A DNA stretch of 64,000 nt from the NCBI GenBank assembly GCA_964494795.1, contig CAZBSV010000181.1, positions 4,591-68,590 on the forward strand. Direction: 5' to 3'. The position numbers and the translations under genes were made by a program. The notes below the pieces were generated by a model. It made no database searches and was not told where the DNA came from. It worked only from the letters and a program-made list of their open reading frames with translations. The stretch is from an uncultured Spirochaetales bacterium. Its GTDB lineage: Bacteria > Myxococcota_A > UBA9160 > SMWR01. Below, piece after piece: positions 1-64,000 of the stretch. The number at the start of each line of letters is the position of its first letter. Within the stretch, counting starts at the first letter, position 1.

Positions 1-432
1 ATCGCGGGAATCCGGAACCGGTTGCGGCCGGGGGCAGCGGTAGCCATCGCTCATCACCGCGACCACGCGCGCCTCGGTGCGAAACGAAGGCCACGCTGAA
101 ATACCCGGCTCGACCAGCGCGCCGATCGAAAAGCGCCCACGAGCGTCGGTTTTCGCCTCGCGGTGACCGAGCACTTCGCGGTCCGGCAGCACATCGTCGT
201 AGTGACCGTCGAAGCGCACCACCACCAGGGCACCCTCGATCGGTTGCCCGCTGGCCTGATCGACGACCGCGCCAGAAACGCCCGGTGCGACGCGCACCGG
301 TAGAATCACACAGGAAAGCTGCAATAGGGCGGCAACCGCCGCAGCGCCAAATGCGGCCACTCGACGCGACCGTTCGGCCAAGCCAGGGCTGCGCGCCCCA
401 CAATCGAATCGACCTCTTGCAGCCATGTGCAT
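1..432 (-). CDS. secreted protein with carboxypeptidase-regulatory-like (CarboxypepD_reg-type) domain; 3' end lies outside the window
   Basis: Absent from the ORF track because there is no stop in the window. My minus-strand translation from ATG 426 (or in-frame ATG 432) reads MAARGRFDCGARSPGLAERSRRVAAFGAAAVAALLQLSCVILPVRVAPGVSGAVVDQASGQPIEGALVVVRFDGHYDD...TDARGRFSIGALVEPG... and stays open to base 1. It has a signal-peptide-like hydrophobic N-terminus followed by the G.V.D...G.PI.GA.V.V / TD..G.F pattern. Confidence 0.5.
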   Translation of the reverse strand, partial: MHMAARGRFDCGARSPGLAERSRRVAAFGAAAVAALLQLSCVILPVRVAPGVSGAVVDQASGQPIEGALVVVRFDGHYDDVLPDREVLGHREAKTDARGRFSIGALVEPGISAWPSFRTEARVVAVMSDGYRCPRPQPVPDSRD

Positions 433-662
433 CTCTCCTCGTTCTTCGTCGCAATCCAAACCGGCTTCCGGTTTTCCACCGCTTCGACCGAAGAAGCGCG
501 GAACCTGAGTACCGACATCACGGTCTGGCCCTACCACCCGCGAAGTTCGCCGCCGAGTCGTTCGAGGGCGCTCAAGGCGGAGGCGCAACAGGTCGATTAG
601 ACGCGTGGAGTGGTCGCCGCTGCGGCCCGGAGTGGTCGCCGCTGCGGCCCTTGGAGGGGAGT

Positions 663-1856
663 GTGGGCGTAGAGCTCAACGACATCCTGAAGATCGCCCT
701 CAAGGGTGGAGCCTCGGATATCCATCTCAAACCCGGCCTACCGCCGATGTTTCGGGTGGACGGCGCGTTGGTTCCGCTGAAAAACGGCGAGCGAATTCCC
801 CCCGACGAACTCCAGAAAATGGCGTTCTCGATCATGAACGAGAACCAGAAGACTCGTTTCAACGAGACCCGGGAAACCGACCTCGCGTACGGGATCGCCG
901 GCCTCGGCCGGTTTCGCGTCAACGTATTCCAACAGCGCGGAACGGTCGGAATCGTCTTCCGTGTGATTCCATTCGGCGTCAAGTCGGTCGAGAGCCTGCA
1001 CCTGCCCAAGATCATCGAGTCCATCGCGATGGAACAGCGGGGATTGGTCCTCGTGACGGGTACCACGGGCTCGGGAAAATCGACGACGCTGGCCGGAATG
1101 ATCGACTACATCAATTCGAATCGGACCTGCCACATCATGACGATCGAGGACCCGATCGAGTTCCTGATTCGCGATCGGCGCTCCATCGTCAATCAGCGCG
1201 AAATCGGAGTGGACACCCAGAGCTTCGCCAACGCGCTGCGGGCTGCCCTGCGTCAGGACCCAGACGTGATCCTCGTCGGAGAGATGCGCGACTTCGAAAC
1301 CATCGAGACGGCCCTCACGGCTGCCGAAACAGGCCATCTCGTGATGAGCACCCTGCACACCCTCGATGCGACGGAAACCATCAACCGCATCATCTCGGTG
1401 TTCCCTCCCTACCAGCAGAAGCAGGTGCGTCTGCAACTCGCCGCAATCCTCAAGGCGGTGATTTCCCAGCGCCTCGTACCGCGCGCCGACGGAAAAGGGC
1501 GGGTGCCCGCGCTGGAGGTGCTGATCAGCACGGCGCGAGTCCGCGAATGCATCGGCGACAAGGATCGAACCAAGGAACTCCACGACGCAATCGCGAAGGG
1601 CTTCACCACCTACGGGATGCAGACCTTCGACCAGTCCTTGATGCACCTGGTGAAACAGGGACTGGTCACCTACGAAGAAGCCCTCAACCACGTCTCCAAT
1701 CCGGACGACTTCGCGCTGCGCTTCCGCGGAATTGCCTCGACGTCGGACGGCACCTGGGACGACTTCGAAAGCGGCGAAAACAAACCCGACGAAAGCGCGC
1801 CCGCGAAAGACGCTTCGACGAACGAAGTCGACGACGAATTCATTCAGCGCTTCTAG
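663..1856 (+). CDS. pilT: type IV pilus retraction ATPase PilT/PilU family
   Basis: ORF 285..1856 has Walker A GTTGSGKSTT, then MTIEDPIEF, ALRQDPDVILVGEMRD and AETGHLVMSTLHT boxes. I moved the start to GTG 663 (VGVELNDILKIALKGGASDIHL), where PilT N-termini normally begin. The upstream 126 codons are Arg/Pro-rich noise. The gene has a roughly 50-aa acidic C-terminal tail. Confidence 0.9.
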   Translation: MGVELNDILKIALKGGASDIHLKPGLPPMFRVDGALVPLKNGERIPPDELQKMAFSIMNENQKTRFNETRETDLAYGIAGLGRFRVNVFQQRGTVGIVFRVIPFGVKSVESLHLPKIIESIAMEQRGLVLVTGTTGSGKSTTLAGMIDYINSNRTCHIMTIEDPIEFLIRDRRSIVNQREIGVDTQSFANALRAALRQDPDVILVGEMRDFETIETALTAAETGHLVMSTLHTLDATETINRIISVFPPYQQKQVRLQLAAILKAVISQRLVPRADGKGRVPALEVLISTARVRECIGDKDRTKELHDAIAKGFTTYGMQTFDQSLMHLVKQGLVTYEEALNHVSNPDDFALRFRGIASTSDGTWDDFESGENKPDESAPAKDASTNEVDDEFIQRF

Positions 1857-1882
1857 CCCGCGCAGATCCTTTATCTATTGAG

Positions 1883-2190
1883 TGAGTCCGCTGCTGGCGG
1901 GGGCCCAGTTGGCCGGGCTGGTTGTGCGGACGGGCTTCTGATTTGAACTCGGTTGCAGGTACACGACGCGTGAGTCCACTGCTGGCGGGGGCCCAGTTGG
2001 CCGGGCTGGTTGTGCGGACGGGCTTCTGATTTGAACTCGGTTGGCAGGTACACGACGCGTGCGTCCGCTGCTGGCGGGGGCCCAGTTGGCCGGGCTGGTT
2101 GTGCGGACGGGCTTCTGATTTGAACTCGCTTGGCAGGTACACGACGCGTGAGCCCGCGGCTGGCGGGGGCCAGAGTTGGCCGGGTCGCTC
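1883..2190. repeat. tandem array of an 88-89 bp unit, about 3.5 copies, intergenic between pilT and alaS
   Basis: Direct reading gives units at 1883-1970, 1971-2059 and 2060-2148, plus a degenerate partial copy to about 2190. Copies are nearly identical. The core is GCTGGCGGGGGCCCAGTTGGCCGGG. Confidence 0.9.
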
Positions 2191-2360
2191 CGCGTTGTAA
2201 CTGGAGGCTTTGCAGAGGCCTGCTCGGCCGGGCCGGCTTCCAGCGGCCTCGGCTGGTCATGCGTGATGCCCCCATCAATTGGCGGTCCTGATCCGCGTCA
2301 GCGGGCCTATCGGGGCTTGGGTATAGTCGGATTCATGCGCGATCTCGGTGGGTTGGAGAG

Positions 2361-5003
2361 GTGATGTCGCCTAGTGCGAGCGAGATTCGAGAGGCGTTTC
2401 TGCGCTTTTTCGAGGGCAAGGGGCATCAGGTCGTCGCGAGTGCTTCGCTGGTTCCCGCAGGCGATCCGACCCTGCTGTTCACCAACGCGGGGATGGTTCC
2501 GTTCAAGAACACCTTCCTGGGGCTGGAAGCGCGCGACTACGTGCGGGCCGCGACTTCGCAGAAGTGCATGCGCGTATCGGGCAAGCACAACGATCTCGAA
2601 AACGTCGGGCGCACGCCCCGCCACAACACCTTTTTCGAAATGCTCGGCAATTTTTCGTTTGGCGATTATTTCAAACTCGAGGCCATCGAGTACAGCTGGG
2701 AGCTGCTCACCGAGCGCTTTGGGATCGACCCGGCGCGAATCGTCGCCACGGTCTTCCGCGAAGACGACGAGGCGCACGATCTCTGGCGCGAGAAGATCGG
2801 GCTTCCGGCCGAGAAGGTCTATCGCCTCGACGAAGCTGAGAACTTCTGGTCGATGGGCGACACCGGCCCCTGCGGGCCCTGTTCCGAGATCCACATCGAC
2901 TTCGGGGTCAACAGCGCCTGCAAGAGCAGCCGCTGCGATCCGTCGTGCGACTGCGGTCGCTGGCTCGAGATCTGGAATCTCGTCTTCATGCAATTCGACC
3001 GCGATGCCGCGGGAAAGCTGACTCCGCTACCCAAGCCGTCGATCGACACGGGCTCGAGCCTCGAGCGCCTCGCGTCCGTCCTGCAGGGCGTCGGATCGAA
3101 TTTCGACACCGATCTGTTTCGAGGGATCATGGCTCGGATTCAGGAGATTTCCAAGACCCAGCGGGGAGACGATTCCGAACGCGACGTCTCGATGAATGTC
3201 GTCGCCGATCACGCTCGCGCGCTGGTGTTCCTGATCGGCGATGGCGTGCTGCCGGGGAACGAGGGGCGGGGTTACGTGCTGCGTCGCCTGCTTCGTCGGG
3301 CCGCGCGCCACGGCGTGCTGCTCGGCGTCGAGCGGCCCTTCTTGTTCAACGTCGGGGACGCCGTGATCGACGAGATGGCACCCGTTTATCCCGAGCTGCG
3401 CGAGCGGCGCGCCTACATCACGGGTCGCATCCAACGAGAAGAAGAGCGCTTCCTCGAAACGCTCTCGAAGGGACTCGCACGGCTCGAAGAGGACATCTCA
3501 CAACTCGAAAGCAGCGGCTCGAAGGTCCTGCCCGGCGAAGCCGTCTTCAAGCTCTACGACACCTATGGCTTCCCGGTCGATCTGACCGCGGACATTCTGG
3601 CGGGCCGGAAGCTGCGGATCGACGAAGTCGGCTTCAACGCCGCGATGACCGCGCAGCGAGAGCGGGCGCGCGCAGCCTGGAAGGGGAGCGGCGACGAACG
3701 CGTGGCCGCAATCTACGGGCGACTCGCGGCCGATTTCAACACCCGCTTTTGCGGATATTCGGAGCTGGGGGGAAGGTCGGCAATCCGCGCGCTGTTGGTG
3801 GATGGAGAGAGCCGCGAAGTCGCAACCCGTGGCCAGTCGGTGGAAATCGTCGTCGACGAAACGCCCTTTTACGCCGAGAGCGGAGGACAAGTGGGCGATC
3901 GCGGTACGCTGCGCGTGCCCGCTGGGAGGGTCGAGATTTCGGACACCCAGCGCCCGGTTCTGGAGCTGGTGGTTCACCGCGGCGTCGTCACGCATGGCGA
4001 GCTGCGCGTCGACGCCGAAGCCGAACTGGCGGTGAACGCAGAGTCGCGCGCGGCAACCGTTCGCAACCACTCCGGGACTCACCTGTTGCACGCGGCACTG
4101 CGCTGCGTGCTCGGGAAACAGGCGATGCAGAAGGGATCGCTGGTCGCCCCCGATCGGCTGCGCTTCGACTTCACCCACGACGCTCCGCTCGACGACGCTC
4201 AGATCGAAGCCATCGAGGACCTCGTGAACGGCTGGATCGAGCAAAACGCGCGGGCCCATATTCGCGAGATGTCGTACCCCGAGGCGATCGAGTCGGGAGC
4301 CGTCGCGATCTTCGACGAGAAATACGGCGATGTCGTGCGTGTGATCCAGTTCGGAGACTTTTCGACGGAACTGTGCGGAGGCACCCATGCCGGCGCGACC
4401 GGCGAGATCGGCCTGCTCAAGATTCTCTCCGAATCGGGCATCGCAGCCGGCGTGCGGCGAATCGAGGCGCTCACGGGCCTCGCAGCGCTGAAGCACTTGC
4501 GCAGACAGGAACGCGCGCTGCGCGCCGCAGCGGAATTGCTTCGGGTTCCGATTGCAGACGTTCCCGGCCGGGTCGAGAAGCTGCTCGCCGATCGGCGCGC
4601 CGCAGAGCGCGAAATCGAGCGGCTCCGATCGGCCCAGCGCGGCGAAACCTCGAAGGGCTTGGGACGCGACTACCGGGAAATTTCCGGAGTGCGCGTGATC
4701 GCCACCCGGGTGGCGGCTGCGGGGGCCAAGGAATTGCGGGCCATGGTGGACGACTTGCGAAGTCAGCTCACAAGCGGGATCGTACTGCTCGCCGCCGAGG
4801 AGAATGGCCAGGTATCGCTCGCGCTCGGCGTCACCAAGGACCTCACCGACCGCTACCGAGCGGGCGACCTGATCCGCGAGATCGCGTTGGTCGTGGCTGG
4901 CAAGGGCGGTGGCAGAGCCGATTTCGCACAGGCAGGCGGCAGCGATCCGAGCAAGATCGACGACGCGTTCGCGCGGCTCGAAGCGTTGATCGCAGGGAGT
5001 TGA
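2361..5003 (+). CDS. alaS: alanine--tRNA ligase
   Basis: 880 aa. Class II AlaRS N-terminus (IREAFLRFFEGKGHQVVASASLVP, DPTLLFTNAGM, FEMLGNFSFGDYFK), editing-domain HSGTHLLH and CGGTH motifs, and a C-terminal DHHA1-like end (GKGGGRADFAQAGG). Confidence 0.97.
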   Translation: MMSPSASEIREAFLRFFEGKGHQVVASASLVPAGDPTLLFTNAGMVPFKNTFLGLEARDYVRAATSQKCMRVSGKHNDLENVGRTPRHNTFFEMLGNFSFGDYFKLEAIEYSWELLTERFGIDPARIVATVFREDDEAHDLWREKIGLPAEKVYRLDEAENFWSMGDTGPCGPCSEIHIDFGVNSACKSSRCDPSCDCGRWLEIWNLVFMQFDRDAAGKLTPLPKPSIDTGSSLERLASVLQGVGSNFDTDLFRGIMARIQEISKTQRGDDSERDVSMNVVADHARALVFLIGDGVLPGNEGRGYVLRRLLRRAARHGVLLGVERPFLFNVGDAVIDEMAPVYPELRERRAYITGRIQREEERFLETLSKGLARLEEDISQLESSGSKVLPGEAVFKLYDTYGFPVDLTADILAGRKLRIDEVGFNAAMTAQRERARAAWKGSGDERVAAIYGRLAADFNTRFCGYSELGGRSAIRALLVDGESREVATRGQSVEIVVDETPFYAESGGQVGDRGTLRVPAGRVEISDTQRPVLELVVHRGVVTHGELRVDAEAELAVNAESRAATVRNHSGTHLLHAALRCVLGKQAMQKGSLVAPDRLRFDFTHDAPLDDAQIEAIEDLVNGWIEQNARAHIREMSYPEAIESGAVAIFDEKYGDVVRVIQFGDFSTELCGGTHAGATGEIGLLKILSESGIAAGVRRIEALTGLAALKHLRRQERALRAAAELLRVPIADVPGRVEKLLADRRAAEREIERLRSAQRGETSKGLGRDYREISGVRVIATRVAAAGAKELRAMVDDLRSQLTSGIVLLAAEENGQVSLALGVTKDLTDRYRAGDLIREIALVVAGKGGGRADFAQAGGSDPSKIDDAFARLEALIAGS

Positions 5004-5007
5004 AGCA

Positions 5008-7026
5008 GTGACGCAGCCCTACATCACTGATCCGTTTGCCCCCCACCGACGGCGCACCCGCGAAGTGCGCATCGGCGACGTGGGAATCGGCGGCTCGAAT
5101 CCGATTCGAATCCAGTCGATGACGACCACCGATACCCGGAACACCCAGGCGACGGCCGATCAGACCGAACTCCTGGCGGCGACCGGCTGCGAAATCGTCC
5201 GCATCACCGCTCCGTCGCTGATCGATGCCGAGAATCTTGCCGCGATCAAGAAGGAACTCGAGCGGCGAAACGTTCGCGTTCCGCTGGTCGCCGACATTCA
5301 CTTCACGCCGAACGCCGCGATGGTCGCGGCCGAGCACGTCGAAAAGATCCGGATCAATCCCGGAAATTACGCCGACAAGAAGAAGTTCGCGGTGCTCGAG
5401 TATACGGACGCCGCTTACGCGAACGAAGTCGAACGCGTCGCCGAAAAATTCAGACCGCTCGTGCGGCGCTGCAAGGAACTCGGCCGAGCGATTCGGATCG
5501 GCACGAATCACGGATCGCTTTCCGATCGGATCATGAATAGGTTCGGAGACACGCCGGCCGGAATGGTGGAGAGCGCGCTCGAATTTCTCGACGTCTGCGA
5601 GAACGAAAACTTCCGCGACATCGTGTTCAGCATGAAGTCGAGCAACACGCAGGTCGCCATCCAGGCGTACCGACTGCTGGCAGCGAGACTCGCCGAACGC
5701 GCGCCCGGCGAGCCGAGCTATCCGTTCCACGTGGGTGTCACCGAGGCGGGCGACGGCGAGGACGGTCGCATCAAGAGCGCAATCGGAATCGGCGCCCTGC
5801 TCGTCGATGGCATCGGCGACACGATCCGCGTTTCGCTCACCGAACCTCCGGAGGAAGAGGTTCCGGTCGCATCGGCGATCGCGGCGATCTGCTCGGGCGC
5901 CTGGGATGTCCGGTCGGAGTCCGTCGATCCCGGAGCTCCGTTCACCGCAGACCCCTACGCGCACAATCGCCGCATCACTCGAAGCGTGGGAACTGCCGAT
6001 TTCGAAATCGGCGGAAATCACCCGATTCGCGTCGAGATCGACCTCGGAGCAGTACCGTCGGATCCCAAGAAGGCGGCGGAAGAGCTCGTTCGCAGCCTCA
6101 AGAAATTCCCGGATCTCGCATGCGAGGGCCTGGCGCTGCATGTCTCGGATCCGAAAACCGCCGGCGCCCTTCAGGTCTTTTCCGATGCGCTGACCGACGC
6201 GGGAAAGTCGATTCCGTTGTGCGTTCGCGTCGAGCCCGGCACGTACGCGGAGTGGCCGCCCTGTGTCGCGCGCGTCGCGCTGGCTACGGACTCGGCAAGC
6301 GAAGACGCGCTGCTCGACGAGATGGCGGTGCACTGCGCGCAGTCTCGCATCCCGCTCGAATGGAATCTTCGCGGCGGCATCGGTGAGATTTCCGCTCAAC
6401 TCGACCGCGCGCTCGACGCCAGCGCGCGCGCCGGCCTCGAAAACATCCTCGTGTCGGTCGAAGCGGAACTTCCAATTCAGGCCGCGCGCCTGGTGGCCGC
6501 GCGCCTCGAAGCGCGAGGGGCGTCGGACGTGCCGATCGCACTGCGACACCGTCGCGCAGGCGACGACTCCGACGAGTTCGCGGTGATCCGCGCGGCCCAC
6601 GTACTCGGCGCATCGCTTTGCGATGGAATCGGAGACGTCGTGTCGCTCGAGGGTTTCGGAGACCCTTCGCGGGCCGTCGATCTCGCCTACCGCATTCTGC
6701 AGGGCGCGCGACGGCGAACTTCGCGCACGGAGTACATCTCCTGTCCCTCCTGCGGCCGGACGCTCTTCGACCTGGTCGAGACGACCGAGCGGATCAAGGC
6801 GCGCACGCTGCACCTGGTCGGAGTCAAGATCGCCATCATGGGTTGCATCGTGAACGGACCGGGCGAAATGGCCGACGCAGATTTCGGCTACGTGGGGTCG
6901 GGACCCGGACGCGTCAACCTCTACGCCGGCAAGGATCTCGTGGTACGCAGCGTGCCCGACACGATCGCCGATGACCGACTCATCGAACTGATCCGCGAAC
7001 GCGGCCGCTGGATCGACCCGGCCTGA
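5008..7026 (+). CDS. ispG: 4-hydroxy-3-methylbut-2-en-1-yl diphosphate synthase, long form with inserted domain
   Basis: 672 aa. GcpE TIM-barrel N-domain (IRIQSMTTTDT, VPLVADIHF, IRINPGNY, IRIGTNHGSL) and a C-terminal Fe-S domain (ISCPSCGRT...MGCIVNGPGEM), separated by an insert of about 270 aa. GTG start lies 4 nt after the alaS stop. Confidence 0.93.
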   Translation: MTQPYITDPFAPHRRRTREVRIGDVGIGGSNPIRIQSMTTTDTRNTQATADQTELLAATGCEIVRITAPSLIDAENLAAIKKELERRNVRVPLVADIHFTPNAAMVAAEHVEKIRINPGNYADKKKFAVLEYTDAAYANEVERVAEKFRPLVRRCKELGRAIRIGTNHGSLSDRIMNRFGDTPAGMVESALEFLDVCENENFRDIVFSMKSSNTQVAIQAYRLLAARLAERAPGEPSYPFHVGVTEAGDGEDGRIKSAIGIGALLVDGIGDTIRVSLTEPPEEEVPVASAIAAICSGAWDVRSESVDPGAPFTADPYAHNRRITRSVGTADFEIGGNHPIRVEIDLGAVPSDPKKAAEELVRSLKKFPDLACEGLALHVSDPKTAGALQVFSDALTDAGKSIPLCVRVEPGTYAEWPPCVARVALATDSASEDALLDEMAVHCAQSRIPLEWNLRGGIGEISAQLDRALDASARAGLENILVSVEAELPIQAARLVAARLEARGASDVPIALRHRRAGDDSDEFAVIRAAHVLGASLCDGIGDVVSLEGFGDPSRAVDLAYRILQGARRRTSRTEYISCPSCGRTLFDLVETTERIKARTLHLVGVKIAIMGCIVNGPGEMADADFGYVGSGPGRVNLYAGKDLVVRSVPDTIADDRLIELIRERGRWIDPA

Positions 7027-7034
7027 AGGCCGGA

Positions 7035-7571
7035 TCAGCGGGATCTGGGCGGGCTCGCCACGTCGATCTCCGGGGTCGGCGCCTCGCGCGCCAACGACTC
7101 CATGTATTCGACCGCGGCGAGGGTGCGGGTATCTGCGATCGCGGGATGTTCCCGGCCAACGCGATCGCCGACGAGGATGACGAGCAAGACGACGATCAGA
7201 ACCCCCTCGGTCGAACCGAGCAACGCGCCGCCCATCCGGTCGACGAATCCGAGCCCGACCGCGCGCACGCCGCGTCGAACGATTCGCCCGATGGTCGTGA
7301 CCGCCCCGATCGTCACGAGCACGATCAGCGCGCCAGCCACCCAGGGCGCCAGAACCTCGCTGATCCGGCCGTCACCGATCTCGCGCACCCACTCGGCAAC
7401 CGGACTCACGAACGCCGCAACCGCCAGATAGGCGGCCCCGAGCGAGGCGAGCGAGAAAGCCTCTCGGATCAAACCCATGAAAAAACCGCGCAGGCACGCG
7501 ATTCCGATGATCGTGCCCACGATGATGTCAACCGATTCGAAGCCGCCCAAAGTGGCGCGAGTGTAGCCCAT
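7035..7571 (-). CDS. cvpA: CvpA-family membrane protein
   Basis: ORF 7035..7649 encodes four hydrophobic helices (DIIVGTIIGIACLRGFFMGLIREAFSLASL..., GFVDRMGGALLGSTEGVLIVVLLVIL), typical of CvpA. Start placed at internal ATG 7571. Confidence 0.75.
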   Translation of the reverse strand: MGYTRATLGGFESVDIIVGTIIGIACLRGFFMGLIREAFSLASLGAAYLAVAAFVSPVAEWVREIGDGRISEVLAPWVAGALIVLVTIGAVTTIGRIVRRGVRAVGLGFVDRMGGALLGSTEGVLIVVLLVILVGDRVGREHPAIADTRTLAAVEYMESLAREAPTPEIDVASPPRSR

Positions 7572-7672
7572 GCGCGGCGCGCGCTTGGCAGACGCGAAGC
7601 CGGACCATCGGATTGGGCGAATGGCCAGCCAGGTCGAAAACCCGCGCAAACGAAAACACCCCTTCCCAAAAC

Positions 7673-7835
7673 AACCCGGCCAACTGGGCCCCGGCTAGTG
7701 GAGCCCTCTCATTCAGAAGCGAACCTGTCCGGGCAAACTGGGCCCCGGCTAGTGGCGCCCACTCATTCCAACACGGAGCTGTCCGGGCAGGGCCCCCGCC
7801 AGCGGCGGATTCCCTCATTAGGCCCCGGAACTGCG
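7673..7835. repeat. tandem array of a 54 bp unit, 3 copies, related in inverted orientation to the 1883-2190 repeat
   Basis: Units at about 7673-7727, 7728-7781 and 7782-7835. The reverse complement of unit 1 contains GGGGCCCAGTTGGCCGGG, identical to the core of the 88-bp repeat. Unit 3 contains CCCCCGCCAGC. Confidence 0.85.
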
Positions 7836-7839
7836 CGGG

Positions 7840-8556
7840 CTAATACCGCCCGATCATCCTCAGATACATCCGCGCGTCTTCGCACTCGGGATGCTCGGCG
7901 AGCACGGCCTCCCACTCGTGCGCGGCCGCTTCGACGCGACCCAGTGAATAGAGGGTTACACCGAGCTGCACCGCGGCATCGAGAAATCCGGGGTGGGCGA
8001 GCAGAATGCGGCGAAACTCTGCGATCGCGCGATCGGGAAGTCCCGCGTCGCGCAGTGCGATCCCGAGTCGAATGCGAATGTCGGGAAAGTTCGGACAGCG
8101 GTCGAGCGCTTTGCGATAAGCCTCGATCGCCTCGCGGAACTCGCCCACTTCGCGATAGGCGTCGCCGAGAGCAGCCTGGAGGTTCGCGAGCTTGCCGCGG
8201 GTGGTGGCATCGAGCGCCCCATCCGCAGAGCGCGCCAGATTGCCCGCCCGCTGCGCGATCTCACGAGATCGCTCGAAGTCACCCTGATTCTCGTAGACGT
8301 TGGCGAGAGCGAGCAGGGCTTCCGAATAGGCGGGATTGATCCGCAGCGCTTCGCGGAGCGAATGGCCCGCCGCGCTGAGATCGCCCTTGCGCTGATACAA
8401 CACTCCGATCATGTAGTGAACATCGGCGAAATTGCGGCTTTGGATCAGTCTCGTCAGATGGGGCAGCGAAGCTTCGGCATCTCCCCGATCGAAGCAGCGC
8501 TTTCCGAGTTCGTAGTCCCGCCGCTCAGTGGGCGTCAGCTGTCCCGATTGGCTCAT
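7840..8556 (-). CDS. tetratricopeptide-repeat protein
   Basis: 238 aa made of serial TPR-like A..Y/G...A.....AL...P helices (e.g. YMIGVLYQRKGDLSAAGHSLREALRINP, ALLALANVYENQGDFERS). Confidence 0.75.
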   Translation of the reverse strand: MSQSGQLTPTERRDYELGKRCFDRGDAEASLPHLTRLIQSRNFADVHYMIGVLYQRKGDLSAAGHSLREALRINPAYSEALLALANVYENQGDFERSREIAQRAGNLARSADGALDATTRGKLANLQAALGDAYREVGEFREAIEAYRKALDRCPNFPDIRIRLGIALRDAGLPDRAIAEFRRILLAHPGFLDAAVQLGVTLYSLGRVEAAAHEWEAVLAEHPECEDARMYLRMIGRY

Positions 8557-8566
8557 CCAAAGCCCC

Positions 8567-9337
8567 CTAGTTGATCTTCGGACCCTCTGCGATCCGGTCC
8601 GCTGCTGCCTGGGCGTATTCGCTGTCTCGGTAGTTCTGGACGATCGACTGGAAGATCCGCTCGGCCTCTTCGTCGCGGCGCATCTCCCGATAACAGATCG
8701 CGAGATTGTAAAGCGCCTCGTCGTCCAAGCCGAGTCCTGGATATTCGTTCAATATCGACCGATAACGCTCTGCGGCGCTCTCGTACTCTTCCAGCTCCAT
8801 GTAGTACTCGGCGATCCGAGCGACGCTGTTCGCAAGCATGGTGCGCAGATCCCGCCAGAGAATCTCACCTTCACGCGCCTCGGGCGAATGCGGATATTTC
8901 GCGAGCAATCGGTCGAGGTGGAGCAGCGCATCGCGCGTAGCGGTCTGGTCGCGGTTGGCGGCGTGCATCTGTTGCTCGCGACAGTGTGCGGATTGCAGGA
9001 TCGTATACGGAACCTTCTCGTGTTGGGGGTGGAGGTCCGCGAAGTCCCGGTAGTACGACAGCGCCTCGTCGTAGCGGCCGTCATCGAAGTAGGCGTCGGC
9101 GATCTTGAGTTCCGCGAGGAGGGCAAATTCGCTGTAAGGATAATTGTCGATGATCGCCTGGAGCCTCTCGATCGCCCGGACGTAATCGGTCGTGCGGAAA
9201 ATCAGCCAGCTTCGCCCCTTGAGGATGTCGGTCGCCTCTGCGTACAATTCGTCGGCCGGCGCCACCGCCTCGAATGCGGGCGGCGGAGACGAGCAGGCCA
9301 CGGCGAGCGCCGCGAGGGCGATCGAGCGCTTGAACAT
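8567..9337 (-). CDS. bamD: outer membrane protein assembly factor BamD (YfiO-like lipoprotein)
   Basis: ORF 8567..9364. From ATG 9337 it reads MFKRSIALAALAVAC with lipobox LAVAC, followed by BamD-type TPR helices (ERLQAIIDNYPYSEFALLAELKIADAYF, LDRLLAKYPHSPEA, IAEYYMELEEYESAAERY). Confidence 0.85.
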   Translation of the reverse strand: MFKRSIALAALAVACSSPPPAFEAVAPADELYAEATDILKGRSWLIFRTTDYVRAIERLQAIIDNYPYSEFALLAELKIADAYFDDGRYDEALSYYRDFADLHPQHEKVPYTILQSAHCREQQMHAANRDQTATRDALLHLDRLLAKYPHSPEAREGEILWRDLRTMLANSVARIAEYYMELEEYESAAERYRSILNEYPGLGLDDEALYNLAICYREMRRDEEAERIFQSIVQNYRDSEYAQAAADRIAEGPKIN

Positions 9338-9433
9338 GGAAACCGCGGGTGCGTGGCAGCGCATCGGCTCATCTCGATTCGCGTGAATCTGCTAGCGTGT
9401 CGTACCCATTATACCGGCGTGAGGAATACATCG

Positions 9434-9649
9434 ATGGACAGGCGATCGCTCGAAAAACTGCGAACGGACCGGCGCCTCGCCGGGCGAAAGGGCTGGATGA
9501 AGGCGACAGAGCTCGATCGCGAGACCCAGAATCTGCCCGATGCCAGCGGAAAGATCGCCGCCGAGGAGAAAAAACCCGATTCGCGTGATGCGGGCGGGAG
9601 CTCGTCCCCGGTCGCACCCCGCACCCGCAGCGGGCTCGACGCCGCGTAA
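9434..9649 (+). CDS. small hypothetical protein (71 aa)
   Basis: This is the C-terminal part of track ORF 8528..9649. ATG 9434 is preceded by GAGGAA at a spacing of about 7 nt. Third-position GC is high. Product: MDRRSLEKLRTDRRLAGRKGWMKATELDRETQNLPDASGK.... It ends 18 nt before the next gene. Confidence 0.4.
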   Translation: MDRRSLEKLRTDRRLAGRKGWMKATELDRETQNLPDASGKIAAEEKKPDSRDAGGSSSPVAPRTRSGLDAA

Positions 9650-9667
9650 CCGACAGGGCCAGCGCCC

Positions 9668-10303
9668 ATGATCAAGCAGCGATTGGGAGATCGGCTCGAC
9701 GGATGGATTCAGACGGCGTTTCCGTTCCTGTTCGTGCGTCCGCTGAACCCCAATCTGCTGACGTCGATCGGAGCGATCGGTTCGATCGCGGCGGCGGCTG
9801 CGTTTGCGTGTGGCTGGCTCGTCGCGGGCGGCATCCTCATGCTCGCCAGCGGCTTCTTCGACCTCGTCGATGGCGTCGTCGCTCGGCATCAGGGAATCTC
9901 GACGCGCTTTGGCGCGTTCCTCGACTCGACGTTCGACCGGCTCGCCGATGTGGTCGTGCTCGTCGGCCTATCGATCCACTTCGCGCAAATCGGGGAGCCT
10001 GGCCACGTGCTCCTCGCGGGCTTCGCACTGACCGCGACGGTTCTCGTCTCCTACGCGGCGGCTTGTGCGAAAATCAGCCTGCCCGCGGGCATCAATGTCG
10101 GCTTCTTCGAGCGCGGCGAGCGCGTCGGTCTGCTGGCCGCGGGCGCGATTCTCGGCTTCGTCGTGCTCGCGCTGTGGATTCTCGCAATCGGCAGTAGCCT
10201 GACGCTCGCGCAGCGCTTCGCTCGAGCCTACCGTGAAATGGGGCGGCTCGACGCCGAAGAGCGAGTCCGCGCGGAGGATCGAGCCTGGAGGACGCAACTC
10301 TGA
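9668..10303 (+). CDS. CDP-alcohol phosphatidyltransferase family protein
   Basis: 211 aa, polytopic. Carries the signature D-x2-D-G-x2-A-R-x8-G-x3-D-x3-D, seen as FDLVDGVVARHQGISTRFGAFLDSTFDRLAD. Confidence 0.88.
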   Translation: MIKQRLGDRLDGWIQTAFPFLFVRPLNPNLLTSIGAIGSIAAAAAFACGWLVAGGILMLASGFFDLVDGVVARHQGISTRFGAFLDSTFDRLADVVVLVGLSIHFAQIGEPGHVLLAGFALTATVLVSYAAACAKISLPAGINVGFFERGERVGLLAAGAILGFVVLALWILAIGSSLTLAQRFARAYREMGRLDAEERVRAEDRAWRTQL

Positions 10304-10632
10304 TGTCGAACGAAGAGACCAAGAGTGGATCGGGCTTCACGATGAACGATCCCGAGGATCCGCGGAAAAGCGGCGGGCAGCCCGCGATCGATTTCTCGAC
10401 ATTCGTGCTCTCGCTCGGAACGACCGCTCTGTATCAACTCGGAATGATCGGAGACGCCGAGAGCGACACGGAGGGGCGCGTCGAGCCCAATCTCCCGATC
10501 GCCCGCCAGACCATCGACACCCTCGAAATGCTGATGGAAAAGACCCGCGGCAACCTGACGGACGCCGAATCCAAGCTTGTCGAGAGCATCGTCTACGAGC
10601 TGCACATGAGGTTCGTCGAGGCGCGCAAGTGA
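10303..10632 (+). CDS. DUF1844-like small protein
   Basis: 109 aa. The core IDFSTFVLSLGTTALYQLG...PNLPIARQTIDTLEMLMEKTRGNL matches my recollection of the DUF1844 family. There is a 1-nt stop/start overlap upstream and a 4-nt overlap with ispE downstream. Confidence 0.6.
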   Translation: MSNEETKSGSGFTMNDPEDPRKSGGQPAIDFSTFVLSLGTTALYQLGMIGDAESDTEGRVEPNLPIARQTIDTLEMLMEKTRGNLTDAESKLVESIVYELHMRFVEARK

Positions 10633-11612
10633 CTACGCGGGCCGGGCCCGCGCGCCGCAGCGTTCGCTGTCACGCGCCCGGCAAGATCAATCTCGGACTG
10701 CGCGTCGTCGGCCGGCGGGCTGACGGCTACCACGAACTCGTGAGCTTGTTCGCGCCGCTGGACTTCGGCGACGAGGTAGAGGTCGCGATCGCAGATTCCG
10801 CGGCACTCGAGATCGAGATCGCGGTCGAGGGCGCGTGCCCAGCAGTTCGGGCCGATGACTCCAATCTCGCGCACCGGGCCGCGCGTGCCTTCGCGGAGGC
10901 CGCGGGATTGAGCTGCCGAATCGAGCTGCGGATTACAAAGCGCCTGCCGGTTGGCGCCGGCCTCGGAGGCGGCTCCAGCGATGCGGGCGCCGTGTTGCGC
11001 GCTCTCGGCGAACTCTTCCCGGGAGAATTGGAAGATTCGCGGCTGGCCGCGATCGCCCTCGAACTCGGAGCGGATGTGCCGTTCTTTCTCGATCCGCGCC
11101 CCGCGATCGTCACGGGCATCGGCGAGCGGCGCGAAGCCGTGACCGGCTTGCCCGCACTCGCCGTCCTACTCGCAAACCCAGGCATCGCGCTGGCCACCGC
11201 CGATGTATTCCGAACCTACGCGGCGATCCAGCCCGCGTTGACGAAGTCGCCCCCCGACCGTAGGATCCCGCCGCCTCGCGGGGCGCTGGGCGCGGAGGCG
11301 TTGGGCGCGGGGGTGCTGGGCGCGGGGATGCTGGGCGCGGAGGCATTGGGCGCAAAATTGGCGTTTACGGGAGTGGCCGGGCTCAGCCTCGAAAACGACC
11401 TCGAACCGATCGCCGTCCGACTCTGCCCGCCGATCGCGCGGCTGCAGAGACAGCTCCGAGCGGTAGGCGCTCAGGCGGTCGGAATGTCCGGCAGTGGAGC
11501 GACGGTTTTCGGCCTCTTCGAATCCGCGGCCGCGGCCGAGCGCGCGCTCGAAAAGGCGGCCTTCGAGCCGCCCGTCTGGGCGCGGGTCGCATCGACACAG
11601 GAATCTCGTTAG
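10629..11612 (+). CDS. ispE: 4-diphosphocytidyl-2-C-methyl-D-erythritol kinase
   Basis: Read in the frame of track ORF 10233..11612, starting at GTG 10629. GHMP-kinase motifs are APGKINLGLRVVGRRADGYHEL, KRLPVGAGLGGGSSDAGAVL and MSGSGATVFG. It contains an in-frame repeat insertion. Confidence 0.9.
   Translation: MTTRAGPARRSVRCHAPGKINLGLRVVGRRADGYHELVSLFAPLDFGDEVEVAIADSAALEIEIAVEGACPAVRADDSNLAHRAARAFAEAAGLSCRIELRITKRLPVGAGLGGGSSDAGAVLRALGELFPGELEDSRLAAIALELGADVPFFLDPRPAIVTGIGERREAVTGLPALAVLLANPGIALATADVFRTYAAIQPALTKSPPDRRIPPPRGALGAEALGAGVLGAGMLGAEALGAKLAFTGVAGLSLENDLEPIAVRLCPPIARLQRQLRAVGAQAVGMSGSGATVFGLFESAAAAERALEKAAFEPPVWARVASTQESR
11286..11354 (+). repeat. 15-bp tandem repeat, about 4.6 copies, in frame inside ispE
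   Basis: CTGGGCGCGGAGGCG-like units encode GALGAEALGAGVLGAGMLGAEALGAK. Confidence 0.85.
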
Positions 11613-11663
11613 GCTGACCGCCTCCGAATCGCGGGCTAGATTCGGCCCCGGAGCACCCAGATC

Positions 11664-12602
11664 ATGCAGCGCGCAAAGCTCTTCGCGGGCAACTCCAATC
11701 CCCAGCTTGCAGAGGCCGTGGCTCGCCACCTCGACACGCAACTCGGCAAGGCCGAGGTGGGCACCTTCAGCGACGGTGAGGTCAGCGTCGAGATCCACGA
11801 GAACGTCCGCGGTATGGACTGCTTCGTCATCCAGTCGACGTCGTCGCCCGCGAACACCCACCTGATGGAACTGCTGATCATGATCGATGCGCTGAGGCGC
11901 TCTTCCGCGAAGCGCATCACCGCGGTGATCCCCTACTACGGTTACGCGCGACAAGACCGCAAGGTCCGGCCGCGCGTTCCGATCTCGGCCAAGCTCGTAG
12001 CCGATCTGATCGGTGCGCCCGGAACCGATCGCCTGCTCTGCATCGATCTGCACGCGGGGCAGATCCAGGGATTCTTCAACATCCCCGTCGACAACATCTT
12101 TGCAACGCCCGTGATGCTCGAAGAGATCAAACGGCGCTACGACGGCCCGCTGACGATCATCTCGCCGGATGCCGGAGGCGTCGAACGGGCGCGCGCCTAC
12201 GCGAAACGGCTCGGTGCGAATCTCGCGATCATCGACAAACGTCGCGAAGCTTCGAACGTTGCAGAGGTGATGAACATCGTCGGCCATGTGAAGGGGCAGA
12301 CCTGCGTGATCGTCGACGACATGGTGGATACGGCGGGAACGCTCGCCGAGGCGGCCCGGGCGCTCGACCGGGACGGTGCACAAGCCGTATACGCGGTGAT
12401 CACCCATCCGGTGCTCTCGGGGCCGGCCGTCAAGCGCATCGCGGAGAGTCCGCTCCAAGAACTCATCGTCACCGACACGATCCCGCTGCGACCTGACGCC
12501 CGGGATTGTCCCAAATTGCACGTCATGACGATCGCTCCGCTGCTCGGGGAAGCGATCCGACGCATCAACAACGAAGAGAGTGTGAGCTCGCTCTTCGTCT
12601 AA
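11664..12602 (+). CDS. prs: ribose-phosphate pyrophosphokinase
   Basis: 312 aa: [48 protein letters not shown], and the PRPP loop [13 protein letters not shown]. Confidence 0.96.
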
Positions 12603-12623
12603 GGGCCTGCTGAGGAGAATTTC

Positions 12624-13304
12624 ATGGGTGAATACGCGTTGAGCGTCGAATTGCGAGAAGCACGGGGGAAGGGTGTCGCCCGCAAGCTGCGCGCGGCCGG
12701 TCGCATCCCGGGCGTCTGCTACCGACGCAACGCCGAGCCGGCCCCGATCAGCCTCGATCCGCGCGAACTCGACCTCTTGCTGCGAAAAGCCAGCGCAGGA
12801 ATGAATACGCTGATCGATCTGAAGGTCGCGGGCGGCGGCGACTTCGACGGCCGACAGGTGCTCGTCAAGGAACTCCAGCGCAATCCGATCACCGGCGCTT
12901 TTCTCCACGCGGACCTCTACGCCGTCGACCTGGCGCAGAAGATCCACGTATCGGTTCCCGTCCACCTCAAGGGCACGGCCGCCGGCGTCGCAATCGGCGG
13001 CGGCATCATGGATCACGCAACCCGCGAGCTCGATGTCGAGTGCCTGCCGAACGCGATCCCCGAGGAATTCGCGGTGGACGTGAGCGCGCTCGAGATTGGC
13101 GACTCGATCCACGTTCGCGACCTCGTCGTTCCCGACGGTGTAGAAATCCTCAATGACCCGGACGTCTCGATCGTGTCGGTGGTCGCTCCCGCAGCCGCCG
13201 AAGCAGCGGCGCCCATCGAAGCTGCCGCGGCAGGAGAAGCCGCTGCGGGCGCCAAGGCCGAGGCGACTGCCGAGGCGAGCGCCGAGGACAAGAGCGACGA
13301 CTGA
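12624..13304 (+). CDS. rplY: 50S ribosomal protein L25 / general stress protein Ctc
   Basis: 226 aa: REARGKGVARKLRAAGRIPGVCY, LVKELQRNPITGAFLHADLY, then an Ala/Glu-rich tail. Sits in the conserved prs-ctc-pth context. Confidence 0.9.
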   Translation: MGEYALSVELREARGKGVARKLRAAGRIPGVCYRRNAEPAPISLDPRELDLLLRKASAGMNTLIDLKVAGGGDFDGRQVLVKELQRNPITGAFLHADLYAVDLAQKIHVSVPVHLKGTAAGVAIGGGIMDHATRELDVECLPNAIPEEFAVDVSALEIGDSIHVRDLVVPDGVEILNDPDVSIVSVVAPAAAEAAAPIEAAAAGEAAAGAKAEATAEASAEDKSDD

Positions 13305-13318
13305 CGCGGCGATCTGCG

Positions 13319-14065
13319 ATGAAGATCGTCGTCGGACTTGGGAATCCGGGCGCGCGCTATGCGGCCACGCGCCACAACATCGGAGCTCGGATCGTCGATC
13401 GATTTGGCGTCGAGAGCGGCATCGCGCTGACGCAGCGCAGATTCGCGGGCCGCTTCGGGCAGGGGCGACTCCGCGGCCGATCGCCTGAACGGCTGGCGCC
13501 CAACCAGTCTGATCTTGAAATCGAGTCCGATCCTGAAATCGAGTCTGATCTTGAAATCAAGCTTGATCTTGAAATCAAGTCCGATCTTGAAATCAAGTCC
13601 GATCTGGAAATCGAGTCCGATCTTGAAATCAAGTTCGATCTTGACGTCGGACTGCTCATTCCCGAAACCTACATGAACCGTTCTGGTGAAGCGGTCGCCG
13701 AGGCAGTGCACGGCCTGCCGATCGAAGACGTGCGCGGAGACCTGCTCGTCGTCGTCGACGATCTCGACCTTCCCTTCGGTCGATTGCGCATTCGACAGCG
13801 AGGCAGCTCAGCGGGCCACCGAGGGCTCGAAGACATCGCCGATCGGCTCGGCACCGCCGATTTTGCGCGTCTGCGCTTCGGAATCGGGCGGCCGGCAGCC
13901 GAGAACAGCGCCGTGCCTTGGGTGCTGCAAGCCTTCACCGACGCGGAAGAATCCCTGCTGCCGGAGCGCATTGCGCTCGCCGCCGAGGCCATCGGCGCGA
14001 TCTTGATCGACGGCGTCGCTCCCTCGATGAATCGCTACAATCGCGGCCCCGAAGAGGAGGCTTAG
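13319..14065 (+). CDS. pth: peptidyl-tRNA hydrolase carrying a repeat insertion of about 50 aa
   Basis: MKIVVGLGNPGARYAATRHNIG..., ETYMNRSGEAV, VVVDDLDLPFGRLRIRQRGSSAGHRGL, RLRFGIGRP. At 248 aa it is longer than the roughly 190 aa usual for Pth. Confidence 0.93.
   Translation: MKIVVGLGNPGARYAATRHNIGARIVDRFGVESGIALTQRRFAGRFGQGRLRGRSPERLAPNQSDLEIESDPEIESDLEIKLDLEIKSDLEIKSDLEIESDLEIKFDLDVGLLIPETYMNRSGEAVAEAVHGLPIEDVRGDLLVVVDDLDLPFGRLRIRQRGSSAGHRGLEDIADRLGTADFARLRFGIGRPAAENSAVPWVLQAFTDAEESLLPERIALAAEAIGAILIDGVAPSMNRYNRGPEEEA
13508..13645 (+). repeat. 18-bp tandem repeat, about 7.7 copies, in frame inside pth
   Basis: TCYGATCTTGAAATCRAG units encode (S/L)DLEI(E/K) repeats (SDLEIESDPEIESDLEIKLDLEIKSDLEIKSDLEIESDLEIKFDLD). 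The stretch is visibly AT-richer than its flanks. Confidence 0.95.
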
Positions 14066-14071
14066 CGCGTC

Positions 14072-15355
14072 TTGAGCGAACCGAAAAAGCGCGGCTTCAT
14101 CAATATCCTTCAGGAATTCTCACTGCCACTGTTATCGGGTGTGGTCGTGGCCATGATCTGGGCCAACCTGGATTACGAATCCTACGAGCACATCATCCAT
14201 TGGGTACCGATCCCCGATCTCGAGATCTTCGGTCACCGGGTCACGCATCATTGGCTCGTCAACGACATCTTCATGGTGTTCTTTTTCGGAATTGCCGCCA
14301 AGGAAATCACCGAATCCTGCCTGCCAGGTGGCAACCTCAATCCGATTGCGAAGTCCATCAATCCGCTGCTGGCAACACTGGGTGGAGTCGTCGGCCCGGT
14401 GTGCGTCTTCTTTCTCGGAATGTCGTTCCTCTACGGCCCGACGGACGATCTCGAAATGCTGCGGCGCGGCTGGGGGATCCCGACCGCGACGGACATCGCG
14501 CTCGCGTGGCTCGTCGCGCGAACCGTATTCGGCAAGGGACATCCAGCGATCAACTTCCTGCTGCTGCTCGCCGTAGCTGACGACGCGATCGGTCTCGGGA
14601 TCATCGCGATCTTCTACGGCGATCCGCATCTTCCCGCGCGCCCGGAGTTTCTGCTCCTGATCGCGCTCGGGATGGCGATCGCCTACGGGATGCGCAGGGC
14701 CCGGCTCAAGTCCTGGATTCCCTACATCGCAATCTGCGGGCCCATCTCATGGCTCGGGCTGTCTCTCGCGCACCTCCACCCCGCGCTGGCTCTCGTGTTC
14801 ATCGTGCCGTTTCTGCCCGGACCGCGGCGCGACGTCGGACTGTTCGTAGACGAGGACGAGATCGACCGCATGGGCGACGCGCTCGCCCACGATCTGCACA
14901 TGGGCCACTCTCCGCTGCACCAGTTCGAACACCAGATGAAACTCTTCGTCGATCTCGGACTGTTCTTCTTCGCGTTCACCAATGCGGGCGTCGTTTTCGC
15001 TTCGATCGGAAGCATGACCTGGTTGATTTTCGGATCGCTCGTGATCGGCAAGACGCTCGGCATCACGCTGCTGGGCCTGTTCGCTTCGATGATCGGTTTT
15101 CCGCTGCCCGACCGGATGGGAATTCGCGAACTGATCATGGCCGGTTTCGTGGCGGCGCTCGGTCTGACCGTCGCCCTCTTCGTGGCGGGCGCGGCCTTCA
15201 CGGATCCGAGCCTGCTCGGGCAGGCGAAGATGGGCGCGCTGTTTTCGGGATTCGTCGGCCTCGCGGCCATCCTGCTCGGGCGCGCGCTCGGAATGGGCCG
15301 CCGCGCGGTCGAGCCGGACGCCGCTGCCGAGACCGCCGCGGCTTCGACTTGCTGA
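14072..15355 (+). CDS. nhaA: Na+/H+ antiporter NhaA
   Basis: 427 aa, polytopic: WLVNDIFMVFFFGIAAKEI, GIPTATDIALAWLV, and a further dozen hydrophobic segments. TTG start. Confidence 0.9.
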   Translation: MSEPKKRGFINILQEFSLPLLSGVVVAMIWANLDYESYEHIIHWVPIPDLEIFGHRVTHHWLVNDIFMVFFFGIAAKEITESCLPGGNLNPIAKSINPLLATLGGVVGPVCVFFLGMSFLYGPTDDLEMLRRGWGIPTATDIALAWLVARTVFGKGHPAINFLLLLAVADDAIGLGIIAIFYGDPHLPARPEFLLLIALGMAIAYGMRRARLKSWIPYIAICGPISWLGLSLAHLHPALALVFIVPFLPGPRRDVGLFVDEDEIDRMGDALAHDLHMGHSPLHQFEHQMKLFVDLGLFFFAFTNAGVVFASIGSMTWLIFGSLVIGKTLGITLLGLFASMIGFPLPDRMGIRELIMAGFVAALGLTVALFVAGAAFTDPSLLGQAKMGALFSGFVGLAAILLGRALGMGRRAVEPDAAAETAAASTC

Positions 15356-15469
15356 GTCGAGATTCGCGATTGTCAGCGCTTTCTGACTTAAAAATCTGAT
15401 TTTTTCTCGATAAATACTCGGACAATGCACTATTGACCCAGCATTGACGGAGCCATAGACTCCCGCTTC
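15356..15469. promoter_or_regulatory. AT-rich intergenic island: probable nhaA terminator region plus promoter of the pdxR-like gene
   Basis: Short inverted repeat GTCAG-n6-CTGAC at 15372-15387, followed by TTAAAAATCTGATTTTTTCTCGATAAATACTCGGACAATGCACTATTGACCCAGCATTGACGG. This is the most AT-rich stretch of the window. Confidence 0.4.
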
Positions 15470-16954
15470 ATGCATATCGCACTGGAACGCGGGGCGGCTC
15501 GGGAGCGGCGGTCGGTCCATCGCCAGATCTCCGATCACATCCGGCTCGAGGTCGCCGACGGTCGACTCGAGGCGGGCGCTCGGCTGCCGGCGATTCGCGA
15601 TCTCGCGCGCGACCTCGGCGTCAATCGCGACACCGTGGCCCTCGCCTACGAAGAACTCGTCAAAACGGGAATCGCGGTCTCGACGGTTGGACGCGGCACC
15701 TTCGTCGCACCCGATTGCGCGGGCGATGCGCCGGGCGTCGCCGCTTTCCACCCCGCGCTGTCGCCACTGACGGAGCGTTTGCTCGACTTCGAGCGCGCCC
15801 GACCGCGATTCGGAAGCGCGAGCGATGCCGTCCCGATGCACTCGCTGGTTCCCGACGAATCGCTGTATCCCGCGGAGGAGTTTCGCCGGATCCTCAACCG
15901 CGTGCTGCAGAAAGCGGGACCCGAGCTGCTGCTCTACGGCGAACCCCAAGGCCATCTCGGCCTGCGCGAAGTCCTGGCCGAACGCTTCCAGCGCGACGGA
16001 ATCGAGATCGACGCCAATGGCATCGTGCTGTGCCACGGTGCGAGTCAGGGGATCTCGCTCGGCATGCGGCTGTTCGCGCAGACGGGCGACGTCGTTGCGA
16101 TCGAAGAGCCGACCTACAACAACGCAATCGCAGCGGTTCACGCGCTCGGGCTCAAGATCGCTCCGGTCCCGATCCGCGAAGGCGGTCTCGATCTGGCTGC
16201 GCTCGACCGCATCCTCGCGCAGCCCGAAGTCAAGCTGCTCTACACGATTCCGACCTTTCACAACCCGCTCGGAACGACGACGTCCGTGGATCACCGGCGC
16301 CGATTGCTCGAAATCGCAGCGCGCCACAGCAAGCCCGTCATCGAAGACGCTTACGAAAGCGATCTGCGCTTTGCGGGACGGGCGGTGCCGTCGCTGGCGG
16401 CGCTCGACCGCAGCGGAATCGTGCTGCACCTCTTCTCGTTTTCGAAATCTCTGTTCCCGGGCGCTCGGGTGGGTGCGATCACCGCTCGCGGCCGATTCGT
16501 CGAAGCCCTGCTCGCACTCAAGCAGGCGACGGATCTCTCCGACGCGCTCCCCCTCCAGGCCGCGCTCGCCGAATTTGCGGCATGCGGAGCCTACGATCGG
16601 CACCTCGGCCGCGTGCGCCGGGTGCTGCGCGAGCGCTGCGATGCACTCGTCGCGGCCCTCGAAACCGAGATGCCGAGGGGCACGCGCTGGACGCGACCCG
16701 ACGGTGGACTCCAGATCTGGGTCGAGCTCCCGGAAGAAATCGATACCAGCGACCTGCTCGCGGATGCAGTCGCCGCGGGCGTGCTGTTTTCACCGGGATC
16801 CCAGTTCAATCACGACGGCCGCTGCTCGAACGGCCTGCGCCTGACTTTTGCAATGGCCGAGCCAGGCGCCCTGCGAACCGGCGTATCGGCGCTCGCCCGG
16901 CTGGTCTCGGAACGACTCGAGGGGAAACCGCGGATCAACCGCGTTCACATCTAA
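15470..16954 (+). CDS. MocR/PdxR-type regulator (GntR wHTH fused to a fold-type I aminotransferase-like domain)
   Basis: 494 aa. N-terminal GntR helix-turn-helix (LPAIRDLARDLGVNRDTVALAYEELVKTGIAVSTVGRGTFVA), then an aminotransferase-like domain (YGEPQGHLGLREVLAERF, PTFHNPLGTT, FSFSKSLFPGARVG). Lies immediately upstream of pdxS-pdxT. Confidence 0.85.
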   Translation: MHIALERGAARERRSVHRQISDHIRLEVADGRLEAGARLPAIRDLARDLGVNRDTVALAYEELVKTGIAVSTVGRGTFVAPDCAGDAPGVAAFHPALSPLTERLLDFERARPRFGSASDAVPMHSLVPDESLYPAEEFRRILNRVLQKAGPELLLYGEPQGHLGLREVLAERFQRDGIEIDANGIVLCHGASQGISLGMRLFAQTGDVVAIEEPTYNNAIAAVHALGLKIAPVPIREGGLDLAALDRILAQPEVKLLYTIPTFHNPLGTTTSVDHRRRLLEIAARHSKPVIEDAYESDLRFAGRAVPSLAALDRSGIVLHLFSFSKSLFPGARVGAITARGRFVEALLALKQATDLSDALPLQAALAEFAACGAYDRHLGRVRRVLRERCDALVAALETEMPRGTRWTRPDGGLQIWVELPEEIDTSDLLADAVAAGVLFSPGSQFNHDGRCSNGLRLTFAMAEPGALRTGVSALARLVSERLEGKPRINRVHI

Positions 16955-16999
16955 CAACGCATGCGCGCGGCTCGCCGCACGCTCGAATCGGGAGGAGTC

Positions 17000-17929
17000 A
17001 TGACAGATCAATCGGGAAACGGAAACGGAACCGGGGATGCGGGAAACGCGAGCGCCAAATCTTTCGAACTCAAGGTCGGGCTCGCCGAGATGCTCAAGGG
17101 CGGCGTGATCATGGACGTCGTCAACCCCGATCAGGCGAAGCTCGCCGAGGACAGCGGCGCGTGCGCGGTGATGGCGCTCGAGCGAGTGCCATCGGACATC
17201 CGACGAGACGGTGGCGTCGCGCGGATGTGCAAGGTGGAAATCATCGAGGCCATCCAGCGCACGGTCTCGATCCCCGTGATGGCCAAGGTGCGGATCGGCC
17301 ATTTCCTCGAAGCGCGGGTGCTCGACGCGCTCGGTGTCGACTTCATCGACGAGAGCGAGGTGCTGACTCCAGCCGACGAAGAACACCACGTCGACAAGAC
17401 GGCCTTCCGATCGCCCTTCGTCTGCGGGGCGCGCGACCTCGGAGAAGCGCTGCGCCGGATTTCCGAGGGCGCGGCGATGATCCGGACCAAGGGCGAGGCG
17501 GGCAGCGGAAACATCGTCGAAGCGGTCCGACATCTGCGGAGCGTTTTTGGCCAGATCCGCTCTCTCGCAGCGCTGCCGGCAGAAGAAATTCCCGCTCGCG
17601 CCAAGGAGTTGCAGGCGCCGCTCGAACTCGTGCGGCGCGTTGCCGCGACGGGGCGACTGCCGGTTCCGAACTTCGCGGCGGGCGGAATCGCGACGCCCCC
17701 CGACGCGGCACTCTGCCGCGCGCTCGGCGCCGAAGCGGTATTCGTCGGTTCGGGAATCTTCAAGAGCGAAAATCCCGCGGTGCTGGCTCGGGCGATCGTG
17801 CGCGCGACCACCCACTGGGATGAGCCCGGAGAACTCGCTGCGGCGTGCCGCGGACTCGGCAAGCCGATGGAGGGAATCGAAATGAAGACCCTCGACGACA
17901 ATCAGCGGATGGCCAATCGCGGGTGGTAG
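17000..17929 (+). CDS. pdxS: pyridoxal 5'-phosphate synthase, lyase subunit PdxS
   Basis: [78 protein letters not shown] 17000 is preceded by GGGAGGAG. Confidence 0.96.
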
Positions 17930-18531
17930 CCGCCGACTCACAGAACCGAGACGCCGCCAAGCTGCGCGTCGGCATCCTCTCGATCCAGGGAGCGGTCGAA
18001 CCCCACGCGGCCGCGATCACGCGAGCGGGCGCCGCGTGGGCGCCGGTCCGCCACGAAAAGGATCTCGACGGCCTCGACGCGCTGATCTTGCCCGGAGGCG
18101 AGTCCACCACGATCGCCAAGGGACTCGAGCGCCTCGGCCTCTACGAACCGCTCGAAGCCTTCGCGCATTCGGGACGCCCCGTGCTCGGGACCTGCGCGGG
18201 CGCGATCTTGATGGCGCGAGAAGTCGAGGGCGGTCCGGTCCGGAGCCTCGGACTGATCGACATCGTCGCGGTCCGCAACGCCTACGGGACCCAGGTCGAC
18301 TCGTTCGCGACGCTTGCCGATGGGCAGCTGGAGGGTTTGCGCGCAATCTTCATCCGCGCGCCTCGCTTGAAGCGGCCGGGACCGGACGTGGAAGTATTGG
18401 CTCGGGTCGACGGCTGGCCGGTATTCGTCCGGCAGCGGAACGCGCTCGCGACGACCTTCCACCCGGAGCTCACGCGGGACCCCCGGGTACACGCGACACT
18501 GCTGGAACTCGCGCGCAAGCGCCTGCCCTAG
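17923..18531 (+). CDS. pdxT: pyridoxal 5'-phosphate synthase, glutaminase subunit PdxT
   Basis: [43 protein letters not shown]. The start is uncertain. GTG 17923 overlaps the pdxS stop by 7 nt. Confidence 0.9.
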
Positions 18532-18735
18532 TACGCCTCGAAAACGCAGCACCTCTGACACCCCTTCCACCCGAGCAGCGCCTGTGGTATCCCTCCGCGT
18601 CCGGCGGGACCGATCTGCGGACCCGCCCTGAACCCTTTCCTCAGCTTCCGGCGGTGAGCGATTTTCCGCGCCTCACCGGCGAACCCGAAGCTCGGGCTTC
18701 GACCCGCGGGTCGAACCTGTCCACGAGGAGGAACT

Positions 18736-19344
18736 GTGCGGGAATACGAAACCACCCTGATCATCCAACCGGAGATCTCCGACGAGGGCGTCGCTGCGCT
18801 GCGGGAGCGCCTCGACGGCGTTCTTGGCGGCTACGGATCATCCATCCGGCTGCTCTACGACGACCTCGGCAAGCGCCGACTCGCCTATGAGATCAAGAAC
18901 TTCCAGAAGGGGCGCTACGTGCTGCTCCAATTTCTGGACGATGGATCACACATCAAGGCCTTCGAGCGCGCACTTCGACTCGAAGACTCGATCATCCGCT
19001 TCCTGACCGTGCAGGTACACGAGACGGTCGAAGACGTCGCGGCGCGCAAGGCCGAAGCCGCGGAAGAAGAGAGGACTCGCGCCGAGAAGGCCGCTGAACG
19101 CGCCGCCCGCGAGGCCGAAGATGCCGCGCGACAAGTTGCGGAGGCCGCAACGGCGCGCAGTTCCAAGAGCGACGAGCTGGACGCGAGCGACTCCGCCGAT
19201 TCCGATTCCGATTCTGATTCCGATTCTGATTCCGAGTTCGATTCAGAGTTTGAGTCAGAGTCAGAAGACGATCCGCCGAGCGGCGCAATCGCTGCGAAGA
19301 CCCGGAAGCCGAAGAAAGGCGCCGCCGAGGAGGTTTCGACATGA
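18736..19344 (+). CDS. rpsF: 30S ribosomal protein S6 with long acidic Ser/Asp/Glu repeat tail
   Basis: [17 protein letters not shown]...[20 protein letters not shown]...IIRFLTV. The tail [28 protein letters not shown] is encoded by 6/12-bp repeats. GTG start after GAGGAGG. Confidence 0.93.
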
Positions 19345-19691
19345 GCGCAGCTTCCGGCCCGGGCGGCTATCGGCGCGACCGCGAGGATCGCGAGGATCGG
19401 CGGGAATCGACCGTCAAGAGCCGCATGCGCTCCCGCGCGCGCAAGAAGGCTCGAAAGCAGAACAAGAAGGGTGGCTTCCTGCGCCGCAAAGTCTGTCGCT
19501 TCTGCGCGGACGCGGGTTTGCAGATCGACTACAAGGACGCGAAGGCGCTGCGCCTGTTCACGACCGAGGTCGGCAAGATGATCCCTCGGCGAATTTCGGG
19601 CAATTGCGCGAAGCACCAGCGGAAGCTCGCGGTGGCCATCAAGCGGGCGCGCCACATCGCAATCATGCCCTTCGCCGGGCACGGCATCTAA
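19341..19691 (+). CDS. rpsR: 30S ribosomal protein S18
   Basis: [66 protein letters not shown] overlap with the rpsF stop. An alternative shorter start is ATG 19425. Confidence 0.92.
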
Positions 19692-19705
19692 GGAGGCTCG
19701 CAGAG

Positions 19706-20161
19706 ATGCGTCAGGTCAAAGTCATCCTGCGCGAAGCCGTCCAGGGTCTCGGCGAGATCGGTGACCTCGTCGGCGTCAAGGTCGGTTACGCGCGCAACTA
19801 TCTGCTCCCTCAGGGGAAGGCGCTGCTCGCGACGGAGTCGAATGTTCGCGAACTCGACCATCACCGACGCGTCGTCTCCGAAAAGGCCGCGCGCGAAATG
19901 AAGGATTTGAAGGCGCTGCGCGACCGGCTCGGATCTCTCGCGCTCGAGATCACCGCGCGCGTGGGTGAGGAGGGGAAACTCTTCGGATCCGTCACGACCG
20001 CCCACATCGCGGAGCTGCTCGCCGAAAAGGGCTACCCGATCGATCGCCGCAAGATCCAGCTCGGCGAGCCGCTGCGAGAGATCGGAGACCACGTCGTGCC
20101 GATCCGGCTGCGGAAGGATCTCATCGCCGAGGTTGCGCTCAAGATCAGCGCCGAACGCTGA
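19706..20161 (+). CDS. rplI: 50S ribosomal protein L9
   Basis: Read in the frame of track ORF 19121..20161. ATG 19706 follows AGGAGG. MRQVKVILREAVQGLGEIGDLVGVKVGYARNYLLPQGKAL. Confidence 0.95.
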   Translation: MRQVKVILREAVQGLGEIGDLVGVKVGYARNYLLPQGKALLATESNVRELDHHRRVVSEKAAREMKDLKALRDRLGSLALEITARVGEEGKLFGSVTTAHIAELLAEKGYPIDRRKIQLGEPLREIGDHVVPIRLRKDLIAEVALKISAER

Positions 20162-20255
20162 ACGTCGGCGCGGCGCGGCGCATCGCGATTTCGATCCGCC
20201 GCGCGCGGTGGTTGCTGTACAATGAGCTTCCACATTCGCCGACGGAGGGGGTGGC

Positions 20256-21716
20256 GTGGCGAAGGCCCGGAATCCGCAAATCGGTCGCCGCTCGCAGCTG
20301 GATGCGACCACGACACACGACCATCGGATTCCGCCTCATGATCTCGAGGCCGAGAAAGCCGTGCTGTCCGCGCTGCTCCTCGACAACGATGCGATCCACT
20401 CCGTCTACACGGAGGTCACGCCCGAAGATTTCTACCACCCCGCTCATCGCCAACTCTATCTCTCGATGCTCAACCTCCAGGACGCGAATCAGCCGGTCGA
20501 TCTCCACACCCTCGCCGACTACCTCAACACGCAAAAGACGCTCGACGCGATCGGCGGGCCGGTCTTTCTCGGGGAAATCGCGGACTACGAGGCGACCGCC
20601 GCCAACGTCGTCCACCACGCGCGGATCGTTCGCGACAAGAGCGTCAAGCGCAACCTGATCTCGGTCGCGACGGAAATCGCCGAAGCCGGTTACGACCAGA
20701 CGGATTCCGCCGACCACCTGCTCGACGCGGCGGAATCCAAGATCTTCGAAATCGCGCAGCAAAAGGCGCGCACGACCTTCCGCAGCCTCCACGACGAGAT
20801 GAACGACGCACTCGATTACGTCGAGCTGTTGATCCAACGCGGAGGCGAACTCACGGGGGTACCGACCCGCTTCCGCGATTTTGACGAGATGACCGGCGGA
20901 CTCCAACCCGGCGAACTCATCGTCATCGCCTCGCGCCCCAGCATGGGAAAGACGGCACTCGCGCTCAACATCGCGCGCAACGCGGCCATCGAACACGGCA
21001 AGAAGGCCGCCATCTTCTCGCTCGAAATGACCAAGCGAGCGCTCGCGCTTCGCCTGCTCGCCTCAGAGGCGAAGATCGACTTCTCCGGCTTCCGCAAGGG
21101 CTTCGGGCGCCCGGAAGATTTGCGCAAGCTCACGCAGGCCGGCGGAAAACTCGCGGATGCGAACATCTGGATCGACGACAGCGGGATCATCACGATTCTC
21201 GAGATCAAGGCAAAGTGCCGCCGTCTCGCGTCGGAGCGCGGACTCGACCTCGTGATCGTCGACTACCTTCAGTTGGCGCACGGAGACACGCGGAACCAAC
21301 GCAAGGATCTCGAGATCGCCGAAATCAGTCACGGCCTCAAGTCGCTCGCAAAGGAACTCGACATTCCCGTCATCGCGCTCTCGCAACTCAACCGGGGGCC
21401 CGAGCAGCGTGATCCCGACAAGCGGCGTCCGAACATGGGCGACCTCCGCGAGTCGGGCGCGATCGAGCAGGATGCCGACGTGATCGCATTCATCTACCGC
21501 GACGAGGTCTACAACCCCACCGAGGAAAATCACGGCATCGCCGAACTCATCATCGCCAAGCAGCGCAACGGACCCACGGGCACGGTGAAGCTGCAGTTCA
21601 GCGCGCGCTACGCGCTCTTCCACGATCTATCCGAAGCGCCCGGTAAACTGCCCGGACGCTCGAGTGCCCCCGGACGCGACGACGGCTATGTCGCGTCCGA
21701 AGACGACATCTTCTAG
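20256..21716 (+). CDS. dnaB: replicative DNA helicase DnaB
   Basis: 486 aa: PHDLEAEKAVLSALLLDND, Walker A ASRPSMGKTALALN, FSLEM, VIVDYLQL, IALSQLNRGPEQR, LRESGAIEQDAD. No intein-sized insert. Confidence 0.96.
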   Translation: MAKARNPQIGRRSQLDATTTHDHRIPPHDLEAEKAVLSALLLDNDAIHSVYTEVTPEDFYHPAHRQLYLSMLNLQDANQPVDLHTLADYLNTQKTLDAIGGPVFLGEIADYEATAANVVHHARIVRDKSVKRNLISVATEIAEAGYDQTDSADHLLDAAESKIFEIAQQKARTTFRSLHDEMNDALDYVELLIQRGGELTGVPTRFRDFDEMTGGLQPGELIVIASRPSMGKTALALNIARNAAIEHGKKAAIFSLEMTKRALALRLLASEAKIDFSGFRKGFGRPEDLRKLTQAGGKLADANIWIDDSGIITILEIKAKCRRLASERGLDLVIVDYLQLAHGDTRNQRKDLEIAEISHGLKSLAKELDIPVIALSQLNRGPEQRDPDKRRPNMGDLRESGAIEQDADVIAFIYRDEVYNPTEENHGIAELIIAKQRNGPTGTVKLQFSARYALFHDLSEAPGKLPGRSSAPGRDDGYVASEDDIF

Positions 21717-22637
21717 GTGCCTCGCCTGCGCAAGCCCCGAGCCCTGCGGCGGGGCGCAGTCCTCGGGATTGCCGCGCCTGGCGGGCCCGTCGATCGCGAG
21801 CAGCTGTGCGCCGGCGAAGCGCTGCTGCACGCGGCGGGTTTCGAGACGCGCCGACGAGACGACGTGCTCGCATGCGACGGTTATCTGGCCGGCAACGATG
21901 CGCGCAGGGCGGCTGAGCTGATGCAGCACGTCAACGATCCCGAGATCGACGGAATCATCTGCGCGCGCGGCGGCTACGGCTGCGATCGGATCCTGCCACT
22001 GCTCGATGCCGAAGCGTTTCGCCGCGCCGCCAAACCGCTCGTCGGCTACAGCGACATTACCGCCCTGCTGCTGTGGCAGCGCCGCTGCGCGGGGTTGATC
22101 GGATTTCACGGGCCGATGCTCGATCGCGGCGGCGATCTCGATCGCAGCGCGCTCGAGCATCTGATCCGGCAATTGACGGGCGACGGGGTGCTCCCGTCGA
22201 CGCTTCGCGGCGAGACCCTCGTCGGCGGCCGCGCTACCGGTCGCATCGTCGGCGGCTCGCTCACGTTGCTGGCCGCGAGCATCGGCTCCGCGTGGGAACC
22301 CGATACCCGAAACGCGATTCTCTTGCTCGAGGACGTCGGCGAGCGCCCGTATCGGATCGACCGCATGCTGCAGCAACTTCGCGCGGCCGGAAAACTCGAC
22401 CGACTCGCGGCGATCGGCGTCGGGAGTTTCGAGAGTTGCAGCGATGAACGCTACCCGCAGCCCGACGTGAACACGGTCATCGAGAACACACTCGGATCGC
22501 TGGGCGTTCCGATCGTGCGCGGACTCCCGTTCGGTCACGTGAAGCAGAACCATGCTTGGCCGATGGGTGGGCGCGCTAGCATCGACGGCGCGAGCGGAGA
22601 GTTGCAGTTGCTCGAATGGGGAGTGCGTCAATCGTGA
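21717..22637 (+). CDS. ldcA: LD-carboxypeptidase (muramoyltetrapeptide carboxypeptidase, peptidase S66)
   Basis: 306 aa: GIAAPGGPV, LAGNDARRAAELM, IICARGGYG, nucleophile elbow VGYSDITAL, LLLEDVGERPYRIDRML, GLPFGH. GTG start directly abuts the dnaB stop. Confidence 0.85.
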   Translation: MPRLRKPRALRRGAVLGIAAPGGPVDREQLCAGEALLHAAGFETRRRDDVLACDGYLAGNDARRAAELMQHVNDPEIDGIICARGGYGCDRILPLLDAEAFRRAAKPLVGYSDITALLLWQRRCAGLIGFHGPMLDRGGDLDRSALEHLIRQLTGDGVLPSTLRGETLVGGRATGRIVGGSLTLLAASIGSAWEPDTRNAILLLEDVGERPYRIDRMLQQLRAAGKLDRLAAIGVGSFESCSDERYPQPDVNTVIENTLGSLGVPIVRGLPFGHVKQNHAWPMGGRASIDGASGELQLLEWGVRQS

Positions 22638-23791
22638 AATGGAGTGCGGTCCGGCGCAAGCTCGCGCGGGTTGAGCGTGCGATCGACAAGTCGATCGCGA
22701 GTGCAGAAATTCCGGGCGCCGTCGTCGGTGCGCGAATGCCGAAGCACGCAGAAACTCTCGAGTATTTCGACGAGCGCGGCCTCGCGGTGATGCAGCCCGA
22801 GCGGATCCCGATGGCGCGGGGGACGATCTTCGACCTCGCATCACTCACCAAACCCATCGCGACGGCGACTGCAATGCTGTGGCTCGTCGACGAAGGGGCC
22901 GTCGAACTCGATGCTCCGGTCGCGAAGTACCTGCCCCTGTTTTCCGAGCACGGCAAGGAGCAGATCTCGATCCGGCATCTCCTCAGCCATTCCTCCGGCC
23001 TGAAGCCGTGGCGGGCGTTTCACGAATTGCTGCTCCAGAAAGAACGAAAGACCGGAGAGGCGCTGATCGGATCGCCCGAGACGCGCGCATTCGTGATCGA
23101 TCGCATCCTGCGTTCGGCGCCGGTGCACGAACCCGGCGAAGCTGCGGTCTACGGCGATCTCGACTTCATCGTGCTCGGAGCCGTCGTCGAGAGCGTCGCC
23201 GGCAAGCGCCTGGACGAATTTTGTCGCGAACGGATCTTCGAGCCGCTCGGTATGTCCGACACTTTCTTCATTCCGATCGGACGAGACGCGAAACCGCTCC
23301 CCGAGCTGACGAAGCGCCGCATCGCAGCAACCGAGAACTGCCCCTGGCGCAACCGCATCCTCTGGGGGGAAGTACACGACCCGAATGCGTCGGTGATGGG
23401 CGGCGTGGCGGGACACGCCGGACTCTTCTCGACGGTCGACGATGTCGTGAAGTTCGGCCAGACCGTCATCGACGTCTGGCACGCGCGCAGCGACGCACTT
23501 CCTGTCGAAACGCTGCGTCTGTTCCTGACCCGCCAGGGCCTGCCCGATTCCTCGGATTGGGCACTCGGCTGGGACACGCCGACCGAGGGGATGTCTGCAT
23601 CTGGAAAACATTTTTCAAAACAGTCGGTCGGGCATCTGGGGTTTACGGGCACCTCGCTCTGGATCGATCTCGAGCGCGAACTCGTCGTCGCCCTGCTGAC
23701 GAACCGCGTGCACCTGATCGCCAAGAAGAGCCGATTCGGACTCCGCCCAATCGTGCACAACGCGATCGTCGAAGCGTTCGAGGCGGGTTAG
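22616..23791 (+). CDS. serine hydrolase of the beta-lactamase / class C PBP (AmpH/EstB-like) family
   Basis: 391 aa. S-x-x-K motif in FDLASLTKPIAT, plus LLSHSSGL and GHLGFTGTSLWID near the C-terminus. The start is uncertain (22616 or GTG 22634). Confidence 0.8.
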   Translation: MGSASIVKWSAVRRKLARVERAIDKSIASAEIPGAVVGARMPKHAETLEYFDERGLAVMQPERIPMARGTIFDLASLTKPIATATAMLWLVDEGAVELDAPVAKYLPLFSEHGKEQISIRHLLSHSSGLKPWRAFHELLLQKERKTGEALIGSPETRAFVIDRILRSAPVHEPGEAAVYGDLDFIVLGAVVESVAGKRLDEFCRERIFEPLGMSDTFFIPIGRDAKPLPELTKRRIAATENCPWRNRILWGEVHDPNASVMGGVAGHAGLFSTVDDVVKFGQTVIDVWHARSDALPVETLRLFLTRQGLPDSSDWALGWDTPTEGMSASGKHFSKQSVGHLGFTGTSLWIDLERELVVALLTNRVHLIAKKSRFGLRPIVHNAIVEAFEAG

Positions 23792-25252
23792 TTGCGCAAG
23801 TCGCCGCGACACGTTCACTTCGTCGCGATCGGCGGCACGGGCATGGGGTCGCTGGCCGGGCTCCTCGCGGCGCGCGGGATCCGGGTCACCGGCTCGGACG
23901 ACACCCTCTACCCGCCGATGAGCACGCTGCTCGAACAGTGGAAAATCCCGGTGAATTCCGGGTTTCGCGCCGAACACGTGCTCGATCCGCGCCCGGAACT
24001 CGTCGTGATCGGCAACGCGGTTCGGCCCGACAACCCCGAAGCGCGTGCCGCGATCGACGAGAAACTCCCCTATTTGTCGTTCCCCGACGCCCTCTACCAG
24101 CTCGCGATCGCCGACAAGCATTCCGTGGTGGTTTCGGGAACCCACGGCAAGACGACCACCACCAGTCTCGTCGCGGCGCTGCTGCTCGGCAGCGGGCGAG
24201 ACCCGTCGCTGCTCGTCGGTGGCCACTCTCACGATTTCGCAGGAAGCTTTCGCGAGGGACAGGGCGAACACTTCGTCGTCGAGGGCGACGAATACGACAC
24301 GGCTTTCTTCGACAAGACGCCGAAATTCCTCCACTACGGCGCACGTACGCTCTTGATTACTTCCGTCGAATTCGACCACGCGGACATCTACCGGGATCTC
24401 GAGCACATCAAGCAAGCTTTCCGGAAACTCGTCGAGGGCATCCCCCCGGATGGGACGATCATCGCAGCGCTCGCTTATCCGTCGGTTCGCGATGTGGTTG
24501 CGGACGCGCGCTGCCGGGTCGTCGCCTATGGCGTCGACGGCGTCGGGCTCGACTGGTGCGGCTCGAGGCTCGAAGCGGATCGCAGCGGAACCCATTTCGA
24601 CATCGAGCGCGACGGGAAGCTCGTCACGCGCGCTTTCGTTCCGCTTTTCGGAGGCTTCAACGTCGAAAATGCGCTCGGCGCCCTCGCCGCGACGGCCGCG
24701 CTCGGTGTCTCACTCGAGGCTGCAATTTCGACACTCTCTAGTTTCAGAGGCGTAAAGCGCAGGCAGGAATGGCGGGGCGAGCAGCGCGGCGTCGCGGTGA
24801 TCGATGATTTCGCCCACCATCCCACGGCGGTTCGCGGCTCGATCGATTCGATTCGCCAACGCTTTCCGGGTCGGCGCGTGATCGCGGCGTTCGAACCGCG
24901 CACCAACACGAGCCGGCGCGCCATCTTTCAACAGGACTACGCGACGGCTTTCGACGGCGCGGATCGGGTCGTGATCCGTTCCGTCGACCCAGGCCCCATC
25001 TACAGCGCAACCGGACCCGTCGAGGCTTTCTTCTCGTCGGAACAGCTCGTTTCCGATCTCGAAGAGCGCGGTGTAGCGGCGACCGCGTGCCGAAACGTGG
25101 ACGAAATCATCGACCTGCTGGTGGCCGAATGCAGAGCTGGCGACGTGGTCCTGTGCATGAGCAATGGCTCATTCGACGATATCTGGCAGCGCTTGCTCGG
25201 CGCACTGCGCCAGAGCGCCCAGTCGCCCGACTCTCAATCGCTGCACGAGTAG
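23792..25252 (+). CDS. mpl: UDP-N-acetylmuramate:L-alanyl-gamma-D-glutamyl-meso-diaminopimelate ligase
   Basis: 486 aa: HFVAIGGTGMGSLAGLLAARGIRVTGSD, VVSGTHGKTTTTSL, EGDEYDTAFFDK, DDFAHHPTA. Mur-ligase architecture with an Mpl-type N-terminus. Confidence 0.88.
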   Translation: MRKSPRHVHFVAIGGTGMGSLAGLLAARGIRVTGSDDTLYPPMSTLLEQWKIPVNSGFRAEHVLDPRPELVVIGNAVRPDNPEARAAIDEKLPYLSFPDALYQLAIADKHSVVVSGTHGKTTTTSLVAALLLGSGRDPSLLVGGHSHDFAGSFREGQGEHFVVEGDEYDTAFFDKTPKFLHYGARTLLITSVEFDHADIYRDLEHIKQAFRKLVEGIPPDGTIIAALAYPSVRDVVADARCRVVAYGVDGVGLDWCGSRLEADRSGTHFDIERDGKLVTRAFVPLFGGFNVENALGALAATAALGVSLEAAISTLSSFRGVKRRQEWRGEQRGVAVIDDFAHHPTAVRGSIDSIRQRFPGRRVIAAFEPRTNTSRRAIFQQDYATAFDGADRVVIRSVDPGPIYSATGPVEAFFSSEQLVSDLEERGVAATACRNVDEIIDLLVAECRAGDVVLCMSNGSFDDIWQRLLGALRQSAQSPDSQSLHE

Positions 25253-26037
25253 GAGAGCAGCCGCGCGCGCGCACCCTGACCCGCTGCGCGCCGCAGCGCG
25301 TCGGCGACGAAGCGGCGGCCGCGATCGACGGCGGCGGCAAGAGGCGCGCCGAGCGCGAGTTGAGCGGCGATCGCCGACGACAGCACGCAGCCGGTTCCGT
25401 GGAACGGGCCACCGGCAACGCGTTCGCCTTCGAGCCAGCAGAGCGACACGCTGCCGCCGTCGCGCTGGGCGAGCAGATCGCGCGGGGACCCGTCGCGGTG
25501 GCCGCCCTTGACGAGCGCCGCCCGGGCGCCGAGCCCCGACACGAGCGCGCAAGCCGCCGCCTCGGCCCCCTCGTCGCTCGAAGTGTCGCAGTCGGTCAGT
25601 GTCGCAGCCTCTTGGAGATTGGGCGTGACGAGCGCCGCGCTGCCGATCAGGGACTGGAGCGCTCCGAGCGCGCGCCGCTCGAGCAGCGGGGTGCCGTCGC
25701 TCGCCCACAGCACCGGATCGATCACGATCGGAACTCCGGCCGCTGGCGACAACAATGGCGCGAGCGCCAGCTGTACGTTTCGGACCACGTCGTCGGAGGC
25801 GAGTGCGCCGATCTTGATCGCGTCGGGCGTCAGGTCTCGCAGCAATACGCGGATCTGCTGCAGGACGACCGACGGAAACGCCGGCAATACCTGGTGGACC
25901 TTCGCGGTGTCCTGAACGGTGAGCGCCGTGACCACGCCGGCCCCGTGAACGCCCAGCGCGCGAAAGACCTGGAGATCCGCCTGGAGACCGGCTCCTCCGG
26001 TCGGGTCCGAACCCGCGATGCTGAGTGCGACCTTCAT
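25234..26037 (-). CDS. thiD: hydroxymethylpyrimidine / phosphomethylpyrimidine kinase
   Basis: Read in the frame of track ORF 25234..26340, starting at ATG 26037. MKVALSIAGSDPTGGAGLQADLQVFRALGVHG, AIKIGAL, LVTPNLQEA, ALVKGGH, GTGCVLSSAIAAQLA. The 3' end overlaps mpl convergently by 19 nt. Confidence 0.92.
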   Translation of the reverse strand: MKVALSIAGSDPTGGAGLQADLQVFRALGVHGAGVVTALTVQDTAKVHQVLPAFPSVVLQQIRVLLRDLTPDAIKIGALASDDVVRNVQLALAPLLSPAAGVPIVIDPVLWASDGTPLLERRALGALQSLIGSAALVTPNLQEAATLTDCDTSSDEGAEAAACALVSGLGARAALVKGGHRDGSPRDLLAQRDGGSVSLCWLEGERVAGGPFHGTGCVLSSAIAAQLALGAPLAAAVDRGRRFVADALRRAAGQGARARLLSYSCSD

Positions 26038-26963
26038 CGCCGGCCATGGTAAGGTGGGGCCCCGTGATGCGCACCATTGCCCGACAGCGCGAAATCGAAC
26101 GCTCGGATCCGCGGGTTCGCCCCGGGCGCGGTTTCGGTTTCGGGCTTGGTTTTGATTTCGCGCGCGGTTTCGGTTTCGGTTTCGGGCGCGGCCTCGGACG
26201 CGGTCTCGGGCGCGGCCTCGGGCGCGGGCGCGGGCGCGACGGTGACCGAACGACCGCGAGCAGGCTCGTCGGGCTGACGCTCGGCCTCGCGCTGTCCGCG
26301 GTCGCCACCCACCCAGCCGCGGCGGAAACACCCGATGCAAGCGCGGCGGCTCCGACGAACACGTGGTACGCCCAGTCGATCTCGCACAGTGACACCGGAA
26401 TGAACGTCACGTATCTCTGGTCGCTGAAATCCAAATTCCGCGCAGAAATCGTGGCCAGGGGGCATCGGCTCGTGACGATCGTCAACGGAGACACCTACTA
26501 CGCGTACGACGTGCTGACGATGAGCGGCATCGCGATCCGGCGCGCGGCCTCGGCGATCGCCGCCGATTCGCCCAATCGCCGACCGTTTGGAAACGAGGCC
26601 CAGTTGCTGATCGAGCAGGGCGGCGAAAGGATTCGCGAAGATTCCGTCGCCGGAAGACGCGCCGCGATCTATCAGGTCACCGATCAGGACGGTCGCCGGA
26701 TCGTCTGGGTAACCGAAGACGACCGGCAATTGCCGATACGCGTCGAAGTCTTCGACCGCAAGGCGGGGTCGACGCGCTACAAAGAATACGTCGATTGGGT
26801 GAGCGGAATCGAAATGCCGGATGCGTTCTTCGAGCCCGAGCCCGGCATTCAATTCGAGCGCCTCGAGCTCAAGGAGTACATCCGCAAAGTGCTCGACCAG
26901 GATCCCGCGAGCTCGATCCCGATCCTCTTCCGGGAACTGCTACACGGCCCGGCGCCCGACTAG
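26025..26963 (+). CDS. hypothetical exported protein (LolA-like fold is only a guess); start uncertain
   Basis: Has a hydrophobic signal or anchor (LVGLTLGLALSAVATHPAAA) and then a beta-rich domain ending ...IVWVTEDDRQLPIRVEVFDRKAGSTRYKEYVDW.... No canonical start lies just before the signal segment, so any start lies upstream of or within the Gly/Phe/Arg repeat region at 26127-26240. Confidence 0.5.
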   Translation: MRPSSPAMVRWGPVMRTIARQREIERSDPRVRPGRGFGFGLGFDFARGFGFGFGRGLGRGLGRGLGRGRGRDGDRTTASRLVGLTLGLALSAVATHPAAAETPDASAAAPTNTWYAQSISHSDTGMNVTYLWSLKSKFRAEIVARGHRLVTIVNGDTYYAYDVLTMSGIAIRRAASAIAADSPNRRPFGNEAQLLIEQGGERIREDSVAGRRAAIYQVTDQDGRRIVWVTEDDRQLPIRVEVFDRKAGSTRYKEYVDWVSGIEMPDAFFEPEPGIQFERLELKEYIRKVLDQDPASSIPILFRELLHGPAPD

Positions 26964-27038
26964 CGGCTCGAACCCGGAACGGGTTCGAGCTGCGCTGCAA
27001 GGGAAGCGAAGCTTCCCCCGCTAGCGGGTCGCTCTCGA

Positions 27039-28136
27039 TCAGCTCACCCAGGTGATGTTCGCGTCCGCGATGGCCGGGGTGCGGTCAGCGAGCACGGCGA
27101 GCTTGCGCGCGAGCGTCCCCGCGAGTTCGCGGAAGATCTGCGCGGCCAGCGAATCCGGGGCCTGCACGACGATCGGAACGCCCGAATCACCGCCCTCGAC
27201 GATCCGGGGGTCGATCGGGACCTCTCCCAGAAACGGCACCCCGAGTTCGTCCGCGGTGCGTTTCCCTCCACCTTTTCCAAACAGGTAGTACTTGCGGTCC
27301 GGCAGGTCCGGGGGCGAAAAATACGACATGTTCTCGAGGATCCCGAGCACGGGAACTTCGACTTTCTGGAACATCTTCAGGCCTTTTCGCGCGTCGATCA
27401 GCGACAGGTCGTTCGCGGTCGTCACGATCAGCGCACCGGCGAGCGGCGCCTGCTGGGTCAGCGTGAGGGCAGCGTCGCCGGTACCGGGCGGCATGTCGAT
27501 CACCAGATAGTCGAGCTCGCCCCACTCGACATCCGTGAGAAATTGTTTGACGAGCCCGTGTACCATCGGCCCGCGCCAGATCACCGGCGAATCGTCGGTC
27601 ACGAGAAATCCCATCGACATCACGCGCATTCCGTAGGCGACGTGCGGGATGATTCGCTTGCCGCGCACTTGCGGGCGGCCGCTCACTCCCGTGAGCAGCG
27701 GCAACGACGGCCCGTAGACGTCTGCATCCATCACGCCCACGCTGGCACCCAGGTCGCGCAGCGCGACCGCGAGATTGATCGCGGTCGTGCTCTTTCCCAC
27801 GCCGCCCTTCCCGGATGCGACGGCAATTGTGTTCTTGACGCCCGGGAGTACCTCGGAGGCCGAAGGGCCAAAATTCCGCCCGCGCGTATTCGCGGTCATC
27901 GTCACTTCGACTTCGCGGACGCCCTCCAGCGCGAGAACGCGCTCGCGCGCCGCGCGTTCGAATTCCGCCTTGACGGGACACGCGGGTGTCGTGAGTTCGA
28001 TCGAAAAGGAGACCTTGCCAGCGTCGATGCGAAGCTTCTTGATGAAACCGAGATCGACGATGCTCTTGTTGAAATCGGGATCCATGATCGGGCGCAGCGC
28101 GCCCAGGACATCGGTCTCGCTGACCTGCGGGGGCAT
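27039..28136 (-). CDS. apbC: Mrp/ApbC-family Fe-S cluster carrier ATPase
   Basis: Only the last 365 codons of track ORF 27039..29888 are real, starting at ATG 28136. N-terminal DUF59-like MPPQVSETDVLGALRPIMDPDFNKSIVDLGFIK, deviant Walker A VASGKGGVGKST, and DMPPGTGD. Confidence 0.92.
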   Translation of the reverse strand: MPPQVSETDVLGALRPIMDPDFNKSIVDLGFIKKLRIDAGKVSFSIELTTPACPVKAEFERAARERVLALEGVREVEVTMTANTRGRNFGPSASEVLPGVKNTIAVASGKGGVGKSTTAINLAVALRDLGASVGVMDADVYGPSLPLLTGVSGRPQVRGKRIIPHVAYGMRVMSMGFLVTDDSPVIWRGPMVHGLVKQFLTDVEWGELDYLVIDMPPGTGDAALTLTQQAPLAGALIVTTANDLSLIDARKGLKMFQKVEVPVLGILENMSYFSPPDLPDRKYYLFGKGGGKRTADELGVPFLGEVPIDPRIVEGGDSGVPIVVQAPDSLAAQIFRELAGTLARKLAVLADRTPAIADANITWVS

Positions 28137-28226
28137 GCTTCTCCTCGTGGCTGGGTGGTCGAGCCGTCGGCGTTCCGGGACCCGGGAGACTAGCTCATCC
28201 GGGCCGAGCGGATATATTGCTTCGCC

Positions 28227-30128
28227 GTGGCGGACGCATACGACGACGTGTACCGGCAATCGCTCGCGGACCCCCGGCGATTTTGGGCGGCCGCCGCGCA
28301 GGAAATCGAATGGGTGCGCCGGCCGCGGGCCGTCTTCGACGACTCGACGCCGCCGCGGGTTCGCTGGTTTCCGGGCGCGATGCTCAACAGCTGCTTCAAC
28401 GCGGTCGACCTGCACGTGCTCACGGGGCGCGGCGAGCAGGCCGCGCTGATCTACGACAGTCCGGTCACGGCGACGAGCCGCCGCTTCAGCTATCGCGAAC
28501 TGCAGCTCGAAGTCGCGCGCGCGGCGGGGGCACTCGCGGCGCTCGGCGTCGAGCGCGGCGATTGCGTGCTGATCTACATGCCGATGATCCCCGAGGCCCT
28601 GATCGGGATGCTCGCGACGGCGCGACTCGGCGCGATCCACTCGGTGGTATTCGGCGGGTTCGCGGCGAGCGAACTCGCCCAGCGCATCCAGCACGCCGCG
28701 CCGAAACTGATCCTGACGGCCAGCTGCGGGATCGAGCCCGGCCGCGTCGTCCCCTATCTGCCGTTGCTCGAGGACGCGCTCGATAAAGTCAGCAACAAAC
28801 CCGCGCATTGCGTCGTCGTCAATCGACCCGAACAGCCCGTGGCGCTGCGCGACGGGCGCGATTTGGACTGGCAGGCGATCACCCAAGGCGCGCAGCCGCA
28901 TCCCTGCGTGCCCGTCCCAGCGAGTGAACCGCTCTACATCCTCTACACGTCCGGCACCACGGGCGCACCCAAGGGCGTCGTGCGCGACAACGGCGGCCAC
29001 GCGGTCGCCCTCAAGTGGAGCATGCAGAACATCTACGCGACGCAGCCCGGCGACGTCTTCTGGGCGGCCTCCGACCTCGGCTGGGTGGTCGGCCATTCCT
29101 ACATCGTCTACGCGCCGCTGTTCATGGGCTGCACGACGGTCCTCTACGAAGGCAAGCCCGTCGGCACGCCCGACGCGAGCGCGTTCTGGCGCGTGATCTC
29201 CGAGCACCGCGTCAACACGCTCTTCACTGCGCCGACCGCCATGCGCGCGATCAAGCGCGAGGACCCCTCGGCGGAGTTGCCGAGAAGATTCGACCTCTCG
29301 AGCCTGCGCGCGCTGTTTCTCGCGGGCGAGCGAGCGGATTCCGACACCGTCGAGTGGTGCGAGCGCGCGCTCGGCGTGCCCGTGATCGACCACTGGTGGC
29401 AGACCGAAACCGGCTGGGCGATCGCCGCCAACTGCCTGGGCCTGTCGCCGCTGCCGATCAAGCGCGGCTCGCCGACGAAGGCCGTTCCGGGCTACGACGT
29501 GCGCGTGCTCGACGACGACGGACGGGAGGTCAGCGCCGGCAACATGGGCCACGTCGTCATCAAGCTGCCGCTGCCACCGGGATGCATGACGACACTCTGG
29601 CAGAACGACGAGGGTTTCGAGCGCACCTATCTCGAGCGATTTCCGGGCTACTTCCAGACCGCAGACGCGGGCTATGTCGACGCGGACGGCTACCTCTGGA
29701 TCATGGGCAGAACCGACGACGTGATCAACGTCGCCGGCCATCGCCTGTCGACCGGCGCGATCGAAGAGGCCATCGCCGGCCACCCCGACGTCGCGGAGTG
29801 CGCGGTGATCGGTGTGAAGGACGCCATCAAGGGTCAAGTGCCGCTGGCTTTGCTCGTTCTCAATGCGGGAGTGACGAGCGACCCGCAAACTCTCATAGCC
29901 GAAGTCGTCGCTCGCGTGCGCGAGCAGATCGGTCCCGTCGCGGCGCTCAAACAGGCGTGTGTGGTGCCGCGCCTTCCGAAGACCCGCTCCGGCAAGATCT
30001 TGCGCGGCACGCTGCGCAAGATCGCCGACTCCGACGCGTATCGGACCCCGCCGACGATCGACGATCCGAGCGCGCTCGACGACGCGCGCCGCGCGCTCGA
30101 GGCCCTCGGCTACGCGAAGTCAATCTGA
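28227..30128 (+). CDS. prpE: propionate--CoA ligase
   Basis: 633 aa. Long blocks match PrpE as I remember it: [103 protein letters not shown]. Confidence 0.8.
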   Translation: MADAYDDVYRQSLADPRRFWAAAAQEIEWVRRPRAVFDDSTPPRVRWFPGAMLNSCFNAVDLHVLTGRGEQAALIYDSPVTATSRRFSYRELQLEVARAAGALAALGVERGDCVLIYMPMIPEALIGMLATARLGAIHSVVFGGFAASELAQRIQHAAPKLILTASCGIEPGRVVPYLPLLEDALDKVSNKPAHCVVVNRPEQPVALRDGRDLDWQAITQGAQPHPCVPVPASEPLYILYTSGTTGAPKGVVRDNGGHAVALKWSMQNIYATQPGDVFWAASDLGWVVGHSYIVYAPLFMGCTTVLYEGKPVGTPDASAFWRVISEHRVNTLFTAPTAMRAIKREDPSAELPRRFDLSSLRALFLAGERADSDTVEWCERALGVPVIDHWWQTETGWAIAANCLGLSPLPIKRGSPTKAVPGYDVRVLDDDGREVSAGNMGHVVIKLPLPPGCMTTLWQNDEGFERTYLERFPGYFQTADAGYVDADGYLWIMGRTDDVINVAGHRLSTGAIEEAIAGHPDVAECAVIGVKDAIKGQVPLALLVLNAGVTSDPQTLIAEVVARVREQIGPVAALKQACVVPRLPKTRSGKILRGTLRKIADSDAYRTPPTIDDPSALDDARRALEALGYAKSI

Positions 30129-30180
30129 GCAAGACGGCGGAGCGAGAAAGCGCGCCGCCGCACACCTCGCGCGTCGTCGC

Positions 30181-33100
30181 CTAGGGGCGCGCGCGCTGGC
30201 GGCGCCGACGCGCGAGAACCGCGAGCCCGAGCGCGCCGACACCCTGTAGGATCAGCAGATGCGGCTCGGGGACGGCCTGGAGCCGCTTCAGTTGTGCGCC
30301 TTCCACCGAAACCGTCGGCATGCTGATCAGCTGGTAGCCGCCACCGAGTGGCGAACCGAGCACACCGTAAGTCACGCCGACGAGCTCGCCCTCTTCGTTG
30401 ATCGCCCACGCCCAACAGATATCCGACACGCCGTCGTCGAAACTGCAGCGCGCCTCGCCCTCGCCGACCGGGAAGCGCTTCTCTAGCGCCAACATGCCGT
30501 CCTCGAGCTGGTTGAAGACGGCGAGACCGCTGATTCCCTCGGTGGCGTAGACGCGGTTGTCGTGGCTCGAGATCGAGACCTTGAAGAACGCGGTGTTGGG
30601 CGACGCGGCGATGCGCTGGAACTCGACCGGATTGGTTGGATCCTGGATGTCGACGACGAGGAACCCGCCGATCCAGAGCGGCACGAACGCGAGCCCGCCC
30701 GATACCTCCACGTCTTGGGGCACGGCTTCCTGATCCGAGAGCGGAATGTTCGTCGGATTGGTGTCGAGGTGCCCGAGCAGGGCTGGCGCACTCGGGTCGC
30801 TGACGTCGACGATTTGGAGTCCCTCAGTCGATGCCACGTAGGCGAGCAGACGCGGCGGACCCTCGCCCAGTGCGAGATCGAGTCCCACCTGTGAGAAATC
30901 GAGTTCGACCGAGACGGCGAGCGAGGCACCCCAATCTTCGGTGTCGCCAATGGATCCGCGCGGCTCAATCTGGCAGCTGTTCGGCACGCAATCCCCGATC
31001 ACTTCGAAGATCTGCAGCCCCTGCCAATACGAGGCCACATAGAGCATCAGATTCTGTCCGTCCGCGGACACGGAGCCCGCGGCCTCTTCGGCCAACCCGA
31101 ACGGGATCGGGATGCTGCCGCGGAAGCTGGGATTGCTCGAATCCGACACGTCGACGCCAACGACCCCGCAGGCGCCAGCGGAAATCACGGCATCGACTTC
31201 TTCACCCTCTTCGATCAGTTCGACCTCGTCGGCAAAAAAGCCGCCCGGGCACTGGCTGTTGGTGGCTGTGAAGTTGCTCATCGGCGAAGCCGCGTCGCGA
31301 TTCGACACGTTGTGGATGTCGAGTCCGCTGCGCTGCAGCGCGAGATAGGCGCGGTCCTTGGCGTCGTTGATCTTGATCGCCTCGGGCCAATTCGACACCC
31401 CGAACGGCCCGTGAATGACGGGCGTCGGAACCGCGCTGGGCGTCGCCGTGGGAGTGAGAGTAGGCGTCGCAGTCGGCGTGGGCGTCTCCGTCGGCGTGAA
31501 CGTCGGCGTCACCGTCGGAGTGAACGTGGGCGTCGCGGTCGGAGTGAACGTTGGCGTGGCAGTCGGCGTCGCGGTCGGAGTGAACGTGGGTGTCGCGGTC
31601 GGAGTGAACGTCGGCGTGGCAGTCGGAGTTGCTGTCGGCGTGGGTTCCGCGCACTCGTCGGGAACGCCGTTTTCGTCTTTGTCCGAGCTGCCGCCCGCGC
31701 CGGAAACCTCCGAGCAAGCCTTACCGAAACCGAATGGATTCACGTCGCAGGTATCGGCGATGCCATTCTCGTTGCAGTCTGCATCCCAGAACGCGAGCGC
31801 GGGACTCGAGAAAATCGTCACCTCCCCGTCGTCGAGACATGAGGCCACGATTTCGTCCACGCCGATTCCGCCGTCGCCCATGTAGGTAAAGCTCGCTTCG
31901 CCAGCCTCGTCGGTCGTCGCCGAGCCCGAATCGCCAGCGTTCGGTCCCGAGGTGACGTTGAAGCCGACTTCCCTTCCAACCACGGGGTCGACGACGTTGA
32001 TGGTCACCCTCGCGGTGACCGTGTGGCTCGCTCCGGGTGAATTCAGACCCCGATCGGGTGTCAGCGCGACCCGCTTTTCGGCGATGGGATCGAGCGCGAG
32101 TCCTCCCGGGTAGCCATACGAATCGTAAAGCGCAAAACCATACGCGTAAGCGCCAAACGGACGCGGGCAGGACAACACATGCGTACCGGCCGACACCGGC
32201 TGCCGAGCGCCAGAAAATCCACTGCTTCCAATGACCGAGAAGGGCGCTGAAAACGCAGCTCCGTCGATCGTGCAGCTGCCGACATCCAACGTGTCGACCG
32301 CAACGTTGATGTAGTTGCTGAACGCGACAGGCTCGGTCGCAGGGGTGCTGAGCGTATAGCTTCGAAGGAACTGCTCAGTCGGCGGGATCATCATCATGAA
32401 CGGATCCGAACTCACATCGTCCGCAGTCGTTCCCTTCGAGTATTGCATCACCATCACGGGTCGCGTCGCGTCGATCTTGTGGAAGGTGTCCGACGCAAGA
32501 TCAGCCTCGTAGTACGCAGCGCGACCGAGTGTCGCCACGAGAACGCCGTCGATGCGAACTTCGGTTCCGGCGTCCCGCGCGATGATGCGAAACAGATCGC
32601 CTCTGAGCCGGGTCGCGAGGGGCACCGTCAAGAAACTCACGCCCCAGGTTGCCGTCGGTGGCAATTGTTCGACAATGTGGTCACACGCGTATGCGGTTTC
32701 CGGAATATTGATGCATATCGCTCCCCCATAGACCGCCACCGGCTTGTCCGACTGAATGATCGATCCGCTCACGTCCACGGATTGAAGTTGGTAGGTTTCT
32801 AGGCGATCCAGATTGATCTGATAGGGAACTCCCGCGACTCGAATTCCGCTGGAGTTGCTCAGAGTGATCGTGACGGTGGTTTCGTCTTGCACACCGACGA
32901 TCAGCAACTCGGAATTCACGGAAGTTGCGCCGAAGCTCAGCACGAGGTGGTCCGTACCGAGTATGTCGGTCGGAAGCCCGAGGAACGCGTCCGTCGTGTA
33001 CTGGACCTGATTCAAGCCGTACACGACGACGTCCGCCTCGGCAGTCACGCGCACGCCCAGGTTCGCGAATGTGTCGGAATCGAAAGCGCGCACCTCGATC

Positions 33101-33402
33101 GGCAGCAGGACCGAAGTTACGGTACCCGGAACGACATTGAACGGAGCCGAGAATTCGAGGCCGGGAATCTCCACGGTCCCACTCGTGGCGACGGCACCCG
33201 TAATGAAGAGCACGACGTTCCCAAGGCTGCCGTAGGCATTGTCCATGAACCCGAGCACGAACTCGGTTCCCGCGTTGTCTTGCCGGGCAGTTGCGGGCGA
33301 GGTGGCCAATAACCCGGTCGCCAATGCGATCCAAGTCGCAGCGAGAGCGCGCCGAGCGCTTCTCGAACCGCGTCGACCAGGCGAATTCATCGGAGCTGCC
33401 AT
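30181..33402 (-). CDS. large PEP-CTERM-anchored surface protein: IgGFc-binding-like N-domain, Ig-like domain, Thr/Pro linker, LVIVD-repeat beta-propeller
   Basis: 1073 aa. Signal peptide [22 protein letters not shown]-terminal region [11 protein letters not shown]...DKPVAVYGG...DHIVEQLPP...[11 protein letters not shown] linker [22 protein letters not shown].... Repeats [33 protein letters not shown] and [15 protein letters not shown]-terminus [30 protein letters not shown], i.e. PEP motif, TM helix and Arg cluster. Confidence 0.8.
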
Positions 33403-33650
33403 CGCGTCACATCCTTCTCAGACCGGTTCCGCCCCGCGAAATTTGCGCGCGGACGGCGCGTAGGGGGAAATCCACCCCGCGCACATTATGCCGTTGATGC
33501 ATGCTGTAAGTCATCTTCTTTTTTTCGCTTTGCGCGCCGAATCGGCAGCGCAAAATAGGGCGCTTCAATTCGGCCCGCCATCGGGCGTCGAGATCGGGGC
33601 GGGCTCGCGAGAACGATCCGGATACGCCTACTCTTCCCGAGAGTTGCGCA
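33403..33650. promoter_or_regulatory. divergent intergenic region between the PEP-CTERM gene and the DUF4384 gene, with an AT-richer core
   Basis: CACATTATGCCGTTGATGCATGCTGTAAGTCATCTTCTTTTTTTCGC at about 33483-33530 contrasts with the flanking GC-rich DNA. Promoters are inferred from the divergent gene arrangement only. Confidence 0.35.
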
Positions 33651-34610
33651 TTGCCGCGGGGCGAACGCTGCTGGCCTGGAAGCTTCGGGGCGCGCGCATC
33701 GAGCAGCCGCGAAAGGATCTGTGTGTCGGACCAGACAGCGAATTCCCCCGACGCGCCGGGGTCAGAACGAGCGCTGATTTCCTCGGACCCGCCGGGGTCG
33801 AAAAAGGCGCCGATATCCCCGGGCCGGCCGGGGGGCGGCCGCCGTGCTTCGGGCAGGGCGGCGGCAGGGCTCTGGCCGGCTGGCCGGGCCCGCTGGTTGC
33901 CGCTCGCGTGTATCGGCCTCGCCGCGGCGCTCGCTAGCCTCACAGCGCTCTGGGTCTCGCGTTCGATGACCGGCGAGGCCCGCGACGGCCTCGAAATCAC
34001 CACAGCGGCAACGCGCGACGAGAAGCCCCCTCTCAGCGACGCGCAGCGCCGCGAAGCCGCGCAGAGGGCGCGATTCACAGCCGTGCGCGACGCGCTGCTT
34101 GCGCTCGATCCATCGCGTCTGCCGGGTCTTGCGTCCGAGAGGGACAGAGCTGGACTGAGTGCTCGCGTCTGGACGCTTCCCGACCCGGTCGAAAACGATG
34201 CGATTTACCGCGTGGGAATCGAGGCGGATTGCGCGTGCTCGGCGCTGTTGTTTTCCGTGAGCGCGACGAGCGACGAAATTGCGCTCCTCTACCCAAATTT
34301 GTTTCAGATCAATTCGCGGCTCGAGGCGGGCGCGCCGGTCGAGGTGCCGTCGACACCGGAGTGGACGCTGCGGGCGGTGGGTGGCGAAGGGGTGGATGTG
34401 CTCGAGCTGCTGATATTTTCGGAGCCGCCCGCATTTCCGAGTGATCGCAGCTCGAGCTGGCTCGCCGCGCCCGACCGGCCGGATCGAATCGCGGAACTCG
34501 AAGCGCTGCTCGAGGCGCTCCAAACCGGCGAGTGGGGTGTTGCGACGACGACGCTCCGGATCGTTTCGAGCGCGGTCGGGAATGCAGCGCCCCTGCGCGA
34601 ACCGCTTTGA
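33651..34610 (+). CDS. membrane-anchored DUF4384-like protein
   Basis: Low-complexity N-terminus, one TM helix (WLPLACIGLAAALASLTALWV), then IYRVGIEADCACSALLFSVSATSDEIALLYPNLFQINSRLEAGAPVEVP...GEGVDVLELLIFSEP, which fits the DUF4384 pattern (YRVGE..., LLFPN, AG..V.P). The start is uncertain: TTG 33651, or GTG 33723 after GAAAGGA. Confidence 0.6.
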   Translation: MPRGERCWPGSFGARASSSRERICVSDQTANSPDAPGSERALISSDPPGSKKAPISPGRPGGGRRASGRAAAGLWPAGRARWLPLACIGLAAALASLTALWVSRSMTGEARDGLEITTAATRDEKPPLSDAQRREAAQRARFTAVRDALLALDPSRLPGLASERDRAGLSARVWTLPDPVENDAIYRVGIEADCACSALLFSVSATSDEIALLYPNLFQINSRLEAGAPVEVPSTPEWTLRAVGGEGVDVLELLIFSEPPAFPSDRSSSWLAAPDRPDRIAELEALLEALQTGEWGVATTTLRIVSSAVGNAAPLREPL

Positions 34611-34783
34611 AACGCTTGAAAATGCGTGTTGACAGCGAGCCCGTGGGTTGGTCCAATGCTCCGGCGTCGCGCGCGGATCCGCGGCAGCGCAGGCTGCCTA
34701 GCCCGCCCGCGAGTGACGCTGCAGAGCATGCGCGGGCAGCCTGGAAGTGTTTCTCGCCAAGCAGCGCCCTTCGAAGCTGCTGG

Positions 34784-34898
34784 CGATTGATTGGACGATT
34801 GATTTGACGATTGACTGGGCGATTGATTTGACGATTGACTGGGCGATTGACTGGCCGATTGATTGGGCGATTGACTGGACGATTGACGATTGATTGGA
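34784..34898. repeat. 12-bp tandem repeat, about 9.6 copies (CGATTGAYTKGR), immediately upstream of the TPR/beta-barrel gene
   Basis: Direct reading gives units at 34784, 34796, 34808, ..., 34887. Each carries TTGAYT. The array ends 7 nt before ATG 34905. Confidence 0.95.
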
Positions 34899-34904
34899 GA
34901 GTGG

Positions 34905-36482
34905 ATGGAGGACGGGACCTTGCGATTGCAGTTGCACGCCGGCCAAGCCAAGCGGCCGCGCCGAGGCGGATGGCGCTACATCGCGCTCGCACTCGCGACC
35001 GCGGCGCTCGCGCAACCCGCCGCGGCGTCGGTGAAATCCGAGATTGCCTTTCACCAGGGCGTCGTCGCGTTTGGCAGCGGCGATCTGGCTGCCGCCCAGG
35101 CGGCCTTCGAAGCGGTGCTCGCCGAAGACAGCGACGACGCCGCGGCGATCCACTACCTCGGCCTGATCTCCGCGGAGCGCGGAGATTTCGAAGCGGCCGC
35201 CAGCCACTACCAGCGCGCGCTCGAACTCGATCCCGACGACGTCGACGTCCGCTTCGATCTCGGCTCCGCGCTGCTCGAATCCGGCAAGACCGCCGAAGCC
35301 AGGCGCGAATTCGACCAGGTGCTCGCCGCGGAGCCCGACCGGGCGCGCGCGCAGCTGTTTGCGGGCATCGCCGCCTACCGCGCGGGCGCCTACCGCGAGT
35401 CGCTTCCGTTTCTGGCTCGCAGCGTCGAGCTCGATGGCGAACTGCGCCCACAGGCCCTCTACTACACCGGCCTGTCGCAGGCGCACCTGCAGGATTTCCC
35501 GGCCGCCGCGGGCGCGTTCGCGCAAGTCGAGCAGTCACCGCTCTCGCCACTGTCGGACTCCGCGCGCAATCTCGCTCGCCAGGTCACGCCGAGCGCCGAG
35601 CCGGCGCGGCGCTGGACGCTCGGAGCTACCGCCGGACTGGAATACGACAGCAACCCGACGATCGCGGGAGAAACGCTCCCGCAACACCAAGACGGTCGCG
35701 GCGTCTTCCGGATCGAGGGCAGCTATCTGCTCTACGAAGACGAACGCTATTCGGCGACCGCGGGCTACGACGCCTATCTCAGCGCGCACTTCGACCAGAC
35801 CTTCGTCAACCTGATGACTCACTCGGGTTATCTCGCGACGGCCGCGGATTTCGATCCCGTCACCTTCAACCTGCGCTACGACTACGCGTACACCTGGATC
35901 GACGCGTTTGACACGAAAAAGTTTCGTGAGCTCCAGCGCGTCACGCCGTCGGTATCTTATCGCGAAGGCGACTGGGGGTTCAGCCAGGCCTACTACCAGT
36001 TCCACCACGAGGACTTCAAACGCCCGCTGCTGACGGATGCGCTGAACCGCGACGGATATCGAAACGTCGTGGGATTCAATCAATTCTTCTTTCCGGGTTC
36101 CTATCTCCCGGAATCTGTGCCAATTACCTACTTCCGGCTGGGTGCGCTCGGGGATTTCCAACGCACCGACGGCAGCGAGTTCGACTACGATTCCTGGGAG
36201 TTCTCGTTCGGCTTTGGCGCGGAACTCCCGTGGGAGATCGATCTCTCGATCCTGTATCGCTTGACGGAGCGCGACTATCGGAACCAGAGCGTGTTTTCGA
36301 CTCCGCCGAACAGCGAGATACGCGATGATCTGCAGAACCGCCTGACTCTCGAACTCAACAAGGCGATCGGCGATCACTGGCAGGTCGCGGTGGCGGGTTC
36401 GTTCACCTTTGACGACTCGAATGTCGCCCTCTATGACTACAATCGCGAGATCGTGGGTGGCTATCTGACGTATCGTTTCTAG
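34905..36482 (+). CDS. outer-membrane protein: N-terminal TPR domain plus C-terminal beta-barrel (Slam/DUF560-like architecture)
   Basis: ATG 34905 follows GGAGAG. Signal peptide WRYIALALATAALAQPAAAS. About 4-5 TPRs (AAAIHYLGLISAERGDFEAAASHYQRALELDP...). The roughly 290-aa C-terminal part has alternating amphipathic strands (WTLGATAGLEYDSNPT, FRIEGSYLLY, ATAGYDAYLSAHF, ...VAVAGSFTFDDSN) and ends with the OMP-type terminus GGYLTYRF. Confidence 0.7.
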   Translation: MEDGTLRLQLHAGQAKRPRRGGWRYIALALATAALAQPAAASVKSEIAFHQGVVAFGSGDLAAAQAAFEAVLAEDSDDAAAIHYLGLISAERGDFEAAASHYQRALELDPDDVDVRFDLGSALLESGKTAEARREFDQVLAAEPDRARAQLFAGIAAYRAGAYRESLPFLARSVELDGELRPQALYYTGLSQAHLQDFPAAAGAFAQVEQSPLSPLSDSARNLARQVTPSAEPARRWTLGATAGLEYDSNPTIAGETLPQHQDGRGVFRIEGSYLLYEDERYSATAGYDAYLSAHFDQTFVNLMTHSGYLATAADFDPVTFNLRYDYAYTWIDAFDTKKFRELQRVTPSVSYREGDWGFSQAYYQFHHEDFKRPLLTDALNRDGYRNVVGFNQFFFPGSYLPESVPITYFRLGALGDFQRTDGSEFDYDSWEFSFGFGAELPWEIDLSILYRLTERDYRNQSVFSTPPNSEIRDDLQNRLTLELNKAIGDHWQVAVAGSFTFDDSNVALYDYNREIVGGYLTYRF

Positions 36483-36519
36483 CAATCGACGCGCAAACAA
36501 CAGCGAGAGGAGAGAGAAA

Positions 36520-37464
36520 ATGCGGAATATGCGGACTGGAACTTCTGAGCTGAGACGGATCTTTCTCTGCACGGCCAGCTTCGGCGCGTTCGCCTGCCTT
36601 GCGGGAAGTGCATGGGCGGCGAACGACGCGCGGCTGACAGCCGTGAAAGGGGATGCGTCGATCTCGGCTGGCGCACTCGACAGCCACAGCGAACTCGCCG
36701 ATGGCGACGATCTCGAGACCGGAGACGAGAGCGGTTGCTCGATCCTGTTGGATCAGAACGCCGTGGTGGAACTCTGCGGTCAGACCCGGATCTCGTTCGC
36801 GACCGACGAGAAGCGCGGCAACCGGATCGTGAACGTCGAATCCGGCAAGTTGCGCATGGTCGTCGAGCCGCGCTCGCCCGGCGAGCGGATCGAAATCCAC
36901 ACCCCGGCGGCAATCGCGACGATCCTCGGGACGATCATCTACATATCGGTCGACCCGATTACCGGCGAAGAGACCTTCACCTCGTCGGACAGCCGGGTCA
37001 ACATTCGCGACCGCGACGAGGTGGACTGCACGCCGATCGGGCTTCCCGCAGAAGCGGGAATACCGCGATGCGCCGAGGGCACCACGATCGGTGGCCTCGA
37101 ACAGCTCACCGTGGTGCCGGGCGAGAAGCAGCGCGACAAGAAGAGTGTCGACGAACAGGAACTCGCGCAGCTCGGCGGCTGCCTGTTCGACTTTCACGAA
37201 CTCGCGGCGCGCATCGATCGAGCGGCCCAGGAGAGCAAGTCGACCGACCGCATCGTCGCGATCGACGTTGCTGTCGCGGACCTGCCGCCGGTTTCCCTCG
37301 AAGAAGGACCGTCGATCGAAACGGAGAGCGGCGACGACCTCGACGCGGAAATCAATCCGTTCGACGACTCCAGCCAGGAAGAGCTGATCCGGGAATCGCT
37401 CGCGCCGGATACGGATATTCCCGACTGCGGCGGCGGCATTCCGGGCGAGCACTGCGACTTCTGA
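36520..37464 (+). CDS. secreted FecR-domain protein
   Basis: 314 aa. RBS GAGGAGAGAGAAA. Signal peptide FLCTASFGAFACLAGSAWA. FecR-like beta region LTAVKGDASISAGA...LADGDDLETGDESGCSILLDQNAVVELCGQTRISF...VESGKLRMVV...IHTPAAIATILGTIIYISV. Acidic C-terminal half ending CGGGIPGEHCDF. Confidence 0.7.
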   Translation: MRNMRTGTSELRRIFLCTASFGAFACLAGSAWAANDARLTAVKGDASISAGALDSHSELADGDDLETGDESGCSILLDQNAVVELCGQTRISFATDEKRGNRIVNVESGKLRMVVEPRSPGERIEIHTPAAIATILGTIIYISVDPITGEETFTSSDSRVNIRDRDEVDCTPIGLPAEAGIPRCAEGTTIGGLEQLTVVPGEKQRDKKSVDEQELAQLGGCLFDFHELAARIDRAAQESKSTDRIVAIDVAVADLPPVSLEEGPSIETESGDDLDAEINPFDDSSQEELIRESLAPDTDIPDCGGGIPGEHCDF

Positions 37465-37630
37465 CGAGCGACCACCGCGACTTCTGACGATCGACCACCG
37501 CGATTTCTGACGCGCAAACACCGCGATTTCTGACGCGCAAACACCGCGATTTCTGACGCGCAAACACCGCGACTACTGATGCGCAAACACCGCGACTACT
37601 GATGCGCAAACACCGCGACTACTGATGCGC
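37450..37630. repeat. 23-bp tandem repeat, about 7.9 copies, starting inside the last codons and stop of the FecR gene
   Basis: Units start at 37450, 37473, 37496, 37519, 37542, 37565, 37588 and 37611. There are three sub-variants in blocks of 2+3+3 (..GACTTCTGACGAKCGAC / ..GATTTCTGACGCGCAAA / ..GACTACTGATGCGCAAA). The first unit contains CAC TGC GAC TTC TGA, the gene end. Confidence 0.95.
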
Positions 37631-37682
37631 GTCCGTTCGGCGGCGGGGAGGCGAGCGGCTCGAGCCGAGGCGCGTCGCGCCG

Positions 37683-40600
37683 CTACAGCACGCCCGAGAA
37701 GATGAAGTTCGCCCAGATCAGCGGTCGATGGATCCCGAGTCGCGTCTCGCTCTCGAGTTGGGCGAGCTGCGCCGCTCGCAACGCCTCTGCGCCGCGAAGT
37801 GCGTCCGGCTTCGAGTCTTCGGAGACCAGCGCCGCGTAGAAGCTCCGCATCATCCGGCTCGTCGCAGCGTCGTTGCTGCGCCACAGACTCGTGACGAGCG
37901 CCTGGGCGCCCGCGGCGCGGAACCCCCAGCGAAGCCCGAGAATCTCCTGACCCCGGAGCGCCAATCCCGTCCCGGTGTCGCAGGCCGAGAGCACGACGAG
38001 GTCGGCGGCTTCGAGGTCGAGGCCCGCGACCTCGTAGGCGGTCAAGATCCCGCTCTCCGCTTCGGACTCGACCCGTGTCGGCCGATTCGCGCCCGCGAGC
38101 ACGATCCCGGACATGAGCAGCGGATTGGGTGCGATCGGCCGCTCGCGCAGGTTTTCGCCATCAGCGGCCTGCGCGCAACCCGCGTTGCCCGCAAAATAGG
38201 CGTGCGTCGCAAAGTGGAGCAGGCGGGGCCGTGACGCGAGTTCGGCCGCGAGTCGCGGCTTGGTGACCTCGGCGCCGAGCAGCCGGCGCGGCTCCACGAG
38301 CAGCTCCGCGATGTCGTCGAGTTCGCGGCGCGTGGCCGGGAGTTCCTCGAATGCCGAAAGCTGACACGGTCCCGTGTCAGTCAGAATCACGGGGCCGCCG
38401 TTTCCTGCGCCGCCGAAGTCCGGCGCGCCCACGAGCAGCGATCGTTCGAGCGCGCTTGCACGACCCTTCTCGACCGATGCCTCTGCGAGTTCGTAGGCCG
38501 AGGTGAGATACCCGACGGTCACGCGTTCCAACAAATAGCGATTCGGGTCCGCGGGGTCGGGCAACACGCCGATCGGAATGCCCCAGAGCGAACCGTCCGG
38601 AATCACGAGCCAACGCTCGACTCCGGCGAGCGAGGCCATCAGCGGCTCGAGCACGATGCGACTGAGTTCGACTCTCGCGATCGGCTCATCCATCCGCTGG
38701 TCGCGCATCGCGGTCGCGAACTGCTCGGCGAATTGCTGCAGCTCTGCGCCGTTGCCGAGGTCGACCCGGCTCACCCGACATCCGTCAGCCCGAACGATCA
38801 GGGCCGCGTACGCGGGGGCGGTCTCGAAGGCACTGCCGCTGGAAGTCCGGTCATAGGCGATGAAATTGATCAGAGCCGCATCGGCGGGAAGGTTGCGGCA
38901 GGCGTTTTTCAAAACACTCGACGGGTCGTCGGCCGGACGCACGGCGCCTTGGGTGCCCTGCAACACCTCGAGATTCTCGATCGACGCCGCGAGCGATTTC
39001 ACGCGCTCTGCGGTGTCGGGTCCGCGACCGAGCACCGCCGCCACGTAGCGGCGCCGCAACTCGTCGAGTTCCGGCGCAAACTGGGCGTCGCTGCGCGCGA
39101 CGGCCCTTCGCGCGGCGATGCTGCGCAACACGGAATCGCGGTGCGGGAGCAGATCCAGGAACAAGATCTTCGGATCGCTGTCGCGAACGGACAACAGCGC
39201 GCCGATCACCTCGTGACTGTCCTGGGACAAGAGCGCCCGCTGGCGATCCGAAATCGCGCCGAAGGTCCGCTGGGAAAATACCAGGATCGAGCGCGAAGCC
39301 TGGGTCGATTGTTCACTCGCGACGGCGTCGTCCCCCTGCGCGAGCGCGATCTTCGCCCGGGTCGTGCGCGCGCGTGCAACCAGCGGATGCTCCGGGCCGA
39401 GGGATGCCGACAGGACTTCGATCGCGCGATCGATTTCCGACGCGGCCTGGTCGAGTTTTCCGCGTTGGGCGAGCAACTGGGCGATCGCGAGACGCGTCGG
39501 CGCGAGATCGGGATGATTGGATCCGAGCGCGCGTTGCTGCGCGGCGAGCGCCTGCTCGAGCAGCTGCTGCGCGCGATCGCCCTCGCCGAGCTCGAATTCC
39601 ATTCGCGCCTGATTGCGCACCGCCGACGCGACACCCGGGTGATCGTCTCCCAATGCCGCGCGAAGACCCGCAACCGCGGTGGCGTACTGATCGGCCGCAG
39701 CACGATCCTTCGCCGACCCCCAACGAGCGAGTGCGCGATTGGTCTGAACCGTGATGGTGTCGACGCGCTCATCTCCTCCTGGTGTATCTCGCAAGATCTC
39801 GAGCGCCGACGCGAAAGAGCGATCGGCGCTCTCCCAGTCCCCGATATCTGCCTGCAGCACGCCGATCGCGTTCTCGGTTCGCGCGGTCTCGGCGTGCTTG
39901 GGCCCGAGAACCGCACGCCGCAGCCGCAGGGTCTCGCGATACGCGGCGATCGCCGCCGGAAAGTCGCCCGCCAGCCGGTAGGCGTCGCCCTGGAGCTGCA
40001 AGACCGCCGCCGTCGAGGGGTGATCGCCGCCGTAGCTCGCGCGATGACCATCGAGTGCGTTTTCGAGATGGATCAGTGCGTCTCTAGGCGATCCCAACAG
40101 CAAATTGGTGTAGCCCAGAGTCTCCTCGTACTCGGCGCGGTCCGCAGGTCGGCTCACCGCGGACTCGAGGCGATCGAGCTGCACGGCGGCCTTTTCGAGA
40201 TCGCCAGCGTCTGCGTAGAGGCGCGCGTAGTCGATCCGATTCGCGGTGGCGCCGACCTCGGCGGCGAGCTGTTCCGCGATCGCTGCCTCCCGGATCGCCT
40301 CGTCTCGCTTGCCGAGTTGGAGCTGGATCTTCGCGAGCAGGTCGTGAAGCTTCATCCGCTCGGCGGCGCTCTCGGGCGCATCCGCGTGTTCGCTCGCGAG
40401 TAGCGCCGCTTCGAGCGCCTGGCGGTAGAGGGCGCGCTCGTAGAGTTGCAGCCCGACCGAGAGATGTTGCTCGTAGCTGATCTCGGGAAGCCGGTCGCGA
40501 TCGGCTGCAGGTGCGGGCGTGCACGCGCGCAGCGCTTTGAGCGCCCGACCGACCGCGGGATCGGTCGCGCGCTCCGACCCGCCAGCCGACTCGGGCGCCC

Positions 40601-40790
40601 GGGTCGAGCTGCCCACGTACAAGCGCACGAGTTCCGCGGTCTCGTGGTCCGCGCCGTACTCGGATTCCACGGCGGCGAGGAGTTCTCCGAGAACGGCGTT
40701 CGCGTCACCACCCGACGTGCAAAGCTCCGCGGCCCGACGCGTCAGCTCGACCAGATCCGCGGATTCCGCGTCGACGCGGAGCGGGACCAA
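37683..40790 (-). CDS. TPR-repeat CHAT-domain protein (caspase-fold peptidase family)
   Basis: 1035 aa. The N-terminal 650 aa or so are KLC-type TPRs (LGDDHPGVASAVRNQARMEFELGEGDRAQQLLEQAL, LGSNHPDLAPTRLAIAQLL, LGPEHPLVARARTT...). The C-terminal CHAT domain has a His/Cys dyad context LLHFATHAYF ... DLVVLSACDTGTG ... GAQALVTSLW. The start is uncertain (TTG 40790). Confidence 0.85.
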   Translation of the reverse strand: MVPLRVDAESADLVELTRRAAELCTSGGDANAVLGELLAAVESEYGADHETAELVRLYVGSSTRAPESAGGSERATDPAVGRALKALRACTPAPAADRDRLPEISYEQHLSVGLQLYERALYRQALEAALLASEHADAPESAAERMKLHDLLAKIQLQLGKRDEAIREAAIAEQLAAEVGATANRIDYARLYADAGDLEKAAVQLDRLESAVSRPADRAEYEETLGYTNLLLGSPRDALIHLENALDGHRASYGGDHPSTAAVLQLQGDAYRLAGDFPAAIAAYRETLRLRRAVLGPKHAETARTENAIGVLQADIGDWESADRSFASALEILRDTPGGDERVDTITVQTNRALARWGSAKDRAAADQYATAVAGLRAALGDDHPGVASAVRNQARMEFELGEGDRAQQLLEQALAAQQRALGSNHPDLAPTRLAIAQLLAQRGKLDQAASEIDRAIEVLSASLGPEHPLVARARTTRAKIALAQGDDAVASEQSTQASRSILVFSQRTFGAISDRQRALLSQDSHEVIGALLSVRDSDPKILFLDLLPHRDSVLRSIAARRAVARSDAQFAPELDELRRRYVAAVLGRGPDTAERVKSLAASIENLEVLQGTQGAVRPADDPSSVLKNACRNLPADAALINFIAYDRTSSGSAFETAPAYAALIVRADGCRVSRVDLGNGAELQQFAEQFATAMRDQRMDEPIARVELSRIVLEPLMASLAGVERWLVIPDGSLWGIPIGVLPDPADPNRYLLERVTVGYLTSAYELAEASVEKGRASALERSLLVGAPDFGGAGNGGPVILTDTGPCQLSAFEELPATRRELDDIAELLVEPRRLLGAEVTKPRLAAELASRPRLLHFATHAYFAGNAGCAQAADGENLRERPIAPNPLLMSGIVLAGANRPTRVESEAESGILTAYEVAGLDLEAADLVVLSACDTGTGLALRGQEILGLRWGFRAAGAQALVTSLWRSNDAATSRMMRSFYAALVSEDSKPDALRGAEALRAAQLAQLESETRLGIHRPLIWANFIFSGVL

Positions 40791-40834
40791 ACAGAGCGCG
40801 AGGACGATCGGCGCGAGTCGCGGCAGGGACGGGA

Positions 40835-41374
40835 TTACGGCTGCGCTCCCAGGTTGATCAGTTCGACGCGTCGGTTTCGCTGCCGACCCGTCGGGTCGAC
40901 GTTGGTCGCAACCGGAGCCGACTCGCCGCGCCCGACGGTTTCCAGCCGCGCGGAGGGAACACCCGCGCCCACGAGGAAGCGCTCGACCGCTGCGGCCCGT
41001 CGCTGCGACAGCGCGTCGTTGTACTCGGCCGCGCCCGCGCTGTCCGTGTGTCCTTCGACGGAAAACCGGAAGGCGGCGAGCTCCTGCGCGGAAAGCGCGA
41101 CGCCGACGCGTTCGAGCAGCACGACGGAGTCGGACTGGAGCCGATCCGAATCGAATTCGAAGTAGACGGGAAGCCGCAACGTCGGCGGTGCACCGGGCTC
41201 GATTCTCGTGCCGCGCGCCGGAGCCAGCGCCTCGATGATGTCTTCGGTCTGGATCGACAAGGCGTCGGCCGTCGTGAGGTCGGTCACGGCCGGGGCATTT
41301 TCCTGCGAGCGTGCAAGCGTCGAAGAACCAGACAGCGCGATTGCGACCACGAGCCAGACGAAATCGAAGCGCAT
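40835..41374 (-). CDS. small OmpA-C-like (peptidoglycan-binding) periplasmic protein
   Basis: 179 aa. Signal peptide FVWLVVAIALSGSSTLARS, then an OmpA_C core: VYFEFDSDRLQSDS...FSVEGHTDSAGAAEYNDALSQRRAAAVERFLV...GRGESAPV...GRQRNRRVEL. Confidence 0.88.
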   Translation of the reverse strand: MRFDFVWLVVAIALSGSSTLARSQENAPAVTDLTTADALSIQTEDIIEALAPARGTRIEPGAPPTLRLPVYFEFDSDRLQSDSVVLLERVGVALSAQELAAFRFSVEGHTDSAGAAEYNDALSQRRAAAVERFLVGAGVPSARLETVGRGESAPVATNVDPTGRQRNRRVELINLGAQP

Positions 41375-41435
41375 CGGACCTCCTCGCGTCTGCGGCCGAT
41401 CCGATCCCCCCTCGCGGCCGCGCGCGCAGCGTATG

Positions 41436-43460
<2,025 letters not shown>

Positions 43461-43781
43461 GGCGGATGCTCCTGCACGCTCGCGGGGGACTTCGCGGGGC
43501 GTCGAAGGTAGAGCGCGAAGCCTTTGCGGGCGAGTCCGCCGCGAGGGGTTGCGCGAGCGGGGGCGCCTACTCACAATCCCCCTGCGCTTCGAGCCGCGCG
43601 GGAGCCGCGCGGGAATCGCGCAGGAATCGCGTAGAAATCAAGCGGGAGCCGCGCAGGAATCACGCAGAGAGAGCGCCGAAATCGCGCGGGCAGCGCGCGG
43701 CGCCCGCTCGAGCAGCGGCGCGGATCTTCCGACGCGCGCTGCGCGCGGGCCCGAAGGGTGAGGAGGTTGCGCTGGGTTACG

Positions 43782-43882
43782 TGATCGCCGCCTACGCAAT
43801 CACAATCGGATCACTCGGCGCCTACGCGCTGTGGATTCGCGGCCAGCGCCGCAAGTTGATGGATCGCGACAAGCGCGATTGA
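43782..43882 (+). CDS. possible orphan CcmD-like small membrane protein
   Basis: Tail of track ORF 43466..43882: (ALGY)VIAAYAITIGSLGAYALWIRGQRRKLMDRDKRD resembles heme exporter protein D (one TM helix then an Arg-rich tail). GGTGAGGAGG lies upstream. The start is ambiguous (CTG 43773 or GTG 43782). No other ccm genes are nearby. Confidence 0.3.
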
Positions 43883-43960
43883 GCCCCACGCAAGATCAGC
43901 GCCCCCTCGCGATTCAAGACGAGGGGAGCGGCGCGCGCCGCGGCACAGATCGGCAGCCGC

Positions 43961-44107
43961 TTACGGCAGCGATTCCGAGAACAAGCTCGCGTCGTCTTCG
44001 ATGGTTCGGTCGCAACCCGCCAGCAGCGCACCCGCGAGTCCGACTGCGGCCAGCGCGACGACCAGCCGGTTGAAAAACAAAATCAAGTTCGGCGATCTTC
44101 GACGCAC
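43961..44107 (-). CDS. small putative lipoprotein (48 aa)
   Basis: Below the ORF-track size cutoff. My translation: GGGAGG-n6-GTG, VRRRSPNLILFFNRLVVALAAVGLAGALLAGCDRTIEDDASLFSESLP-stop, with lipobox LLAGC. Confidence 0.4.
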   Translation of the reverse strand: MRRRSPNLILFFNRLVVALAAVGLAGALLAGCDRTIEDDASLFSESLP

Positions 44108-44288
44108 AGGACGTCCTCCCATTCGGTCCCCCAGTCTGTATCAATCTTGAACCTAAGATTCCACACCCCAGCGGGCCGGAGCCCGAATCACCTCCGGGCG
44201 CGGGCCGTTCGCCGCGCGGAGCGAGGCTTACGGCAGCGACCAGGCGATCGCGATCAGGACGCATAAGCCCAGCGCGGAAGCAGCGCGT

Positions 44289-44939
44289 TCAGCGATCACT
44301 GGGCCGCTCGGCGTTCGCGCAAATCTCGGACAACGCGCGCGCCGCGCCGCGGGGGTCGGCCGCGCCGGCAATCGCGGAAATCACCGCAACGCCCGCCGCT
44401 CCGGCGGCGATCGCCCGCGCGAGATTGGCGCGATCGATTCCGCCGATCGCGACGACCGGCCGCGGCGCCACGGCGCGCACCACTTCTGCGAGCCGCTGCA
44501 GACCGCGCGGATCGCCGCAAGAGTCCTTCGTCTGTGTCGCGAAAACCGGGCCGAACGCGATGTAGTCGGCCGCTTCCTCGCACGCCGTGATGGCTTGTTC
44601 GAGCGTGTGCGTGGACCTCCCGAGCATCAGCTGCGCGCGCGCGCGCGCCGGAATTCTCGACGGCGGAAAGTCGTCTTGGCCGAGATGCACACCATCGGCT
44701 CCGACGGCGAGCGCGAGATCGAAGCGGTCGTTGACGAAGAAACCGACGTCGAATTTGCGCGTGATCTCGCGAATCGCCTCGGCCCATTCGAGCGCGACCC
44801 GGTCCGTGGCGCGCTTGGCGCGCAGCTGAACGATCGAAGCGCCGCCCTCGCAGGCGGCGCGCGCCTGATCGACCGGATCGATCCTCCAGTCGGAGCCGTC
44901 GTCGGCCAGCACCATCAGGCCGCGGATCGATGCAATCAT
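44289..44939 (-). CDS. thiE: thiamine-phosphate synthase
   Basis: 216 aa: VQLRAK, FFVNDRFDLALAVGADGVHLGQDD, GRSTH, ADYIAFGPVFATQTK, VVAIGGI, GAAGVAVISAI. Confidence 0.92.
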   Translation of the reverse strand: MIASIRGLMVLADDGSDWRIDPVDQARAACEGGASIVQLRAKRATDRVALEWAEAIREITRKFDVGFFVNDRFDLALAVGADGVHLGQDDFPPSRIPARARAQLMLGRSTHTLEQAITACEEAADYIAFGPVFATQTKDSCGDPRGLQRLAEVVRAVAPRPVVAIGGIDRANLARAIAAGAAGVAVISAIAGAADPRGAARALSEICANAERPSDR

Positions 44940-44959
44940 TTTCGGCCCGGTACCGCGAT

Positions 44960-45043
44960 ACCGTCGAGCATGCCGTCGAGCATGCCGTCGAATATGCCGT
45001 CGAATATGCCATCGAGCATTCCGTCGAATATGGCGTCGAGCAT
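44960..45043. repeat. 12-bp tandem repeat, 7 copies (GCCGTCGARYAT), between dus and thiE
   Basis: Direct reading gives units at 44960, 44972, 44984, 44996, 45008, 45020 and 45032, alternating GAGCAT and GAATAT endings. Confidence 0.9.
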
Positions 45044-45065
45044 GCTCTCCAGACGTCGCGCCACG

Positions 45066-46115
45066 TCAGGCCGCCCGCTCCTCGTCGCAGGCTGCGGGGT
45101 CGCGCTGTGCGACGGCGAAATAATTTCGCGTCAGGTCGAGAATCTCGTCGAGATCCTGCAATTCGAGCGTCTGCTGCCGGAATTTCGCACTGCCGTCCAG
45201 GCCGCGCGAATACGCAGCAACGTACTTCTTCAGATTGGTCGACAGGGTCCTCGAGTCGGTGAAGATGCGCTGCATCAAATCAATGTGTTTTTCGATGGTC
45301 GCGAATCGCTCGGCGCGGGTCGGCCGGCGCGCGCGCCCGGCGCGCGCAAGCGACAGCGCCTGCTCGAAGATCCACGGATTTCCCATCGCGCCGCGTCCGA
45401 TCATCACGCCCGCCGCTCCGGTTTGCGCGAGCATCTCGAAGACGTCGCTGGATGTGACGATGTCGCCATTGGCGAGCACCGGCACTTCCGGAACCGCTGC
45501 GACGACGCGGCGAATGATGCTCCGATCCGCGCTGCCGGTGTATTGCTGGGCGCGGGTACGGCCGTGAATCGAAAGCAGCTCGGCGCCTTCATCGACGGCG
45601 ATGCGCGCGAATTCCGGCGCGACGATCGACTCCGCGTCCCAGCCCGTGCGCATCTTGACCGACAGAATTCCCGAGAAGCTCTTTCGCATCGCGCCGACGA
45701 TTCGACCCGCGTGCGGCAGGTCGCACAACAGAGCCGAACCCGCCCGGTTCTTGATGAACTTCTTCACCGGACAACCCACGTTGAGATCCACCCAGACCGC
45801 GCCCTCGGCGTCGAGCATGCGGCAGGCCTCGCCGAGAATCTCGGGCTCCGACCCGAACAGCTGGAACGCGACGGGCGCCTCGCGCGGGCTCGTCTCCAAC
45901 AGCCGGCGGGTCTTCGGGCCGCCCATCACGAGCCCCTTGGCGCTGACGGTCTCGGTGAAACTCAGCGCGGCCCCCGCCTCTCGCGAAATCAGCCGGAAGG
46001 GCAGGTTCGACACGCCGGCCAGCGGCGCGAGCACGAGATTGCTCTCCAGCCGCAGCCCGCGCAGCTGGATCGGATGGATGGCGCTGGGGTCGACGGGCGG
46101 TCCCATCAGGAGCAA
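45066..46115 (-). CDS. tRNA-dihydrouridine synthase
   Basis: 349 aa: LVLAPLAGVSNLPFRLI, VAFQLFGSEP, VDLNVGCPVKK (catalytic Cys), SVKMRTGWD, LSIHGRTRAQ, GDI. Start is TTG 46115 or ATG 46106. Confidence 0.9.
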   Translation of the reverse strand: MLLMGPPVDPSAIHPIQLRGLRLESNLVLAPLAGVSNLPFRLISREAGAALSFTETVSAKGLVMGGPKTRRLLETSPREAPVAFQLFGSEPEILGEACRMLDAEGAVWVDLNVGCPVKKFIKNRAGSALLCDLPHAGRIVGAMRKSFSGILSVKMRTGWDAESIVAPEFARIAVDEGAELLSIHGRTRAQQYTGSADRSIIRRVVAAVPEVPVLANGDIVTSSDVFEMLAQTGAAGVMIGRGAMGNPWIFEQALSLARAGRARRPTRAERFATIEKHIDLMQRIFTDSRTLSTNLKKYVAAYSRGLDGSAKFRQQTLELQDLDEILDLTRNYFAVAQRDPAACDEERAA

Positions 46116-46157
46116 TCCGGGGTCGCAAAGGGGCAGGGCACGCGCTGCGGAGCCATG

Positions 46158-46344
46158 CCTGATCTGCCGTGCCTAAAAACTGGCCGTGCCTAAAAACTGG
46201 CCGTGCCTGAAAACTGGCCGTGCCTGAAAACTGGCCGTGCCTAAAAACTGGCCGTGCCTAAAAACTGGCCGTGCCTAAAAACTGGCCGTGCCTAAAAACT
46301 GGCCGTGCCTGGAAACTGGCCGTAGCTAAAAACTGGCCGTGCCT
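46158..46344. repeat. 17-bp tandem repeat, about 11 copies (AAAAACTGGCCGTGCCT), in the divergent dus / moeA intergenic region
   Basis: Direct reading gives near-perfect copies with occasional G substitutions in the A-tract and one GTAGCT variant. The array is bracketed by TGCCTGAT on both sides. Confidence 0.95.
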
Positions 46345-46429
46345 GATGGCAATGCGCAGCCTAGCCGTCAGCGGGAGCAGCGTCGAGCGCGAAAAAGTCG
46401 GAAATTCAGCCAATTAGCGCGAGCGCCGC

Positions 46430-47713
46430 GTGACTCGGGCTACGTTCCCGGTCGTGCGAACGGGCATCACACCGGCCGAGGCGCTGCAAATCGTCCTCGA
46501 AAATGCGCCGCTGCTCGGCGCGGAGACGGTCGCTGTCGCGGAGGCCCGCGGCCGCGTGCTCGCCGAAGCGGTTGCCTCGAGCCGCCGCCTTCCCCCCTGC
46601 GACAATTCCGCGATGGACGGCTTTGCGGTGCGACGCGAGGATCTGCTCGGGGCGTCCACCCGTCATCCGGTCTCGCTCGATCTGATCGACGATATTCCCG
46701 CCGGCGGAGCGCCCGCGCGCGCGCTCGGGCCGGGACAGGCCGCCCGCGTGATGACCGGCGCTCCGATCCCAGCGGGCAGCGACGCCGTGGTGAGGCAAGA
46801 AGACGCGCAGCGCGACGCGGACCGGGTGGAGATCCGGGTCTCGCCCGCGCCGCGCGCGCACATCCGCGACGCGGGCGAAGACGTCGCGATCGGCGACCAG
46901 GTGCTCGATCGGGGCGCGCTGATCGGACCCGCGGAAATCGGCATGCTCGCCTCGCTCGGCCGCAGCGTCGTCGCCGTCCACCAGCGCCCGCGGGTCGCGA
47001 TCCTTTCTGGCGGCGACGAACTCGTCGAGCCGGACGGCGACACCAGCGGGGGTCGCATCGTATCTTCGAATTCGTATTCGATCGCCGCGCAGTGCCTGGA
47101 AATCGGCGCGGAGCCCGTTTACCTGGGCATCGCGCGCGACACGCCCGACGACATCGAACAGCGGTTGAGGGCGGGCCTGCGCGCGGATGTGCTCGTCAGC
47201 TCTGCGGGCGTTTCCGTCGGAGACCGGGACTTCGTGCGCGGCGTGCTCGAAAAGCTCGGATGTTCGCTGCTCTTCTGGGGGGTGAAGATGAAACCCGGCT
47301 ATCCATTCGCGTTCGGTCGCTTCGAAGCCGGCAATGGGCCGCTCGTGTTCGGACTCCCCGGCAATCCGGTATCCGCGATGATCACCTTCGAGCAATTTGC
47401 GCGGCCCGCGCTGCGCAAGATGGCCGGACGCCGAGCGCTGTTCCGGCCGACGCTGCGCGCCCGGCTCGCGGAAAGGCTCGAAAAAGAGGCCGGCCGACTC
47501 CACTTCGTGCGCGTCGATCTCGAACGAGAAGGCGATGAGATCGTCGCGCGAAGCACCGGCAATCAGAGTTCCGGAATCTTGCGCTCGATGCTGCTCGCGC
47601 GCGGCCTGCTGATCTTTCCCGCCGAAGCCCGCGAACTGCGCGAGGGAGACAGCGCGATCGTGCAGGTCCTCGACGAGGAATTCCTCGCCGCGCCTACGCC
47701 CGGGTTCTGCTGA
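46430..47713 (+). CDS. moeA: molybdopterin molybdenumtransferase
   Basis: 427 aa: [88 protein letters not shown]. Confidence 0.93.
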
Positions 47714-47754
47714 GCCCGCGCAGGCGCGCAGCGGATTCGAACAGGAGATCTCCG

Positions 47755-48906
47755 ATGAAGCCCAAGCAACGCCCGGCTTGCCCGAACTTCTCTTCGGGCC
47801 CGTGCGCGAAACGCCCGGGTTGGACGCCCGACGTTCTGGCCGACGCCAAATTGGGTCGGTCGCACCGCTCCAAGCCGGGTCGGGCGAAACTTCTCGAGGT
47901 CATCGAACGTTCGCGTCGCGCGCTCGGCATCCCCGACGACCACCGCGTCGGGATCGTGCCCGCTTCCGACACGGGCGCCGTGGAAATGGCGCTTTGGTCG
48001 CTGCTCGGCGCCCGGGGCGTGGAGATCCTGGCCTGGGAAAGTTTCGGATCCGAGTGGGTCGACGACGTGATCGCTCAACTCGGGCTCCAGCGCGCGCGCG
48101 CGTGGGTTGCTGATTACGGCGAGCTCCCGGATCTGGATCAGGTGGACTTCGCCAACGACGTCGTCTTCACCTGGAACGGAACGACTTCGGGCGTCTGCGT
48201 TCCCGATGGCGACTGGATCCCCGCAAACCGGTCAGGTTTGACGATCTGCGACGCAACATCGGCGGTGTTCGCAATGGACCTCCCGTGGCAGAAACTCGAC
48301 GTCGTGACCTGGTCGTGGCAGAAGGTGCTCGGGGGCGAGGCCGGACACGGAATGCTGTCGCTTTCGCCGCGAGCCGTCGCGCGACTCGAGAGCTTCGAGC
48401 CGCCGCGACCGCTGCCCAAGATTTTCCGATTGACCAAGCGCGGCAAGTTGATCGAGGGAATCTTTCGCGGTGACACGATCAACACGCCCTCGATGCTTTG
48501 CGTCGAGGACGCGATCGACGCGCTGCGCTGGGTGGAATCGATCGGCGGGCGCCGCGAAGTCCGCAGGCGCTCGGAAGCCAATCTCGAGCGGATCGCCGAG
48601 TGGGTCGAGCGCAGCTCGTGGGCGGCGTTTCTCGCGAGTCGAGCGGAAATCCGCTCGTGCACATCCGTTTGCCTGCAGATCGCCGATCCCTGGTTTCAGG
48701 CGCTCGAACCGGACGAGCAGGCAGCGACCGCCAAGAGTGTCGCCCAGCGCCTGGAGGAAGAGGGCATCGCGTACGACATAGCCTCGTATCGGGATGCGCC
48801 TCCCGGACTGCGGATCTGGGCCGGAGCCACCGTCGAGAACAGCGACCTCGAGGCCTTGCTGCCTTGGCTCGATTGGGCATACGCCGAAATCAAGGGCAGC
48901 GCTTGA
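47755..48906 (+). CDS. serC: phosphoserine aminotransferase (class V aminotransferase)
   Basis: 383 aa: [55 protein letters not shown] (PLP Lys context), INTPSM. Confidence 0.85.
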
Positions 48907-49015
48907 TCGGAGACTGGGCGTACGCCGAAGTCAAGGGCAGCGCTTGATCGGAGATTGCGCGTCGATCAGAAGTCGAGCGCGGCGCTTGATCGGGAGATTG
49001 CGCGTCAATCAAAAA
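48874..49015. repeat. tandem repeat of about 41 bp, about 3.3 copies, beginning inside the last 10 codons of serC
   Basis: Copy 1 is TGGGCATACGCCGAAATCAAGGGCAGCGCTTGATCGGAGAC (48874-48914, containing the serC stop at 48904-48906). Copy 2 is nearly identical (48915-48955). Copies 3 and 4 are degenerate. Each carries the small hairpin ATCAAG-n7-CTTGAT. Confidence 0.85.
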
Positions 49016-50502
49016 TCAACCTGGAAGCGCATCTCCGCGATATCCGAATCACCGTCGACGTCGAGTACGATCGGCGGGCCGAGCAGCGTTCGATCCCGCA
49101 AGCTCGAGTGCACGTAGTTCAACAGCACCCGCGCGTTCGGGTAGAGATACCAGTTGAGGCCCGCGGTCATCGACCAGAGCGTGCCGCCTTGGATCATCTG
49201 GTCGTTGAGGTCGACGTAGCCAAAGCGCGCGGCGATCTCCCACGCCCCCCAGTCCCCGGTCGTGGGATTGAAGTTGGCGCGCGGGCTCACGCGTCCGAAT
49301 TTGCCCTGACCGAGAAGGTAGTTCTGGTGCTCTCCGGTGAGGAAGAGGCCGGCTTGTGCGTATGCGCCCCAGAAATCCTCGTTCTTGCCCGTGTAGGCGT
49401 CCACGAACGCATGGCTATAGGATCCCTGGAACGAAGCCGGCCCCCACACCATCGCCAGTTCCGATAACACGATATCCGTATCATCGGCAGGAATGCTGGT
49501 TCCGGTATCCGCAAAATTCGGGGCGAGATGCGCGTCCGGGCGCCGAGAAAATTGCTGCATCGCATCGTGGTCCTGGAATCGATGCGAGTAGGTAAGACCC
49601 AGGTGAACGACGCGCTCGCCTTTTCCTTCGTAGAGCGGGACCGCCGCCAAGCGGCCCGTCACGCGCCAATCGTCGTCATCGTCGAACGAAAAGCCCGAGG
49701 AATTGGTGCGCTCGAAGACTCCGAGCTGCCACAACAGGCGCTGATCGAGAACCGCATTGGCGGCCAGGGCGCCGACGCTGCGCGCGGGCGCGGAATACTC
49801 GGCCAGTGAGTCTTCCAGGAAGATGTCGTCGTTACTGTTGGTCTGCTGTTCGAGCGAGTACGGCTCCTTCATCTGACCGACCGTCACAGTGCCAATCGGG
49901 CCGAGGTTCTGCAGTCCGACGTACATATCGGCCAGGCTGACGTCTCCACTCCCCGTGTTGGCAAACTCGAGCTGGGATTTGAAGAACAGATTTTCCCAGA
50001 GCGTACCCGAGAAGAAGATCCGCGCGCGTCGAAATTCGGTTCCAGATCCGTTGGAGCCGAGCGCGTTGTCGATTTCGTCAGCGGCGTGGATGTACGCCCA
50101 GTCGTTCTGGATTCGACCGCCGAATTTGAGCCGCAGCGCGCCGTCCTCGCGATCGAGCTGGAATCCGTTGTTCCAGTTGAAGTTCCAGTCGCCCGCTGCG
50201 GGCTGTTCGACGGCCGCTTCCTGTGTAGCGGGCGCGGCGTTTTCGACGACCACCGCCGTGGCCGCGGCCGCGCGCTCGACGGCAGCGTCCACGCGTTCGC
50301 GCTCTTCCGCGCGCGCTCGCTCCTTCAGGGAGCGGTATTTTTCCGCGTCGATCATTCCGGCCTGGAGCAGGATGTCGAGCAGCTCTTCGGTCACGCTGCC
50401 TTCCAGCGCAACATCGTCCGCCATGGCCAGCCGCGGCGCGACAGCGATTGCGAGCGTGGCGATAAAGCTCGCCAGCAGGGTCGATCTGAAAAACCAACGC
50501 AT
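49009..50502 (-). CDS. phosphate-selective porin O/P family outer-membrane protein
   Basis: ATG 50502 follows GGAGGAG. Signal peptide MRWFFRSTLLASFIATLAIAVAPRLAMA, a coiled segment, then FGGRIQNDWAY, FRRARIFFSGTL...FKSQLEF, LADMYVGL, GQMKEPYSLE, GLNWYLYPNARVLLNYV, and the terminus MRFQVDF. Confidence 0.82.
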   Translation of the reverse strand: MRWFFRSTLLASFIATLAIAVAPRLAMADDVALEGSVTEELLDILLQAGMIDAEKYRSLKERARAEERERVDAAVERAAAATAVVVENAAPATQEAAVEQPAAGDWNFNWNNGFQLDREDGALRLKFGGRIQNDWAYIHAADEIDNALGSNGSGTEFRRARIFFSGTLWENLFFKSQLEFANTGSGDVSLADMYVGLQNLGPIGTVTVGQMKEPYSLEQQTNSNDDIFLEDSLAEYSAPARSVGALAANAVLDQRLLWQLGVFERTNSSGFSFDDDDDWRVTGRLAAVPLYEGKGERVVHLGLTYSHRFQDHDAMQQFSRRPDAHLAPNFADTGTSIPADDTDIVLSELAMVWGPASFQGSYSHAFVDAYTGKNEDFWGAYAQAGLFLTGEHQNYLLGQGKFGRVSPRANFNPTTGDWGAWEIAARFGYVDLNDQMIQGGTLWSMTAGLNWYLYPNARVLLNYVHSSLRDRTLLGPPIVLDVDGDSDIAEMRFQVDF

Positions 50503-50681
50503 CGCCGTTTCTCCTCCACCTCCTCCAGGCAGCTGCGGAACATCGATTCGGCGGCGCAATACCAATGCAAAGCGCGTCCGCGCCAATGAATCCGACAACC
50601 CCCGCACGCTTCGATCCGAAATCAGCTGGCCGCAATCCTAACGCGCAACCGTTACTCTTTCACGACGATCTGGACGGAAAA

Positions 50682-52277
50682 ATGCAGCAACAAGAATCCG
50701 CACCGATAGCCTGCCGGGGAAACGCTTTGACCCAATGGATGCAACGGCTGCGCGCGAAAATTCCCGCGGCGCCGGCGTACTGGTTGACGCGCTTCGCGCT
50801 GCTGCGCGCGCTCGGCTTCGTCTACCTGATCGCATTTGCTTCACTCGCCGGCCAGTTGCTGCCGCTGATCGGTTCGCAGGGTCTGTTGCCCGCCGCAAAG
50901 CTGCTGGAACTCGGCCCCGAACACACGACCCGACTCGCGGCGTTTCTCGAGTATCCCACGCTGTTCTGGTTTGGCAGCTCGGACGCGTTTCTGGTCGCCA
51001 GCTGCTGGATCGGGATCGCGCTCTCGACGCTCGTGTTACTCGGCTACGCGAACGCGATCGCAATGGCCCTCTTGTGGTGGCTCTATCTCTCCTTCGTTCA
51101 GATCGGACAGACCTGGTACGCGTTTGGCTGGGAGATCCAACTGCTCGAAACGGGTTTCCTCGCGATCTTTCTCTGCCCGCTCGTGGATGGACGGCCCTTC
51201 CCGCGCCTGGCACCGCGGGCCGTCGTGATCTGGCTGTTTCGCTGGCTGCTCTTCCGCGTGATGCTCGGTGCGGGCCTGATCAAACTCCGCGGCGACCCCT
51301 GCTGGATCGAATTCAGCTGCCTCGATTTTCATTTCGAGACCCAGCCCATTCCGCATCCCGTCAGCTGGCTCTACCACAACCTGCCGACCTGGGTTCATCG
51401 CAGCGGTGTGGCGTTCAATCACCTGGTGGAAGTCATCGCGCCGTTCTTCGTGTTCGGCCCGCGGATCGCGCGCCACAGCGCGGGCGTTCTGATAGTCGCA
51501 TTCCAGCTCGTGTTGATCTCGAGCGGAAACCTCGCGTTTCTCAATTGGATCACGCTGGTCGCCGCGCTCGCGTGCTTCGACGACAGCATCTGGAGGCGAA
51601 TGCTGCCGGCGCGCCTGGTCGGCCTTGCCGAGCGCGCCGCGGGCTCGGCGCGCGGATCTCGAGCGGGATCGGTCGCGGTCGCCGCGCTGCTCGCGGGGGT
51701 CGTCGCGCTCAGCGCGAACCCGGTCGCAAATCTGCTCTCGGATCGCCAGATCATGAACACGTCGTTCGACCGCCTCCACCTCGTCAACACCTACGGTGCG
51801 TTCGGAAGCATCGGGCGACAGCGCGACGAGTTGATCTTCGAGGGGACCCTGGATTCGGCCATTAGCGAAGACACGCTCTGGCGCGAATACGACTGGAAGT
51901 GCAAGCCGGGAGATCCGCAGAGAAGGCCGTGCCTCGTAACCCCCTACCACTATCGACTCGACTGGCTGATCTGGTTCGCCGCGATGTCGAACTACGAGCG
52001 CCACCCCTGGCTGGTTCACCTGGTCTGGAAACTGCTCCACGGCGACCCGGGCGCGCTCAGTCTGCTGGCCGGCAATCCATTCCCGGAACATCCGCCGAAA
52101 TTCGTGCGCGTCGAACTCTACCGCTACGAGTTCACCGATTGGGGAGACGCAGGCGGGGCGTGGTGGAAGCGAAGAAGGCTGCGCGAATACCTCGCGCCGC
52201 TAGCGGTCGACAACGAACGCTTCCGCGCGTACCTCGAGGCCCACGGCTGGATCGAGCGAGCGGACGGCGCGCGCTGA
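50682..52277 (+). CDS. lipase maturation factor (LMF1/DUF1222) family polytopic membrane protein
   Basis: Read in the frame of track ORF 50565..52277, with ATG 50682 preferred. LLRALGFVYLIAFASL..QLLPLIGSQGLLP, WYAFGWEIQLLETGFLAIFLCP, WLLFRVMLGAGLIKLRGDPCW, FHFETQPIP, LVNTYGAFGSI, PYHYRLDWLIWFAAM, LYRYEF. Confidence 0.75.
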   Translation: MQQQESAPIACRGNALTQWMQRLRAKIPAAPAYWLTRFALLRALGFVYLIAFASLAGQLLPLIGSQGLLPAAKLLELGPEHTTRLAAFLEYPTLFWFGSSDAFLVASCWIGIALSTLVLLGYANAIAMALLWWLYLSFVQIGQTWYAFGWEIQLLETGFLAIFLCPLVDGRPFPRLAPRAVVIWLFRWLLFRVMLGAGLIKLRGDPCWIEFSCLDFHFETQPIPHPVSWLYHNLPTWVHRSGVAFNHLVEVIAPFFVFGPRIARHSAGVLIVAFQLVLISSGNLAFLNWITLVAALACFDDSIWRRMLPARLVGLAERAAGSARGSRAGSVAVAALLAGVVALSANPVANLLSDRQIMNTSFDRLHLVNTYGAFGSIGRQRDELIFEGTLDSAISEDTLWREYDWKCKPGDPQRRPCLVTPYHYRLDWLIWFAAMSNYERHPWLVHLVWKLLHGDPGALSLLAGNPFPEHPPKFVRVELYRYEFTDWGDAGGAWWKRRRLREYLAPLAVDNERFRAYLEAHGWIERADGAR

Positions 52278-52278
52278 A

Positions 52279-53265
52279 TCAGCGGCGCGCGGAAGCCGGA
52301 GGCGCCGTGGCGTCCCCGCCCTCGGTTTTCACCGTGATCTCGAAGATCTGGACCGAGGTCGCGCCCAGCGCGTCCGAGACCGCGATTTCGATCGGATGCA
52401 CGCCGGTTTGATCGGATGTCGGCTGCCAGAAGACCCTGCCGAGCACGGAATCGACGCGCATCCCCGTCGGGCCCGTCTTGAGCGCGTAACGCAGCGGCAC
52501 GTCATTGTCGGGATCGCGCGCCTCGACCGCGTAGCTGAACCCGTCGTTGGTCCAGACGCCCTCGGGAACGGAAACGATCTCCGGATGTGCATTGGCGACG
52601 CGCACCACGACACTCGCGAGTTCGTCGCTGTTGATGGCGCCATCGCTCGCAACGGCGATCGCCTGGATTTCGTCTCCCTTGACCAGCCCGTCGGTCTCGA
52701 AGCTGTCCCCCGTGTGCGTCTGGAGCTCAGCGTTCACCCGCCAGCGGTAGGAGTACTCGACCGGATCTCCGTCGGGATCTTGGGCCTGGGCGGTCGCGAC
52801 CAGCGTTTCACCCGGCAGAACCTCGGGTTGGGGGCTGACTGCGATTCCCACCACGACCGGCCGCCGGTTCTGGATCTGCGCTCCGGCCTTTACCGCCTCG
52901 CTGGAAAGCTTGCCATCGCTGGCCTTGACTTCGACTTCGATCTGGTCGTGCTTCGTGACACTCTTCAGATCGAGGTAGGCCTCTCCGTTCGGCACGACGC
53001 GGCCCGAAATTCGCCAGGTAAAGACGAGCTCGATCGGATCGCCGTCCTTGTCCTCGACGGCCACCAGCGCGTTCACGCGATCGCCAGCGCTGGGTGTCGC
53101 CGGATCCAGGCGCACGCTCCGGATCACTGGCGCGCGGTTGGCTGCGGAAGTGGTCGGTCGGTCGACCTGGGCCGGCGCCGCGCGCACGGCCGTCTCGTCG
53201 CTTCCACCGCAGGCGAGCCCGCCCGCGACGAGCAGCGCCGTCGCAATCCATCCGATGATCCGCAT
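52279..53265 (-). CDS. lipoprotein with tandem Ig/cadherin-like repeat domains
   Basis: ATG 53265 follows GGGGAGGGG. MRIIGWIATALLVAGGLACGG (lipobox). Three or four modules of about 85 aa with D.DGDP signatures (VEDKDGDPIELVFTWRI, AQDPDGDPVEYSYRWRV, ARDPDNDVPLRYAL). Confidence 0.7.
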   Translation of the reverse strand: MRIIGWIATALLVAGGLACGGSDETAVRAAPAQVDRPTTSAANRAPVIRSVRLDPATPSAGDRVNALVAVEDKDGDPIELVFTWRISGRVVPNGEAYLDLKSVTKHDQIEVEVKASDGKLSSEAVKAGAQIQNRRPVVVGIAVSPQPEVLPGETLVATAQAQDPDGDPVEYSYRWRVNAELQTHTGDSFETDGLVKGDEIQAIAVASDGAINSDELASVVVRVANAHPEIVSVPEGVWTNDGFSYAVEARDPDNDVPLRYALKTGPTGMRVDSVLGRVFWQPTSDQTGVHPIEIAVSDALGATSVQIFEITVKTEGGDATAPPASARR

Positions 53266-53392
53266 CGCCCCTCCCCACTTCATTGCCTTCAATGCCTTCG
53301 ATGCCTTCGATGCCTGTCTCGATCTCAGCTCAACCTCGATCTCGGCTCAACCGTCGGGCGGTTCGGGGGCGATGGTTGAAGCGCGCGCTGCT

Positions 53393-53863
53393 CTAGTTGG
53401 CTTCGAGCGCGCCGCTCGCGAACTCGATCCGCGAGACGGTCCCTCCGAACGCCTCTCCCTTCACCTTCACATCCCAGTAGCGAATGGTGAACTTCGGAGA
53501 ATTGTTCTGGCCGATCTGCATGTTCATGCCCGGGAGCGCGCCGACCCCCATATTGGTCGACGCGGGCCCGCTGCTCGTATCCATCGAGTAGGTGGGAAGC
53601 CCCTGCGGGAACCACGACGCATCGCCCACCGTGGCCGGGGCGAAGGTCGGATCCGCATTCACCCGCAGCGCGTGCAGCGCAGCGGAAACTCCGGCTTCCG
53701 CGGCAAAGAACGCGGTCTTCTTGCGCTTCATGAAGCCTGCGACGCGCTGGTCCCGCGTGACGGCTTCGAGAGCCGCAAAGCCGATGATTCCCATCATCAC
53801 CATCACGAGCATCACGATCAGAAGCGCAGATCCCTGCTGGCGCTTGCGCGAATGCCTCATCAT
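53393..53863 (-). CDS. pilX: type IV pilus minor pilin, PilX-like
   Basis: 156 aa: MMRHSRKRQQGSALLIVMLVMVMMGIIGFAAL (PilX N-terminal pattern). 4-nt overlap with the upstream pilW-like gene. Confidence 0.65.
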   Translation of the reverse strand: MMRHSRKRQQGSALLIVMLVMVMMGIIGFAALEAVTRDQRVAGFMKRKKTAFFAAEAGVSAALHALRVNADPTFAPATVGDASWFPQGLPTYSMDTSSGPASTNMGVGALPGMNMQIGQNNSPKFTIRYWDVKVKGEAFGGTVSRIEFASGALEAN

Positions 53864-54834
53864 GTGCCCTCCACGCGATCGCCGACGTTTCTCATCCGAA
53901 CGACGGCGGTGTGGACCCGGCGCCGGAAACCATCTGCGACTGCGAGGCCCGCGTCCCGATTCTCCGTCGACTGGACGAAACCCTGGGTGAATCGCTCGTC
54001 TTCGGAGCGGGTGCGAACGACGACGTTGAAGCGGATCGCGCGCAGCTCGCTCGCGTTGCTCGCCGCGGCCGTGTAGTTCGTGCTAGCCCCGAAATCTTCG
54101 CCCGCTTCGAGATCGTTGTTGCCGTTCTCGTCGAGGAAGTACACCACCTGTAGATCCTCGACGCCGTCCGCCAAGCGCAGGTCGTTGCGGAAGAGCGTGC
54201 CGGAATCGATCCGGTATTCGATGGCTGGGATCGCGGTCAGCGCAGAGGCGCCGCCGAGAGCGCCGAGCCCGGCGGTCGCGGGCTGGACTTTGATCGAAGT
54301 CGCGCCCAGGTCGACCACCTCGACAACCCCGCAGACCGATCCGCGATCGAGATCCATCAGATCGACGATGATCACGCCGCCACCTACGCGGAAATCGCTG
54401 TCGTTGACTCCGTTGCCATCCGTGTCGTAGGAGGGATCCGGTGTACCCGGCTCCATCACGAGGGTGTCGAGCATCAGAGTCGGGTTGCCTGTTACGTCAG
54501 TCACGCCGCCCTGGATCCGGGCGCCATCGAAGACCCCGATCACGCCTGCGGGGTTCACCGCCGTGTGGTCGCTGACGTAGAGCAGATCGGGAGCATCGTC
54601 GTCGTCGACCCCGCAGGCTGCGGCGCCTTCCGGAATCATCATTCCCGCGTGCCTCAGGTCGCGCTCGAGCAGGCTCGCGATCGCGCGCGCGCTCTGCTGC
54701 GTGTCGACCACGGAGTCGATCTTGACGTAGGTCCGGTTGTTGACCGTGAAGATCTGCATCGTGAACATCATCACGATCGCGATGAGTGCACTCGCGACCA
54801 GCAACTCGATCAGTGTAAATCCCGAGTCGCGCAT
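53860..54834 (-). CDS. pilW: type IV pilus minor pilin, PilW-like
   Basis: 324 aa. Prepilin signal MRDSG/FTLIELLVASALIAIVM with Glu at +5. Size and operon position fit PilW. Confidence 0.7.
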   Translation of the reverse strand: MRDSGFTLIELLVASALIAIVMMFTMQIFTVNNRTYVKIDSVVDTQQSARAIASLLERDLRHAGMMIPEGAAACGVDDDDAPDLLYVSDHTAVNPAGVIGVFDGARIQGGVTDVTGNPTLMLDTLVMEPGTPDPSYDTDGNGVNDSDFRVGGGVIIVDLMDLDRGSVCGVVEVVDLGATSIKVQPATAGLGALGGASALTAIPAIEYRIDSGTLFRNDLRLADGVEDLQVVYFLDENGNNDLEAGEDFGASTNYTAAASNASELRAIRFNVVVRTRSEDERFTQGFVQSTENRDAGLAVADGFRRRVHTAVVRMRNVGDRVEGT

Positions 54835-54840
54835 CCTCGA

Positions 54841-55335
54841 CTATGCCCCTTCGCGGTTGTAGCGCACGCTCGAGAGCGTGATCGATCGGGTATCGCCGTT
54901 CTTTTCGGTCCACGTCACCGATACATCGATCGCGCGGGTAAAGCTCGGCTGCAGATCCGTGATCTGATGCGAGACATCGTAGGCTCGCTCGCCGAGCCCG
55001 GACCCACCGTACAACTGGACACCGTTCGCCACGGCGGTATCGGCGACGAATCCGCCCGTGTCCGGGATCGACGCCCAGGAGTTTTGCTGGAGCTGCTCCA
55101 TCGTGGTTTCGGCGATCGCGGCAGCGTTCGTCGCATGCCGACCGCGATCGCTTCCCTGCATGGCTTGGATCTGCATCGCCGACAGCGCCAAGAGCCCGAA
55201 GGCGAGAAGACTGACCACGATCATGACTTCGATCAGCGTGAACCCGCGCGCATCCCGACGCAGCCGCGCAGCCAGCCCGCCCATCGATCCGCCTGACTGA
55301 TCCATCATTGCGTCCAAATCCATCATTGCGTCCAA
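54841..55335 (-). CDS. pilV: type IV pilus minor pilin, PilV-like
   Basis: Prepilin motif ...RRDARG/FTLIEVMIVVSLLAFGLLAL. The start is ambiguous (TTG 55335; ATGs at 55326, 55323, 55308, 55305) because an 18-bp duplication covers the start region. Confidence 0.7.
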   Translation of the reverse strand: MDAMMDLDAMMDQSGGSMGGLAARLRRDARGFTLIEVMIVVSLLAFGLLALSAMQIQAMQGSDRGRHATNAAAIAETTMEQLQQNSWASIPDTGGFVADTAVANGVQLYGGSGLGERAYDVSHQITDLQPSFTRAIDVSVTWTEKNGDTRSITLSSVRYNREGA

Positions 55336-56021
55336 CCCGCTCCATTCCAGGCGTGCACGCGCACGCTGCCGAGAGGTGCGAGCGTCACCGCGTAGTCGCG
55401 GCCGCCGCTCGTGATGTAGAGGCCTGCACCACCGGTTCCGGTGTCGCCGATCGTGCCACAGGTCGTCGCGGTCGGTTCGAAGCCCACCGGAATACCATCG
55501 GGCCGGAACAGCACCCAGTTCGTCGCATTGTTGCTCGGATCCGCAGCGGTGGTTCCACCGGCCTGGGGCGGGCTGAAGGCCCCGGCGCCCGTGTCCGTCG
55601 GCACCTTGACGCTCGCTTGCGAAACCCCGAATTCGATCCGATTCGGCAGAGCGATCGTCTCTTGCGCCTCACCTGCATCGATGTGGCAGTTTGCGGTGGC
55701 GGGTGCGCCGTCGTCGAGGATCAGCATCGGCACCGTGGCTGCGTTCGAGTTGACGAGCACGCTGCCAGCTGGATCCGCGGTACCCAGCGGACCGAAGAAG
55801 GCGATCTGATGGTTGCCGGTTCGAATCGCCTGGCCGCGCGCAATCTGGAGCGTGTTGGCGAGGTCGCGCGCAAAGCCCTGGAGACGCCGGCGTTCGAGCA
55901 TCTGCTGAATCGAGGGGATCGCGAGAGCCGCGAGCACCCCAATGATGCCCAGCACGACGACCACCTCGATCAGGCCCACGCCGGCTCGACGCTGGATCCG
56001 CGTCCGCTGCGAAACCGACAT
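55323..56021 (-). CDS. fimT: type IV pilus minor pilin, FimT/FimU (GspH-like)
   Basis: 232 aa: MSVSQRTRIQRRAGVGLIEVVVVLGIIGVLAALAIPS, then the GspH-like region RRLQGFARDLANTLQIARGQAIRTG. Its stop overlaps the pilV start codons. Confidence 0.65.
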   Translation of the reverse strand: MSVSQRTRIQRRAGVGLIEVVVVLGIIGVLAALAIPSIQQMLERRRLQGFARDLANTLQIARGQAIRTGNHQIAFFGPLGTADPAGSVLVNSNAATVPMLILDDGAPATANCHIDAGEAQETIALPNRIEFGVSQASVKVPTDTGAGAFSPPQAGGTTAADPSNNATNWVLFRPDGIPVGFEPTATTCGTIGDTGTGGAGLYITSGGRDYAVTLAPLGSVRVHAWNGAGWTQ

Positions 56022-56023
56022 CG

Positions 56024-59000
56024 TCAGTCGTTCTCCCGCCAGTAGAGGGTGGCGCCATTGAGATCGATGTCTTCGGCTTCGAGCACCTCGATATCCGCAC
56101 CGCTCTTCTCGATGATGACCTTGTTGTCCTTGCCGCCCACACCGATCGAGACCTTCGGATCGGTCGGCAGGCCGGGCCCGAGCATCATCCAGCGCATCGC
56201 GCCGCCGCTGCCGTCGTCGAAATGGCCCTTTCCGGTCTGCAGATCGAAGACGTAGAGATTGCCTTGGCCTCGGGTCACGCAGGGGTCGATGTTCTCGGTG
56301 GGATAGAAGCTCGCTGCGATCACGTCTCCGTTGAAGATCTCGATATTGGTGACGAACTTCTCGCCATCGACGAGGCTGAAGAAGAAACCCTTGTCGCTGA
56401 ACGACTGCGCGGCTTGGCTCGCGCTGAAATCCGTCAGATCAGATTCTGTAATCGTCACCAACGCCGGCGAAGCGATCTCGTATGGATCCGAATCGATCAT
56501 CACGTAGAACCGATTGTTCTCCGTCGTATCCCCCGCGTCACCGCCAAAGGTGAGATTGCGGCGCTCACCGCTTCCGAACGCGACGTACAGCGTGCCGTTC
56601 CTGTAGGCGGCCGCGGCTGGGAACATGAAGTTCTTGTAGTAGGTGACCGCCCCGATCGTCGCGGGAGCCGCCGCGAAGAATTTCTTGAACGGCCAGTTCG
56701 GCTGGGTGCGAAGCCCGCTGCCGTCGTGGATCCGATCCTCGCCAGCGTCGTGGATCGACCATTTCCAGACATTTCCGCCCATGTCGCCCACGTAGATCAC
56801 GTCTGCGGCGCCGTCGTAATTGAGATCGAGCACGCTCGTTGTGCCCACCACGGAGTGGAGCATGTCTGCCTGGGGATCGGGAGCCAGCGCTGCGTCGAAT
56901 CGCTTCTGCGCGAGCACGCCACCGGTCTTCAGATCGATGACGTAGATCCCGCGCCCCTTGGTGGAGGCAGCGTCATAGATATTGGTGGAGCCCGTAACCT
57001 CCTCGGGGTTCGGGTCACTCGTCCGGTCGTAGCCGCCGGTCACGATTGCCACCCAGCGGTCGACCGTCGCGCCCGCGGCTCCGCCGTACCAATTCAGCCG
57101 GACCTTCGTGATGATCGGCTTCGACCAGGTTTCGCCCATGAAGGCCTGATCGGTGACGTTCGCCTCGGAGGGGAACTCCCAGACGTAGCGCGGAAACATC
57201 GGATCCGGCGGCGAGCCCGGCCAACCGCCGATCGGAGCGATCCCATTCGGGTTGGTGATGTCCAGCGCGAAGTAGTGATGCCCGCCTTCGCGCAGACCCG
57301 CGGCCAGATAGGTGTACCACTCGACGCCGACGGCCTGGTTGAAACCCACCTCCCCAGCAACCTGGGCGTCGATCCAGACATCCGCCGAGTTCAGGTCGCC
57401 GTCGACGTAATTGCTGCGATCGGTCGGACTGTCGACGACGAGGTTCTTGATCTTGTTCCTCGCCTCCCAGGGCATGTAGCCGAAGAGTTCCGTCCCAGTG
57501 CCCCGGTCGTAATAGGGAGGGGCGGGGTCGCCGACCGGCAGGTTCGGAACGATCCACGAACCGGTGTCGACTGCCTCGAGAAATCCGCCGTTCGTTCCCG
57601 CATACAGCACCCGATCGCGCCCCGCGTAATGGGTCTTGAAATCGGAGTAGCCGGGATCGCTGATCCGCAGGCCCGGTTGGCGCACCGAGACGGGATTCGA
57701 GTGAAAGATGTCGCCGAGTCGAGCGGGCCGCTCCTCACAGGCCACTGGGACCGCCACGTTGGCCATCACGCCCGTGCCGAAGAAGCAGCCTCTTGCGAAT
57801 TCGACGATCTCGTCCGCGAGGCCTTCTTCGGTCGTCGCGGTGCTCCCGTTGACGACGTAGTTCGGATCGTTGGGTGCTTGCGCGGGCGGCGCCGCGAAGG
57901 GGTCGACGAGCAACTCGGCGGCGCTGAGGCTCTGGTCGAAGCGCGGAAGATAGGCGCTCGACACTCCCGAGTTCGAGACGTAGAGGTTGCGCGACGCCGG
58001 CAGCGGAACTTCGTCGGCCGCGTCCCAGAAGTATGCAGCTCCCGGTTTGAACGGCCCGCTGTTGCACTCGGCGGGATTTGGATCCACGAGCGCGCAGACG
58101 CCGTTCCTGTCCTCGATGTTGCCGGCTGCGTCGAGCGTCCAGGCGCGGATGTGGCCCTCCCAGAACGCGCTCTTGCCGCGCGGGAAGAAGTAGCTCTGGT
58201 AGAAGTCGGCGCCGTCCGCGGTCCGCGCGGAGGGAACGGTGGCGGCGGTGAACGATGCGGCCTTCTCGATGATGTTGTTCAGCGACTCGACCAGCGCATA
58301 AAGCAACTGATCGCCGTCTTGCGCGGCGTAGAAGTTGCCGTTTCCGAGATCTGCGACCCGCTCGAGAAACACATTGGTCGCATTGGTCGGCCCACCCGTC
58401 CCGAAGCCAACCACGTAGGTGTCGATGGTCTGGTCGCCCTCGAGGTCCGGCCGGAAGTCCTTGTCGTACATGTATTTGGAGATGTCGTCGAGGTAGTAGG
58501 TGGCCTCGTCGGCGCTGCCGGGCTCCTCGGCTTCGGCATCGGCGTGATAGTTTCCAATCAATCCCGGCGCGCCGCCGGTTCCAAAGTCGGTAAATCCGAG
58601 AGCCGTATCCGTCGGATCGGCGTCGAAGTTGTCTCGAGTGGGCAGACCATCGGTCACGAGAATCACGAAGGCCTTTTCGCAGTCGTAGAGCATCGTATCT
58701 TCGAACCACTGAGCCGAAGCGACGGGGTTTCCGAACTTGTTGTACTCGTAGATCGGAAACGGGTTGCCGTTTTCGCCGAGCGGCATGTCCGCGGCGACGC
58801 GCGGCATCCAGTAGGTGTAGATCTGGAACAGCGTTTCGGCGAGCGGCGTGCCGTCGGTAGATCGAACGTTCTCGAGCTTGAGCGACGCTTCGAGCTGCGC
58901 GGCGTGGTTCGGGTTGGACCGACCGAGATCTTCCGAGATGAATCCGCCATTGGGGTCGACGTTTCCCACGTCCGCTTGCTCGCGGAACGCCGCCGATGCG

Positions 59001-59776
59001 AACCGCACGTTCTTCGGCTCCGCGAGGCAGAGCAGGTCGAGCAGGACCTGCTTGGTCGCCTCGAAGCGGGTGCGCCGATACATCTCCGCGAAGGCTCCAG
59101 ACCCGCCGGCCTGGGTACAGCCTTCGACGTCCGCGTCCTTGGTGGCGATTTCGTCGAGAATCGCCGCATCGGTCGCGTCGGTCTGGTCCAGCCCGAGGTA
59201 CCACATCAGGTAGCGGCCCGACCAGTAGGTCGGATTTTCCGGGCCGTAGACGGTTCGGTTGCCGCGCGCAGGGGTGTTGCAGTTGCTGTTGTTCAGATTT
59301 CCACTGACAGTGTTGACCGCGTCGGGGTCGAGCACACCGCCGGGATTCGTCGCATCGTCGAAATCCGCGGAGATCGTGCAGTAGCTGCCGTCCGGAACCT
59401 GGTCGGGATCGAAGGCGGGATGCCACTCGATCTGGTTCATCGACTGCGAGTTGTCCAGGAACAACACCACGTTCGGCGAGACCGCGGCCTGGAGCAGGAA
59501 GAGGTCGTCACCGCCGCTGTCGTCTTCCGGAGCCGGCGTCGGGGGCGGGGGAGTGGCAGTCGGCGTCGCGGTCGGGGTCGGCTTGGTGGTCGGAGTCGGC
59601 TTGGTGGTCGGAGTCGGCTTCGCGGTCGGCGTGGACGTAGCGGTCGGAGTCGGTCCTACGGGCATCGCATGGACGTTCGCCGGGAAAATGAGCAACAGCG
59701 CTGCGAGCGCCAGCAGCTTTGCCGTCGAACGCGCGAGCGCGTTAGTCGCCGAACTCGAACGGAGGGGTGCAGTCAT
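56024..59776 (-). CDS. pilY1: PilY1-like type IV pilus tip protein with N-terminal vWA domain
   Basis: ATG 59776 follows GAGGTG. Signal peptide AKLLALAALLLIFPANVHA, a Thr/Pro/Lys linker, a vWA MIDAS-like motif VVLFLDNSQSM and later ILVTDGLPT, and a C-terminal PilY1 propeller (VIYVGDMGGNVWKW, GNLYVFDLQTG). About 1250 aa. Confidence 0.8.
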   Translation of the reverse strand: MTAPLRSSSATNALARSTAKLLALAALLLIFPANVHAMPVGPTPTATSTPTAKPTPTTKPTPTTKPTPTATPTATPPPPTPAPEDDSGGDDLFLLQAAVSPNVVLFLDNSQSMNQIEWHPAFDPDQVPDGSYCTISADFDDATNPGGVLDPDAVNTVSGNLNNSNCNTPARGNRTVYGPENPTYWSGRYLMWYLGLDQTDATDAAILDEIATKDADVEGCTQAGGSGAFAEMYRRTRFEATKQVLLDLLCLAEPKNVRFASAAFREQADVGNVDPNGGFISEDLGRSNPNHAAQLEASLKLENVRSTDGTPLAETLFQIYTYWMPRVAADMPLGENGNPFPIYEYNKFGNPVASAQWFEDTMLYDCEKAFVILVTDGLPTRDNFDADPTDTALGFTDFGTGGAPGLIGNYHADAEAEEPGSADEATYYLDDISKYMYDKDFRPDLEGDQTIDTYVVGFGTGGPTNATNVFLERVADLGNGNFYAAQDGDQLLYALVESLNNIIEKAASFTAATVPSARTADGADFYQSYFFPRGKSAFWEGHIRAWTLDAAGNIEDRNGVCALVDPNPAECNSGPFKPGAAYFWDAADEVPLPASRNLYVSNSGVSSAYLPRFDQSLSAAELLVDPFAAPPAQAPNDPNYVVNGSTATTEEGLADEIVEFARGCFFGTGVMANVAVPVACEERPARLGDIFHSNPVSVRQPGLRISDPGYSDFKTHYAGRDRVLYAGTNGGFLEAVDTGSWIVPNLPVGDPAPPYYDRGTGTELFGYMPWEARNKIKNLVVDSPTDRSNYVDGDLNSADVWIDAQVAGEVGFNQAVGVEWYTYLAAGLREGGHHYFALDITNPNGIAPIGGWPGSPPDPMFPRYVWEFPSEANVTDQAFMGETWSKPIITKVRLNWYGGAAGATVDRWVAIVTGGYDRTSDPNPEEVTGSTNIYDAASTKGRGIYVIDLKTGGVLAQKRFDAALAPDPQADMLHSVVGTTSVLDLNYDGAADVIYVGDMGGNVWKWSIHDAGEDRIHDGSGLRTQPNWPFKKFFAAAPATIGAVTYYKNFMFPAAAAYRNGTLYVAFGSGERRNLTFGGDAGDTTENNRFYVMIDSDPYEIASPALVTITESDLTDFSASQAAQSFSDKGFFFSLVDGEKFVTNIEIFNGDVIAASFYPTENIDPCVTRGQGNLYVFDLQTGKGHFDDGSGGAMRWMMLGPGLPTDPKVSIGVGGKDNKVIIEKSGADIEVLEAEDIDLNGATLYWREND

Positions 59777-60120
59777 TCGGTCACCTCGGGCACCTTCCGG
59801 TCCTGTCAACGGCCGGTTCGTCGCCTATCAACGACCGGTTCGTCGCACGAGACGCAGCTGAGCGCGACGAAGTCGGTCGCTCGATCCAGCGGCATCTCGA
59901 AGACGCTGTGGTGCAATTCCCTCATCGGATTTCTCGGCCAGCCACTTGAGTGAAAAACGGGCGAAGTTGATCGTGCGTAAGCGAGTCGCGCTTGAGTTGC
60001 GCGTTGCCGGTTCGGCTTCGCCGTTGCCGGTTCGGGTTCGCGATCGGGCCGCTGCGCGCGATGCTTCGCGCGGCCTGCCGCCCGCGCGCGCAAGCGTCAA
60101 CTTGCGGGTCCCGCGGGCCG

Positions 60121-62100
60121 ATGACGGAAGTGCCCGAGGAGACTCTCGATCTTCCCTCTGCGGGCGGTGGAGCGATGGAGCGAAGAGAAGGCCGGCGAAT
60201 CAAGCGCAGGCTCACCTGCGAATTCTTCCACGGGGCGAGCGTCCACCGCGGAATCATCCTCGATCTCTCTGCCGCGGGAATCTTCATCCGGACCAACGCG
60301 GTGCTTGCACCCGGAACGGAGATCGACATCTACCTGGCCGTCTCGGTGGCGGCGCCAGCCATGACACTGCGGGGAAGCGTGGTGCGCCGCCGTTCGGTTC
60401 CGGCCACGCTCACCACGTTGATCCAGCCCGGGATCGGGGTGAAGATCACCGAAGCGCCGCGCGAATACGGTCTGCTCACGCAAGACTGCGAACTCGATGA
60501 CGCAATCCAGATCGATTACGACGCTACGGCGCAGGATGCCGACCAACACGCGAAACAGAATCCGCCAGCGACCGCCGCGAATGCGAGCACTGGCAAGAGC
60601 GAACGGCCCTCTCAGCCGCCAGCAAGCGCGAAGGCTGCGGAGAAGTCGGATGTTCTCGAAAAGTCGGATGCTTCAGCAGACACGAGAAAGGGACACTCCG
60701 AATCGACCCGCGCGCCGCTGAAGCGCAAGCCGAAGCAAGAAGCCGCTCGGAGCACGCACAGCGAGAAACCCAAGGCGCCGCGCGAGTTCATCGCTGTGCT
60801 CGTCGGGGGTTCTGCGCTCGACGAGATCGCCGAGGTCTTGACAGGGATGGGAGTCAAGGTCGTTCGCTGCGGCCCCTACGACCCCCAGCTCGCCGCGCTC
60901 GACGACGCCCAACTCCTCGTGGTCAGCGCGGAGATCGCGATGTCGGACCCGCTCCCCGTCGATACCGACATGCTCGTCGGAATCGCGGTGTGTGGAGAGA
61001 TCTCGGAAACCATGCGCTCGCAGATCCGCCAGCAGGGTTTTCGCTACCTGCTGCGCCCGCACCTGCACCCCGAAGCGCTGCGACTCCTGCTGCGCTACGC
61101 GGTCTACGCGGAGCGCGACCGGCGTGGACGGGTGCGCCACCCGGTGGGATGCGAGGTGAGCTGGCGCGTCGGCTGGAAGCGAAGTCGCGGTCGTCTGCTC
61201 GATATCTCCCGGGGCGGCTGCTGCCTGCTGGTGGAGAACAGCCCGGACGTCGACGCGCGCATTTCGATCAAGATCCCGCCTGAAACCGTTGGCGGCCCTG
61301 CGCTCAAGCTTCGCGGCAGAGTGCTTCGCCGCACCGCCAACGCGGCGCACAGCGGCAGGCAGCGGACTGCGCTCGGGATCGTCCTCGACGACCTGACGGC
61401 CCCGGCCCGCAAGCTTCTGGCCGAGCTCTGCGAGAGATGGAGCGAGAGTCCGCCCATGCTGCCGCGCGACGACTGGGCGGAAGTTCGCGATTCCTACACC
61501 GAGCCTTCCGACTCACACATCGATGATCGGAACGCTGCGGCTCCCAGATCAGAAGGGAAACCGGAAGCCGCTGCAGAAGCGAAACCGGAAGCCGCCGCAA
61601 GCCAACCGGAAACCCCCGCAAGCCGACCGGAAGCCGCCGCAAGCCGCCGACCGGAGACTTCGACCGAAGACCGCGTCGATGCGCGCATCGACGGTCCTTC
61701 AGCGCGATCCACTTCACGCGAAGCCGGGCGAGCGGCGCGCCGCGCCGTGTTCGAGAGAGAAGTCGTCGAAGTCGACGAGCAGGCGCGCGTCGTCCAGGCG
61801 TTGCTGGGTCGCGATCTTTCGGTCGAGGGGATCCGCGTGGTGCGCCAGCTCGGACTCAATCCCGGCAACAAACTCCGACTCGCGCTGTTCGACACCTCGC
61901 AGCGAGAACCGCTGATGCTGAACGCGGAGGTCTCCAGAGACGACGGCGGCAGCGGACTCTTCCTGCGCTTCGTCGATCTGTCCGCGGGAGCGATCGCGCG
62001 CATCGAAGCGATCGTCGCACTGCTGCCTGCGGTCGAGTCAATCGATCCACACGGCGATGCGGGAGTGATACCGGCGGGCGTCGTCTCCAACCACGCCTGA
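60121..62100 (+). CDS. multi-PilZ-domain protein (three PilZ-like modules)
   Basis: Read in the frame of track ORF 59992..62100, with ATG 60121 preferred. Module 1 is RRIKRR...GIILDLSAAGIFIRT. Module 2 is RGRVRHPV...GRLLDISRGGCCLLV. Module 3 is degenerate: RRAVFERE...GRDLSVEGIRVV. The linkers are low-complexity Ala/Pro/Glu/Lys repeats. Confidence 0.7.
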   Translation: MTEVPEETLDLPSAGGGAMERREGRRIKRRLTCEFFHGASVHRGIILDLSAAGIFIRTNAVLAPGTEIDIYLAVSVAAPAMTLRGSVVRRRSVPATLTTLIQPGIGVKITEAPREYGLLTQDCELDDAIQIDYDATAQDADQHAKQNPPATAANASTGKSERPSQPPASAKAAEKSDVLEKSDASADTRKGHSESTRAPLKRKPKQEAARSTHSEKPKAPREFIAVLVGGSALDEIAEVLTGMGVKVVRCGPYDPQLAALDDAQLLVVSAEIAMSDPLPVDTDMLVGIAVCGEISETMRSQIRQQGFRYLLRPHLHPEALRLLLRYAVYAERDRRGRVRHPVGCEVSWRVGWKRSRGRLLDISRGGCCLLVENSPDVDARISIKIPPETVGGPALKLRGRVLRRTANAAHSGRQRTALGIVLDDLTAPARKLLAELCERWSESPPMLPRDDWAEVRDSYTEPSDSHIDDRNAAAPRSEGKPEAAAEAKPEAAASQPETPASRPEAAASRRPETSTEDRVDARIDGPSARSTSREAGRAARRAVFEREVVEVDEQARVVQALLGRDLSVEGIRVVRQLGLNPGNKLRLALFDTSQREPLMLNAEVSRDDGGSGLFLRFVDLSAGAIARIEAIVALLPAVESIDPHGDAGVIPAGVVSNHA

Positions 62101-62173
62101 ACGTGCCCGGCCTGCGCGCCTGAACGTGCCCGGCCTGCACGCCTGAGCGTGCCCGGCCTGCACGCTTGAGCGG
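62095..62173. repeat. 23-bp tandem repeat, about 3.4 copies, starting at the last codon and stop of the PilZ gene
   Basis: GCCTGAACGTGCCCGGCCTGCGC (62095-62117, containing the TGA stop at 62098-62100), then copies at 62118-62140 and 62141-62163, and a partial copy to 62173. Confidence 0.9.
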
Positions 62174-62386
62174 ACCCGCCGCGCCCCACATGCGGCTGAG
62201 CGACTGCCCCCAAGTGTCGCACGGGATCGCGATTCGCTGCGAGATTCGCGATCGCATCGCGGCACATACCTTGCATCGCGTTGGGCAGACCCACAGGGTC
62301 GGAAACGGCACCCCGCTCGGCGCATCGATCGAGCTCCGGGAAGTCTGGTTTCGACACCGACTCTTGTTCAGGGATCCGAGCAGTCG

Positions 62387-62824
62387 ATGGAAACGCACGA
62401 GGCCATACTTCGCGACCGATTGAGGCGCGCCGCCGACCAAATCCAGGCGCAGCACAGGCGACTCGAACCTCTCGTCGACGATCTGAGCCGAGCGCTTGCA
62501 AACCAGGCCTGCCGCGAAGCGCAGACCGCGGCGTTCCGATTCGAGGGTGCACTCAAAGCCCATTTTCTACTCGAGGAAGAAATCGTGTTTCCCGCGATCC
62601 GCGGATTCTGTCCGCAATCGACTGCAGAACTCGAAACCTTCACCGGCGATCACCGGCGCATCGGCGCCGGCATCCAGGCAGTGATCGGTTGGATTCTGGA
62701 ATCGCGGCTCGAACACGCCGCCAAATCACTCGAGTCGTGCTGGCACGTCATTCAGGACCACGAAACCCGCGAGGAGACTTTTCTAAACGCCCTTGACTCG
62801 GCGGCACGTGACCGCACCCTCTGA
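62387..62824 (+). CDS. hemerythrin-like (HHE cation-binding) domain protein
   Basis: 145 aa with spaced His/Glu ligand candidates: QAQHRRLEPL, LKAHFLLEEEIVFPAI, TGDHRRIG, CWHVIQDHETREE. Confidence 0.7.
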   Translation: METHEAILRDRLRRAADQIQAQHRRLEPLVDDLSRALANQACREAQTAAFRFEGALKAHFLLEEEIVFPAIRGFCPQSTAELETFTGDHRRIGAGIQAVIGWILESRLEHAAKSLESCWHVIQDHETREETFLNALDSAARDRTL

Positions 62825-62827
62825 CGC

Positions 62828-64000
62828 ATGCCTCGCTCCGGCGATCTCGAGCAACGCCTCAGCTACCTGGATCTGCGCACTCCCGACCTGGAGCGCCTCG
62901 CTGCACTGCGGCCGGTGCTCGAAAAGAACGCGGCAGGGCTGGTCGATTCCTTCTACCACCAGCTGCTCGCCTTTCCCACGACCCGCCAGCTCCTCGGGGA
63001 CCCAGCCGTCCGGCAGCGACTCGTGGCCGCCCAACGCGACTACCTGCTCAGCCTCGCGGGACCGACGATCGACGACGCCTACCTCGAGCGGCGCCGACTG
63101 ATCGGCGAGGTCCATGAGCGAATCGGACTCGAACCGCGCTGGTATCTCGGAGCGTTTGCACTCTACCTCTCACTGCTGATTCCACTCGTACACGAAACCC
63201 ATCCGCACGATCCCGTCGAGGCGAGTCGAACGATCGTCTCGCTTCAGAAACTGATCTTTCTCGACGCGCAGATTGCGATGGAAGCCTACATCGACCACCA
63301 ACAGCGACAGCTCCAATATTTCACCGGCGAAATCGCAAAGGAAGGCCGACGGCTCGCGCGAGATTTCGAAGATCAGAAGATCGAGCTTCAGCTCACCGAA
63401 AATCGCGCGCGAGCCGCGGAAGAGCTCGCGTCGGTGGCCACGCTGGTTGCGGGCCTCGCGCATGAAATTGGTACGCCGATGGGCGTGATCCAGGGCCATG
63501 CCAATCAACTCGAATCCGCAGTCACCGACGAAGACGCAAAGTGGCGATTGCGGACGATCCAGGAGCAGGTGGGCCGGATCTCGAAGATCATCCAGACGCT
63601 TCTCAACATGGCTCGACCCGGAAAGACACAGCACGTGCTGGTCTCGCTCGAATCGGTGATCGAGACGACCCTTGCCTTCTTGACGGAAAAGTTTTCGCGA
63701 CGCGGTATCGAGGTTCGAACCGAGCTTGCTTCCGCACCGAGTGTGCGCGGAGACCCCGAGCGCCTGCAACAGTTGCTCTTGAATTTGTTCATCAACGCCG
63801 TGGACGCGATGCCGGGCGGCGGAGAATTGCGGGTCGCTTTGGCGGTCGCGGCCAACGGCGAGATCGAGATTGCGGTTGCGGACAACGGCCAGGGCATTCC
63901 TGAGCGGGATCTTCCGCGAATCTTCGAGCCGTTCTTTACCTCGAAAGAAGCCGGCACCGGAAACGGCCTCGGCCTGATGGTCGCCAAGGGAATCATCACC
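62828..64000 (+). CDS. globin-coupled sensor histidine kinase (protoglobin domain + HisKA + HATPase_c); 3' end outside the window
   Basis: Absent from the ORF track because there is no stop in the window. My translation from ATG 62828 (4 nt after the hemerythrin stop) reads [56 protein letters not shown]...[26 protein letters not shown] (globin-coupled-sensor signature with proximal His). It continues with H-box [15 protein letters not shown]-box [14 protein letters not shown] and G-boxes DNGQGIP...[10 protein letters not shown], and stays open to base 64000. Confidence 0.85.

Follow-up and report, generated by a model that had tools for sequence, protein, structure and literature searches.

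The window (the whole 64-kb stretch of DNA that was analysed) harbors a pth gene on the plus strand, at positions 13319–14065 (stop codon included), coding for a peptidyl-tRNA hydrolase (Pth) of 248 residues, array included; this assignment is based on the open reading frame, Pfam, PDB matches, Foldseek and dN/dS. The gene is embedded in a conserved prs-rplY-pth-nhaA block, all on the same strand. The prs (11664–12602) and rplY/ctc (L25; 12624–13304) genes, both assigned with Pfam, lie upstream, in an order shared by five relatives (L082, L085, L087, L089, and L090), and a gene for an NhaA-type Na+/H+ antiporter (14072–15355; PF06965), syntenic in the relatives, lies downstream. The pth product matches PF01195 with an E-value of 3.6e-53 and 180.6 bits (the cut-off being 27), the match being split in two stretches by a tandem array. 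Moreover, 36 PDB Pth/CRS2 sequences match at E ≤ 1e-21, those of Pth reaching 1e-30. The PDB Pth chains align to residues 3–55 and 113–240 of the window protein; therefore, the insert can be placed between residues 59 and 63 of the M. tuberculosis Pth.

TRF delimits the array at positions 13506–13644 (plus strand), with a period of 18 bp, 7.7 copies, 87% matches, no indels, and a score of 201, and the repeat search of the window retrieved seven copies of the unit at an exact spacing of 18 nt. In codon register, the units read SDLEIE, SDPEIE, SDLEIK, LDLEIK, SDLEIK, SDLEIE, SDLEIK, and FDLDVG. The first seven (13508–13633, plus strand; residues 64–105; consensus TCCGATCTTGAAATCAAG), defined by the repeat searches and the codon register, are amplified units. 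The eighth (TTCGATCTTGACGTCGGA; 13634–13651, plus strand) encodes the beginning of the conserved beta-strand xLD[VI][AG]LL[VI]PET, as recognized in the DNA alignment and in the strand of the AlphaFold2 (AF2) model, and is the native (founder) unit. On the 5′ side, the array is preceded by the non-repetitive part of an enlarged hairpin loop (13460–13507, plus strand; residues 48–63, QGRLRGRSPERLAPNQ), which, according to three alignments, corresponds to the variable loop of the clade (RGRLPRSAGESPERP in the relatives). The unit length is divisible by three, and the pth reading frame is intact and conserved on both sides. The TRF result, the codon register, and the PF01195 match bear out the original prediction of an in-frame 18-bp repeat of about 7.7 copies within a 248-residue Pth; the slippage-type nature of the array that it described is likewise supported.

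The core of the array (GATCTTGAAATCRAG) occurs seven times with at most two mismatches, versus 0.24 occurrences expected (none of 100 shuffles reached seven), and it is absent elsewhere in the 64-kb window with the same tolerance. The amplified units differ from each other by 12.7% on average. The array is much richer in AT than the rest of the gene, as had been claimed: its GC content is 0.40 versus about 0.66 in the flanks, the lowest value of all the arrays in the window, and 120-nt windows give 0.43–0.44 over the array and 0.60–0.73 on either side. It is also enriched in A (0.30 versus 0.18), the GC3 of the amplified units is 0.45 versus 0.76 in the remainder of pth, and the CTT and TCT codons used in it are rare in the window (5% of the Leu and 4% of the Ser codons, respectively). 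In its rare codons and GC3, the composition of the array has not been ameliorated. An exact scan for two adjacent units (GATCYKGAAATCRAGNNNGATCYKGAAATC) across the metagenome collection gave no matches, and probing 5.8 billion proteins with the repeat peptide alone did not retrieve any sequence at E ≤ 10; thus, the peptide does not belong to a known repeat module. Nothing relevant was found in the literature searched for tandem repeats or insertions in Pth.

The analysis of the remainder of the protein revealed the residues expected of a Pth. N9, H19, D147/D148, and N120 (corresponding to Asn10, His20, Asp93, and Asn68 of E. coli) are present and invariant in the 86 compared loci, and the basic tRNA clamp is conserved as R157, R159, and R184/R186. 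In the E. coli enzyme, the clamp for the tRNA acceptor stem and 5′ phosphate consists of Lys103, Lys105, and Arg133, and the published tRNA contacts also comprise Gly109, Asp96, the C-terminal helix, and Lys142 (PMC3488237); none of them falls in the hairpin bearing the array. The AF2 core of the window Pth retains the single alpha/beta domain fold of Pth1 according to Foldseek, with TM scores of 0.80–0.88 (normalized to the solved Pth chains) and an rmsd of 2.3 Å to 2pth, these values referring to the best of five models, the only good one (mean pLDDT 70.8). The dN/dS of pth versus the relatives is 0.19–0.27, the same range as among the relatives themselves. With an intact core and normal purifying selection, the enzyme looks functional from its sequence. 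The Arg168 residue at the position equivalent to E. coli Asn114, considered as a possible oddity, turned out to be ordinary family variation (N in 50, K in 24, and R in 3 of the Pths from other phyla).

In the AF2 model, the strands 44–52 and 107–115 flank the insert, so that the array lies at the tip of a two-stranded beta-hairpin, in agreement with the surface position previously proposed. The segment hosting it is 11 residues long in 68 out of 75 Pths from other phyla (range 7–17) and the solved Pth chains have 171–222 residues as deposited, mostly 186–204, which confirms the description of Pth as a compact enzyme of constrained length. In the window Pth, the same segment reaches 65 residues, i.e., 54 more than the family-typical 11. 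The 120 closest relatives, which are uncultured bacteria labelled Myxococcales or Deltaproteobacteria, harbor segments of 18–49 residues whose lengths are quantised by four. The Pth of the closest ones has 204 residues; the window protein is longer by 44, and the seven units supply 42 of these.

At the site of the array, the relatives possess a different repeat, with a 12-bp (tetrapeptide) unit present in 0–7 copies, and 12/24-bp repeats are detectable in the loop DNA of one of them (L082). As many as 92% of the non-zero differences in loop length between relatives are multiples of four, and 44% of the pairs whose cores are at least 95% identical have loops of unequal length, the difference being 4, 8, or 12 residues. 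A return to the 11 residues standard in the family was not observed in any sampled member of the clade, the minimum among the 120 relatives being 18. Taken as a whole, the loop comparisons indicate that the hairpin tip is a long-standing repeat-expansion hotspot of this clade, and the pattern provides unusually clear evidence of a single structural site persisting as such, with four-residue quanta separating near-identical relatives. The nearest relatives sampled, at a dS of about 0.53, lack the 18-bp array, and so do L001 and L002, the only two clade members found among the GTDB representative genomes. The hotspot is old and the 18-bp array itself lineage-specific. The array had been described as recent, with the possibility that relatives carry a diverged version of the same insert. 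With the nearest array-less relatives at that dS, and with units differing by 12.7%, the bound on its age is loose; as for the relatives, the additional residues that they have at this site stem from another repeat, of 12 bp, itself variable in copy number.

The DNA alignment with L081, L085, and L086 showed that the 3′-most unit (FDLDVG) is orthologous to the GATCTGGAYRTCGGR of the relatives, a segment that all of them possess. This unit matches the unit consensus at 12 out of 18 positions in register (binomial P from 2e-4 to 1.4e-3; empirical value 2.7e-4 of the other 18-mers of the window), whereas the 18 nt immediately 5′ of the array agree with it at four out of 18, which is the chance level. 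These data show that the SDLEI[E/K] units derive from the start of the native beta-strand by amplification, with a shift towards A, and are not a foreign insert. The term "inserted" used in the original prediction should be replaced by local amplification of native strand codons. The gene offers a clean and datable example of new protein sequence derived from a gene's own codons, inside an essential enzyme otherwise invariant in length.

The pth array is not the only one in the window. The ispE gene (10629–11612, plus strand), identified from its open reading frame and Pfam and coding for a 327-residue GHMP kinase, embeds an in-frame array of 5.2 copies of a 15-bp unit (11277–11353, plus strand, from TRF and the reading frame) coding for xLGAx pentapeptides. 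In BLASTP, the protein shares 76% identity with the 307-residue orthologue of L085, with a single gap of 20 residues that corresponds to the array; this is a second lineage-specific in-frame array, upstream of pth. Overall, 14 arrays with a TRF score of at least 100 were found in the 64 kb versus 4.1 expected from the relatives (P = 1e-4). The density of tandem arrays is about threefold that of the relatives (77 kb of syntenic controls) and about eightfold that of other phyla, and the excess is not significant inside the 18-kb block syntenic with the relatives; an eightfold excess over close relatives, based on 37 kb of controls, was discarded, as it fell to about threefold with 77 kb. The period is divisible by three in all eight arrays within open reading frames versus three out of the eight outside them. 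The original prediction invoked strong selection for multiples of 18; this is misframed, since any slip of a whole unit keeps the frame and the real filter is a unit divisible by three.

In our opinion, the array probably arose in situ as a coding minisatellite, or amino-acid tandem repeat, that is, as a slippage-born VNTR at a permissive hotspot. The comparisons show the following course: the 18 bp that specify residues one to six of a core beta-strand (x-D-L-D-V/I-G) were duplicated in tandem; the upstream copies drifted towards A (GAC to GAA, GTC to ATC, GGA to GAG or AAG); and amplification to seven units took place, presumably through slippage during replication or through unequal recombination. 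The unit has a quasi-palindromic sequence (CTTG-AAAT-CAAG, GATC) and, compared with its shuffles, the array gives better folds (z-scores of −2.45 for DNA and −3.43 for RNA, shuffles being a weak control for a repeat), both features being compatible with slipped-strand intermediates. According to the topology of the fold and to the literature, the hairpin tip should occupy the end of the sheet that is remote from both the catalytic crevice and the published tRNA contacts; therefore, the array would be a tolerated and largely neutral, very acidic excursion, probably flexible. It may persist both because the frame survives any slip of a whole unit and because tandem arrays arise with unusual frequency in this lineage.

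Other readings of the locus have to be weighed against an origin in place. The possibility that the array, or its copy number, was made or distorted by short-read assembly is highly improbable. Repeats are error-prone in assemblies, and the Logan contig of run SRR15166932 breaks 12 nt into the array; however, that contig, from a third read set, holds the junction between the unique flank and the first unit, and the Logan assembly of run SRR9952630, obtained independently with a different assembler, encodes the exact 248-residue protein with an identical 144-bp array on a contig with two SNPs from the window in 3.4 kb, neither inside pth. (Exact-protein look-ups of prs and nhaA gave no match, the cause being single SNPs, and a literature search on the two runs found nothing relevant.) In addition, the seven amplified units comprise six different sequences, the array leaves a conserved gene in frame, and the ispE array is reproduced in the SRR9952630 assembly too. 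The latter is the only other full-length observation of the pth array, with the same copy number, so that the copy-number polymorphism anticipated earlier was not seen. There is likewise very little probability that the insert inactivates a decaying pth copy, the essential hydrolase being encoded elsewhere in the genome: 44 residues have been added with respect to the closest relatives and a paralogue might lie outside these 64 kb, but the reading frame is intact, the catalytic and tRNA-binding residues are conserved, the dN/dS is indistinguishable from that of the relatives, and the gene occupies the canonical prs-rplY-pth position, syntenic in all of them. A foreign or mobile insertion, which the AT-richness of the array with respect to its surroundings might evoke, appears extremely improbable given that the 3′ unit is a native orthologous segment; moreover, neither the window nor the metagenome collection contains a second copy, no homologue of the peptide was found, and there are neither terminal repeats nor a target-site duplication beyond the tandem structure itself. 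As for a role at the nucleic-acid level, with an mRNA structure or a run of rare codons throttling pth translation or a cluster of GATC sites spaced by 18 bp, we regard it as very unlikely. It could account for the folding z-scores, the rare CTT and TCT codons, the low GC3, and the eight GATC sites in 144 bp; yet the MFE structures have a low ensemble frequency with nearly unstructured centroids, no Rfam family or tRNA was recognized anywhere in the window, GATC is common throughout the window (12.7 per kb), the relatives manage without the array, and nothing ties it to regulation.

A different question is whether the acidic hairpin extension, variable in length, is kept because it is functional. 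The possible roles of such a selected appendage include electrostatic steering, partial mimicry of the tRNA substrate, which is a polyanion, solubility or anti-aggregation, an oligomerization ribbon, and evasion of an inhibitor docking at this face of the enzyme. The extension was never lost in the 120 relatives; their loops become more negative with length (from −0.4 at 21 residues to −4 at 37), that of the window protein reaching −12; the array alone has a charge of −15, the protein being about neutral without it; and two unrelated types of unit yield acidic loops at one site. Furthermore, the repeat peptide is far from random, with a perfect beta-type alternation over about 48 residues: its hydrophobic moment at 180° is 0.871 versus 0.117 ± 0.088 in the shuffles (0 out of 5000 reach it). 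At 100° the moment is 0.05, below the shuffle mean, which rules out an amphipathic helix; thus, of the amphipathic beta or helical appendage imagined in the original prediction, the helix falls and the beta-type signal stands, with no confident structure predicted by AF2. Indeed, with a 121-sequence alignment, the insert has a pLDDT below or about 50 and no secondary structure, and the hairpin plus insert modelled as a single sequence also gave no confident structure, a result uninformative on beta-ribbon versus disorder. On the other hand, both founder seeds are already acidic (xEGP and xDLDVx), therefore amplification alone gives acidity; the loops are free to vary in sequence and length even where the cores of two relatives are at least 95% identical; AF2 sees no structure in the insert; the published tRNA contacts do not include this site (PMC3488237); and the same lineage placed an uncharged xLGAx array into ispE, which speaks for a mutational cause and against one specific to Pth. 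On balance, we consider selection for the extension unlikely, and still less likely its most elaborate version, according to which the tip is selected for a variable-length acidic appendage acting as a tRNA mimic or electrostatic modulator, or as a moving target against a Pth-binding inhibitor, the lineage having re-invented it from beta-strand codons after the short tetrapeptide form, with a perfectly beta-amphipathic 48-residue segment, charged −15, that could fold into a ribbon or self-associate. We infer that the array is largely neutral.

The coding minisatellite can be compared with known systems. Bacterial coding VNTRs and simple-sequence contingency loci include VNTRs used for typing, repeat-bearing surface proteins, and phase-variable genes. 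The pth array shares with them head-to-tail units and whole-unit change, differences in copy number between close lineages being shown for the 12-bp loop repeat of the clade. Unlike contingency loci, it gives no on/off switching, i.e., no phase variation, because its 18-bp unit always keeps the frame, and it resides in a housekeeping enzyme, not in a surface or virulence protein. Conserved signature indels are clade-specific insertions in conserved housekeeping proteins, fixed in length and sequence within the clade; here, too, a surface-loop extension of a universally conserved enzyme is restricted to a clade (at least 18 residues versus 11), but it is a repeat that changes in quanta of four or six residues. 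With respect to canonical Pth1 (E. coli 2PTH/3VJR and M. tuberculosis 2Z2I), fold, catalytic residues, basic tRNA clamp, and gene neighbourhood are shared, and the difference lies in the 54 extra residues of the hairpin tip, with a net charge of −15. The Pth variants of the clade represent a natural insertion series for loop tolerance in a drug-target enzyme, and the pth and ispE arrays might be used to type strains of this uncultured lineage. The locus reveals no new system or mechanism; it is best viewed as a tolerated coding repeat.

A further parallel in organization is that of the amino-acid tandem repeats (aaTRs) carried by Borg extrachromosomal elements (Schoelmerich et al. 2023, PLoS Biol, PMC9879509). 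As in Borgs, tandem arrays are frequent over the 64 kb covered and are both intergenic and within open reading frames, those within reading frames all having units divisible by three, and the intergenic units are divisible by three in 14–38% of the cases in Borgs and in three out of eight in the window (PMC9879509). In these 64 kb, the similarity appears to extend to partial or diverged flanking units (the diverged founder unit at the 3′ end of the pth array), to the lineage specificity of the arrays, absent from close relatives, to peptides poorly structured in predictions, and to the enrichment in A, which concerns the pth array and is not general across the arrays of the window. In contrast, the nucleotide sequences of Borg repeats are practically free of mismatches, versus 87% matches in the pth array; Borgs are AT-rich and archaeal, whereas the window is a bacterial chromosome segment with 65% GC; and Borg proteins with aaTRs are mostly extracellular or membrane-associated, whereas the hosts here are the essential cytosolic enzymes Pth and IspE. 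Lastly, a perfect 22-bp duplication at positions 607–650, initially regarded as a frameshifting in-gene repeat, lies upstream of the start of a pilT-like gene, according to the frame-specific GC3 and the translation.

The pth array, an in-frame 18-bp tandem repeat within the gene for peptidyl-tRNA hydrolase (Pth), was retrieved by Tandem Repeats Finder (TRF) at positions 13506-13644 with a period of 18, 7.7 copies, 87% matches, no indels and a score of 201, and a second, independent repeat finder placed its copies exactly 18 nt apart. A 15-nt core of the array occurs seven times at ≤2 mismatches against 0.24 expected (0/100 shuffles reached seven), with no further copy in the rest of the 64-kb window. 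The host ORF (13319..14065, 248 aa) reads through the array in frame, the units being, by codon, SDLEIE, SDPEIE, SDLEIK, LDLEIK, SDLEIK, SDLEIE, SDLEIK and FDLDVG. GC content falls to 0.43-0.44 over the array versus 0.60-0.73 on either flank, and with a GC of 0.40 it is the AT-richest among the arrays of the window. These data bear out the AT-rich, in-frame 18-bp repeat that the original prediction had placed in pth. Moreover, the codon usage of the array is unadapted: CTT and TCT represent 5% of the Leu and 4% of the Ser codons, respectively, in the window's genes, and GC3 is 0.45 in the array versus 0.76 in the remainder of pth.

The gene that hosts the array is a genuine pth and shows no sign of decay. 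The protein matches PF01195 (E 3.6e-53) in two stretches split by the array, and solved Pth structures at E about 1e-30; the AF2 core gives target-normalised TM-scores of 0.80-0.88 against the latter. Residues 3-55 and 113-240 align with residues 6-59 and 63-188 of the Mycobacterium tuberculosis Pth; thus, the positions that flank the extra sequence are neighbors in a normal Pth. None of the catalytic and substrate residues is missing (N9, H19, N120, D147/148 and the basic clamp R157/R159/R184/R186), the E. coli equivalents being Asn10, His20, Asn68, Asp93, Lys103, Lys105 and Arg133 (PMC3488237). According to Pfam, the gene is embedded in a prs-rplY(L25)-pth-nhaA block, which is conserved in all the relatives with recovered flanks. 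Residue 168 (13820-13822) lies in a His-Arg-Gly motif in the clade, versus His-Asn-Gly (Asn114) in E. coli and M. tuberculosis; it was rejected as an oddity, since 78 Pths of other phyla have N (50), K (24), R (3) or H (1) there.

At least two other read sets contain the array, since contigs from SRR9952630 and SRR15166932 carry it or its junction; one of them confirms the copy number. The Logan assembly of SRR9952630 encodes the identical 248-aa Pth on a 3,431-bp contig equal to window 11918-15348 save for two SNPs, both outside pth, and its 144-bp array has the same unit order and number. The SRR15166932 contig corresponds to window 12480-13519 (3 SNPs in 1 kb) and holds the junction between the unique flank and the first unit (CCAACCAG followed by TCTGATCTTGAA), stopping 12 nt into that unit. 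Low coverage, or a graph branch due to heterogeneity of copy number or units in the sample, are possible causes of this break, which is the best available lead for polymorphism of the array.

The main new finding beyond the original prediction is that the site of the array is a length hotspot throughout the clade. The segment bounded by Gly47 and Leu113, both invariant (window numbering), measures 11 residues in 68 out of 75 Pths of other phyla (range 7-17) versus 18-49 residues in the 120 closest relatives, which are uncultured, labelled Myxococcales or Deltaproteobacteria, and 62-77% identical to the window Pth. The lengths 21 (35 proteins), 25 (20), 29 (28), 33 (16), 37 (14), 41 (2) and 49 (1) imply steps in quanta of four residues, and where two lengths differ, the difference is divisible by 4 in 92% of the pairs. 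Tetrapeptide repeats of the PEGP-AEGP-TEGP, AEHP, GEGS or AEIP type make up the extra residues. Even among pairs at least 95% identical outside the loop, the loops are unequal in 44%, the difference amounting to 4, 8 or 12 residues, and a clean single-unit example is ...AEGPTEGPR... versus ...AEGPTEGPTEGPR...; in one relative's locus (L082, 1399-1457) the repeat is visible in the DNA, with a period of 24, 2.3 copies and 87% matches. Nearly all the Pth length variation in the clade is concentrated at this hairpin tip, which is a tetrapeptide (12-bp) VNTR. The window Pth falls in the short-form subgroup (RGRLPRSAGESPERP running into DLDVGL) and grew a distinct 18-bp repeat out of the adjacent strand codons. 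The same insert in diverged form in relatives would have spoken for an ancient domain; the relatives' Pths are indeed extended here, but by another repeat, itself dynamic.

The origin of the units emerges from the DNA alignment of the window with its closest relatives, which are about 80% identical and encode 204-aa Pths without the array. The 3'-most unit (13634-13651, TTCGATCTTGACGTCGGA, encoding FDLDVG) is orthologous to the relatives' GATCTGGA(C/T)(A/G)TCGG(A/G), and opens the conserved strand xLD[VI][AG]LL[VI]PET, running into the YMNRSG substrate loop. When this native unit is set in register against the consensus of the seven amplified ones (13508-13633), 12/18 positions agree (binomial P 2e-4 to 1.4e-3), a level reached by a fraction of 2.7e-4 of the other 18-mers of the window, whereas the 18-mer 5' of the array matches at 4/18, the chance level. 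The changes from native to amplified units (GAC>GAA, GTC>ATC and GGA>GAG/AAG) are all towards A. The repeat peptide had no detectable relative among 5.8 billion proteins, and the array DNA had no match in the metagenome collection. From the sequence comparison we conclude that the array arose locally, by tandem amplification of native codons, with no foreign DNA inserted; the insertion originally proposed does not agree with the native 3' unit and the unrelated 5' flank. Its age is poorly bounded, because the nearest sampled relatives, which lack it, are themselves at a dS of about 0.53, and the amplified units differ pairwise by 12.7% on average.

In the AF2 model the hairpin consists of strands 44-52 and 107-115, and residues 55-104 have a pLDDT < 50 and no secondary structure; a single-sequence AF2 run on hairpin plus insert was equally uninformative on the insert. 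The strand after the array spans nine residues and leads to the active-site Asn120 loop. This, together with the tRNA contacts published for E. coli Pth (Lys103, Lys105, Arg133, Gly109, Asp96, the C-terminal helix and Lys142; PMC3488237), suggests that the tip is distal to the catalytic crevice and the tRNA surface. The hydrophobic moment of the array is 0.871 at 180 degrees, versus 0.117 ± 0.088 in shuffles (0/5000 reach it), and 0.05, under the shuffle mean, at 100 degrees; hence, of the amphipathic beta or helical pattern originally envisaged, the beta type stands (an S/L/I face versus a D/E/K face) and the helix does not. The net charge of the array is -15, the remainder of Pth being neutral, and the relatives' loops are likewise acidic, increasingly so with length. 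Amplification alone explains this acidity, because both founder motifs are already acidic.

The pth array is not isolated. The window harbors 22 arrays at a TRF score ≥ 70 and 14 at ≥ 100, where 77 kb of syntenic DNA from relatives predicts 7.4 and 4.1 (P 1e-5 and 1e-4); relative to 555 kb of DNA from other phyla, arrays at ≥ 100 are about 8-fold in excess. The repeat-forming tendency is partly clade-wide, since the excess is not significant inside the 18 kb directly syntenic with relatives, whose DNA is richer in arrays than that of other phyla. Among arrays of at least 2.5 copies, periods are divisible by 3 in 8/8 cases within ORFs versus 3/8 outside. A second essential gene nearby, ispE (CDS 10629-11612, 2 kb upstream of pth), has a lineage-specific in-frame array at 11277-11353 (15 bp x 5.2, (A/V/M)LGA(E/G) units), also reproduced in the SRR9952630 Logan assembly. 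It adds exactly 20 residues to a protein otherwise 76% identical to the 307-aa orthologue in one relative (L085); other relatives' IspEs span 295-307 aa.

In this setting (local origin, in-frame units, hairpin-tip position, an intact, constrained core, a site of length change throughout the clade and surroundings rich in repeats), the array may have arisen and grown through replication slippage or unequal recombination, with plausible help from the quasi-palindromic unit (CTTG-AAAT-CAAG and GATC), and its product would be tolerated near-neutrally; folding z values are -2.45 for DNA and -3.43 for RNA versus shuffles, a weak control for a repeat. A tendency of the lineage towards such mutations, with frame preservation and structural permissiveness as the filter, would yield both the pth and ispE arrays, and explains them without any Pth-specific function. 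Strong selection for multiples of 18, as originally postulated, is unneeded, as the frame stays intact whenever 18-bp units are gained or lost whole. Among the rival explanations, only a selected acidic or beta-ribbon appendage on Pth has real support: the extension is never lost, its acidity is convergent and its periodicity extreme; but loop sequence and length are unconstrained among near-identical relatives, no structure is predicted for the insert and ispE hosts an unrelated array, and we consider such selection unlikely.

The other explanations fare far worse than a selected appendage. An assembly artefact is hardly credible beside the SRR9952630 and SRR15166932 contigs, and foreign insertion is very improbable in view of the native unit. 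Decay of pth is scarcely tenable, since dN/dS outside the loop is 0.19-0.27 between the window and four relatives, in line with 0.15-0.25 among the relatives themselves. A role at the nucleic-acid level is equally remote.

The pth array resembles other coding VNTRs/aaTRs. The nearest described genome-scale phenomenon is that of Borg aaTRs, whose in-ORF divisible-by-3 signature the window shares (PMC9879509); unlike those, the pth array does not consist of perfect repeats, and the hosts here are essential cytosolic enzymes on a GC-rich bacterial chromosome. We found no account of repeat expansion in Pth in the literature. The array is another case of a known coding-repeat type, made notable by the pattern across the clade; it is genuine, clean and informative on protein evolution, if not mechanistically surprising. 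The Pth variants could be of use as a naturally occurring set of insertions in an enzyme that is a drug target.

Further in-frame arrays lie at 42695-42778, 61559-61649, 26123-26238, 31465-31643 and 59558-59653; they reside in an AMP-binding/acetyl-CoA-synthetase-like enzyme (units of 15/30 bp), a PilZ-domain protein (21 bp, KPEAAAE-like), a 312-aa protein lacking annotation (GFGFGRGLGRG) and the Pro-Thr linkers of two large secreted-type proteins (IgGFc_binding/LVIVD; PilY1-like). An rpsF-like CDS (18736-19344) encodes ribosomal protein S6 with an acidic repeat tail from 6/12-bp repeats (19196-19265), and the protein annotated at the corresponding position in a relative (L087, 12741-13457) also has several arrays. 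Many of the intergenic gaps harbor arrays, at 1882-2184, 7678-7789, 33744-33833, 34780-34887, 37450-37630, 43595-43699, 44961-45045, 46166-46344, 48871-49019 and 62092-62169, for instance 89 bp x 3.4 (95%), 17 bp x 10.5 (93%, GCCGTGCCTAAAAACTG) and 23 bp x 7.9 (93%). These could be regulatory or mere products of the same repeat-generating tendency; one corresponding gap in relatives has arrays of another unit length (L085 2363-2521, L089 5055-5269). A perfect 22-bp direct duplication at 607-650 was rejected as a frameshifting in-gene repeat, since frame-specific GC3 and the translation locate it immediately 5' of where a PilT-type ATPase gene (about 650-1856) begins. Scans of the 64-kb window yielded neither a tRNA gene nor any Rfam family at the gathering threshold. 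GATC occurs 814 times in the window (12.7 per kb), about four times the roughly 3.2 per kb estimated from base composition, and each pth array unit has one, giving 8 sites spaced 18 bp apart (13508-13651). Finally, the type IV pilus-related proteins of the window (PilT-like, PilY1-like and PilZ) fit the Myxococcales/Deltaproteobacteria labels of the nearest genomes.

Follow-up and report, generated by a model that had tools for sequence, protein, structure and literature searches.

Within the 64,000-nucleotide stretch of DNA analysed here (the window), the open reading frame 30181..33402 on the minus strand encodes a 1073-aa protein that is probably a Sec-exported, surface-displayed modular protein of an adhesin or recognition type, with a C-terminal tail that would be cleaved by an exosortase encoded elsewhere. 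The protein is of an ordinary kind, built from widely reused parts, and of modest interest; its sole unusual feature is its frequent, not constant, adjacency to a conserved uncharacterised envelope cluster. It was confirmed that the reading frame is a real protein-coding gene: it starts with ATG, its translation has no internal stops, its codon-position GC (0.62/0.51/0.76) is gene-like and an identical protein (P0001) has an NCBI record from a contig of 82,261 bp. The protein had been called giant, but with 1073 aa it is only large. In a scan of a genome collection the best match reached 47% identity, restricted to the N-terminal module. The window genes for BamD, OmpA and a porin, together with an AlaRS that shares 84-86% identity with proteins from Myxococcota/Deltaproteobacteria MAGs, point to a Gram-negative, Myxococcota-like host, an uncultured bacterium. 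The spacer preceding the gene had no counterpart in Rfam, and its one sigma-70-like site, some 85 nt before the ATG, does not exceed the chance expectation.

The protein begins with a signal peptide (aa 1-39, …LLATSPATA|RQ; 33286..33402, minus strand), in which an RR-rich n-region, a hydrophobic core and the junction ATA|RQ were found by inspection, and the mature start DNAGTEF aligns with D-N-x-G-T-E-F in relatives, whose N-termini have the same layout. It is followed by an IgGFc_binding-type module of four repeated all-beta units, conserved over about aa 40-445 (32068..33285, minus strand), that was matched by PF17517 with 240.6 bits against a cutoff of 25.6 (E 2.9e-71, profile positions 1-297 of 297). 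More than 600 homologues of this module were found and it was modelled by AF2 with a pLDDT of 89. A PDB Foldseek search of the head returned no specific fold match, only generic multi-sandwich similarities with TM <= 0.2, and no solved structure matched the module in PDB fold and sequence searches. Alpha-2-macroglobulins were among the Foldseek matches; a kinship to these protease traps was rejected, as the similarity was generic and likewise at TM <= 0.2. A literature search on the bacterial IgGFc_binding domain yielded nothing relevant, and binding of IgG Fc by bacterial members is implausible for an environmental bacterium.

The next segment (aa 446-545; 31768..32067, minus strand) is an Ig-like, Big_1-like beta-sandwich. 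Although Big_1 (PF02369) stays below its gathering score here (17.7 bits, cutoff 34.9), residues 405-500 of the AF2 model form a confidently predicted beta-sandwich, and a precomputed Big_1 domain is listed for most homologues. Adjacent to it lies a Cys/Asp motif pair (aa 546-585; 31648..31767, minus strand), marked by stretches of 14 and 11 residues; two 11-residue motifs are present in the translation and kept in relatives, and the pair is conserved in P0002, P0003, P0005-P0011 and L032. Because the loops are of the DxNxNG type, they are probably Ca2+-binding loops held by disulfides. The signal peptide, the IgGFc-binding-like N-terminal domain, the Ig-like domain and the Cys/Asp-rich motifs of the original prediction were all borne out.

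The N-terminal half is connected to the C-terminal half by a Thr/Pro linker of the type (x-T-P-T)n (aa 586-661; 31420..31647, minus strand), identified by its composition and as a tandem repeat in the DNA. It is 76 aa long with 74% Thr+Pro, the residue x varies (A/F/V/E), and the DNA repeat has a period of 60 and 2.6 copies with 87% matches; the linker itself was predicted correctly, but neither the length of 70 aa nor the description as perfect repeat holds. A PDB sequence search matched this low-complexity linker only. The stalk is probably O-glycosylated. The linker leads into an LVIVD seven-bladed beta-propeller (aa 662-1036; 30295..31419, minus strand), as had been predicted, supported by PF08309 (63.6 bits, cutoff 20.2, two stretches passing alone) and by an AF2 model with about 28 strands (pLDDT 89, pTM 0.86), so that both halves of the protein were modelled confidently. 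At E<=1e-3, 14,222 representative proteins match this propeller. The best PDB matches are seven-bladed propellers, which are generic with TM 0.55-0.6, and across relatives the (nearly) invariant columns are mostly Gly, Pro, Ala and Trp together with a conserved P-Q-D. As the fold searches gave generic beta-sandwich and propeller matches only, a ligand or binding activity cannot be derived from them.

The protein ends in a tripartite tail (aa 1037-1073; 30181..30294, minus strand, including the stop codon). The Pro-Glu-Pro motif VPEP lies close to the C-terminus at residues 1044-1047 of 1073, followed by 17 hydrophobic residues, for which AF2 predicts a terminal helix, and by RRRRQRARP, starting with the RRRRQR cluster, at the extreme C-terminus. 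PF07589 matches residues 1043-1067 with 14.4 bits against a cutoff of 20.7; the E value of 0.041, calculated over the full set of 24,736 models, would be far from random if taken as a one-model test. For TIGR02595 (cutoff 16) there was no match at E<=1, and further weak matches were obtained to the tails of PEP-CTERM family models in NCBIfam. The tail had been described as textbook PEP-CTERM, which these scores contradict: IgGFc_binding and LVIVD pass their cutoffs while the PEP-CTERM models do not, an outcome that the original prediction itself had regarded as speaking against it.

The tails of all the closest relatives are also sub-threshold (11.8-16.2 bits) or unreported, and the distant propeller relative P0187 passes TIGR02595 (18.5 against 16). 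P0002, P0122-P0126, P0141 and the L038 protein carry a near-identical tail, combined with differing heads such as DUF4215 repeats (P0122), Laminin_G_3 (P0125) and NIDO (L038), and relatives conserve both the PEP motif and the distance between motif and helix. Similar tails of PEP motif, TM segment and Arg residues occur on propeller-less proteins of related contigs (P0005, P0006 and p207 of L022); in the 64-kb window the protein studied here bears the only PEP-like tail. It was reported that a motif, a TM segment and an Arg cluster form the standard architecture of C-terminal sorting domains and that lineage-specific sorting signals diverge and require custom models (Haft, 10.1101/2023.06.07.544157). 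Because of the tripartite architecture, its conservation and P0187 passing TIGR02595, we argue for reading the tail as a putative lineage-divergent PEP-CTERM-type signal. A Cys-containing "CGLxxE" tail was also observed in relatives. Neither this tail nor the window's tail family is caught by the curated models for sorting signals, so that Myxococcota-like MAGs call for lineage-specific ones.

No exosortase or EPS gene was detected in the window by Pfam scans of about 55 ORFs, and a TM scan found CvpA, NhaA and LMF1 as the only multi-pass proteins, in agreement with the original prediction and with its view of a sorting machinery elsewhere; if there is one, it must lie outside the window. A match of PrsT, the XrtA/PEP-CTERM TPR protein, to the TPR region of the neighbouring barrel protein (57 bits against 312) reflects generic TPR similarity and was rejected as exosortase evidence. 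The absence of an exosortase from the 64-kb window is expected and unremarkable, as exosortases are often encoded in distant EPS loci. Exosortases were described to be frequently located in EPS loci, at least 20 substrates per proteome being common, and PEP-CTERM proteins often contain Thr/Ser-rich low-complexity regions (Haft, 10.1101/2023.06.07.544157). The earlier finding as stated is therefore of little consequence, PEP-CTERM-type surface proteins being numerous, modular and usually encoded far from the exosortase.

Both halves of the protein recur with alternative anchors. For the LVIVD propeller and, separately, for the IgGFc plus Ig module the ends observed are PEP-like, Cys-type, dockerin-like, T9SS, LPXTG or plain TM, which marks them as surface-display modules, and proteins occupying the same genomic position in other genomes end dockerin-like instead, so that surface display here does not depend on a PEP-like tail. 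The LVIVD-propeller regions align weakly with the choice-of-anchor B model TIGR04312, but with 15.7 bits against a cutoff of 100 the window protein is not a member. Recognising the IgGFc_binding plus Ig module and the LVIVD propeller as choice-of-anchor display modules across phyla aids the annotation of hundreds of hypothetical proteins.

The protein is very likely surface-associated and exported, as had been proposed. It would leave the cytoplasm via Sec and would be held transiently in the inner membrane by its C-terminal helix, before its tail would be cut at or near the PEP motif by an enzyme of the exosortase type whose gene lies in another part of the genome. Once mature, the protein would be fixed to the cell surface or within the matrix, its propeller close to the cell and its IgGFc-type head held away from it on the Thr/Pro stalk, the IgGFc-type module and the Ig-like domain forming the likely ligand-binding head of an adhesin or recognition protein. 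If, instead, the C-terminal segment were a stop-transfer anchor only, the protein would remain in the inner membrane with a periplasmic ectodomain and without sortase-type processing. The failure of the tail at the curated PEP-CTERM cutoffs, the window devoid of an exosortase and the IgGFc-module relatives P0097 and L002, which end in a plain TM segment and RRR with no PEP motif, fit this explanation; we regard it as improbable, however, because the PEP motif and its helix spacing are conserved in relatives, because elsewhere the same modules bear bona fide surface-sorting signals (T9SS, LPXTG, TIGR02595-positive) and because a 76-residue Thr/Pro stalk with a beta-rich ectodomain of about 1000 residues would be typical of surface display. 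That the propeller is an enzyme, e.g., a surface-displayed hydrolase, is highly improbable, and the earlier label of an enzyme-like propeller found no support beyond generic propeller fold matches. A Sphingobium phosphotriesterase propeller is among these matches with 15-16% identity, but its TM of 0.47 compares with 0.55-0.6 for dozens of non-enzymatic WD40-type propellers, no catalytic family was matched in Pfam or NCBIfam, and the conserved Gly, Pro, Ala and Trp columns are as expected of structural positions.

The gene occupies a variable slot, bordered by acs on one side and on the other by a conserved cluster that encodes a DUF4384-like sensor, a Slam-like TPR-barrel, FecR, CHAT and OmpA proteins. 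The acetyl-CoA synthetase gene (acs; 28227..30128, plus strand; AMP-binding, ACAS_N) is convergent with the gene studied here and forms one edge of the slot. On the other side, 33651..34610 (plus strand) encodes a membrane protein that has a TM segment (about aa 82-103) but no kinase or cyclase head; its C-terminal domain, presumably periplasmic, is DUF4384-like at sub-cutoff level (PF14326, 21.4 bits, cutoff 27). This ORF had been doubted for lack of a counterpart in L021 and L023, a doubt that was rejected: its residues 83-305 match the C-termini of a cyclase in L026 (8e-44) and of Ser/Thr kinases in L028 (8e-30) and L027 (1e-24), which occupy the same position. The Slam-like TPR-barrel outer membrane protein (34890..36482, plus strand) has a signal peptide, TPR families and a beta-barrel-like C-terminus ending in …YLTYRF; TPR_Slam (PF24575, 30.6 against 35.2) and SlipAM (PF04575, 19.4 against 22) are both sub-cutoff, and its family comprises 76 proteins, mostly from Myxococcota MAGs, with precomputed PF24575 on most and PF04575 on few. 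It is followed by a secreted FecR-domain protein (36520..37464, plus strand; PF04773, E 1.6e-8; signal peptide by inspection) with a conserved …PGEHCDF end and orthologues in the cluster loci. On the minus strand, a TPR-CHAT caspase-like protease (37683..40790; PF12770, E 2e-58; His motif HFATHAYF, Cys motif LSACDTG) has orthologues in L027 and L028 at E ~1e-273, and directly upstream of it an OmpA-domain protein with signal peptide is encoded (40835..41374; PF00691, E 1.4e-21), an adjacency repeated in L027, L028, L036, L038, L040 and L042. Matches to Csx29, TraB and TraC in the window were rejected as generic domain similarity far below cutoff, and a literature search on CHAT plus FecR/DUF928 clusters found nothing relevant.

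Related loci were classified with precomputed Pfam contexts and local HMMs, as single-sequence phmmer was too insensitive (the window CHAT missed the CHAT of L022). An LVIVD protein with a shuffled head is present in the slot in 10/23 classifiable loci and absent in 13/23, where acs or the sensor gene directly abuts the barrel gene of the cluster. The constant part of the slot is the LVIVD propeller together with its position, whereas the IgGFc module and the PEP tail are not kept and the heads include IgGFc, NIDO, PPC repeats, Ig repeats and others; the window protein would be one variant of this module-shuffled family. The divergent arrangement, from which a co-regulation or substrate relationship with the CHAT/FecR cluster had been suggested, does recur in related loci, at barrel identities of 46-80% and always in the same orientation, but since 13/23 loci bear the cluster without the slot protein, the linkage is real but facultative.

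This linkage allows a reading in which the locus is one system, the protein being a partner or cargo that is exported or assembled by the Slam-like barrel and processed or sensed by CHAT, FecR and the DUF4384-like sensor; the tail would then be secondary, and the reading is compatible with surface display. It draws on the constant divergent orientation in the 10 slot-plus loci, and these are spread over several branches of the barrel tree, which makes the linkage an old one. Moreover, the gene of a paralogous IgGFc-module protein shares another operon with that of a TPS-domain protein, beside a CHAT gene and, in L022 and L024, a ShlB-type transporter gene, and some CHAT orthologues carry signal peptides and are thus located in the envelope. 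We nevertheless consider this partnership unlikely, as the full cluster exists without a slot protein in more than half of the loci, the flanking acs genes are conserved as well, so that part of the synteny is plain inheritance, the window CHAT ORF as called has no signal peptide, the barrel protein itself is below the Slam model cutoffs, and distant IgGFc-module relatives have no recurring CHAT, FecR, TPS or ShlB neighbours. The window protein is also unlike known Slam cargo, which are lipoproteins or hemophores with a C-terminal barrel domain. A wider proposal, which we hold to be rather speculative and doubtful, is that the LVIVD proteins with swappable heads and anchors are the variable outward component of an envelope-spanning system, so far undescribed, in a Myxococcota lineage that is uncultured; this system may comprise a sensor fused to a Ser/Thr kinase or nucleotide cyclase, the Slam-like barrel, FecR, CHAT and an OmpA-type anchor. 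If true, the surface protein would be engaged by, e.g., matrix, prey or an adjacent cell, and the cluster would relay this event or process it by proteolysis. In Myxococcus, the surface receptor TraA is polymorphic, bears a tripartite sorting tag at its C-terminus and has TraB as its cohort protein (PMC11980579). An analogous role for the window protein as polymorphic cell-cell recognition receptor, with a variable stalked head and a sorting tag serving kin or partner discrimination, would agree with the shuffling of heads at one syntenic locus under a retained propeller, with the Myxococcota-like host and with the OmpA-domain gene in the neighbouring cluster. It is nonetheless very improbable, as there is no sequence kinship to TraA, the OmpA and TPR matches to TraB/TraC models are generic and far sub-cutoff, and the head variation seen is between distinct genomes. 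Irrespective of these readings, the conserved unnamed cluster with its facultative, head-shuffled neighbour constitutes a defined target for studies of caspase-like proteases or of myxobacterial surface recognition.

Compared with known systems, the probable surface-displayed adhesin or recognition protein described here resembles several in part. PF17517 takes its name from the N-terminal domain of human FCGBP; the likeness to this family consists of the full-length, highly significant profile match, whereas the domain in the window would be the uncharacterised predicted head of a surface protein of an environmental bacterium. The neighbouring barrel protein shares with the Slam/DUF560 translocons a periplasmic TPR followed by a barrel-like C-terminus, with weak Slam-model matches in the right order; both matches are sub-cutoff, though, and its neighbours are FecR, CHAT, OmpA and the DUF4384-like sensor, whereas those of the translocons are TonB receptors and lipoprotein cargo. 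With TraA/TraB of Myxococcus xanthus the protein may be compared by way of the Myxococcota lineage, the signal peptide, the variable head, a Cys-containing region, a tripartite tag and a nearby OmpA-domain gene, but there is no homology, its tag is PEP-type while that of TraA is a Cys-containing MYXO-CTERM, and it has a propeller. Its modules behave with swappable anchors as Haft's choice-of-anchor surface domains do, from which it differs in lacking TIGR04312 membership. There is also a parallel to PEP-CTERM/exosortase substrates, among them PepA of Zoogloea resiniphila, which is floc-forming: the protein shares with them the signal peptide, the C-terminal order of PEP motif, TM segment and Arg residues, a Thr/Pro-rich stretch and a gene set apart from any exosortase (within 64 kb), and it differs in its sub-cutoff tail with an odd H-L-L-I-L-Q-G helix start, shared with close relatives, and in a large, well-folded ectodomain where theirs are mostly of low complexity.

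The ORF lies exactly where the original prediction had placed it, at 30181-33402 of the minus strand, and it translates cleanly from an ATG start into 1073 aa. Its GC content by codon position (0.62/0.51/0.76) is like that of the remaining genes of the window (window GC 65%), and an identical NCBI protein of 1073 aa, P0001, is encoded on a contig of 82,261 bp. Both predicted domains were strongly confirmed by Pfam, as the IgGFc_binding profile is covered in its entirety (240.6 bits, E 2.9e-71) and LVIVD reaches 63.6 bits (cutoff 20.2). Big_1 matched weakly (17.7, cutoff 34.9) and the NCBIfam model choice-of-anchor B reached 15.7 bits with a cutoff of 100. The Cys/Asp motifs noticed earlier are present in the target and conserved among its relatives. 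A Thr/Pro linker exists as well; it had been described as a perfect repeat of 70 aa but it spans 76 aa (aa 586-661, T+P 74%) and consists of x-T-P-T units in which x is variable, with a DNA repeat that is 87% matching.

Structure prediction with AF2, which had been proposed as a check, yielded confident models for both halves. Residues 40-560 (57-sequence alignment) were modelled as all-beta (pLDDT 89.3, pTM 0.81), with four repeated units of one long strand each and then an Ig-like sandwich. Foldseek comparison of the N-terminal half with the PDB returned only generic beta-sandwich strings (TM ≤ 0.2) and the matches of a PDB sequence search were confined to the low-complexity linker, so that the head, i.e., the IgGFc_binding and Ig-like part (aa 40-545), has no characterised structural relative. 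The IgGFc_binding family takes its name from human FCGBP, a name that gives no clue to what the target does, and a literature search on the bacterial domain found no report. Residues 661-1073 were modelled with about 28 strands (pLDDT 89.0, pTM 0.86), which is consistent with a seven-bladed propeller for the LVIVD part (aa 662-1036), followed by a disordered stretch with the PEP motif and a terminal helix.

The tail (aa 1037-1073) had been called a textbook PEP-CTERM signal, a description that does not fit. The Pfam PEP-CTERM model, aligned to residues 1043-1067, stayed below threshold (14.4, cutoff 20.7) with an E-value of 0.041 that refers to a search over 24,736 models; taken as a test of one model, the match is far from chance. 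From NCBIfam, the ends of models for PEP-CTERM families gave only weak matches (E about 0.009) and the generic TIGR02595 gave none, and the tails of the closest relatives likewise fail both generic models. The proposed HMM searches thereby found IgGFc_binding and LVIVD, with PEP-CTERM remaining sub-threshold. Against the failure of both generic models stand the one-model test, the complete tripartite design (VPEP, TM, RRRRQR) at the extreme C-terminus, the conservation of motif and motif spacing, similar tails on propeller-less proteins of related contigs (LPEP…RLRRR in P0005/P0006, VPEP… in p207 of contig L022) and the PEP tail of a more distant propeller relative, P0187, which passes TIGR02595 (18.5 vs. 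16). Moreover, lineage-specific forms of such sorting signals were reported to diverge and to require custom models (Haft, 10.1101/2023.06.07.544157). Taken together, the tail is probably a divergent signal of the PEP-CTERM type.

As originally noted, the window contains no exosortase or EPS gene, according to Pfam scans of some 55 gene-like ORFs that span it; by hydropathy, CvpA, NhaA and LMF1 are its only multi-pass membrane proteins, and of its ORFs only the target has a PEP-like tail. That no exosortase was found is unsurprising and carries little weight, because exosortases frequently sit within EPS loci and at least 20 PEP-CTERM proteins per proteome, most of them otherwise dissimilar to one another, are common (Haft, 10.1101/2023.06.07.544157). 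The window holds chromosomal housekeeping genes (AlaRS, IspG, BamD, PrsA, L25, PdxS/T, S6, S18, DnaB, Mur ligase, ThiD, ThiE, Dus, MoeA) and additionally a porin, LMF1, a type IV minor-pilin operon, a PilZ protein and a protoglobin kinase; its AlaRS is 84-86% identical to proteins of MAGs labelled Myxococcota or Deltaproteobacteria. The minor-pilin operon (52279-59809, minus) encodes prepilin-type N_methyl proteins, PilW, PilX, a PilY1-like protein (1261 aa) and an Ig-domain protein (337 aa), and it is followed by the gene of the triple-PilZ protein (59992-62100, plus). The product of 50565-52277 (plus) is a bacterial homologue of the eukaryotic lipase maturation factor LMF1, and IspG (5008-7026, plus) is a long form of 672 aa with its GcpE match in two separate stretches. 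The mechanically called ORF 27039-29888 (minus, 949 aa) is mostly spurious: its C-terminal about 360 residues (about 27039-28130) represent a real gene for an Mrp/ParA iron-sulfur carrier, with an orthologue of 369 aa in locus L026, and the rest overlaps the acetyl-CoA synthetase gene acs on the opposite strand.

The IgGFc + Ig module and the propeller are both display modules that are reused with different anchors. The former is found in over 600 proteins from many phyla. Among their C-termini are a dockerin-like double EF-hand in proteins of about 600 aa (some of them named from Nitrotoga, Hahella and Methylobacter), T9SS sorting domains (Bacteroidota, Ignavibacteria) and, in a Dehalococcoidia MAG, a simple TM + RRR anchor; LPXTG, DUF11 and RTX annotations occur as well. 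The propeller has 14,222 matches at E ≤ 1e-3 among 1.84 billion representatives, and the heads joined to it in relatives include DUF4215 repeats, Laminin_G_3, NIDO and VWA. Among its closest relatives P0122-P0126 and P0141 carry nearly the tail of the target, eight carry a Cys-containing tail (CGLxxE + TM + RRR) instead, and P0204 has a dockerin-like end. The combination of IgGFc and LVIVD is limited to a small clade (P0001, P0002, P0003, P0007, P0009, P0011). The Cys-type tails (P0127, P0128, P0152, P0171, P0182, P0184, P0205, P0241, all relatives of aa 661-1036) are composed of C-G-L-x-x-E, about 12 hydrophobic residues, often with Pro, and an Arg cluster, and the six scanned (P0128, P0152, P0171, P0184, P0205, P0241) matched no NCBIfam sorting-signal model at E ≤ 1, including MYXO-CTERM TIGR03901. 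This type may be an unmodelled lineage-specific sorting signal. Two tail types are missed by current curated models.

The 3' end of the target gene is convergent with acs (28227-30128, plus), and its 5' end faces a cluster at 33651-41374. This encodes a TM protein with a DUF4384-like domain (33651-34610, plus), a protein with signal peptide, TPR and beta-barrel-like part ending in YLTYRF (34890-36482, plus), to which both Slam-specific Pfam models matched weakly, a secreted FecR-domain protein (36520-37464, plus), a TPR-CHAT protein with His and Cys motifs (37683-40790, minus) and an OmpA-domain protein (40835-41374, minus). Loci L021 (P0002, 73% identical) and L023 (P0009) show the same gene order, acs flanks included. 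The barrel family comprises only 76 proteins, most of them from Myxococcota MAGs, and its members on long contigs reveal barrel, FecR, CHAT and OmpA as conserved core. A Ser/Thr kinase or nucleotide cyclase gene is often found 5' of the barrel gene, and the product of 33651-34610 is homologous (E 8e-44 to 1e-24) to the C-terminal domains of proteins encoded at the corresponding position in other loci, a cyclase in L026 and Ser/Thr kinases in L027 and L028. This ORF is therefore a real gene, and its product is a headless version of the sensor; a counterpart is absent in the otherwise syntenic L021 and L023. Its first about 80 codons are of low complexity, so that the true start may be internal. 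The TPR-CHAT ORF as called has no signal peptide, with its first possible start 45 nt past the OmpA stop codon; its orthologues have clear hydrophobic N-termini in L023 and L028 and none in L027. The FecR proteins of the window, L023 (6316-7191, minus) and L028 (11619-12524, plus) share a conserved sequence at their very C-terminal end, …PGEHC(D/S)F, which hints at a motif for recognition or secretion.

A scan of metagenomes with the barrel alignment retrieved 44 loci. All loci were mapped with local HMMs for each component, and the state of the slot between acs and the cluster was counted in the 23 loci with a readable acs-cluster region. A divergent LVIVD-propeller gene fills the slot in 10 (window, L021, L023, L027, L032, L038, L041, L045, L046, L049), and 13 have no LVIVD gene there (L026, L028, L042, L047, L048, L051, L053, L054, L056, L058, L060, L062, L063). 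In a neighbour-joining tree built from the barrel proteins both states are interspersed, which implies that the linkage is old and that the slot gene was lost or gained several times. The suspected relationship of the target with the CHAT/FecR cluster thus finds partial support, as a linkage that is real, lineage-restricted and facultative. The L038 slot protein has a NIDO head, the same propeller and a PEP-like tail nearly identical to that of the target, the L032 protein carries four PPC-like repeats ahead of the IgGFc module, the L041 protein Ig repeats, those of L046 and L049 another head, and the L027 protein LVIVD only. As the slot proteins are module-shuffled, the conserved feature is the propeller, neither the IgGFc head nor the PEP tail. 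The membrane tail is replaced by TSP3/dockerin-like EF-hand pairs and 'PPGPSG…' in the slot proteins of L023, L027 and L049 and in P0003, P0009, P0011 and P0204, running on to a terminal 'LACAGxxPCP' in all except the L027 protein.

A paralogous IgGFc-module protein (head 65-67% identical, PEP-like tail, no propeller) belongs to another operon, in which its gene is translationally coupled to that of a TPS-domain protein and has a CHAT gene next; a ShlB-type transporter follows on the opposite strand in L022 and L024, and L020 stops inside the CHAT gene. These three contigs represent a second CHAT cluster type, ordered in L022 as DUF928, small PEP-tailed protein, choice-of-anchor W + TSP3 protein, TPS-domain protein (1179 aa), IgGFc-module PEP-tailed protein, CHAT and ShlB-type TpsB transporter; the L024 CHAT protein has a signal peptide. 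Around 18 distant relatives with the IgGFc module, 106 neighbouring ORFs showed no recurring CHAT, FecR, TPS or ShlB, and none of the four was found in the neighbourhoods of P0014 and P0016.

We consider it probable that the target is exported through Sec, transiently retained by its C-terminal helix and processed at its tail by an exosortase-type enzyme encoded elsewhere. It would then act on the surface or in the matrix as an adhesin or recognition protein. Its propeller would lie proximally, and the Thr/Pro stalk, probably glycosylated, would hold the IgGFc-type head at the distal end. A plain inner-membrane anchor with an unprocessed tail would suit the failure of both generic models and is unlikely in view of the conserved tripartite design. 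That the target is a surface enzyme, as the predicted "enzyme-like propeller" would suggest, is very improbable: the PDB matches of the C-terminal half were generic seven-bladed propellers (TM 0.55-0.6) and gave no enzymatic signal. That the target serves the neighbouring cluster as partner or cargo, which is compatible with Sec export and exosortase processing, is possible, if doubtful, with the filled slots speaking for it and the 13 loci without an LVIVD gene against it.

Extending the partner role, LVIVD surface proteins with swappable heads and anchors might form the outward-facing part of an envelope-spanning system built on the cluster, a speculative and unlikely reading. Of greater interest than the target are the conserved, unnamed envelope cluster, beside which a head-shuffled LVIVD surface protein is facultatively encoded, and the two tail types that escape the curated models. 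The target itself belongs to a known kind: surface proteins of modular build whose C-terminus bears a tripartite sorting signal. It could also be compared with the polymorphic recognition receptor TraA (PMC11980579); that it acts as a TraA-like receptor is quite unlikely, and its likeness to TraA is one of analogy only.

Follow-up and report, generated by a model that had tools for sequence, protein, structure and literature searches.

At positions 34905 to 36482 of a 64,000-nt stretch of DNA from an uncultured Spirochaetales bacterium (hereafter, the window) lies a gene for an outer-membrane protein in which a signal peptide is followed by TPRs and a beta-barrel (hereafter, the barrel protein). 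The first-pass annotation, which was made from the sequence alone, proposed that this protein could be a Slam-type (type XI) translocon dedicated to an adjacent product, such as the FecR-domain protein encoded directly downstream or a DUF4384 protein encoded upstream. Research on DUF560/Slam proteins has dealt with their role in pathogens, where they export surface lipoproteins and haem-binding proteins, and most of the family is uncharacterised. The locus raises the question of whether the barrel protein belongs to this family and whether it moves a neighbor across the outer membrane or serves another function together with it.

A TPR protein with a 14-strand outer-membrane barrel

The ORF is stop-free and specifies 525 aa ending in GGYLTYRF; its GC3 of 0.80 compares with a genomic GC of 0.65. 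In public data, the protein recurs unchanged (P0001), and 241 homologues fall at E<=1e-3. The ORF is a real gene. The N-terminus of its product (MEDG...RPRRGGWRYIALALATAALAQPAAA/SVKSE) reads by sequence as a Sec signal peptide, and residues ~45-190 give strong Pfam TPR matches (e.g., TPR_2 at 1.1e-19 and TPR_16 at 1.6e-19). An AF2 model based on an alignment of 50 sequences had a mean pLDDT of 82.3 and contains nine helices in residues 43-194, a low-confidence linker at residues 196-231 and, as assigned by DSSP, exactly 14 beta-strands in residues 237-524. Thus, the barrel protein is Sec-exported and combines a TPR domain in the periplasm with a barrel of 14 strands (Table 1). The layout read by eye in the first-pass annotation (signal peptide, TPRs, and a barrel ending in YLTYRF) holds in the translation, the Pfam TPR matches and the model, and the strand count in the model is the same as that of Slam barrels (PMC5449769, PMC8406197).

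Using the barrel alone in Foldseek, we found that the closest PDB folds are the 14-stranded CymA, OmpG, and FadL, with TM-scores on the target of 0.53-0.74. With the barrel profile, nothing meaningful was found among PDB sequences, and tblastn of the barrel query against plasmids gave chance matches only. The extracellular loops predicted by the AF2 model are short (5-14 residues). Barrel motifs are strongly conserved, including GxEYDSNP at the first strand and its loop as well as RYDYAYT.

Table 1. Features of the barrel gene and its surroundings (coordinates in the window)
Feature	Coordinates	Strand	Evidence and remarks
TPR + 14-strand beta-barrel outer-membrane protein, 525 aa	34905-36482	+	Translation, Pfam, AF2, Foldseek, hhalign
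Barrel protein, signal peptide (residues 1-41)	34905-35027	+	Read from sequence
Barrel protein, four TPRs and capping helix (residues 43-194)	35031-35486	+	
Barrel protein, disordered linker (residues 195-236)	35487-35612	+	
Barrel protein, barrel domain (residues 237-525)	35613-36479	+	
Secreted FecR-domain protein, 314 aa	36520-37464	+	Pfam FecR 1.6e-8, alignment A4, AF2, Foldseek
Single-pass membrane protein with periplasmic DUF4384-like domain	33651-34610	+	Start uncertain, TTG 33651 or GTG 33723
Periplasmic TPR-CHAT (caspase-like) protease	37683-40835	-	Convergent with FecR gene; Pfam CHAT 2e-58, TPR_12 4e-40
OmpA-like peptidoglycan-binding protein, signal peptide	40835-41374	-	Immediately upstream of CHAT gene; Pfam OmpA 1.4e-21
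Large surface protein, IgGFc_binding + LVIVD repeats + PEP-CTERM anchor, 1073 aa	30181-33402	-	Pfam; divergent from module
Nine tandem copies of a 12-nt unit, GATTGAYTKGVC, each with a TTGAC/TTGAT core	34780-34887		TRF

The barrel protein is a remote member of the DUF560/Slam superfamily

The best specific Pfam matches of the barrel protein are SlipAM (DUF560, PF04575), at 19.4 bits with the full-length sequence and 20.9 bits with only the barrel (cut-off, 22), and TPR_Slam (PF24575), with 30.6 bits against a cut-off of 35.2; both are sub-threshold. Within the family, TPR_Slam is matched by 43 of 50 members, while weak SlipAM matches occur in 13 of 25 barrels, the best at 2.6e-7. A search with the barrel profile reached 2825 representative clusters at E<=1e-3. 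SlipAM is matched by 30 of 76 distant members of this barrel superfamily (best, 1.8e-10), and the distant relative P0160 exceeds the cut-off with 36.1 bits. In hhalign, the family barrel profile (A2) aligned over the whole barrel with that of an alphaproteobacterial TPR-barrel family (A5; 97.7%, E 1.4e-12, 278 columns). Fourteen of the 32 A5 members match SlipAM and one carries the name DUF560 from its source, which places this family partly inside DUF560 by sequence comparison. The weak SlipAM matches together with the alignment to a DUF560-containing family provide indirect support for DUF560 homology of the sub-threshold barrel. As judged by these profiles, the barrel protein is a genuine though distant relative of Slam/DUF560 and falls within a large branch of the DUF560/Slam superfamily that has no name. 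The Slam-like architecture noted by the first-pass annotation stands, with 14 strands and the TPR layout, and the homology is remote, while both Slam profiles score below their cut-offs; the combination that the annotation had named as speaking against it, i.e., no DUF560 match and a fold unlike Slam, is not what we observed.

Compared with Slam1 and Slam2 of N. meningitidis and with Xenorhabdus NilB and HrpB, the barrel protein shares the order of signal peptide, periplasmic TPRs and 14-strand barrel, a size of ~500 aa and a directly adjacent partner gene. It differs from these type XI systems in its SlipAM score and in its hosts, which are uncultured Myxococcota-like bacteria rather than host-associated Proteobacteria. 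Moreover, its partner has a FecR fold and lacks a TbpB-like 8-strand barrel and a lipid anchor, and the neighboring genes encode sensors and a protease instead of TonB-dependent receptors.

A FecR-domain protein is the constant partner

The FecR gene starts 37 nt past the barrel stop codon, with a GGAGAG-type ribosome-binding site in front of it. In the family, a FecR gene directly follows the barrel gene in all 23 loci with downstream DNA, mostly with gaps of 8-140 nt or with overlaps. Of four other subfamilies sampled, three show the pairing, while the fourth, P0154, has no FecR neighbor. The proposal that the FecR-domain protein is a dedicated partner of the barrel protein is, therefore, strongly supported by synteny. 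A tblastn search of plasmids with the FecR protein gave one weak match, in Eleftheria, where the operon is RR-FecR-CHASE2 and has no barrel gene.

After its signal peptide, the FecR protein has a FecR beta-sandwich (~residues 37-198), then helices (residues 212-252) and an acidic disordered tail, and it ends in a conserved Cys loop (C-GGIPGEHC-x-F in alignment A4). Foldseek searches with its AF2 model (pLDDT 78) matched the periplasmic domains of anti-sigma proteins, i.e., 4m0n (BDI_1681) and PupR (6ovk), the latter from cell-surface signalling. The signal peptide is cleavable and a transmembrane anti-sigma part is lacking. We found neither an 8-stranded TbpB-like cargo barrel in the model nor a lipobox in the sequence and the family alignment. 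Slam-cargo-type C-terminal domains were detected weakly and only in FecR partners of alphaproteobacterial relatives: residues 533-622 of the Paracoccus partner match TbpB_B_D (22.1 bits, E 2e-4) and FHBP_C (E 2e-3), and residues 731-848 of the Shinella partner have NHBA/GNA2132 and fHbp as their sole PDB sequence matches (E 0.04-0.26), all of them sub-threshold.

The surrounding genes encode exported proteins and membrane sensors

In most related loci, the pair is accompanied by a convergent gene for a TPR-CHAT protease with a signal peptide, a gene for an OmpA-like protein and an upstream gene for a DUF4384 membrane protein. Export signals are present in all proteins of the module. The CHAT gene is present in 16 of the 19 related loci with enough DNA and the OmpA-like gene is kept in 11 related loci. 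Both are absent, with the FecR pairing kept, from L022, L023, L029, L034, Paracoccus, and Shinella. The CHAT protein contains the His/Cys motifs HFATHA and LSACDTG. Its listed ORF starts at TTG 40790; the frame continues upstream into a signal peptide, so that the start is likely non-canonical (ATC 40835 or CTG 40826), and CHAT homologues have signal peptides as well. Because PADLOC identified no defence system, we no longer considered an anti-phage role for the CHAT protein. The divergent large surface protein has LVIVD relatives near the module in L003, L006, L007, L010, L011, and L018, a recurrent but not universal association; in L022 and L023, such relatives lie directly 3' of the FecR gene and a giant PEP-CTERM protein is encoded in the same operon.

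The DUF4384 gene is conserved across related loci as judged by tblastn. In the window, its product scores 21.4 bits with Pfam DUF4384, below the cut-off of 27, and has the hydrophobic segment WLPLACIGLAAALASLTALWV. It is anchored in the membrane and more likely acts as a partner in signalling than as the translocon cargo suggested by the first-pass annotation. Pfam recognised no kinase or cyclase domain in it, which counts against a signalling role. In L002-L004, a Pkinase (Ser/Thr kinase) or Guanylate_cyc domain is fused to DUF4384 in the protein encoded upstream of the barrel gene. A CHASE2 protein or CHASE2 cyclase is encoded downstream in L029, L034, Paracoccus pAMI5, and Shinella p1; thus, distant barrels, including those of the cultured Paracoccus and Shinella, have the order barrel, FecR, CHASE2 cyclase. 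In a search with a CHASE2 histidine-kinase query, generic kinase matches swamped the result. To our knowledge, the ligands of CHASE2-type sensors have remained unknown since their description.

A proposed split NsrA-like module

Sinorhizobium NsrA (SMb20775) is an outer-membrane co-receptor that is needed for signal perception via CHASE2 cyclases (PMC7529298, PMC13001267). Based on the pSymB record and Pfam, the S. meliloti gene upstream of cyaK encodes NsrA, a protein of 1197 aa with FecR at residues 66-160 and TPRs at 417-531; its barrel spans aa 600-1200 (PMC7529298). NsrA and the module have the same parts, i.e., a FecR domain, TPRs, and an outer-membrane barrel, which are encoded by two adjacent genes here. 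NsrA acts with the CHASE2 adenylate cyclases CyaK, CyaD1, and CyaD2, and its gene adjoins that of an inner-membrane sensor enzyme whose sensor domain is periplasmic. In relatives of the module, the neighboring gene likewise encodes such an enzyme (DUF4384-Pkinase, DUF4384-Guanylate_cyc, or a CHASE2 cyclase), while the DUF4384 protein of the window is without a recognisable catalytic domain. In hhalign, the TPR region of NsrA and the TPRs of the alphaproteobacterial family can be aligned (80%, E 1e-5). By contrast, NsrA is a single chain in the order FecR-TPR-barrel, its barrel comprises ~600 aa, its cognate sensor domain is CHASE2 instead of DUF4384, and the periplasmic CHAT protease is an addition in the lineage of the window. 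When A2 and A5 were aligned by hhalign with NsrA and its Methylocystis homologue, single-sequence targets that make for low sensitivity, the TPRs alone aligned. The parallel is, therefore, one of parts and not proven common descent.

Two further known systems share elements with the module. As in FecA-FecR-FecI and PupB-PupR-PupI, a FecR fold in the periplasm goes with a barrel in the outer membrane that extends into the periplasm, and regulated proteolysis is plausibly in the pathway. Unlike in those systems, the barrel is not a TonB-dependent transducer and lacks the N-terminal signalling domain, the FecR protein is soluble, and the output in relatives is a kinase or cyclase; the Pfam scan of the module genes gave no TonB-dependent receptor and no sigma factor, ECF included. 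In type III-E CRISPR "Craspase", the substrates of the TPR-CHAT protease Csx29 are Csx30 proteins, some of which have DUF4384 as their C-terminal domain (bioRxiv 10.1101/2022.08.17.504292). The linkage of a TPR-CHAT protease gene to a gene for a DUF4384-containing protein and the His/Cys catalytic motifs recur here, while the protease is exported to the periplasm and has no CRISPR context.

Because the FecR gene always and membrane sensors usually adjoin the barrel gene, the barrel protein probably helps to carry signals across the cell envelope, and the conserved context of sensor kinases or cyclases, periplasmic CHAT protease, and NsrA parts points to trans-envelope signalling. From these comparisons of sequence and gene order, we suggest, with moderate confidence, that the barrel protein is the outer-membrane half of a split NsrA-like signalling module. 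Its TPR domain and/or barrel would bind the FecR protein, possibly via the conserved acidic disordered tail and the C-terminal Cys-loop-Phe motif of the latter, so that the two proteins together would equal a split NsrA. The periplasmic FecR domain would then relay an outer-membrane event to the periplasmic domain of the inner-membrane partner, i.e., the DUF4384 protein here, a DUF4384-kinase or -cyclase in close relatives, and a CHASE2 cyclase in distant ones. In the lineage of the window, the exported TPR-CHAT protease, held near the wall by the OmpA-like protein, would add a proteolytic step and may act on the DUF4384 or the FecR protein. The short loops predicted for the barrel are unusual for a ligand-binding receptor and count against this signalling role.

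Alternative functions of the barrel protein

The strongest competitor, which we consider possible at clearly below even probability, is that the barrel protein is a bona fide type XI translocon and moves the FecR protein or the LVIVD/PEP-CTERM neighbor to the surface or medium. Its homology to DUF560-containing families with the same TPR and 14-strand layout argues for this function, as does the fact that all characterised DUF560 proteins export the product of the adjacent gene while none is a signal transducer (PMC8406197, PMC5449769). The FecR protein would have suitable cargo features in its signal peptide, its lack of a lipobox and a conserved C-terminal motif that may be a recognition signal; in addition, alphaproteobacterial FecR partners end in a Slam-cargo-like domain and the L022 and L023 operons continue with the giant PEP-CTERM protein. 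These arguments are weakened by the missing 8-strand barrel domain in the FecR protein of the window, the sub-threshold alphaproteobacterial matches and the SlipAM score of the barrel protein; and the FecR domain is a known periplasmic interaction module (6ovk) that lies on the periplasmic side of the barrel in NsrA. Export could also precede signalling, with the exported protein as a surface receptor, in which case translocation overlaps with the split NsrA-like module, and movement of part or all of the FecR protein to the cell surface may be one step of it. A more specific arrangement, doubtful in our judgment, is that barrel and FecR protein form a threaded two-piece surface receptor. In this arrangement, the FecR domain would remain periplasmic and contact the DUF4384 or CHASE2 sensor domain, while the long acidic tail would traverse or plug the 14-strand Slam-like barrel and expose or lock the C-terminal Cys-loop; a TbpB-like domain would take the exposed place in Alphaproteobacteria. 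An outside signal would alter the arrangement, upon which the exported TPR-CHAT protease would cut the FecR or DUF4384 protein.

Alternatively, the barrel could be a structural tether that anchors a periplasmic TPR scaffold for the CHAT, FecR, and OmpA-like proteins and has no role in transport or relay. TPR domains are general protein-binding scaffolds and occur in both the barrel protein and the CHAT protease, the module includes a peptidoglycan binder, and short surface loops would fit such a role. However, scaffolding explains neither why the FecR pairing survives in the six loci without CHAT and OmpA nor the strong conservation of motifs such as GxEYDSNP, and we regard a tether as improbable. 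Weaker still is the case for polysaccharide export through a porin like PgaA, BcsC, or AlgE-AlgK. Ranked by E-value, the first Foldseek match in the PDB is BcsC (6.6e-13), there are weak NCBIfam TPR matches to PgaA, BcsC, and PrsT, and a PMT_2 glycosyltransferase is encoded downstream of one distant subfamily member. However, the BcsC match has a TM-score of 0.32 and an rmsd of ~24 A, which reflects the shared TPR and barrel layout only, the NCBIfam scores are far under their cut-offs, PgaA-like barrels have 16 strands instead of 14 (PMC8406197), and the conserved neighborhood contains no glycosyltransferase, polysaccharide, or synthase genes. Based on strand number and gene context, we rejected this highly improbable function.

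Implications and minor observations

The gene neighborhoods suggest that a large branch of DUF560/Slam, with thousands of representative clusters and including the cultured Paracoccus and Shinella, is wired to FecR-domain proteins and inner-membrane kinases or cyclases instead of to export. This branch would link three puzzles, i.e., how type XI barrels work, what the input of CHASE2 and DUF4384 sensors is, and how NsrA is made up. Paracoccus and Shinella are genetically tractable organisms in which the FecR-sensor link can be tested. The apparently periplasmic CHAT protease is in an unusual location for this caspase-like enzyme family. If the threaded receptor were to exist, it would represent cell-surface signalling independent of TonB and sigma factors, in which a protein-export pore has been turned into a signal transducer, and would explain how CHASE2-type sensors sense the outside.

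The 12-nt repeat array ends 17 nt before the barrel start codon. A pattern search for the repeat gave 7 overlapping matches against 0 expected, and the repeat is absent upstream of the barrel orthologues in L006 and L007. Two antisense ORFs (34309-35550 and 35535-36572) that overlap the barrel gene are Arg/Pro-rich, which is due to the high G+C content.

Architecture and gene of the barrel protein

The gene for the barrel protein is open over 525 codons and has a third-position G+C of 0.80 versus 65% G+C for the window; the translation ends in GGYLTYRF. The N-terminus reads as a Sec signal peptide, in which a basic segment and a hydrophobic core precede AAA/S, and Pfam gave strong TPR matches over residues ~45-190. 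An AlphaFold2 model built with 50 family members as input (mean pLDDT 82) placed helices over the TPR region and 14 strands in the C-terminal part (see the table), which is the strand number of Slam. The first-pass annotation had described a signal peptide, TPR repeats, a C-terminal outer-membrane barrel ending in YLTYRF and a FecR-domain gene just downstream, and its description of the protein was correct on all points open to checking. An identical sequence and 241 homologues are present in public collections, and almost all derive from metagenomes or MAGs that bear a Myxococcota or Deltaproteobacteria label.

Upstream of the gene, the 12-nt unit GATTGAYTKGVC occurs in nine tandem copies, each with a TTGAC/TTGAT core, the last of which ends 17 nt before the start codon. 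A pattern search gave 7 overlapping matches versus 0 expected, and the repeat was not found upstream of the orthologues in the related loci L006 and L007. The repeat may serve as a promoter element prone to slippage or as a repeated binding site for a regulator.

Features of the window, the barrel protein and compared loci
Feature	Position	Strand
ORF of 949 aa	27039-29888	-
Acyl-CoA synthetase gene	28227-30128	+
LVIVD/PEP-CTERM protein	30181-33402	-
LVIVD/PEP-CTERM protein, L022	11957-17761	
LVIVD/PEP-CTERM protein, L023	6439-10914	
12-nt tandem repeat	34780-34887	
Barrel gene	34905-36482	+
Nine helices (four TPRs + cap), AlphaFold2	residues 43-194	
Low-confidence linker, AlphaFold2	residues 196-231	
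14 beta-strands, AlphaFold2	between residues 237 and 524	
FecR-domain gene	36520-37464	
TPR-CHAT start region	40788-40837	-
Phosphate-selective porin O/P gene	49009-50607	
LMF1-type gene	50565-52277	+
PilY1-like protein, 1261 aa	56024-59809	-
PilZ protein, 702 aa	59992-62100	+

Remote kinship to DUF560 proteins

The only specific (non-generic) Pfam matches of the barrel protein, SlipAM (19.4 bits, cut-off 22; E 8e-4, residues 418-515) and TPR_Slam (30.6 bits, cut-off 35.2), are both below the cut-off. Using the barrel region alone, SlipAM was matched by 13 of 25 family barrels (best 2.6e-7), and each other barrel family by at most 4 of the 25. A search of 1.84 billion representative proteins with the barrel profile gave 2825 clusters with E<=1e-3, of which 162 had E<=1e-30; proteins of ~500 aa with a C-terminal barrel predominated. 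Among distant members, 30 of 76 matched SlipAM (best 1.8e-10) and 22 of 76 BBP2_2, and one (P0160) passed the SlipAM cut-off with 36.1 bits.

The firmest link to DUF560 is the profile-profile route through A5, an alphaproteobacterial family that includes the FecR-adjoining TPR protein of Paracoccus aminophilus plasmid pAMI5. SlipAM was matched by 14 of 32 A5 members (best 3.5e-10), one member carries the source name 'DUF560', and species of A5 proteins appear in a published list of Slam-containing bacteria (PMC5449769 supplement). In hhalign, the barrel family aligned with A5 over 278 columns, i.e., the whole barrel (97.7% probability, E 1.4e-12). Based on the Pfam, superfamily and A5 matches, we conclude that the barrel protein is a remote but genuine DUF560 relative that lies outside membership by Pfam threshold. 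The likeness to Slam proposed earlier thus holds for layout and remote homology but not at the Pfam cut-off.

FecR-domain partner and conserved neighborhood

The next gene, 37 nt 3' of the barrel gene, has a 314-aa product that combines a signal peptide with a FecR domain. The window proteins were searched by tblastn in 27 related loci, and the one locus that seemed to deviate was inspected manually. In all 23 loci with at least 300 nt of downstream DNA, the barrel gene was directly followed by a FecR-type gene, at gaps of mostly 8-140 nt or with overlapping genes. The convergent ~1050-aa TPR-CHAT protein was present in 16 of the 19 loci with enough DNA, in 11 of which an OmpA-like gene precedes the CHAT gene, and an upstream gene with a DUF4384-like domain was present in 13 loci. 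L002 and L003 have the DUF4384-like domain fused with a Ser/Thr kinase, and L004 has it fused with a guanylate cyclase; the window's DUF4384 protein is short, crosses the membrane once and contains no catalytic domain. Next to the module, the window and about eight further loci encode a large LVIVD protein anchored by PEP-CTERM. L022 and L023, the loci that diverge most, have this protein directly 3' of the FecR gene in place of CHAT. There, its gene has the same orientation as the FecR gene, and the protein contains MopE-type metal-binding motifs. FecR-CHASE2 operons in L029 and on the Eleftheria terrae plasmid (L030) are likewise flanked by PEP-CTERM proteins. The rest of the window is ordinary chromosome (AlaRS, IspG, DnaB, MurC, ApbC, ThiE, and MoeA).

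In alignment A4, 44 homologues of the FecR protein share a signal peptide, the FecR domain and a tail that is acidic and poorly conserved, and they lack a lipobox. Behind an acidic disordered stretch, the C-terminus is formed by a conserved Cys-loop motif, C-(G)GGIPGEHC-x-F, in which the first G is optional; a divergent clade (L021, L022) has the variant CGVPPERGCIP. We know of no sorting signal that matches this motif. In the AlphaFold2 model (pLDDT 78), a beta-sandwich extends to residue ~198, helices lie at 212-252 and the tail is disordered. Significant fold matches in the PDB were limited to periplasmic domains of anti-sigma regulators (4m0n and 6ovk), the latter being PupR bound to the signaling domain of its outer-membrane transducer; the fold is therefore one that is known to contact outer-membrane barrel proteins in the periplasm.

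For other subfamilies of the barrel superfamily, defined as sequence clusters, neighborhoods were sampled at only about ten loci. The order barrel-FecR recurred in cluster 3 (L028, L032, and L033, and L029 with CHASE2 following), in cluster 17 (L035), in cluster 10 (L034, followed by an unknown gene and a CHASE2-guanylate cyclase) and, followed by a CHASE2 cyclase, in the cultured Alphaproteobacteria (Paracoccus pAMI5 and Shinella p1), while a FecR gene was absent beside the barrel gene in the cluster 8 locus L037. On two rhizobial plasmids, Shinella p1 (L042) and one from Ensifer (L043), the FecR/CHASE2-cyclase genes have an NHLP-type bacteriocin export system and cyclic-nucleotide-binding proteins as neighbors. 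The Ensifer TPR (~105 aa) and FecR (~220 aa) proteins are short, and their genes are divergent from the cyclase gene. Secreted FecR proteins are also paired with CHASE2 sensors in a Burkholderia biofilm operon (PMC5192318).

In Sinorhizobium meliloti and Methylocystis, one protein of ~1200 aa, which has a FecR domain and TPRs together with a C-terminal half, is encoded upstream of the CHASE2 cyclase; in S. meliloti, this is NsrA, reported to be an outer-membrane beta-barrel protein (barrel, aa 600-1200) required for plant-signal perception via CyaK and CyaD1/D2 (PMC7529298, PMC13001267). NsrA fuses in one chain the three parts that the window splits over two genes. Its TPRs aligned with those of A5 (80%, E 1e-5), whereas its barrel gave no alignment with the barrel profiles of the window family or A5.

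TPR-CHAT protease and DUF4384 protein

CHAT homologues begin with signal peptides, and the catalytic His and Cys motifs of the window's TPR-CHAT gene are intact. The OmpA-like stop codon and the first TTG enclose its signal peptide, IPSLPRLAPIVLALCLVPLRVDA, in frame, and there is no ATG, GTG or TTG upstream of it. Translation therefore probably begins at a non-canonical codon that overlaps the OmpA stop; ATC overlapping the TAA stop (TAATC), or CTG, would be needed. Such an overlap suggests translational coupling of the two genes. From the export signals in the module proteins and the signal peptides of the CHAT homologues, all five module proteins are predicted to be extracytoplasmic. Because some substrates of the TPR-CHAT protease in type III-E CRISPR have a C-terminal DUF4384 (bioRxiv 10.1101/2022.08.17.504292), the window's DUF4384 protein is a candidate substrate of its TPR-CHAT protease. 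PADLOC detected no defence system.

Transport or signaling

We consider the chances about even that the barrel protein belongs to a signaling module. The constant membrane kinase/cyclase neighbors favor this reading, as do the FecR fold and the NsrA precedent. That the protein is a pure Slam-type translocon appears distinctly less probable. Two facts speak for a Slam-like transport step: characterized DUF560 proteins all export the product of an adjacent gene (PMC5449769, PMC8406197), and alphaproteobacterial FecR partners have a C-terminal region that weakly resembles the 8-strand barrel of Slam cargo. The Paracoccus partner gave sub-threshold matches to TbpB_B_D (22.1 bits, cut-off 26) and FHBP_C, and the only PDB sequence matches of the 849-aa Shinella FecR protein, also sub-threshold, were NHBA and fHbp over its last 110 residues (E 0.04-0.26). 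The window's own FecR protein lacks a cargo-type domain, which also favors signaling. Signaling and transport might be combined: the barrel would retain the tail of the FecR protein or let it thread through, and the FecR domain itself would act in the periplasm.

A role as a passive scaffold is improbable, and a polysaccharide porin is more improbable still: BcsC was the top PDB match by E-value in Foldseek but aligned with a TM of only 0.32 and an rmsd of ~24 Å, and was followed by the 14-strand barrels CymA, OmpG, and FadL (TM on target, 0.53-0.74). A survey that divided DUF560 into ten sequence clusters, with in-depth analysis limited to the host-associated one, mentions neither FecR nor cyclases, and we found no account of such a module in the literature on FecR with CHAT, DUF4384 or CHASE2. 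Thus, the protein family and fold are already known in outline, while the partner, context and likely role are new with respect to the literature searched.

Other genes in the window

The 949-aa ORF is over-extended. The ApbC/Mrp Fe-S carrier occupies just the last ~370 residues, and the remainder is antisense to the real acyl-CoA synthetase gene, as shown by tblastn patterns in five loci (L004, L008, L015, L016, and L020). A gene with strong matches to the lipase maturation factor domains LMF1 (1e-60) and LMF1_C (1e-47), a family known mainly from eukaryotes, adjoins the gene for a phosphate-selective porin O/P. Finally, a protein with a weak PilY1 beta-propeller match, which may be a type IV pilus tip adhesin, adjoins a candidate c-di-GMP receptor that has two PilZ domains.

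Follow-up and report, generated by a model that had tools for sequence, protein, structure and literature searches.

How does a run of eight 23-nt repeats come to begin inside the last codons of a gene, and does it do anything there? The locus that raises this question lies in a 64-kb stretch of DNA (the whole of which is called the window below), in which a gene for a FecR-domain protein ends within a tandem array that extends toward a convergently oriented neighbor gene. We conclude that the array is very probably a young, lineage-specific and apparently neutral minisatellite (VNTR-type), which would have arisen by duplication of the gene end and at least two further bursts of amplification in a genome that is prone to forming such arrays.

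Layout of the array and of the convergent gap

The FecR-domain gene (36520..37464, + strand; 314 aa; Pfam PF04773, E=1.6e-8) ends with CAC TGC GAC TTC TGA, and the last residues of its product are ...CGGGIPGEHCDF. These codons lie within the first unit of an array that TRF places at 37450..37630 with a period of 23, 7.9 copies, 93% matches, 0% indels and a score of 243; when it is laid out in register and read to 37633, it consists of eight full 23-nt units that lie head-to-tail and abut one another directly without spacers. An initial annotation of this DNA had described a 23-bp array that starts in the FecR stop region, and this description is confirmed (TRF, layout in register, 0/100 shuffles).

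Unit 1 (U1; 37450..37472, + strand; CACTGCGACTTCTGACGAGCGAC), which we regard as the seed, contains the last four FecR codons (CAC TGC GAC TTC), the stop codon TGA at 37462..37464 and 8 nt of 3' flank, CGAGCGAC. Unit 2 (U2; 37473..37495, + strand; CACCGCGACTTCTGACGATCGAC) is the oldest-looking copy and differs from U1 at two positions, T4C, which turns the Cys codon TGC into CGC, and G19T. Units 3-5 (37496..37564, + strand) are three identical copies of CACCGCGATTTCTGACGCGCAAA, and the perfect period-23 run that they form reaches 37572, while units 6-8 (37565..37633, + strand) are CACCGCGACTACTGATGCGCAAA twice and then a last unit with a GTC end in place of AAA. The blocks of 2+3+3 units that had been reported are thus real, except that U1 and U2 are not an identical pair, and the gene end is present once and copied seven times, not copied eight times as had been stated. 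Similarity among the units is 87-100% and is perfect only inside the sub-blocks; the consensus unit is ~61% GC and has 6 A in its 23 nt. U1 and U2 have GAC tails and U8 a similar GTC tail, and the interior units all have AAA, which is the usual picture of an array whose edges are probably older and whose interior is probably younger and homogenized. Every unit contains an intact TGA that, recurring each 23 nt, rotates through the three frames, as had been pointed out. Its intactness in each copy, together with the 87-100% similarity, could reflect youth or constraint, and either fits.

The neighboring gene, convergent to the FecR gene, encodes a 1035 aa TPR + CHAT-domain protein (37683..40790, - strand; Pfam PF12770, E=2e-58, plus TPR families), and its stop codon (37683..37685) reads CTA on the + strand. 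The initial annotation had named both flanking genes in this way. Between the two stops lie 218 nt, of which the portion of the array that follows the FecR stop occupies 166-169 nt (~76%), in agreement with the earlier statement that the array fills most of the gap. The residual non-repeated part of the gap, 37634..37682, lies before the CHAT stop codon.

The gap carries no recognizable signals. Terminator-like sites are absent from both strands of 37465..37682, promoter-like sites from the FecR/CHAT gap and inverted repeats from the array; the single inverted repeat of the gap is a 10-nt pair (37654-37663 and 37675-37684) by the CHAT stop, and no T-run follows it. The array folds more weakly than its dinucleotide shuffles (z = +2.33 for the + strand and +1.53 for the - strand). 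Rfam gave no match at gathering thresholds over the whole window, and at E <= 1 over 37300..37800 it gave one match only, a meaningless one in a coding region. A structured RNA or terminator was rejected on the combined grounds that the array folds worse than shuffles, matches nothing in Rfam, shows no terminator or promoter pattern and contains no inverted repeat; an intrinsic terminator in particular would be a G+C-rich hairpin with a T-run, and there is none downstream of the FecR gene. A CRISPR array was rejected as well, the units abutting directly with no unique spacers between them, so the earlier reading of the array as neither CRISPR nor terminator stands. From this absence of recognizable signals we judge the array to be probably neutral.

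The gene end and its copies

Was the array derived from the gene end, or the gene end from the array? A protein search gave 89 homologues of the FecR-like protein, one of which (P0001) is identical to it, and those relatives that carry a name are listed as MAGs of Myxococcota, Myxococcales or Deltaproteobacteria. An alignment of 31 sequences shows that the C-terminus (...PDCGGGIPGEHC, then D or N, then F) and the position of the stop codon are conserved in 30 homologues. At the orthologous loci the gene ends are CACTGCAAC/TTTC plus the stop, with orthologous DNA ending in ...CACTGCAACTTC or ...CACTGCAATTTC followed by a TGA or TAG stop and no array after it. Since the C-terminus and the stop position are ancestral in the homologues, it is the gene end that gave rise to the array; the first 15 nt of U1 are ancestral coding sequence, and U2-U8 are its copies. 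The homologues and the orthologous DNA both uphold the suggestion of an array seeded from the gene terminus. CGC stands in place of TGC in all seven copies (U2-U8), and so these descend in common from one early copy; U1, which has TGC for the conserved Cys, is held by selection.

Comparison with orthologous loci had been recommended in the initial annotation. We retrieved 55 related loci from metagenomes, and 14 of these with complete gene ends were examined for the gap. The convergent FecR/CHAT arrangement and the CHAT gene end are conserved at the orthologous loci, the array was found in none of the 14, and the unit core was found in none of the 55. The gap is hypervariable among the 14 loci, its extremes being an overlap of 4 nt and a length above 250 nt: at L017 the two stops overlap inside CTAG, the gap is 1 nt at L016 and 18-42 nt at L018, L027, L034 and L035, an unrelated array (17-nt x 9.2) occupies it at L021, and at L019, L023, L024 and L025 it holds a 68-nt hairpin-bearing element in 1-2 tandem copies, each with a CTCCTAG end, which re-copies the CHAT stop region. 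Since the array is missing from the relatives' loci, it is younger than the split from relatives at ~75% amino-acid identity; our searches found no relatives closer than that.

The unit itself is unique to this locus in the DNA that was searched. With up to 3 mismatches allowed, the consensus unit has no other occurrence in the 64-kb window (0/100 shuffles), and it has no matches in viral contigs. The array was not recovered among species-representative genomes (596 Gb), where the 20-nt unit core has 15 single scattered matches in unrelated phyla, none of them an array, and where 2-24 such matches are expected by chance, depending on G+C content. Occurrence of the 23-mer at many unrelated loci, which the initial annotation had named as the observation that would speak against its reading, was thus not seen in the window, the 55 loci, the viral contigs or the 596 Gb of genomes.

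The history of the array may be reconstructed as follows. A 23-nt segment that runs from the fourth-last FecR codon through the stop and 8 nt into the 3' flank would have been duplicated in tandem, and, as the gene end with its stop stayed complete in the first copy, the protein would have been unchanged and the duplication tolerated by selection. TGC would then have become CGC in one early copy, of which every later copy would be a descendant, and at least two more bursts (3+3 identical units) would have followed by slipped-strand mispairing or unequal recombination between units, stretching the convergent gap from ~57 nt to 218 nt. We infer both the mechanism (slippage or recombination) and the sequence in which the amplification steps occurred; the runs in which units are identical are compatible with recent successive events, as had been proposed. 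The only likely effect of these events would be to add unstructured 3' sequence between the convergent pair of genes, and a function would not be needed. The sequence GCGA occurs twice at the seed, 23 nt apart (37445 and 37468), and this microhomology was set aside, four bases being too short as evidence.

It had been supposed that gain or loss of units would change the C-terminal peptide of the FecR-like protein, and this is not the case. U1 carries the complete gene end and its stop codon, so that no change among U2-U8, their number included, reaches the protein. The exception would be a conversion of U1 itself by one of the units downstream, which would replace the conserved Cys by Arg.

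Is the position of the array at a gene end in need of a special explanation? The pre-array locus was rebuilt by deleting U2-U8, which gives a 57-nt gap, and all 23-nt tandem duplications around it were enumerated. When a duplication takes in the stop codon, the first copy still supplies an intact gene end and the protein is not affected. Of the enumerated duplications, 81 preserve both proteins; 20 of these 81 (25%) extend into the FecR coding end and another 20 into the CHAT end, so that 49% reach into either gene. The window also contains a second gene-end array (62092..62169; 23 nt x 3.4), which re-copies CAC GCC TGA, the last two codons and the stop of a PilZ-domain gene whose C-terminus, ...PAGVVSNHA followed by the stop, is ancestral in homologues. 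Given the 25% neutral expectation and this second array at the PilZ gene, an array that begins within the stop region is to be expected, and neither a special mechanism nor a function is necessary to account for it.

Other tandem arrays in the window and competing explanations

In the 64-kb window TRF (score ≥80, period ≥10) finds 18 arrays, which amount to 0.28/kb and 3.3% of bases. By the same TRF criterion there are 0.018 arrays/kb in 109 kb of unrelated genomes (L001-L015) and ~0.08 arrays/kb at the relatives' loci, and tandem arrays are ~15 times denser in the window than in control DNA. The periods of the arrays inside ORFs are 24, 60, 30, 36, 18 and 21, all multiples of three, with one exception, a 22-nt x 2 duplication inside an ORF at 607..650, whereas those of the intergenic arrays are 89, 54, 15, 18, 36, 12, 23, 22, 17, 41 and 23. 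This difference suggests a mutational process that is blind to position and is filtered by selection, and the array at the FecR gene would be one product of a genome-wide tendency of this Myxococcota-like organism to form arrays of any period between genes and of multiples of three within them. The window's arrays are mostly imperfect (74-100% matches by TRF). When the strict criterion that has been used for Borg elements is applied (a minimum of three perfect units and of 50 nt), perfect repeats make up 0.25% of the window and 0% of ~300 kb of controls (unrelated genomes and relatives' loci). One further array, at 46166..46344 (17 nt x 10.5), lies directly next to the dus start codon, and the gene-proximal flank of dus, TCAGGCATGGC, is mirrored in the unit of this array as TCAGGCACGGC.

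Two side observations concern the sequences of these arrays. A YTGA motif was considered as a feature common to the window's array units (6 of 11, ~3.2 expected, P≈0.06) and was dropped as post hoc. The truly dispersed motif of the window is CCGCTGCTGGCGGGGGCCC, which lies within the array at 1882 and, inverted, at 7790..7808, and which illustrates what a dispersed element would look like in this window.

Among published accounts, the one that comes nearest to the whole syndrome is that of the pervasive tandem repeats of Borgs (Schoelmerich et al. 2023, PLoS Biol 21:e3001980; PMC9879509). The window resembles Borgs in having many independent recent arrays, each with its own unit, in having ORF units that are divisible by three, in having partial flanking repeats that are interpreted as seeds, and in its perfect-repeat load, 0.25% measured over 64 kb only, which is of the same order as the 0.62% of Borgs (their hosts have ≤0.01%; PMC9879509). 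Borgs, however, are AT-rich, A-biased linear elements of archaea with perfect units, whereas the window is a bacterial chromosomal segment with 65% G+C, chromosomal housekeeping genes (alaS, the L25 ribosomal protein gene, dus and nhaA) and mostly imperfect arrays with no apparent A bias. Could a Borg-like repeat-forming activity nonetheless be at work on a bacterial chromosome, with arrays that nucleate at gene boundaries (the stops at 37450 and 62092 and the start at 46166) and serve as fast-evolving 5' or 3' untranslated spacers that tune the adjacent genes, and so are not neutral debris of slippage? We think this unlikely.

Could the array instead be a functional cis-element, either a set of phased sites for a DNA- or RNA-binding protein or an unstructured 3' UTR spacer that insulates the convergent genes or soaks up a regulator? 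Its eight direct repeats have a fixed 23-bp spacing, which corresponds to roughly two turns of the helix and recalls iteron-like or operator arrays, it is less structured than shuffles on both strands, as an accessible single-stranded platform would be, there is no room between the convergent stops in L016 and L017, so that extra spacing could matter, and regulatory-RNA roles for intergenic arrays have been raised in the Borg paper (PMC9879509). On the other hand, the source of the unit is coding sequence with no recognizable operator, the array is missing from every orthologous locus in spite of conserved genes and arrangement, the gap has no promoter, terminator or Rfam signal, and the neighboring arrays of the window have unrelated units with periods of 12 to 89 nt, which points to a process and not to a specific site. 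The iterons of the R6K gamma origin are seven 22-bp repeats, and the likeness of the array to iterons is one of geometry only (about eight direct repeats of ~22 bp, the range of the class being ~17-23 bp, in helix phase). Unlike iterons, the array has a coding-derived unit and is absent from relatives, no initiator, partition or plasmid genes were seen near it (its flanks are the FecR and CHAT genes), and it lies in no plasmid or phage replicon context and has no AT-rich unwinding region, the window being 65% GC with housekeeping genes. A cis-acting function is accordingly quite improbable in our estimation.

Short-read metagenome assembly might also have created the array, or at least its copy number and 2+3+3 blocks. 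The contig of origin was probably assembled from a metagenome: only one NCBI contig (82 kb) is known to encode the protein, as is typical of a MAG. Neither the FecR-like protein (as the window translation or as P0001) nor the CHAT protein gave any record in exact look-ups. At 181 nt the array is longer than typical short reads, and by our own reasoning the three-unit identical runs (69-77 nt) would be near the resolution limit of common k-mer sizes. Two independent Logan contigs from SRR9952630 (L071 and L072), which were reached through OmpA-family and TPR proteins, are identical to the window and end before spanning the array, at 37979 and ~36789. The units, however, carry ordered substitutions (among units 1, 2, 3-5 and 6-8) of a kind that assemblers do not invent, the array has clean junctions to unique sequence at both ends, at least 10 other arrays in the window have imperfect, individually distinct units, and comparable arrays are present in the independently assembled relatives L021, L023 and L024. 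The exact number of identical units may be mis-assembled, but an artefact that changed this number would touch neither the presence of the array nor its origin in the gene end, and we give an assembly origin very little chance.

A cluster of dispersed repetitive elements (REP/BIME- or MITE-like) inserted by the gene end is essentially refuted: the window does have its one dispersed motif, CCGCTGCTGGCGGGGGCCC, and the relatives' FecR/CHAT gap its 68-nt hairpin element, but the 23-mer occurs nowhere else in the 64-kb window at 3 mismatches, in 0/55 related loci and in no viral contigs, its matches in 596 Gb of genomes are at chance level, and the unit has no palindrome or hairpin and has the conserved gene end as its first 15 nt.

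Relation to known repeat systems and significance

The young minisatellite that we favor is of the same general kind as the VNTR arrays that are used for MLVA typing (Zhou, Aertsen and Michiels 2014, FEMS Microbiol Rev 38:119, as cited in PMC9879509). Like those, it has a spacerless head-to-tail unit in the range of 10-100 nt, is locus-specific and intergenic, is missing or altered in relatives, and contains runs of identical units that would represent recent expansion by slippage or unequal recombination. VNTRs are defined by between-strain variation in copy number, whereas the array described here is known from one assembly of an uncultured Myxococcota-like organism and not from a typed pathogen.

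The likeness to other systems is more partial. Simple-sequence contingency loci have repeats of mostly 1-7 nt within a reading frame or promoter, and the number of units switches expression. The array would share with them a change of repeat number through slippage beside a gene, but the stop codon in U1 leaves its protein unaffected and there is no promoter between the convergent genes. The mycobacterial interspersed repetitive units (MIRUs) are a dispersed family of 40-100 nt present at dozens of loci, typically between co-directional operon genes, and their short ORFs are thought to allow translational coupling. Their sole likeness to the array is that they are intergenic tandem units that overlap the stop or start codons of flanking genes; the unit here is 23 nt long and is found at a single locus between convergent genes. 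MIRUs were reportedly described by Supply et al. in Mol Microbiol in 1997. Our literature search on tandem arrays in Myxococcota gave nothing specific.

What, then, does the array mean for the organism that carries it? Taken alone it is of little consequence, as the protein is unchanged and there is no regulatory signal. It is, however, a clean and datable case of the birth of a minisatellite, in which the seed can be recognized as a conserved gene end and the amplification steps can be read, and in practical terms assemblies are likely to break at it, and it is a candidate marker for typing strains of an uncultured lineage. The genome in which it lies has an unusual load of independent arrays that is of the same order as that of Borg elements, and, if this load holds genome-wide, it would provide a bacterial system for asking why some genomes form tandem repeats readily.

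Tandem array load and a dispersed motif

The window carries 18 tandem arrays when TRF hits with a score of at least 80 and a period of at least 10 are counted (0.28 per kb, 3.3% of bases from 1 to 64000), an array density about 15 times that of unrelated genomes (109 kb). Under the stricter criterion of the Borg paper (PMC9879509; perfect units, at least 3 of them, at least 50 nt), perfect repeats make up 0.25% of the window versus 0% of controls. Array periods are mixed in intergenic DNA and are multiples of 3 inside open reading frames, the sole exception being a perfect duplication of 22 nt (two copies of GGAGTGGTCGCCGCTGCGGCCC) at 607..650. It precedes the Pfam domain in open frame 3..1856, which encodes a T2SSE-type ATPase. 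It may be a recent N-terminal frameshift; alternatively, the real start codon of the frame may be further downstream.

Two of the arrays are associated with a G-rich dispersed motif, CCGCTGCTGGCGGGGGCCC, which matches the window 5 times where 0.12 matches are expected. Four copies lie in the 89-nt × 3.4 array upstream of alaS (1882..2184), and one inverted copy at 7790..7808 is adjoined by a 54-nt × 2.1 array (7678..7789). The motif may represent a REP-like family.

Arrays at other gene boundaries

A second array with a 23-nt period, present in 3.4 copies of CACGCCTGAACGTGCCCGGCCTG at 62092..62169, has a unit unrelated to that of the 37450 array at the end of the FecR-domain gene. It copies CAC GCC TGA, the final two codons plus stop codon of the PilZ-domain gene at 59992..62100, whose C-terminus (...PAGVVSNHA*) is ancestral, as its homologues show. 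At the opposite kind of boundary, a 17-nt × 10.5 array (46166..46344) sits directly upstream of dus, which is on the minus strand with its ATG at 46155..46157. This array seems to have been seeded at the start codon and to carry it in copies where ATG has become ACG, because the dus-proximal flank TCAGGCATGGC, start codon included, is mirrored as TCAGGCACGGC in every unit.

The FecR/CHAT cluster and its source population

Gene order across 33651..41374 is DUF4384-like, TPR/SlipAM-like and FecR-domain, followed by the convergent TPR-CHAT and OmpA-family genes. This cluster also holds nine copies of a 12-nt unit (TGGACGATTGAC) at 34780..34887, in the space separating the DUF4384-like ORF from the TPR/SlipAM-like gene. 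Only about 17 nt lie between the end of this array and the ATG (34905) of the TPR/SlipAM-like gene. Two Logan contigs of public run SRR9952630 are identical to the window: L071 is 100% identical to window positions 37979..42089 over 4111 nt, and L072, whose start falls within the 12-nt array, is identical to the window from about 34821 to 36789. This run therefore contains the source population.

Repeats at related loci

The FecR/CHAT pairing is kept throughout the loci of relatives. Tandem duplications alter protein ends in relatives too: a 21-nt × 2 repeat at the 5' end (L016, 956..998) means that the N-terminus of protein P0003 has LWNLR repeated, and protein P0018 has QGDDIID twice close to its C-terminus.

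The FecR/CHAT gap of four relatives (L019, 2639..; L023, 980..1112; L024, 1830..1973; L025, 923..) contains one or two tandem copies of an element of about 68 nt, which is not present in the window. It includes two small hairpins (…GCGCGTTGGCCTTCGGCCAAAGCTT…), and each copy terminates in CTCCTAG, so that the CHAT stop-codon region is re-copied. In L021, a relative with 70% protein identity, the convergent gap holds 9.2 copies of a 17-nt unit (GATTCGACGCCCGGTGT; 4017..4173) unrelated to the window's 23-nt unit, beginning about 80 nt past the FecR stop. This array formed independently at the site orthologous to that of the window's 37450 array.
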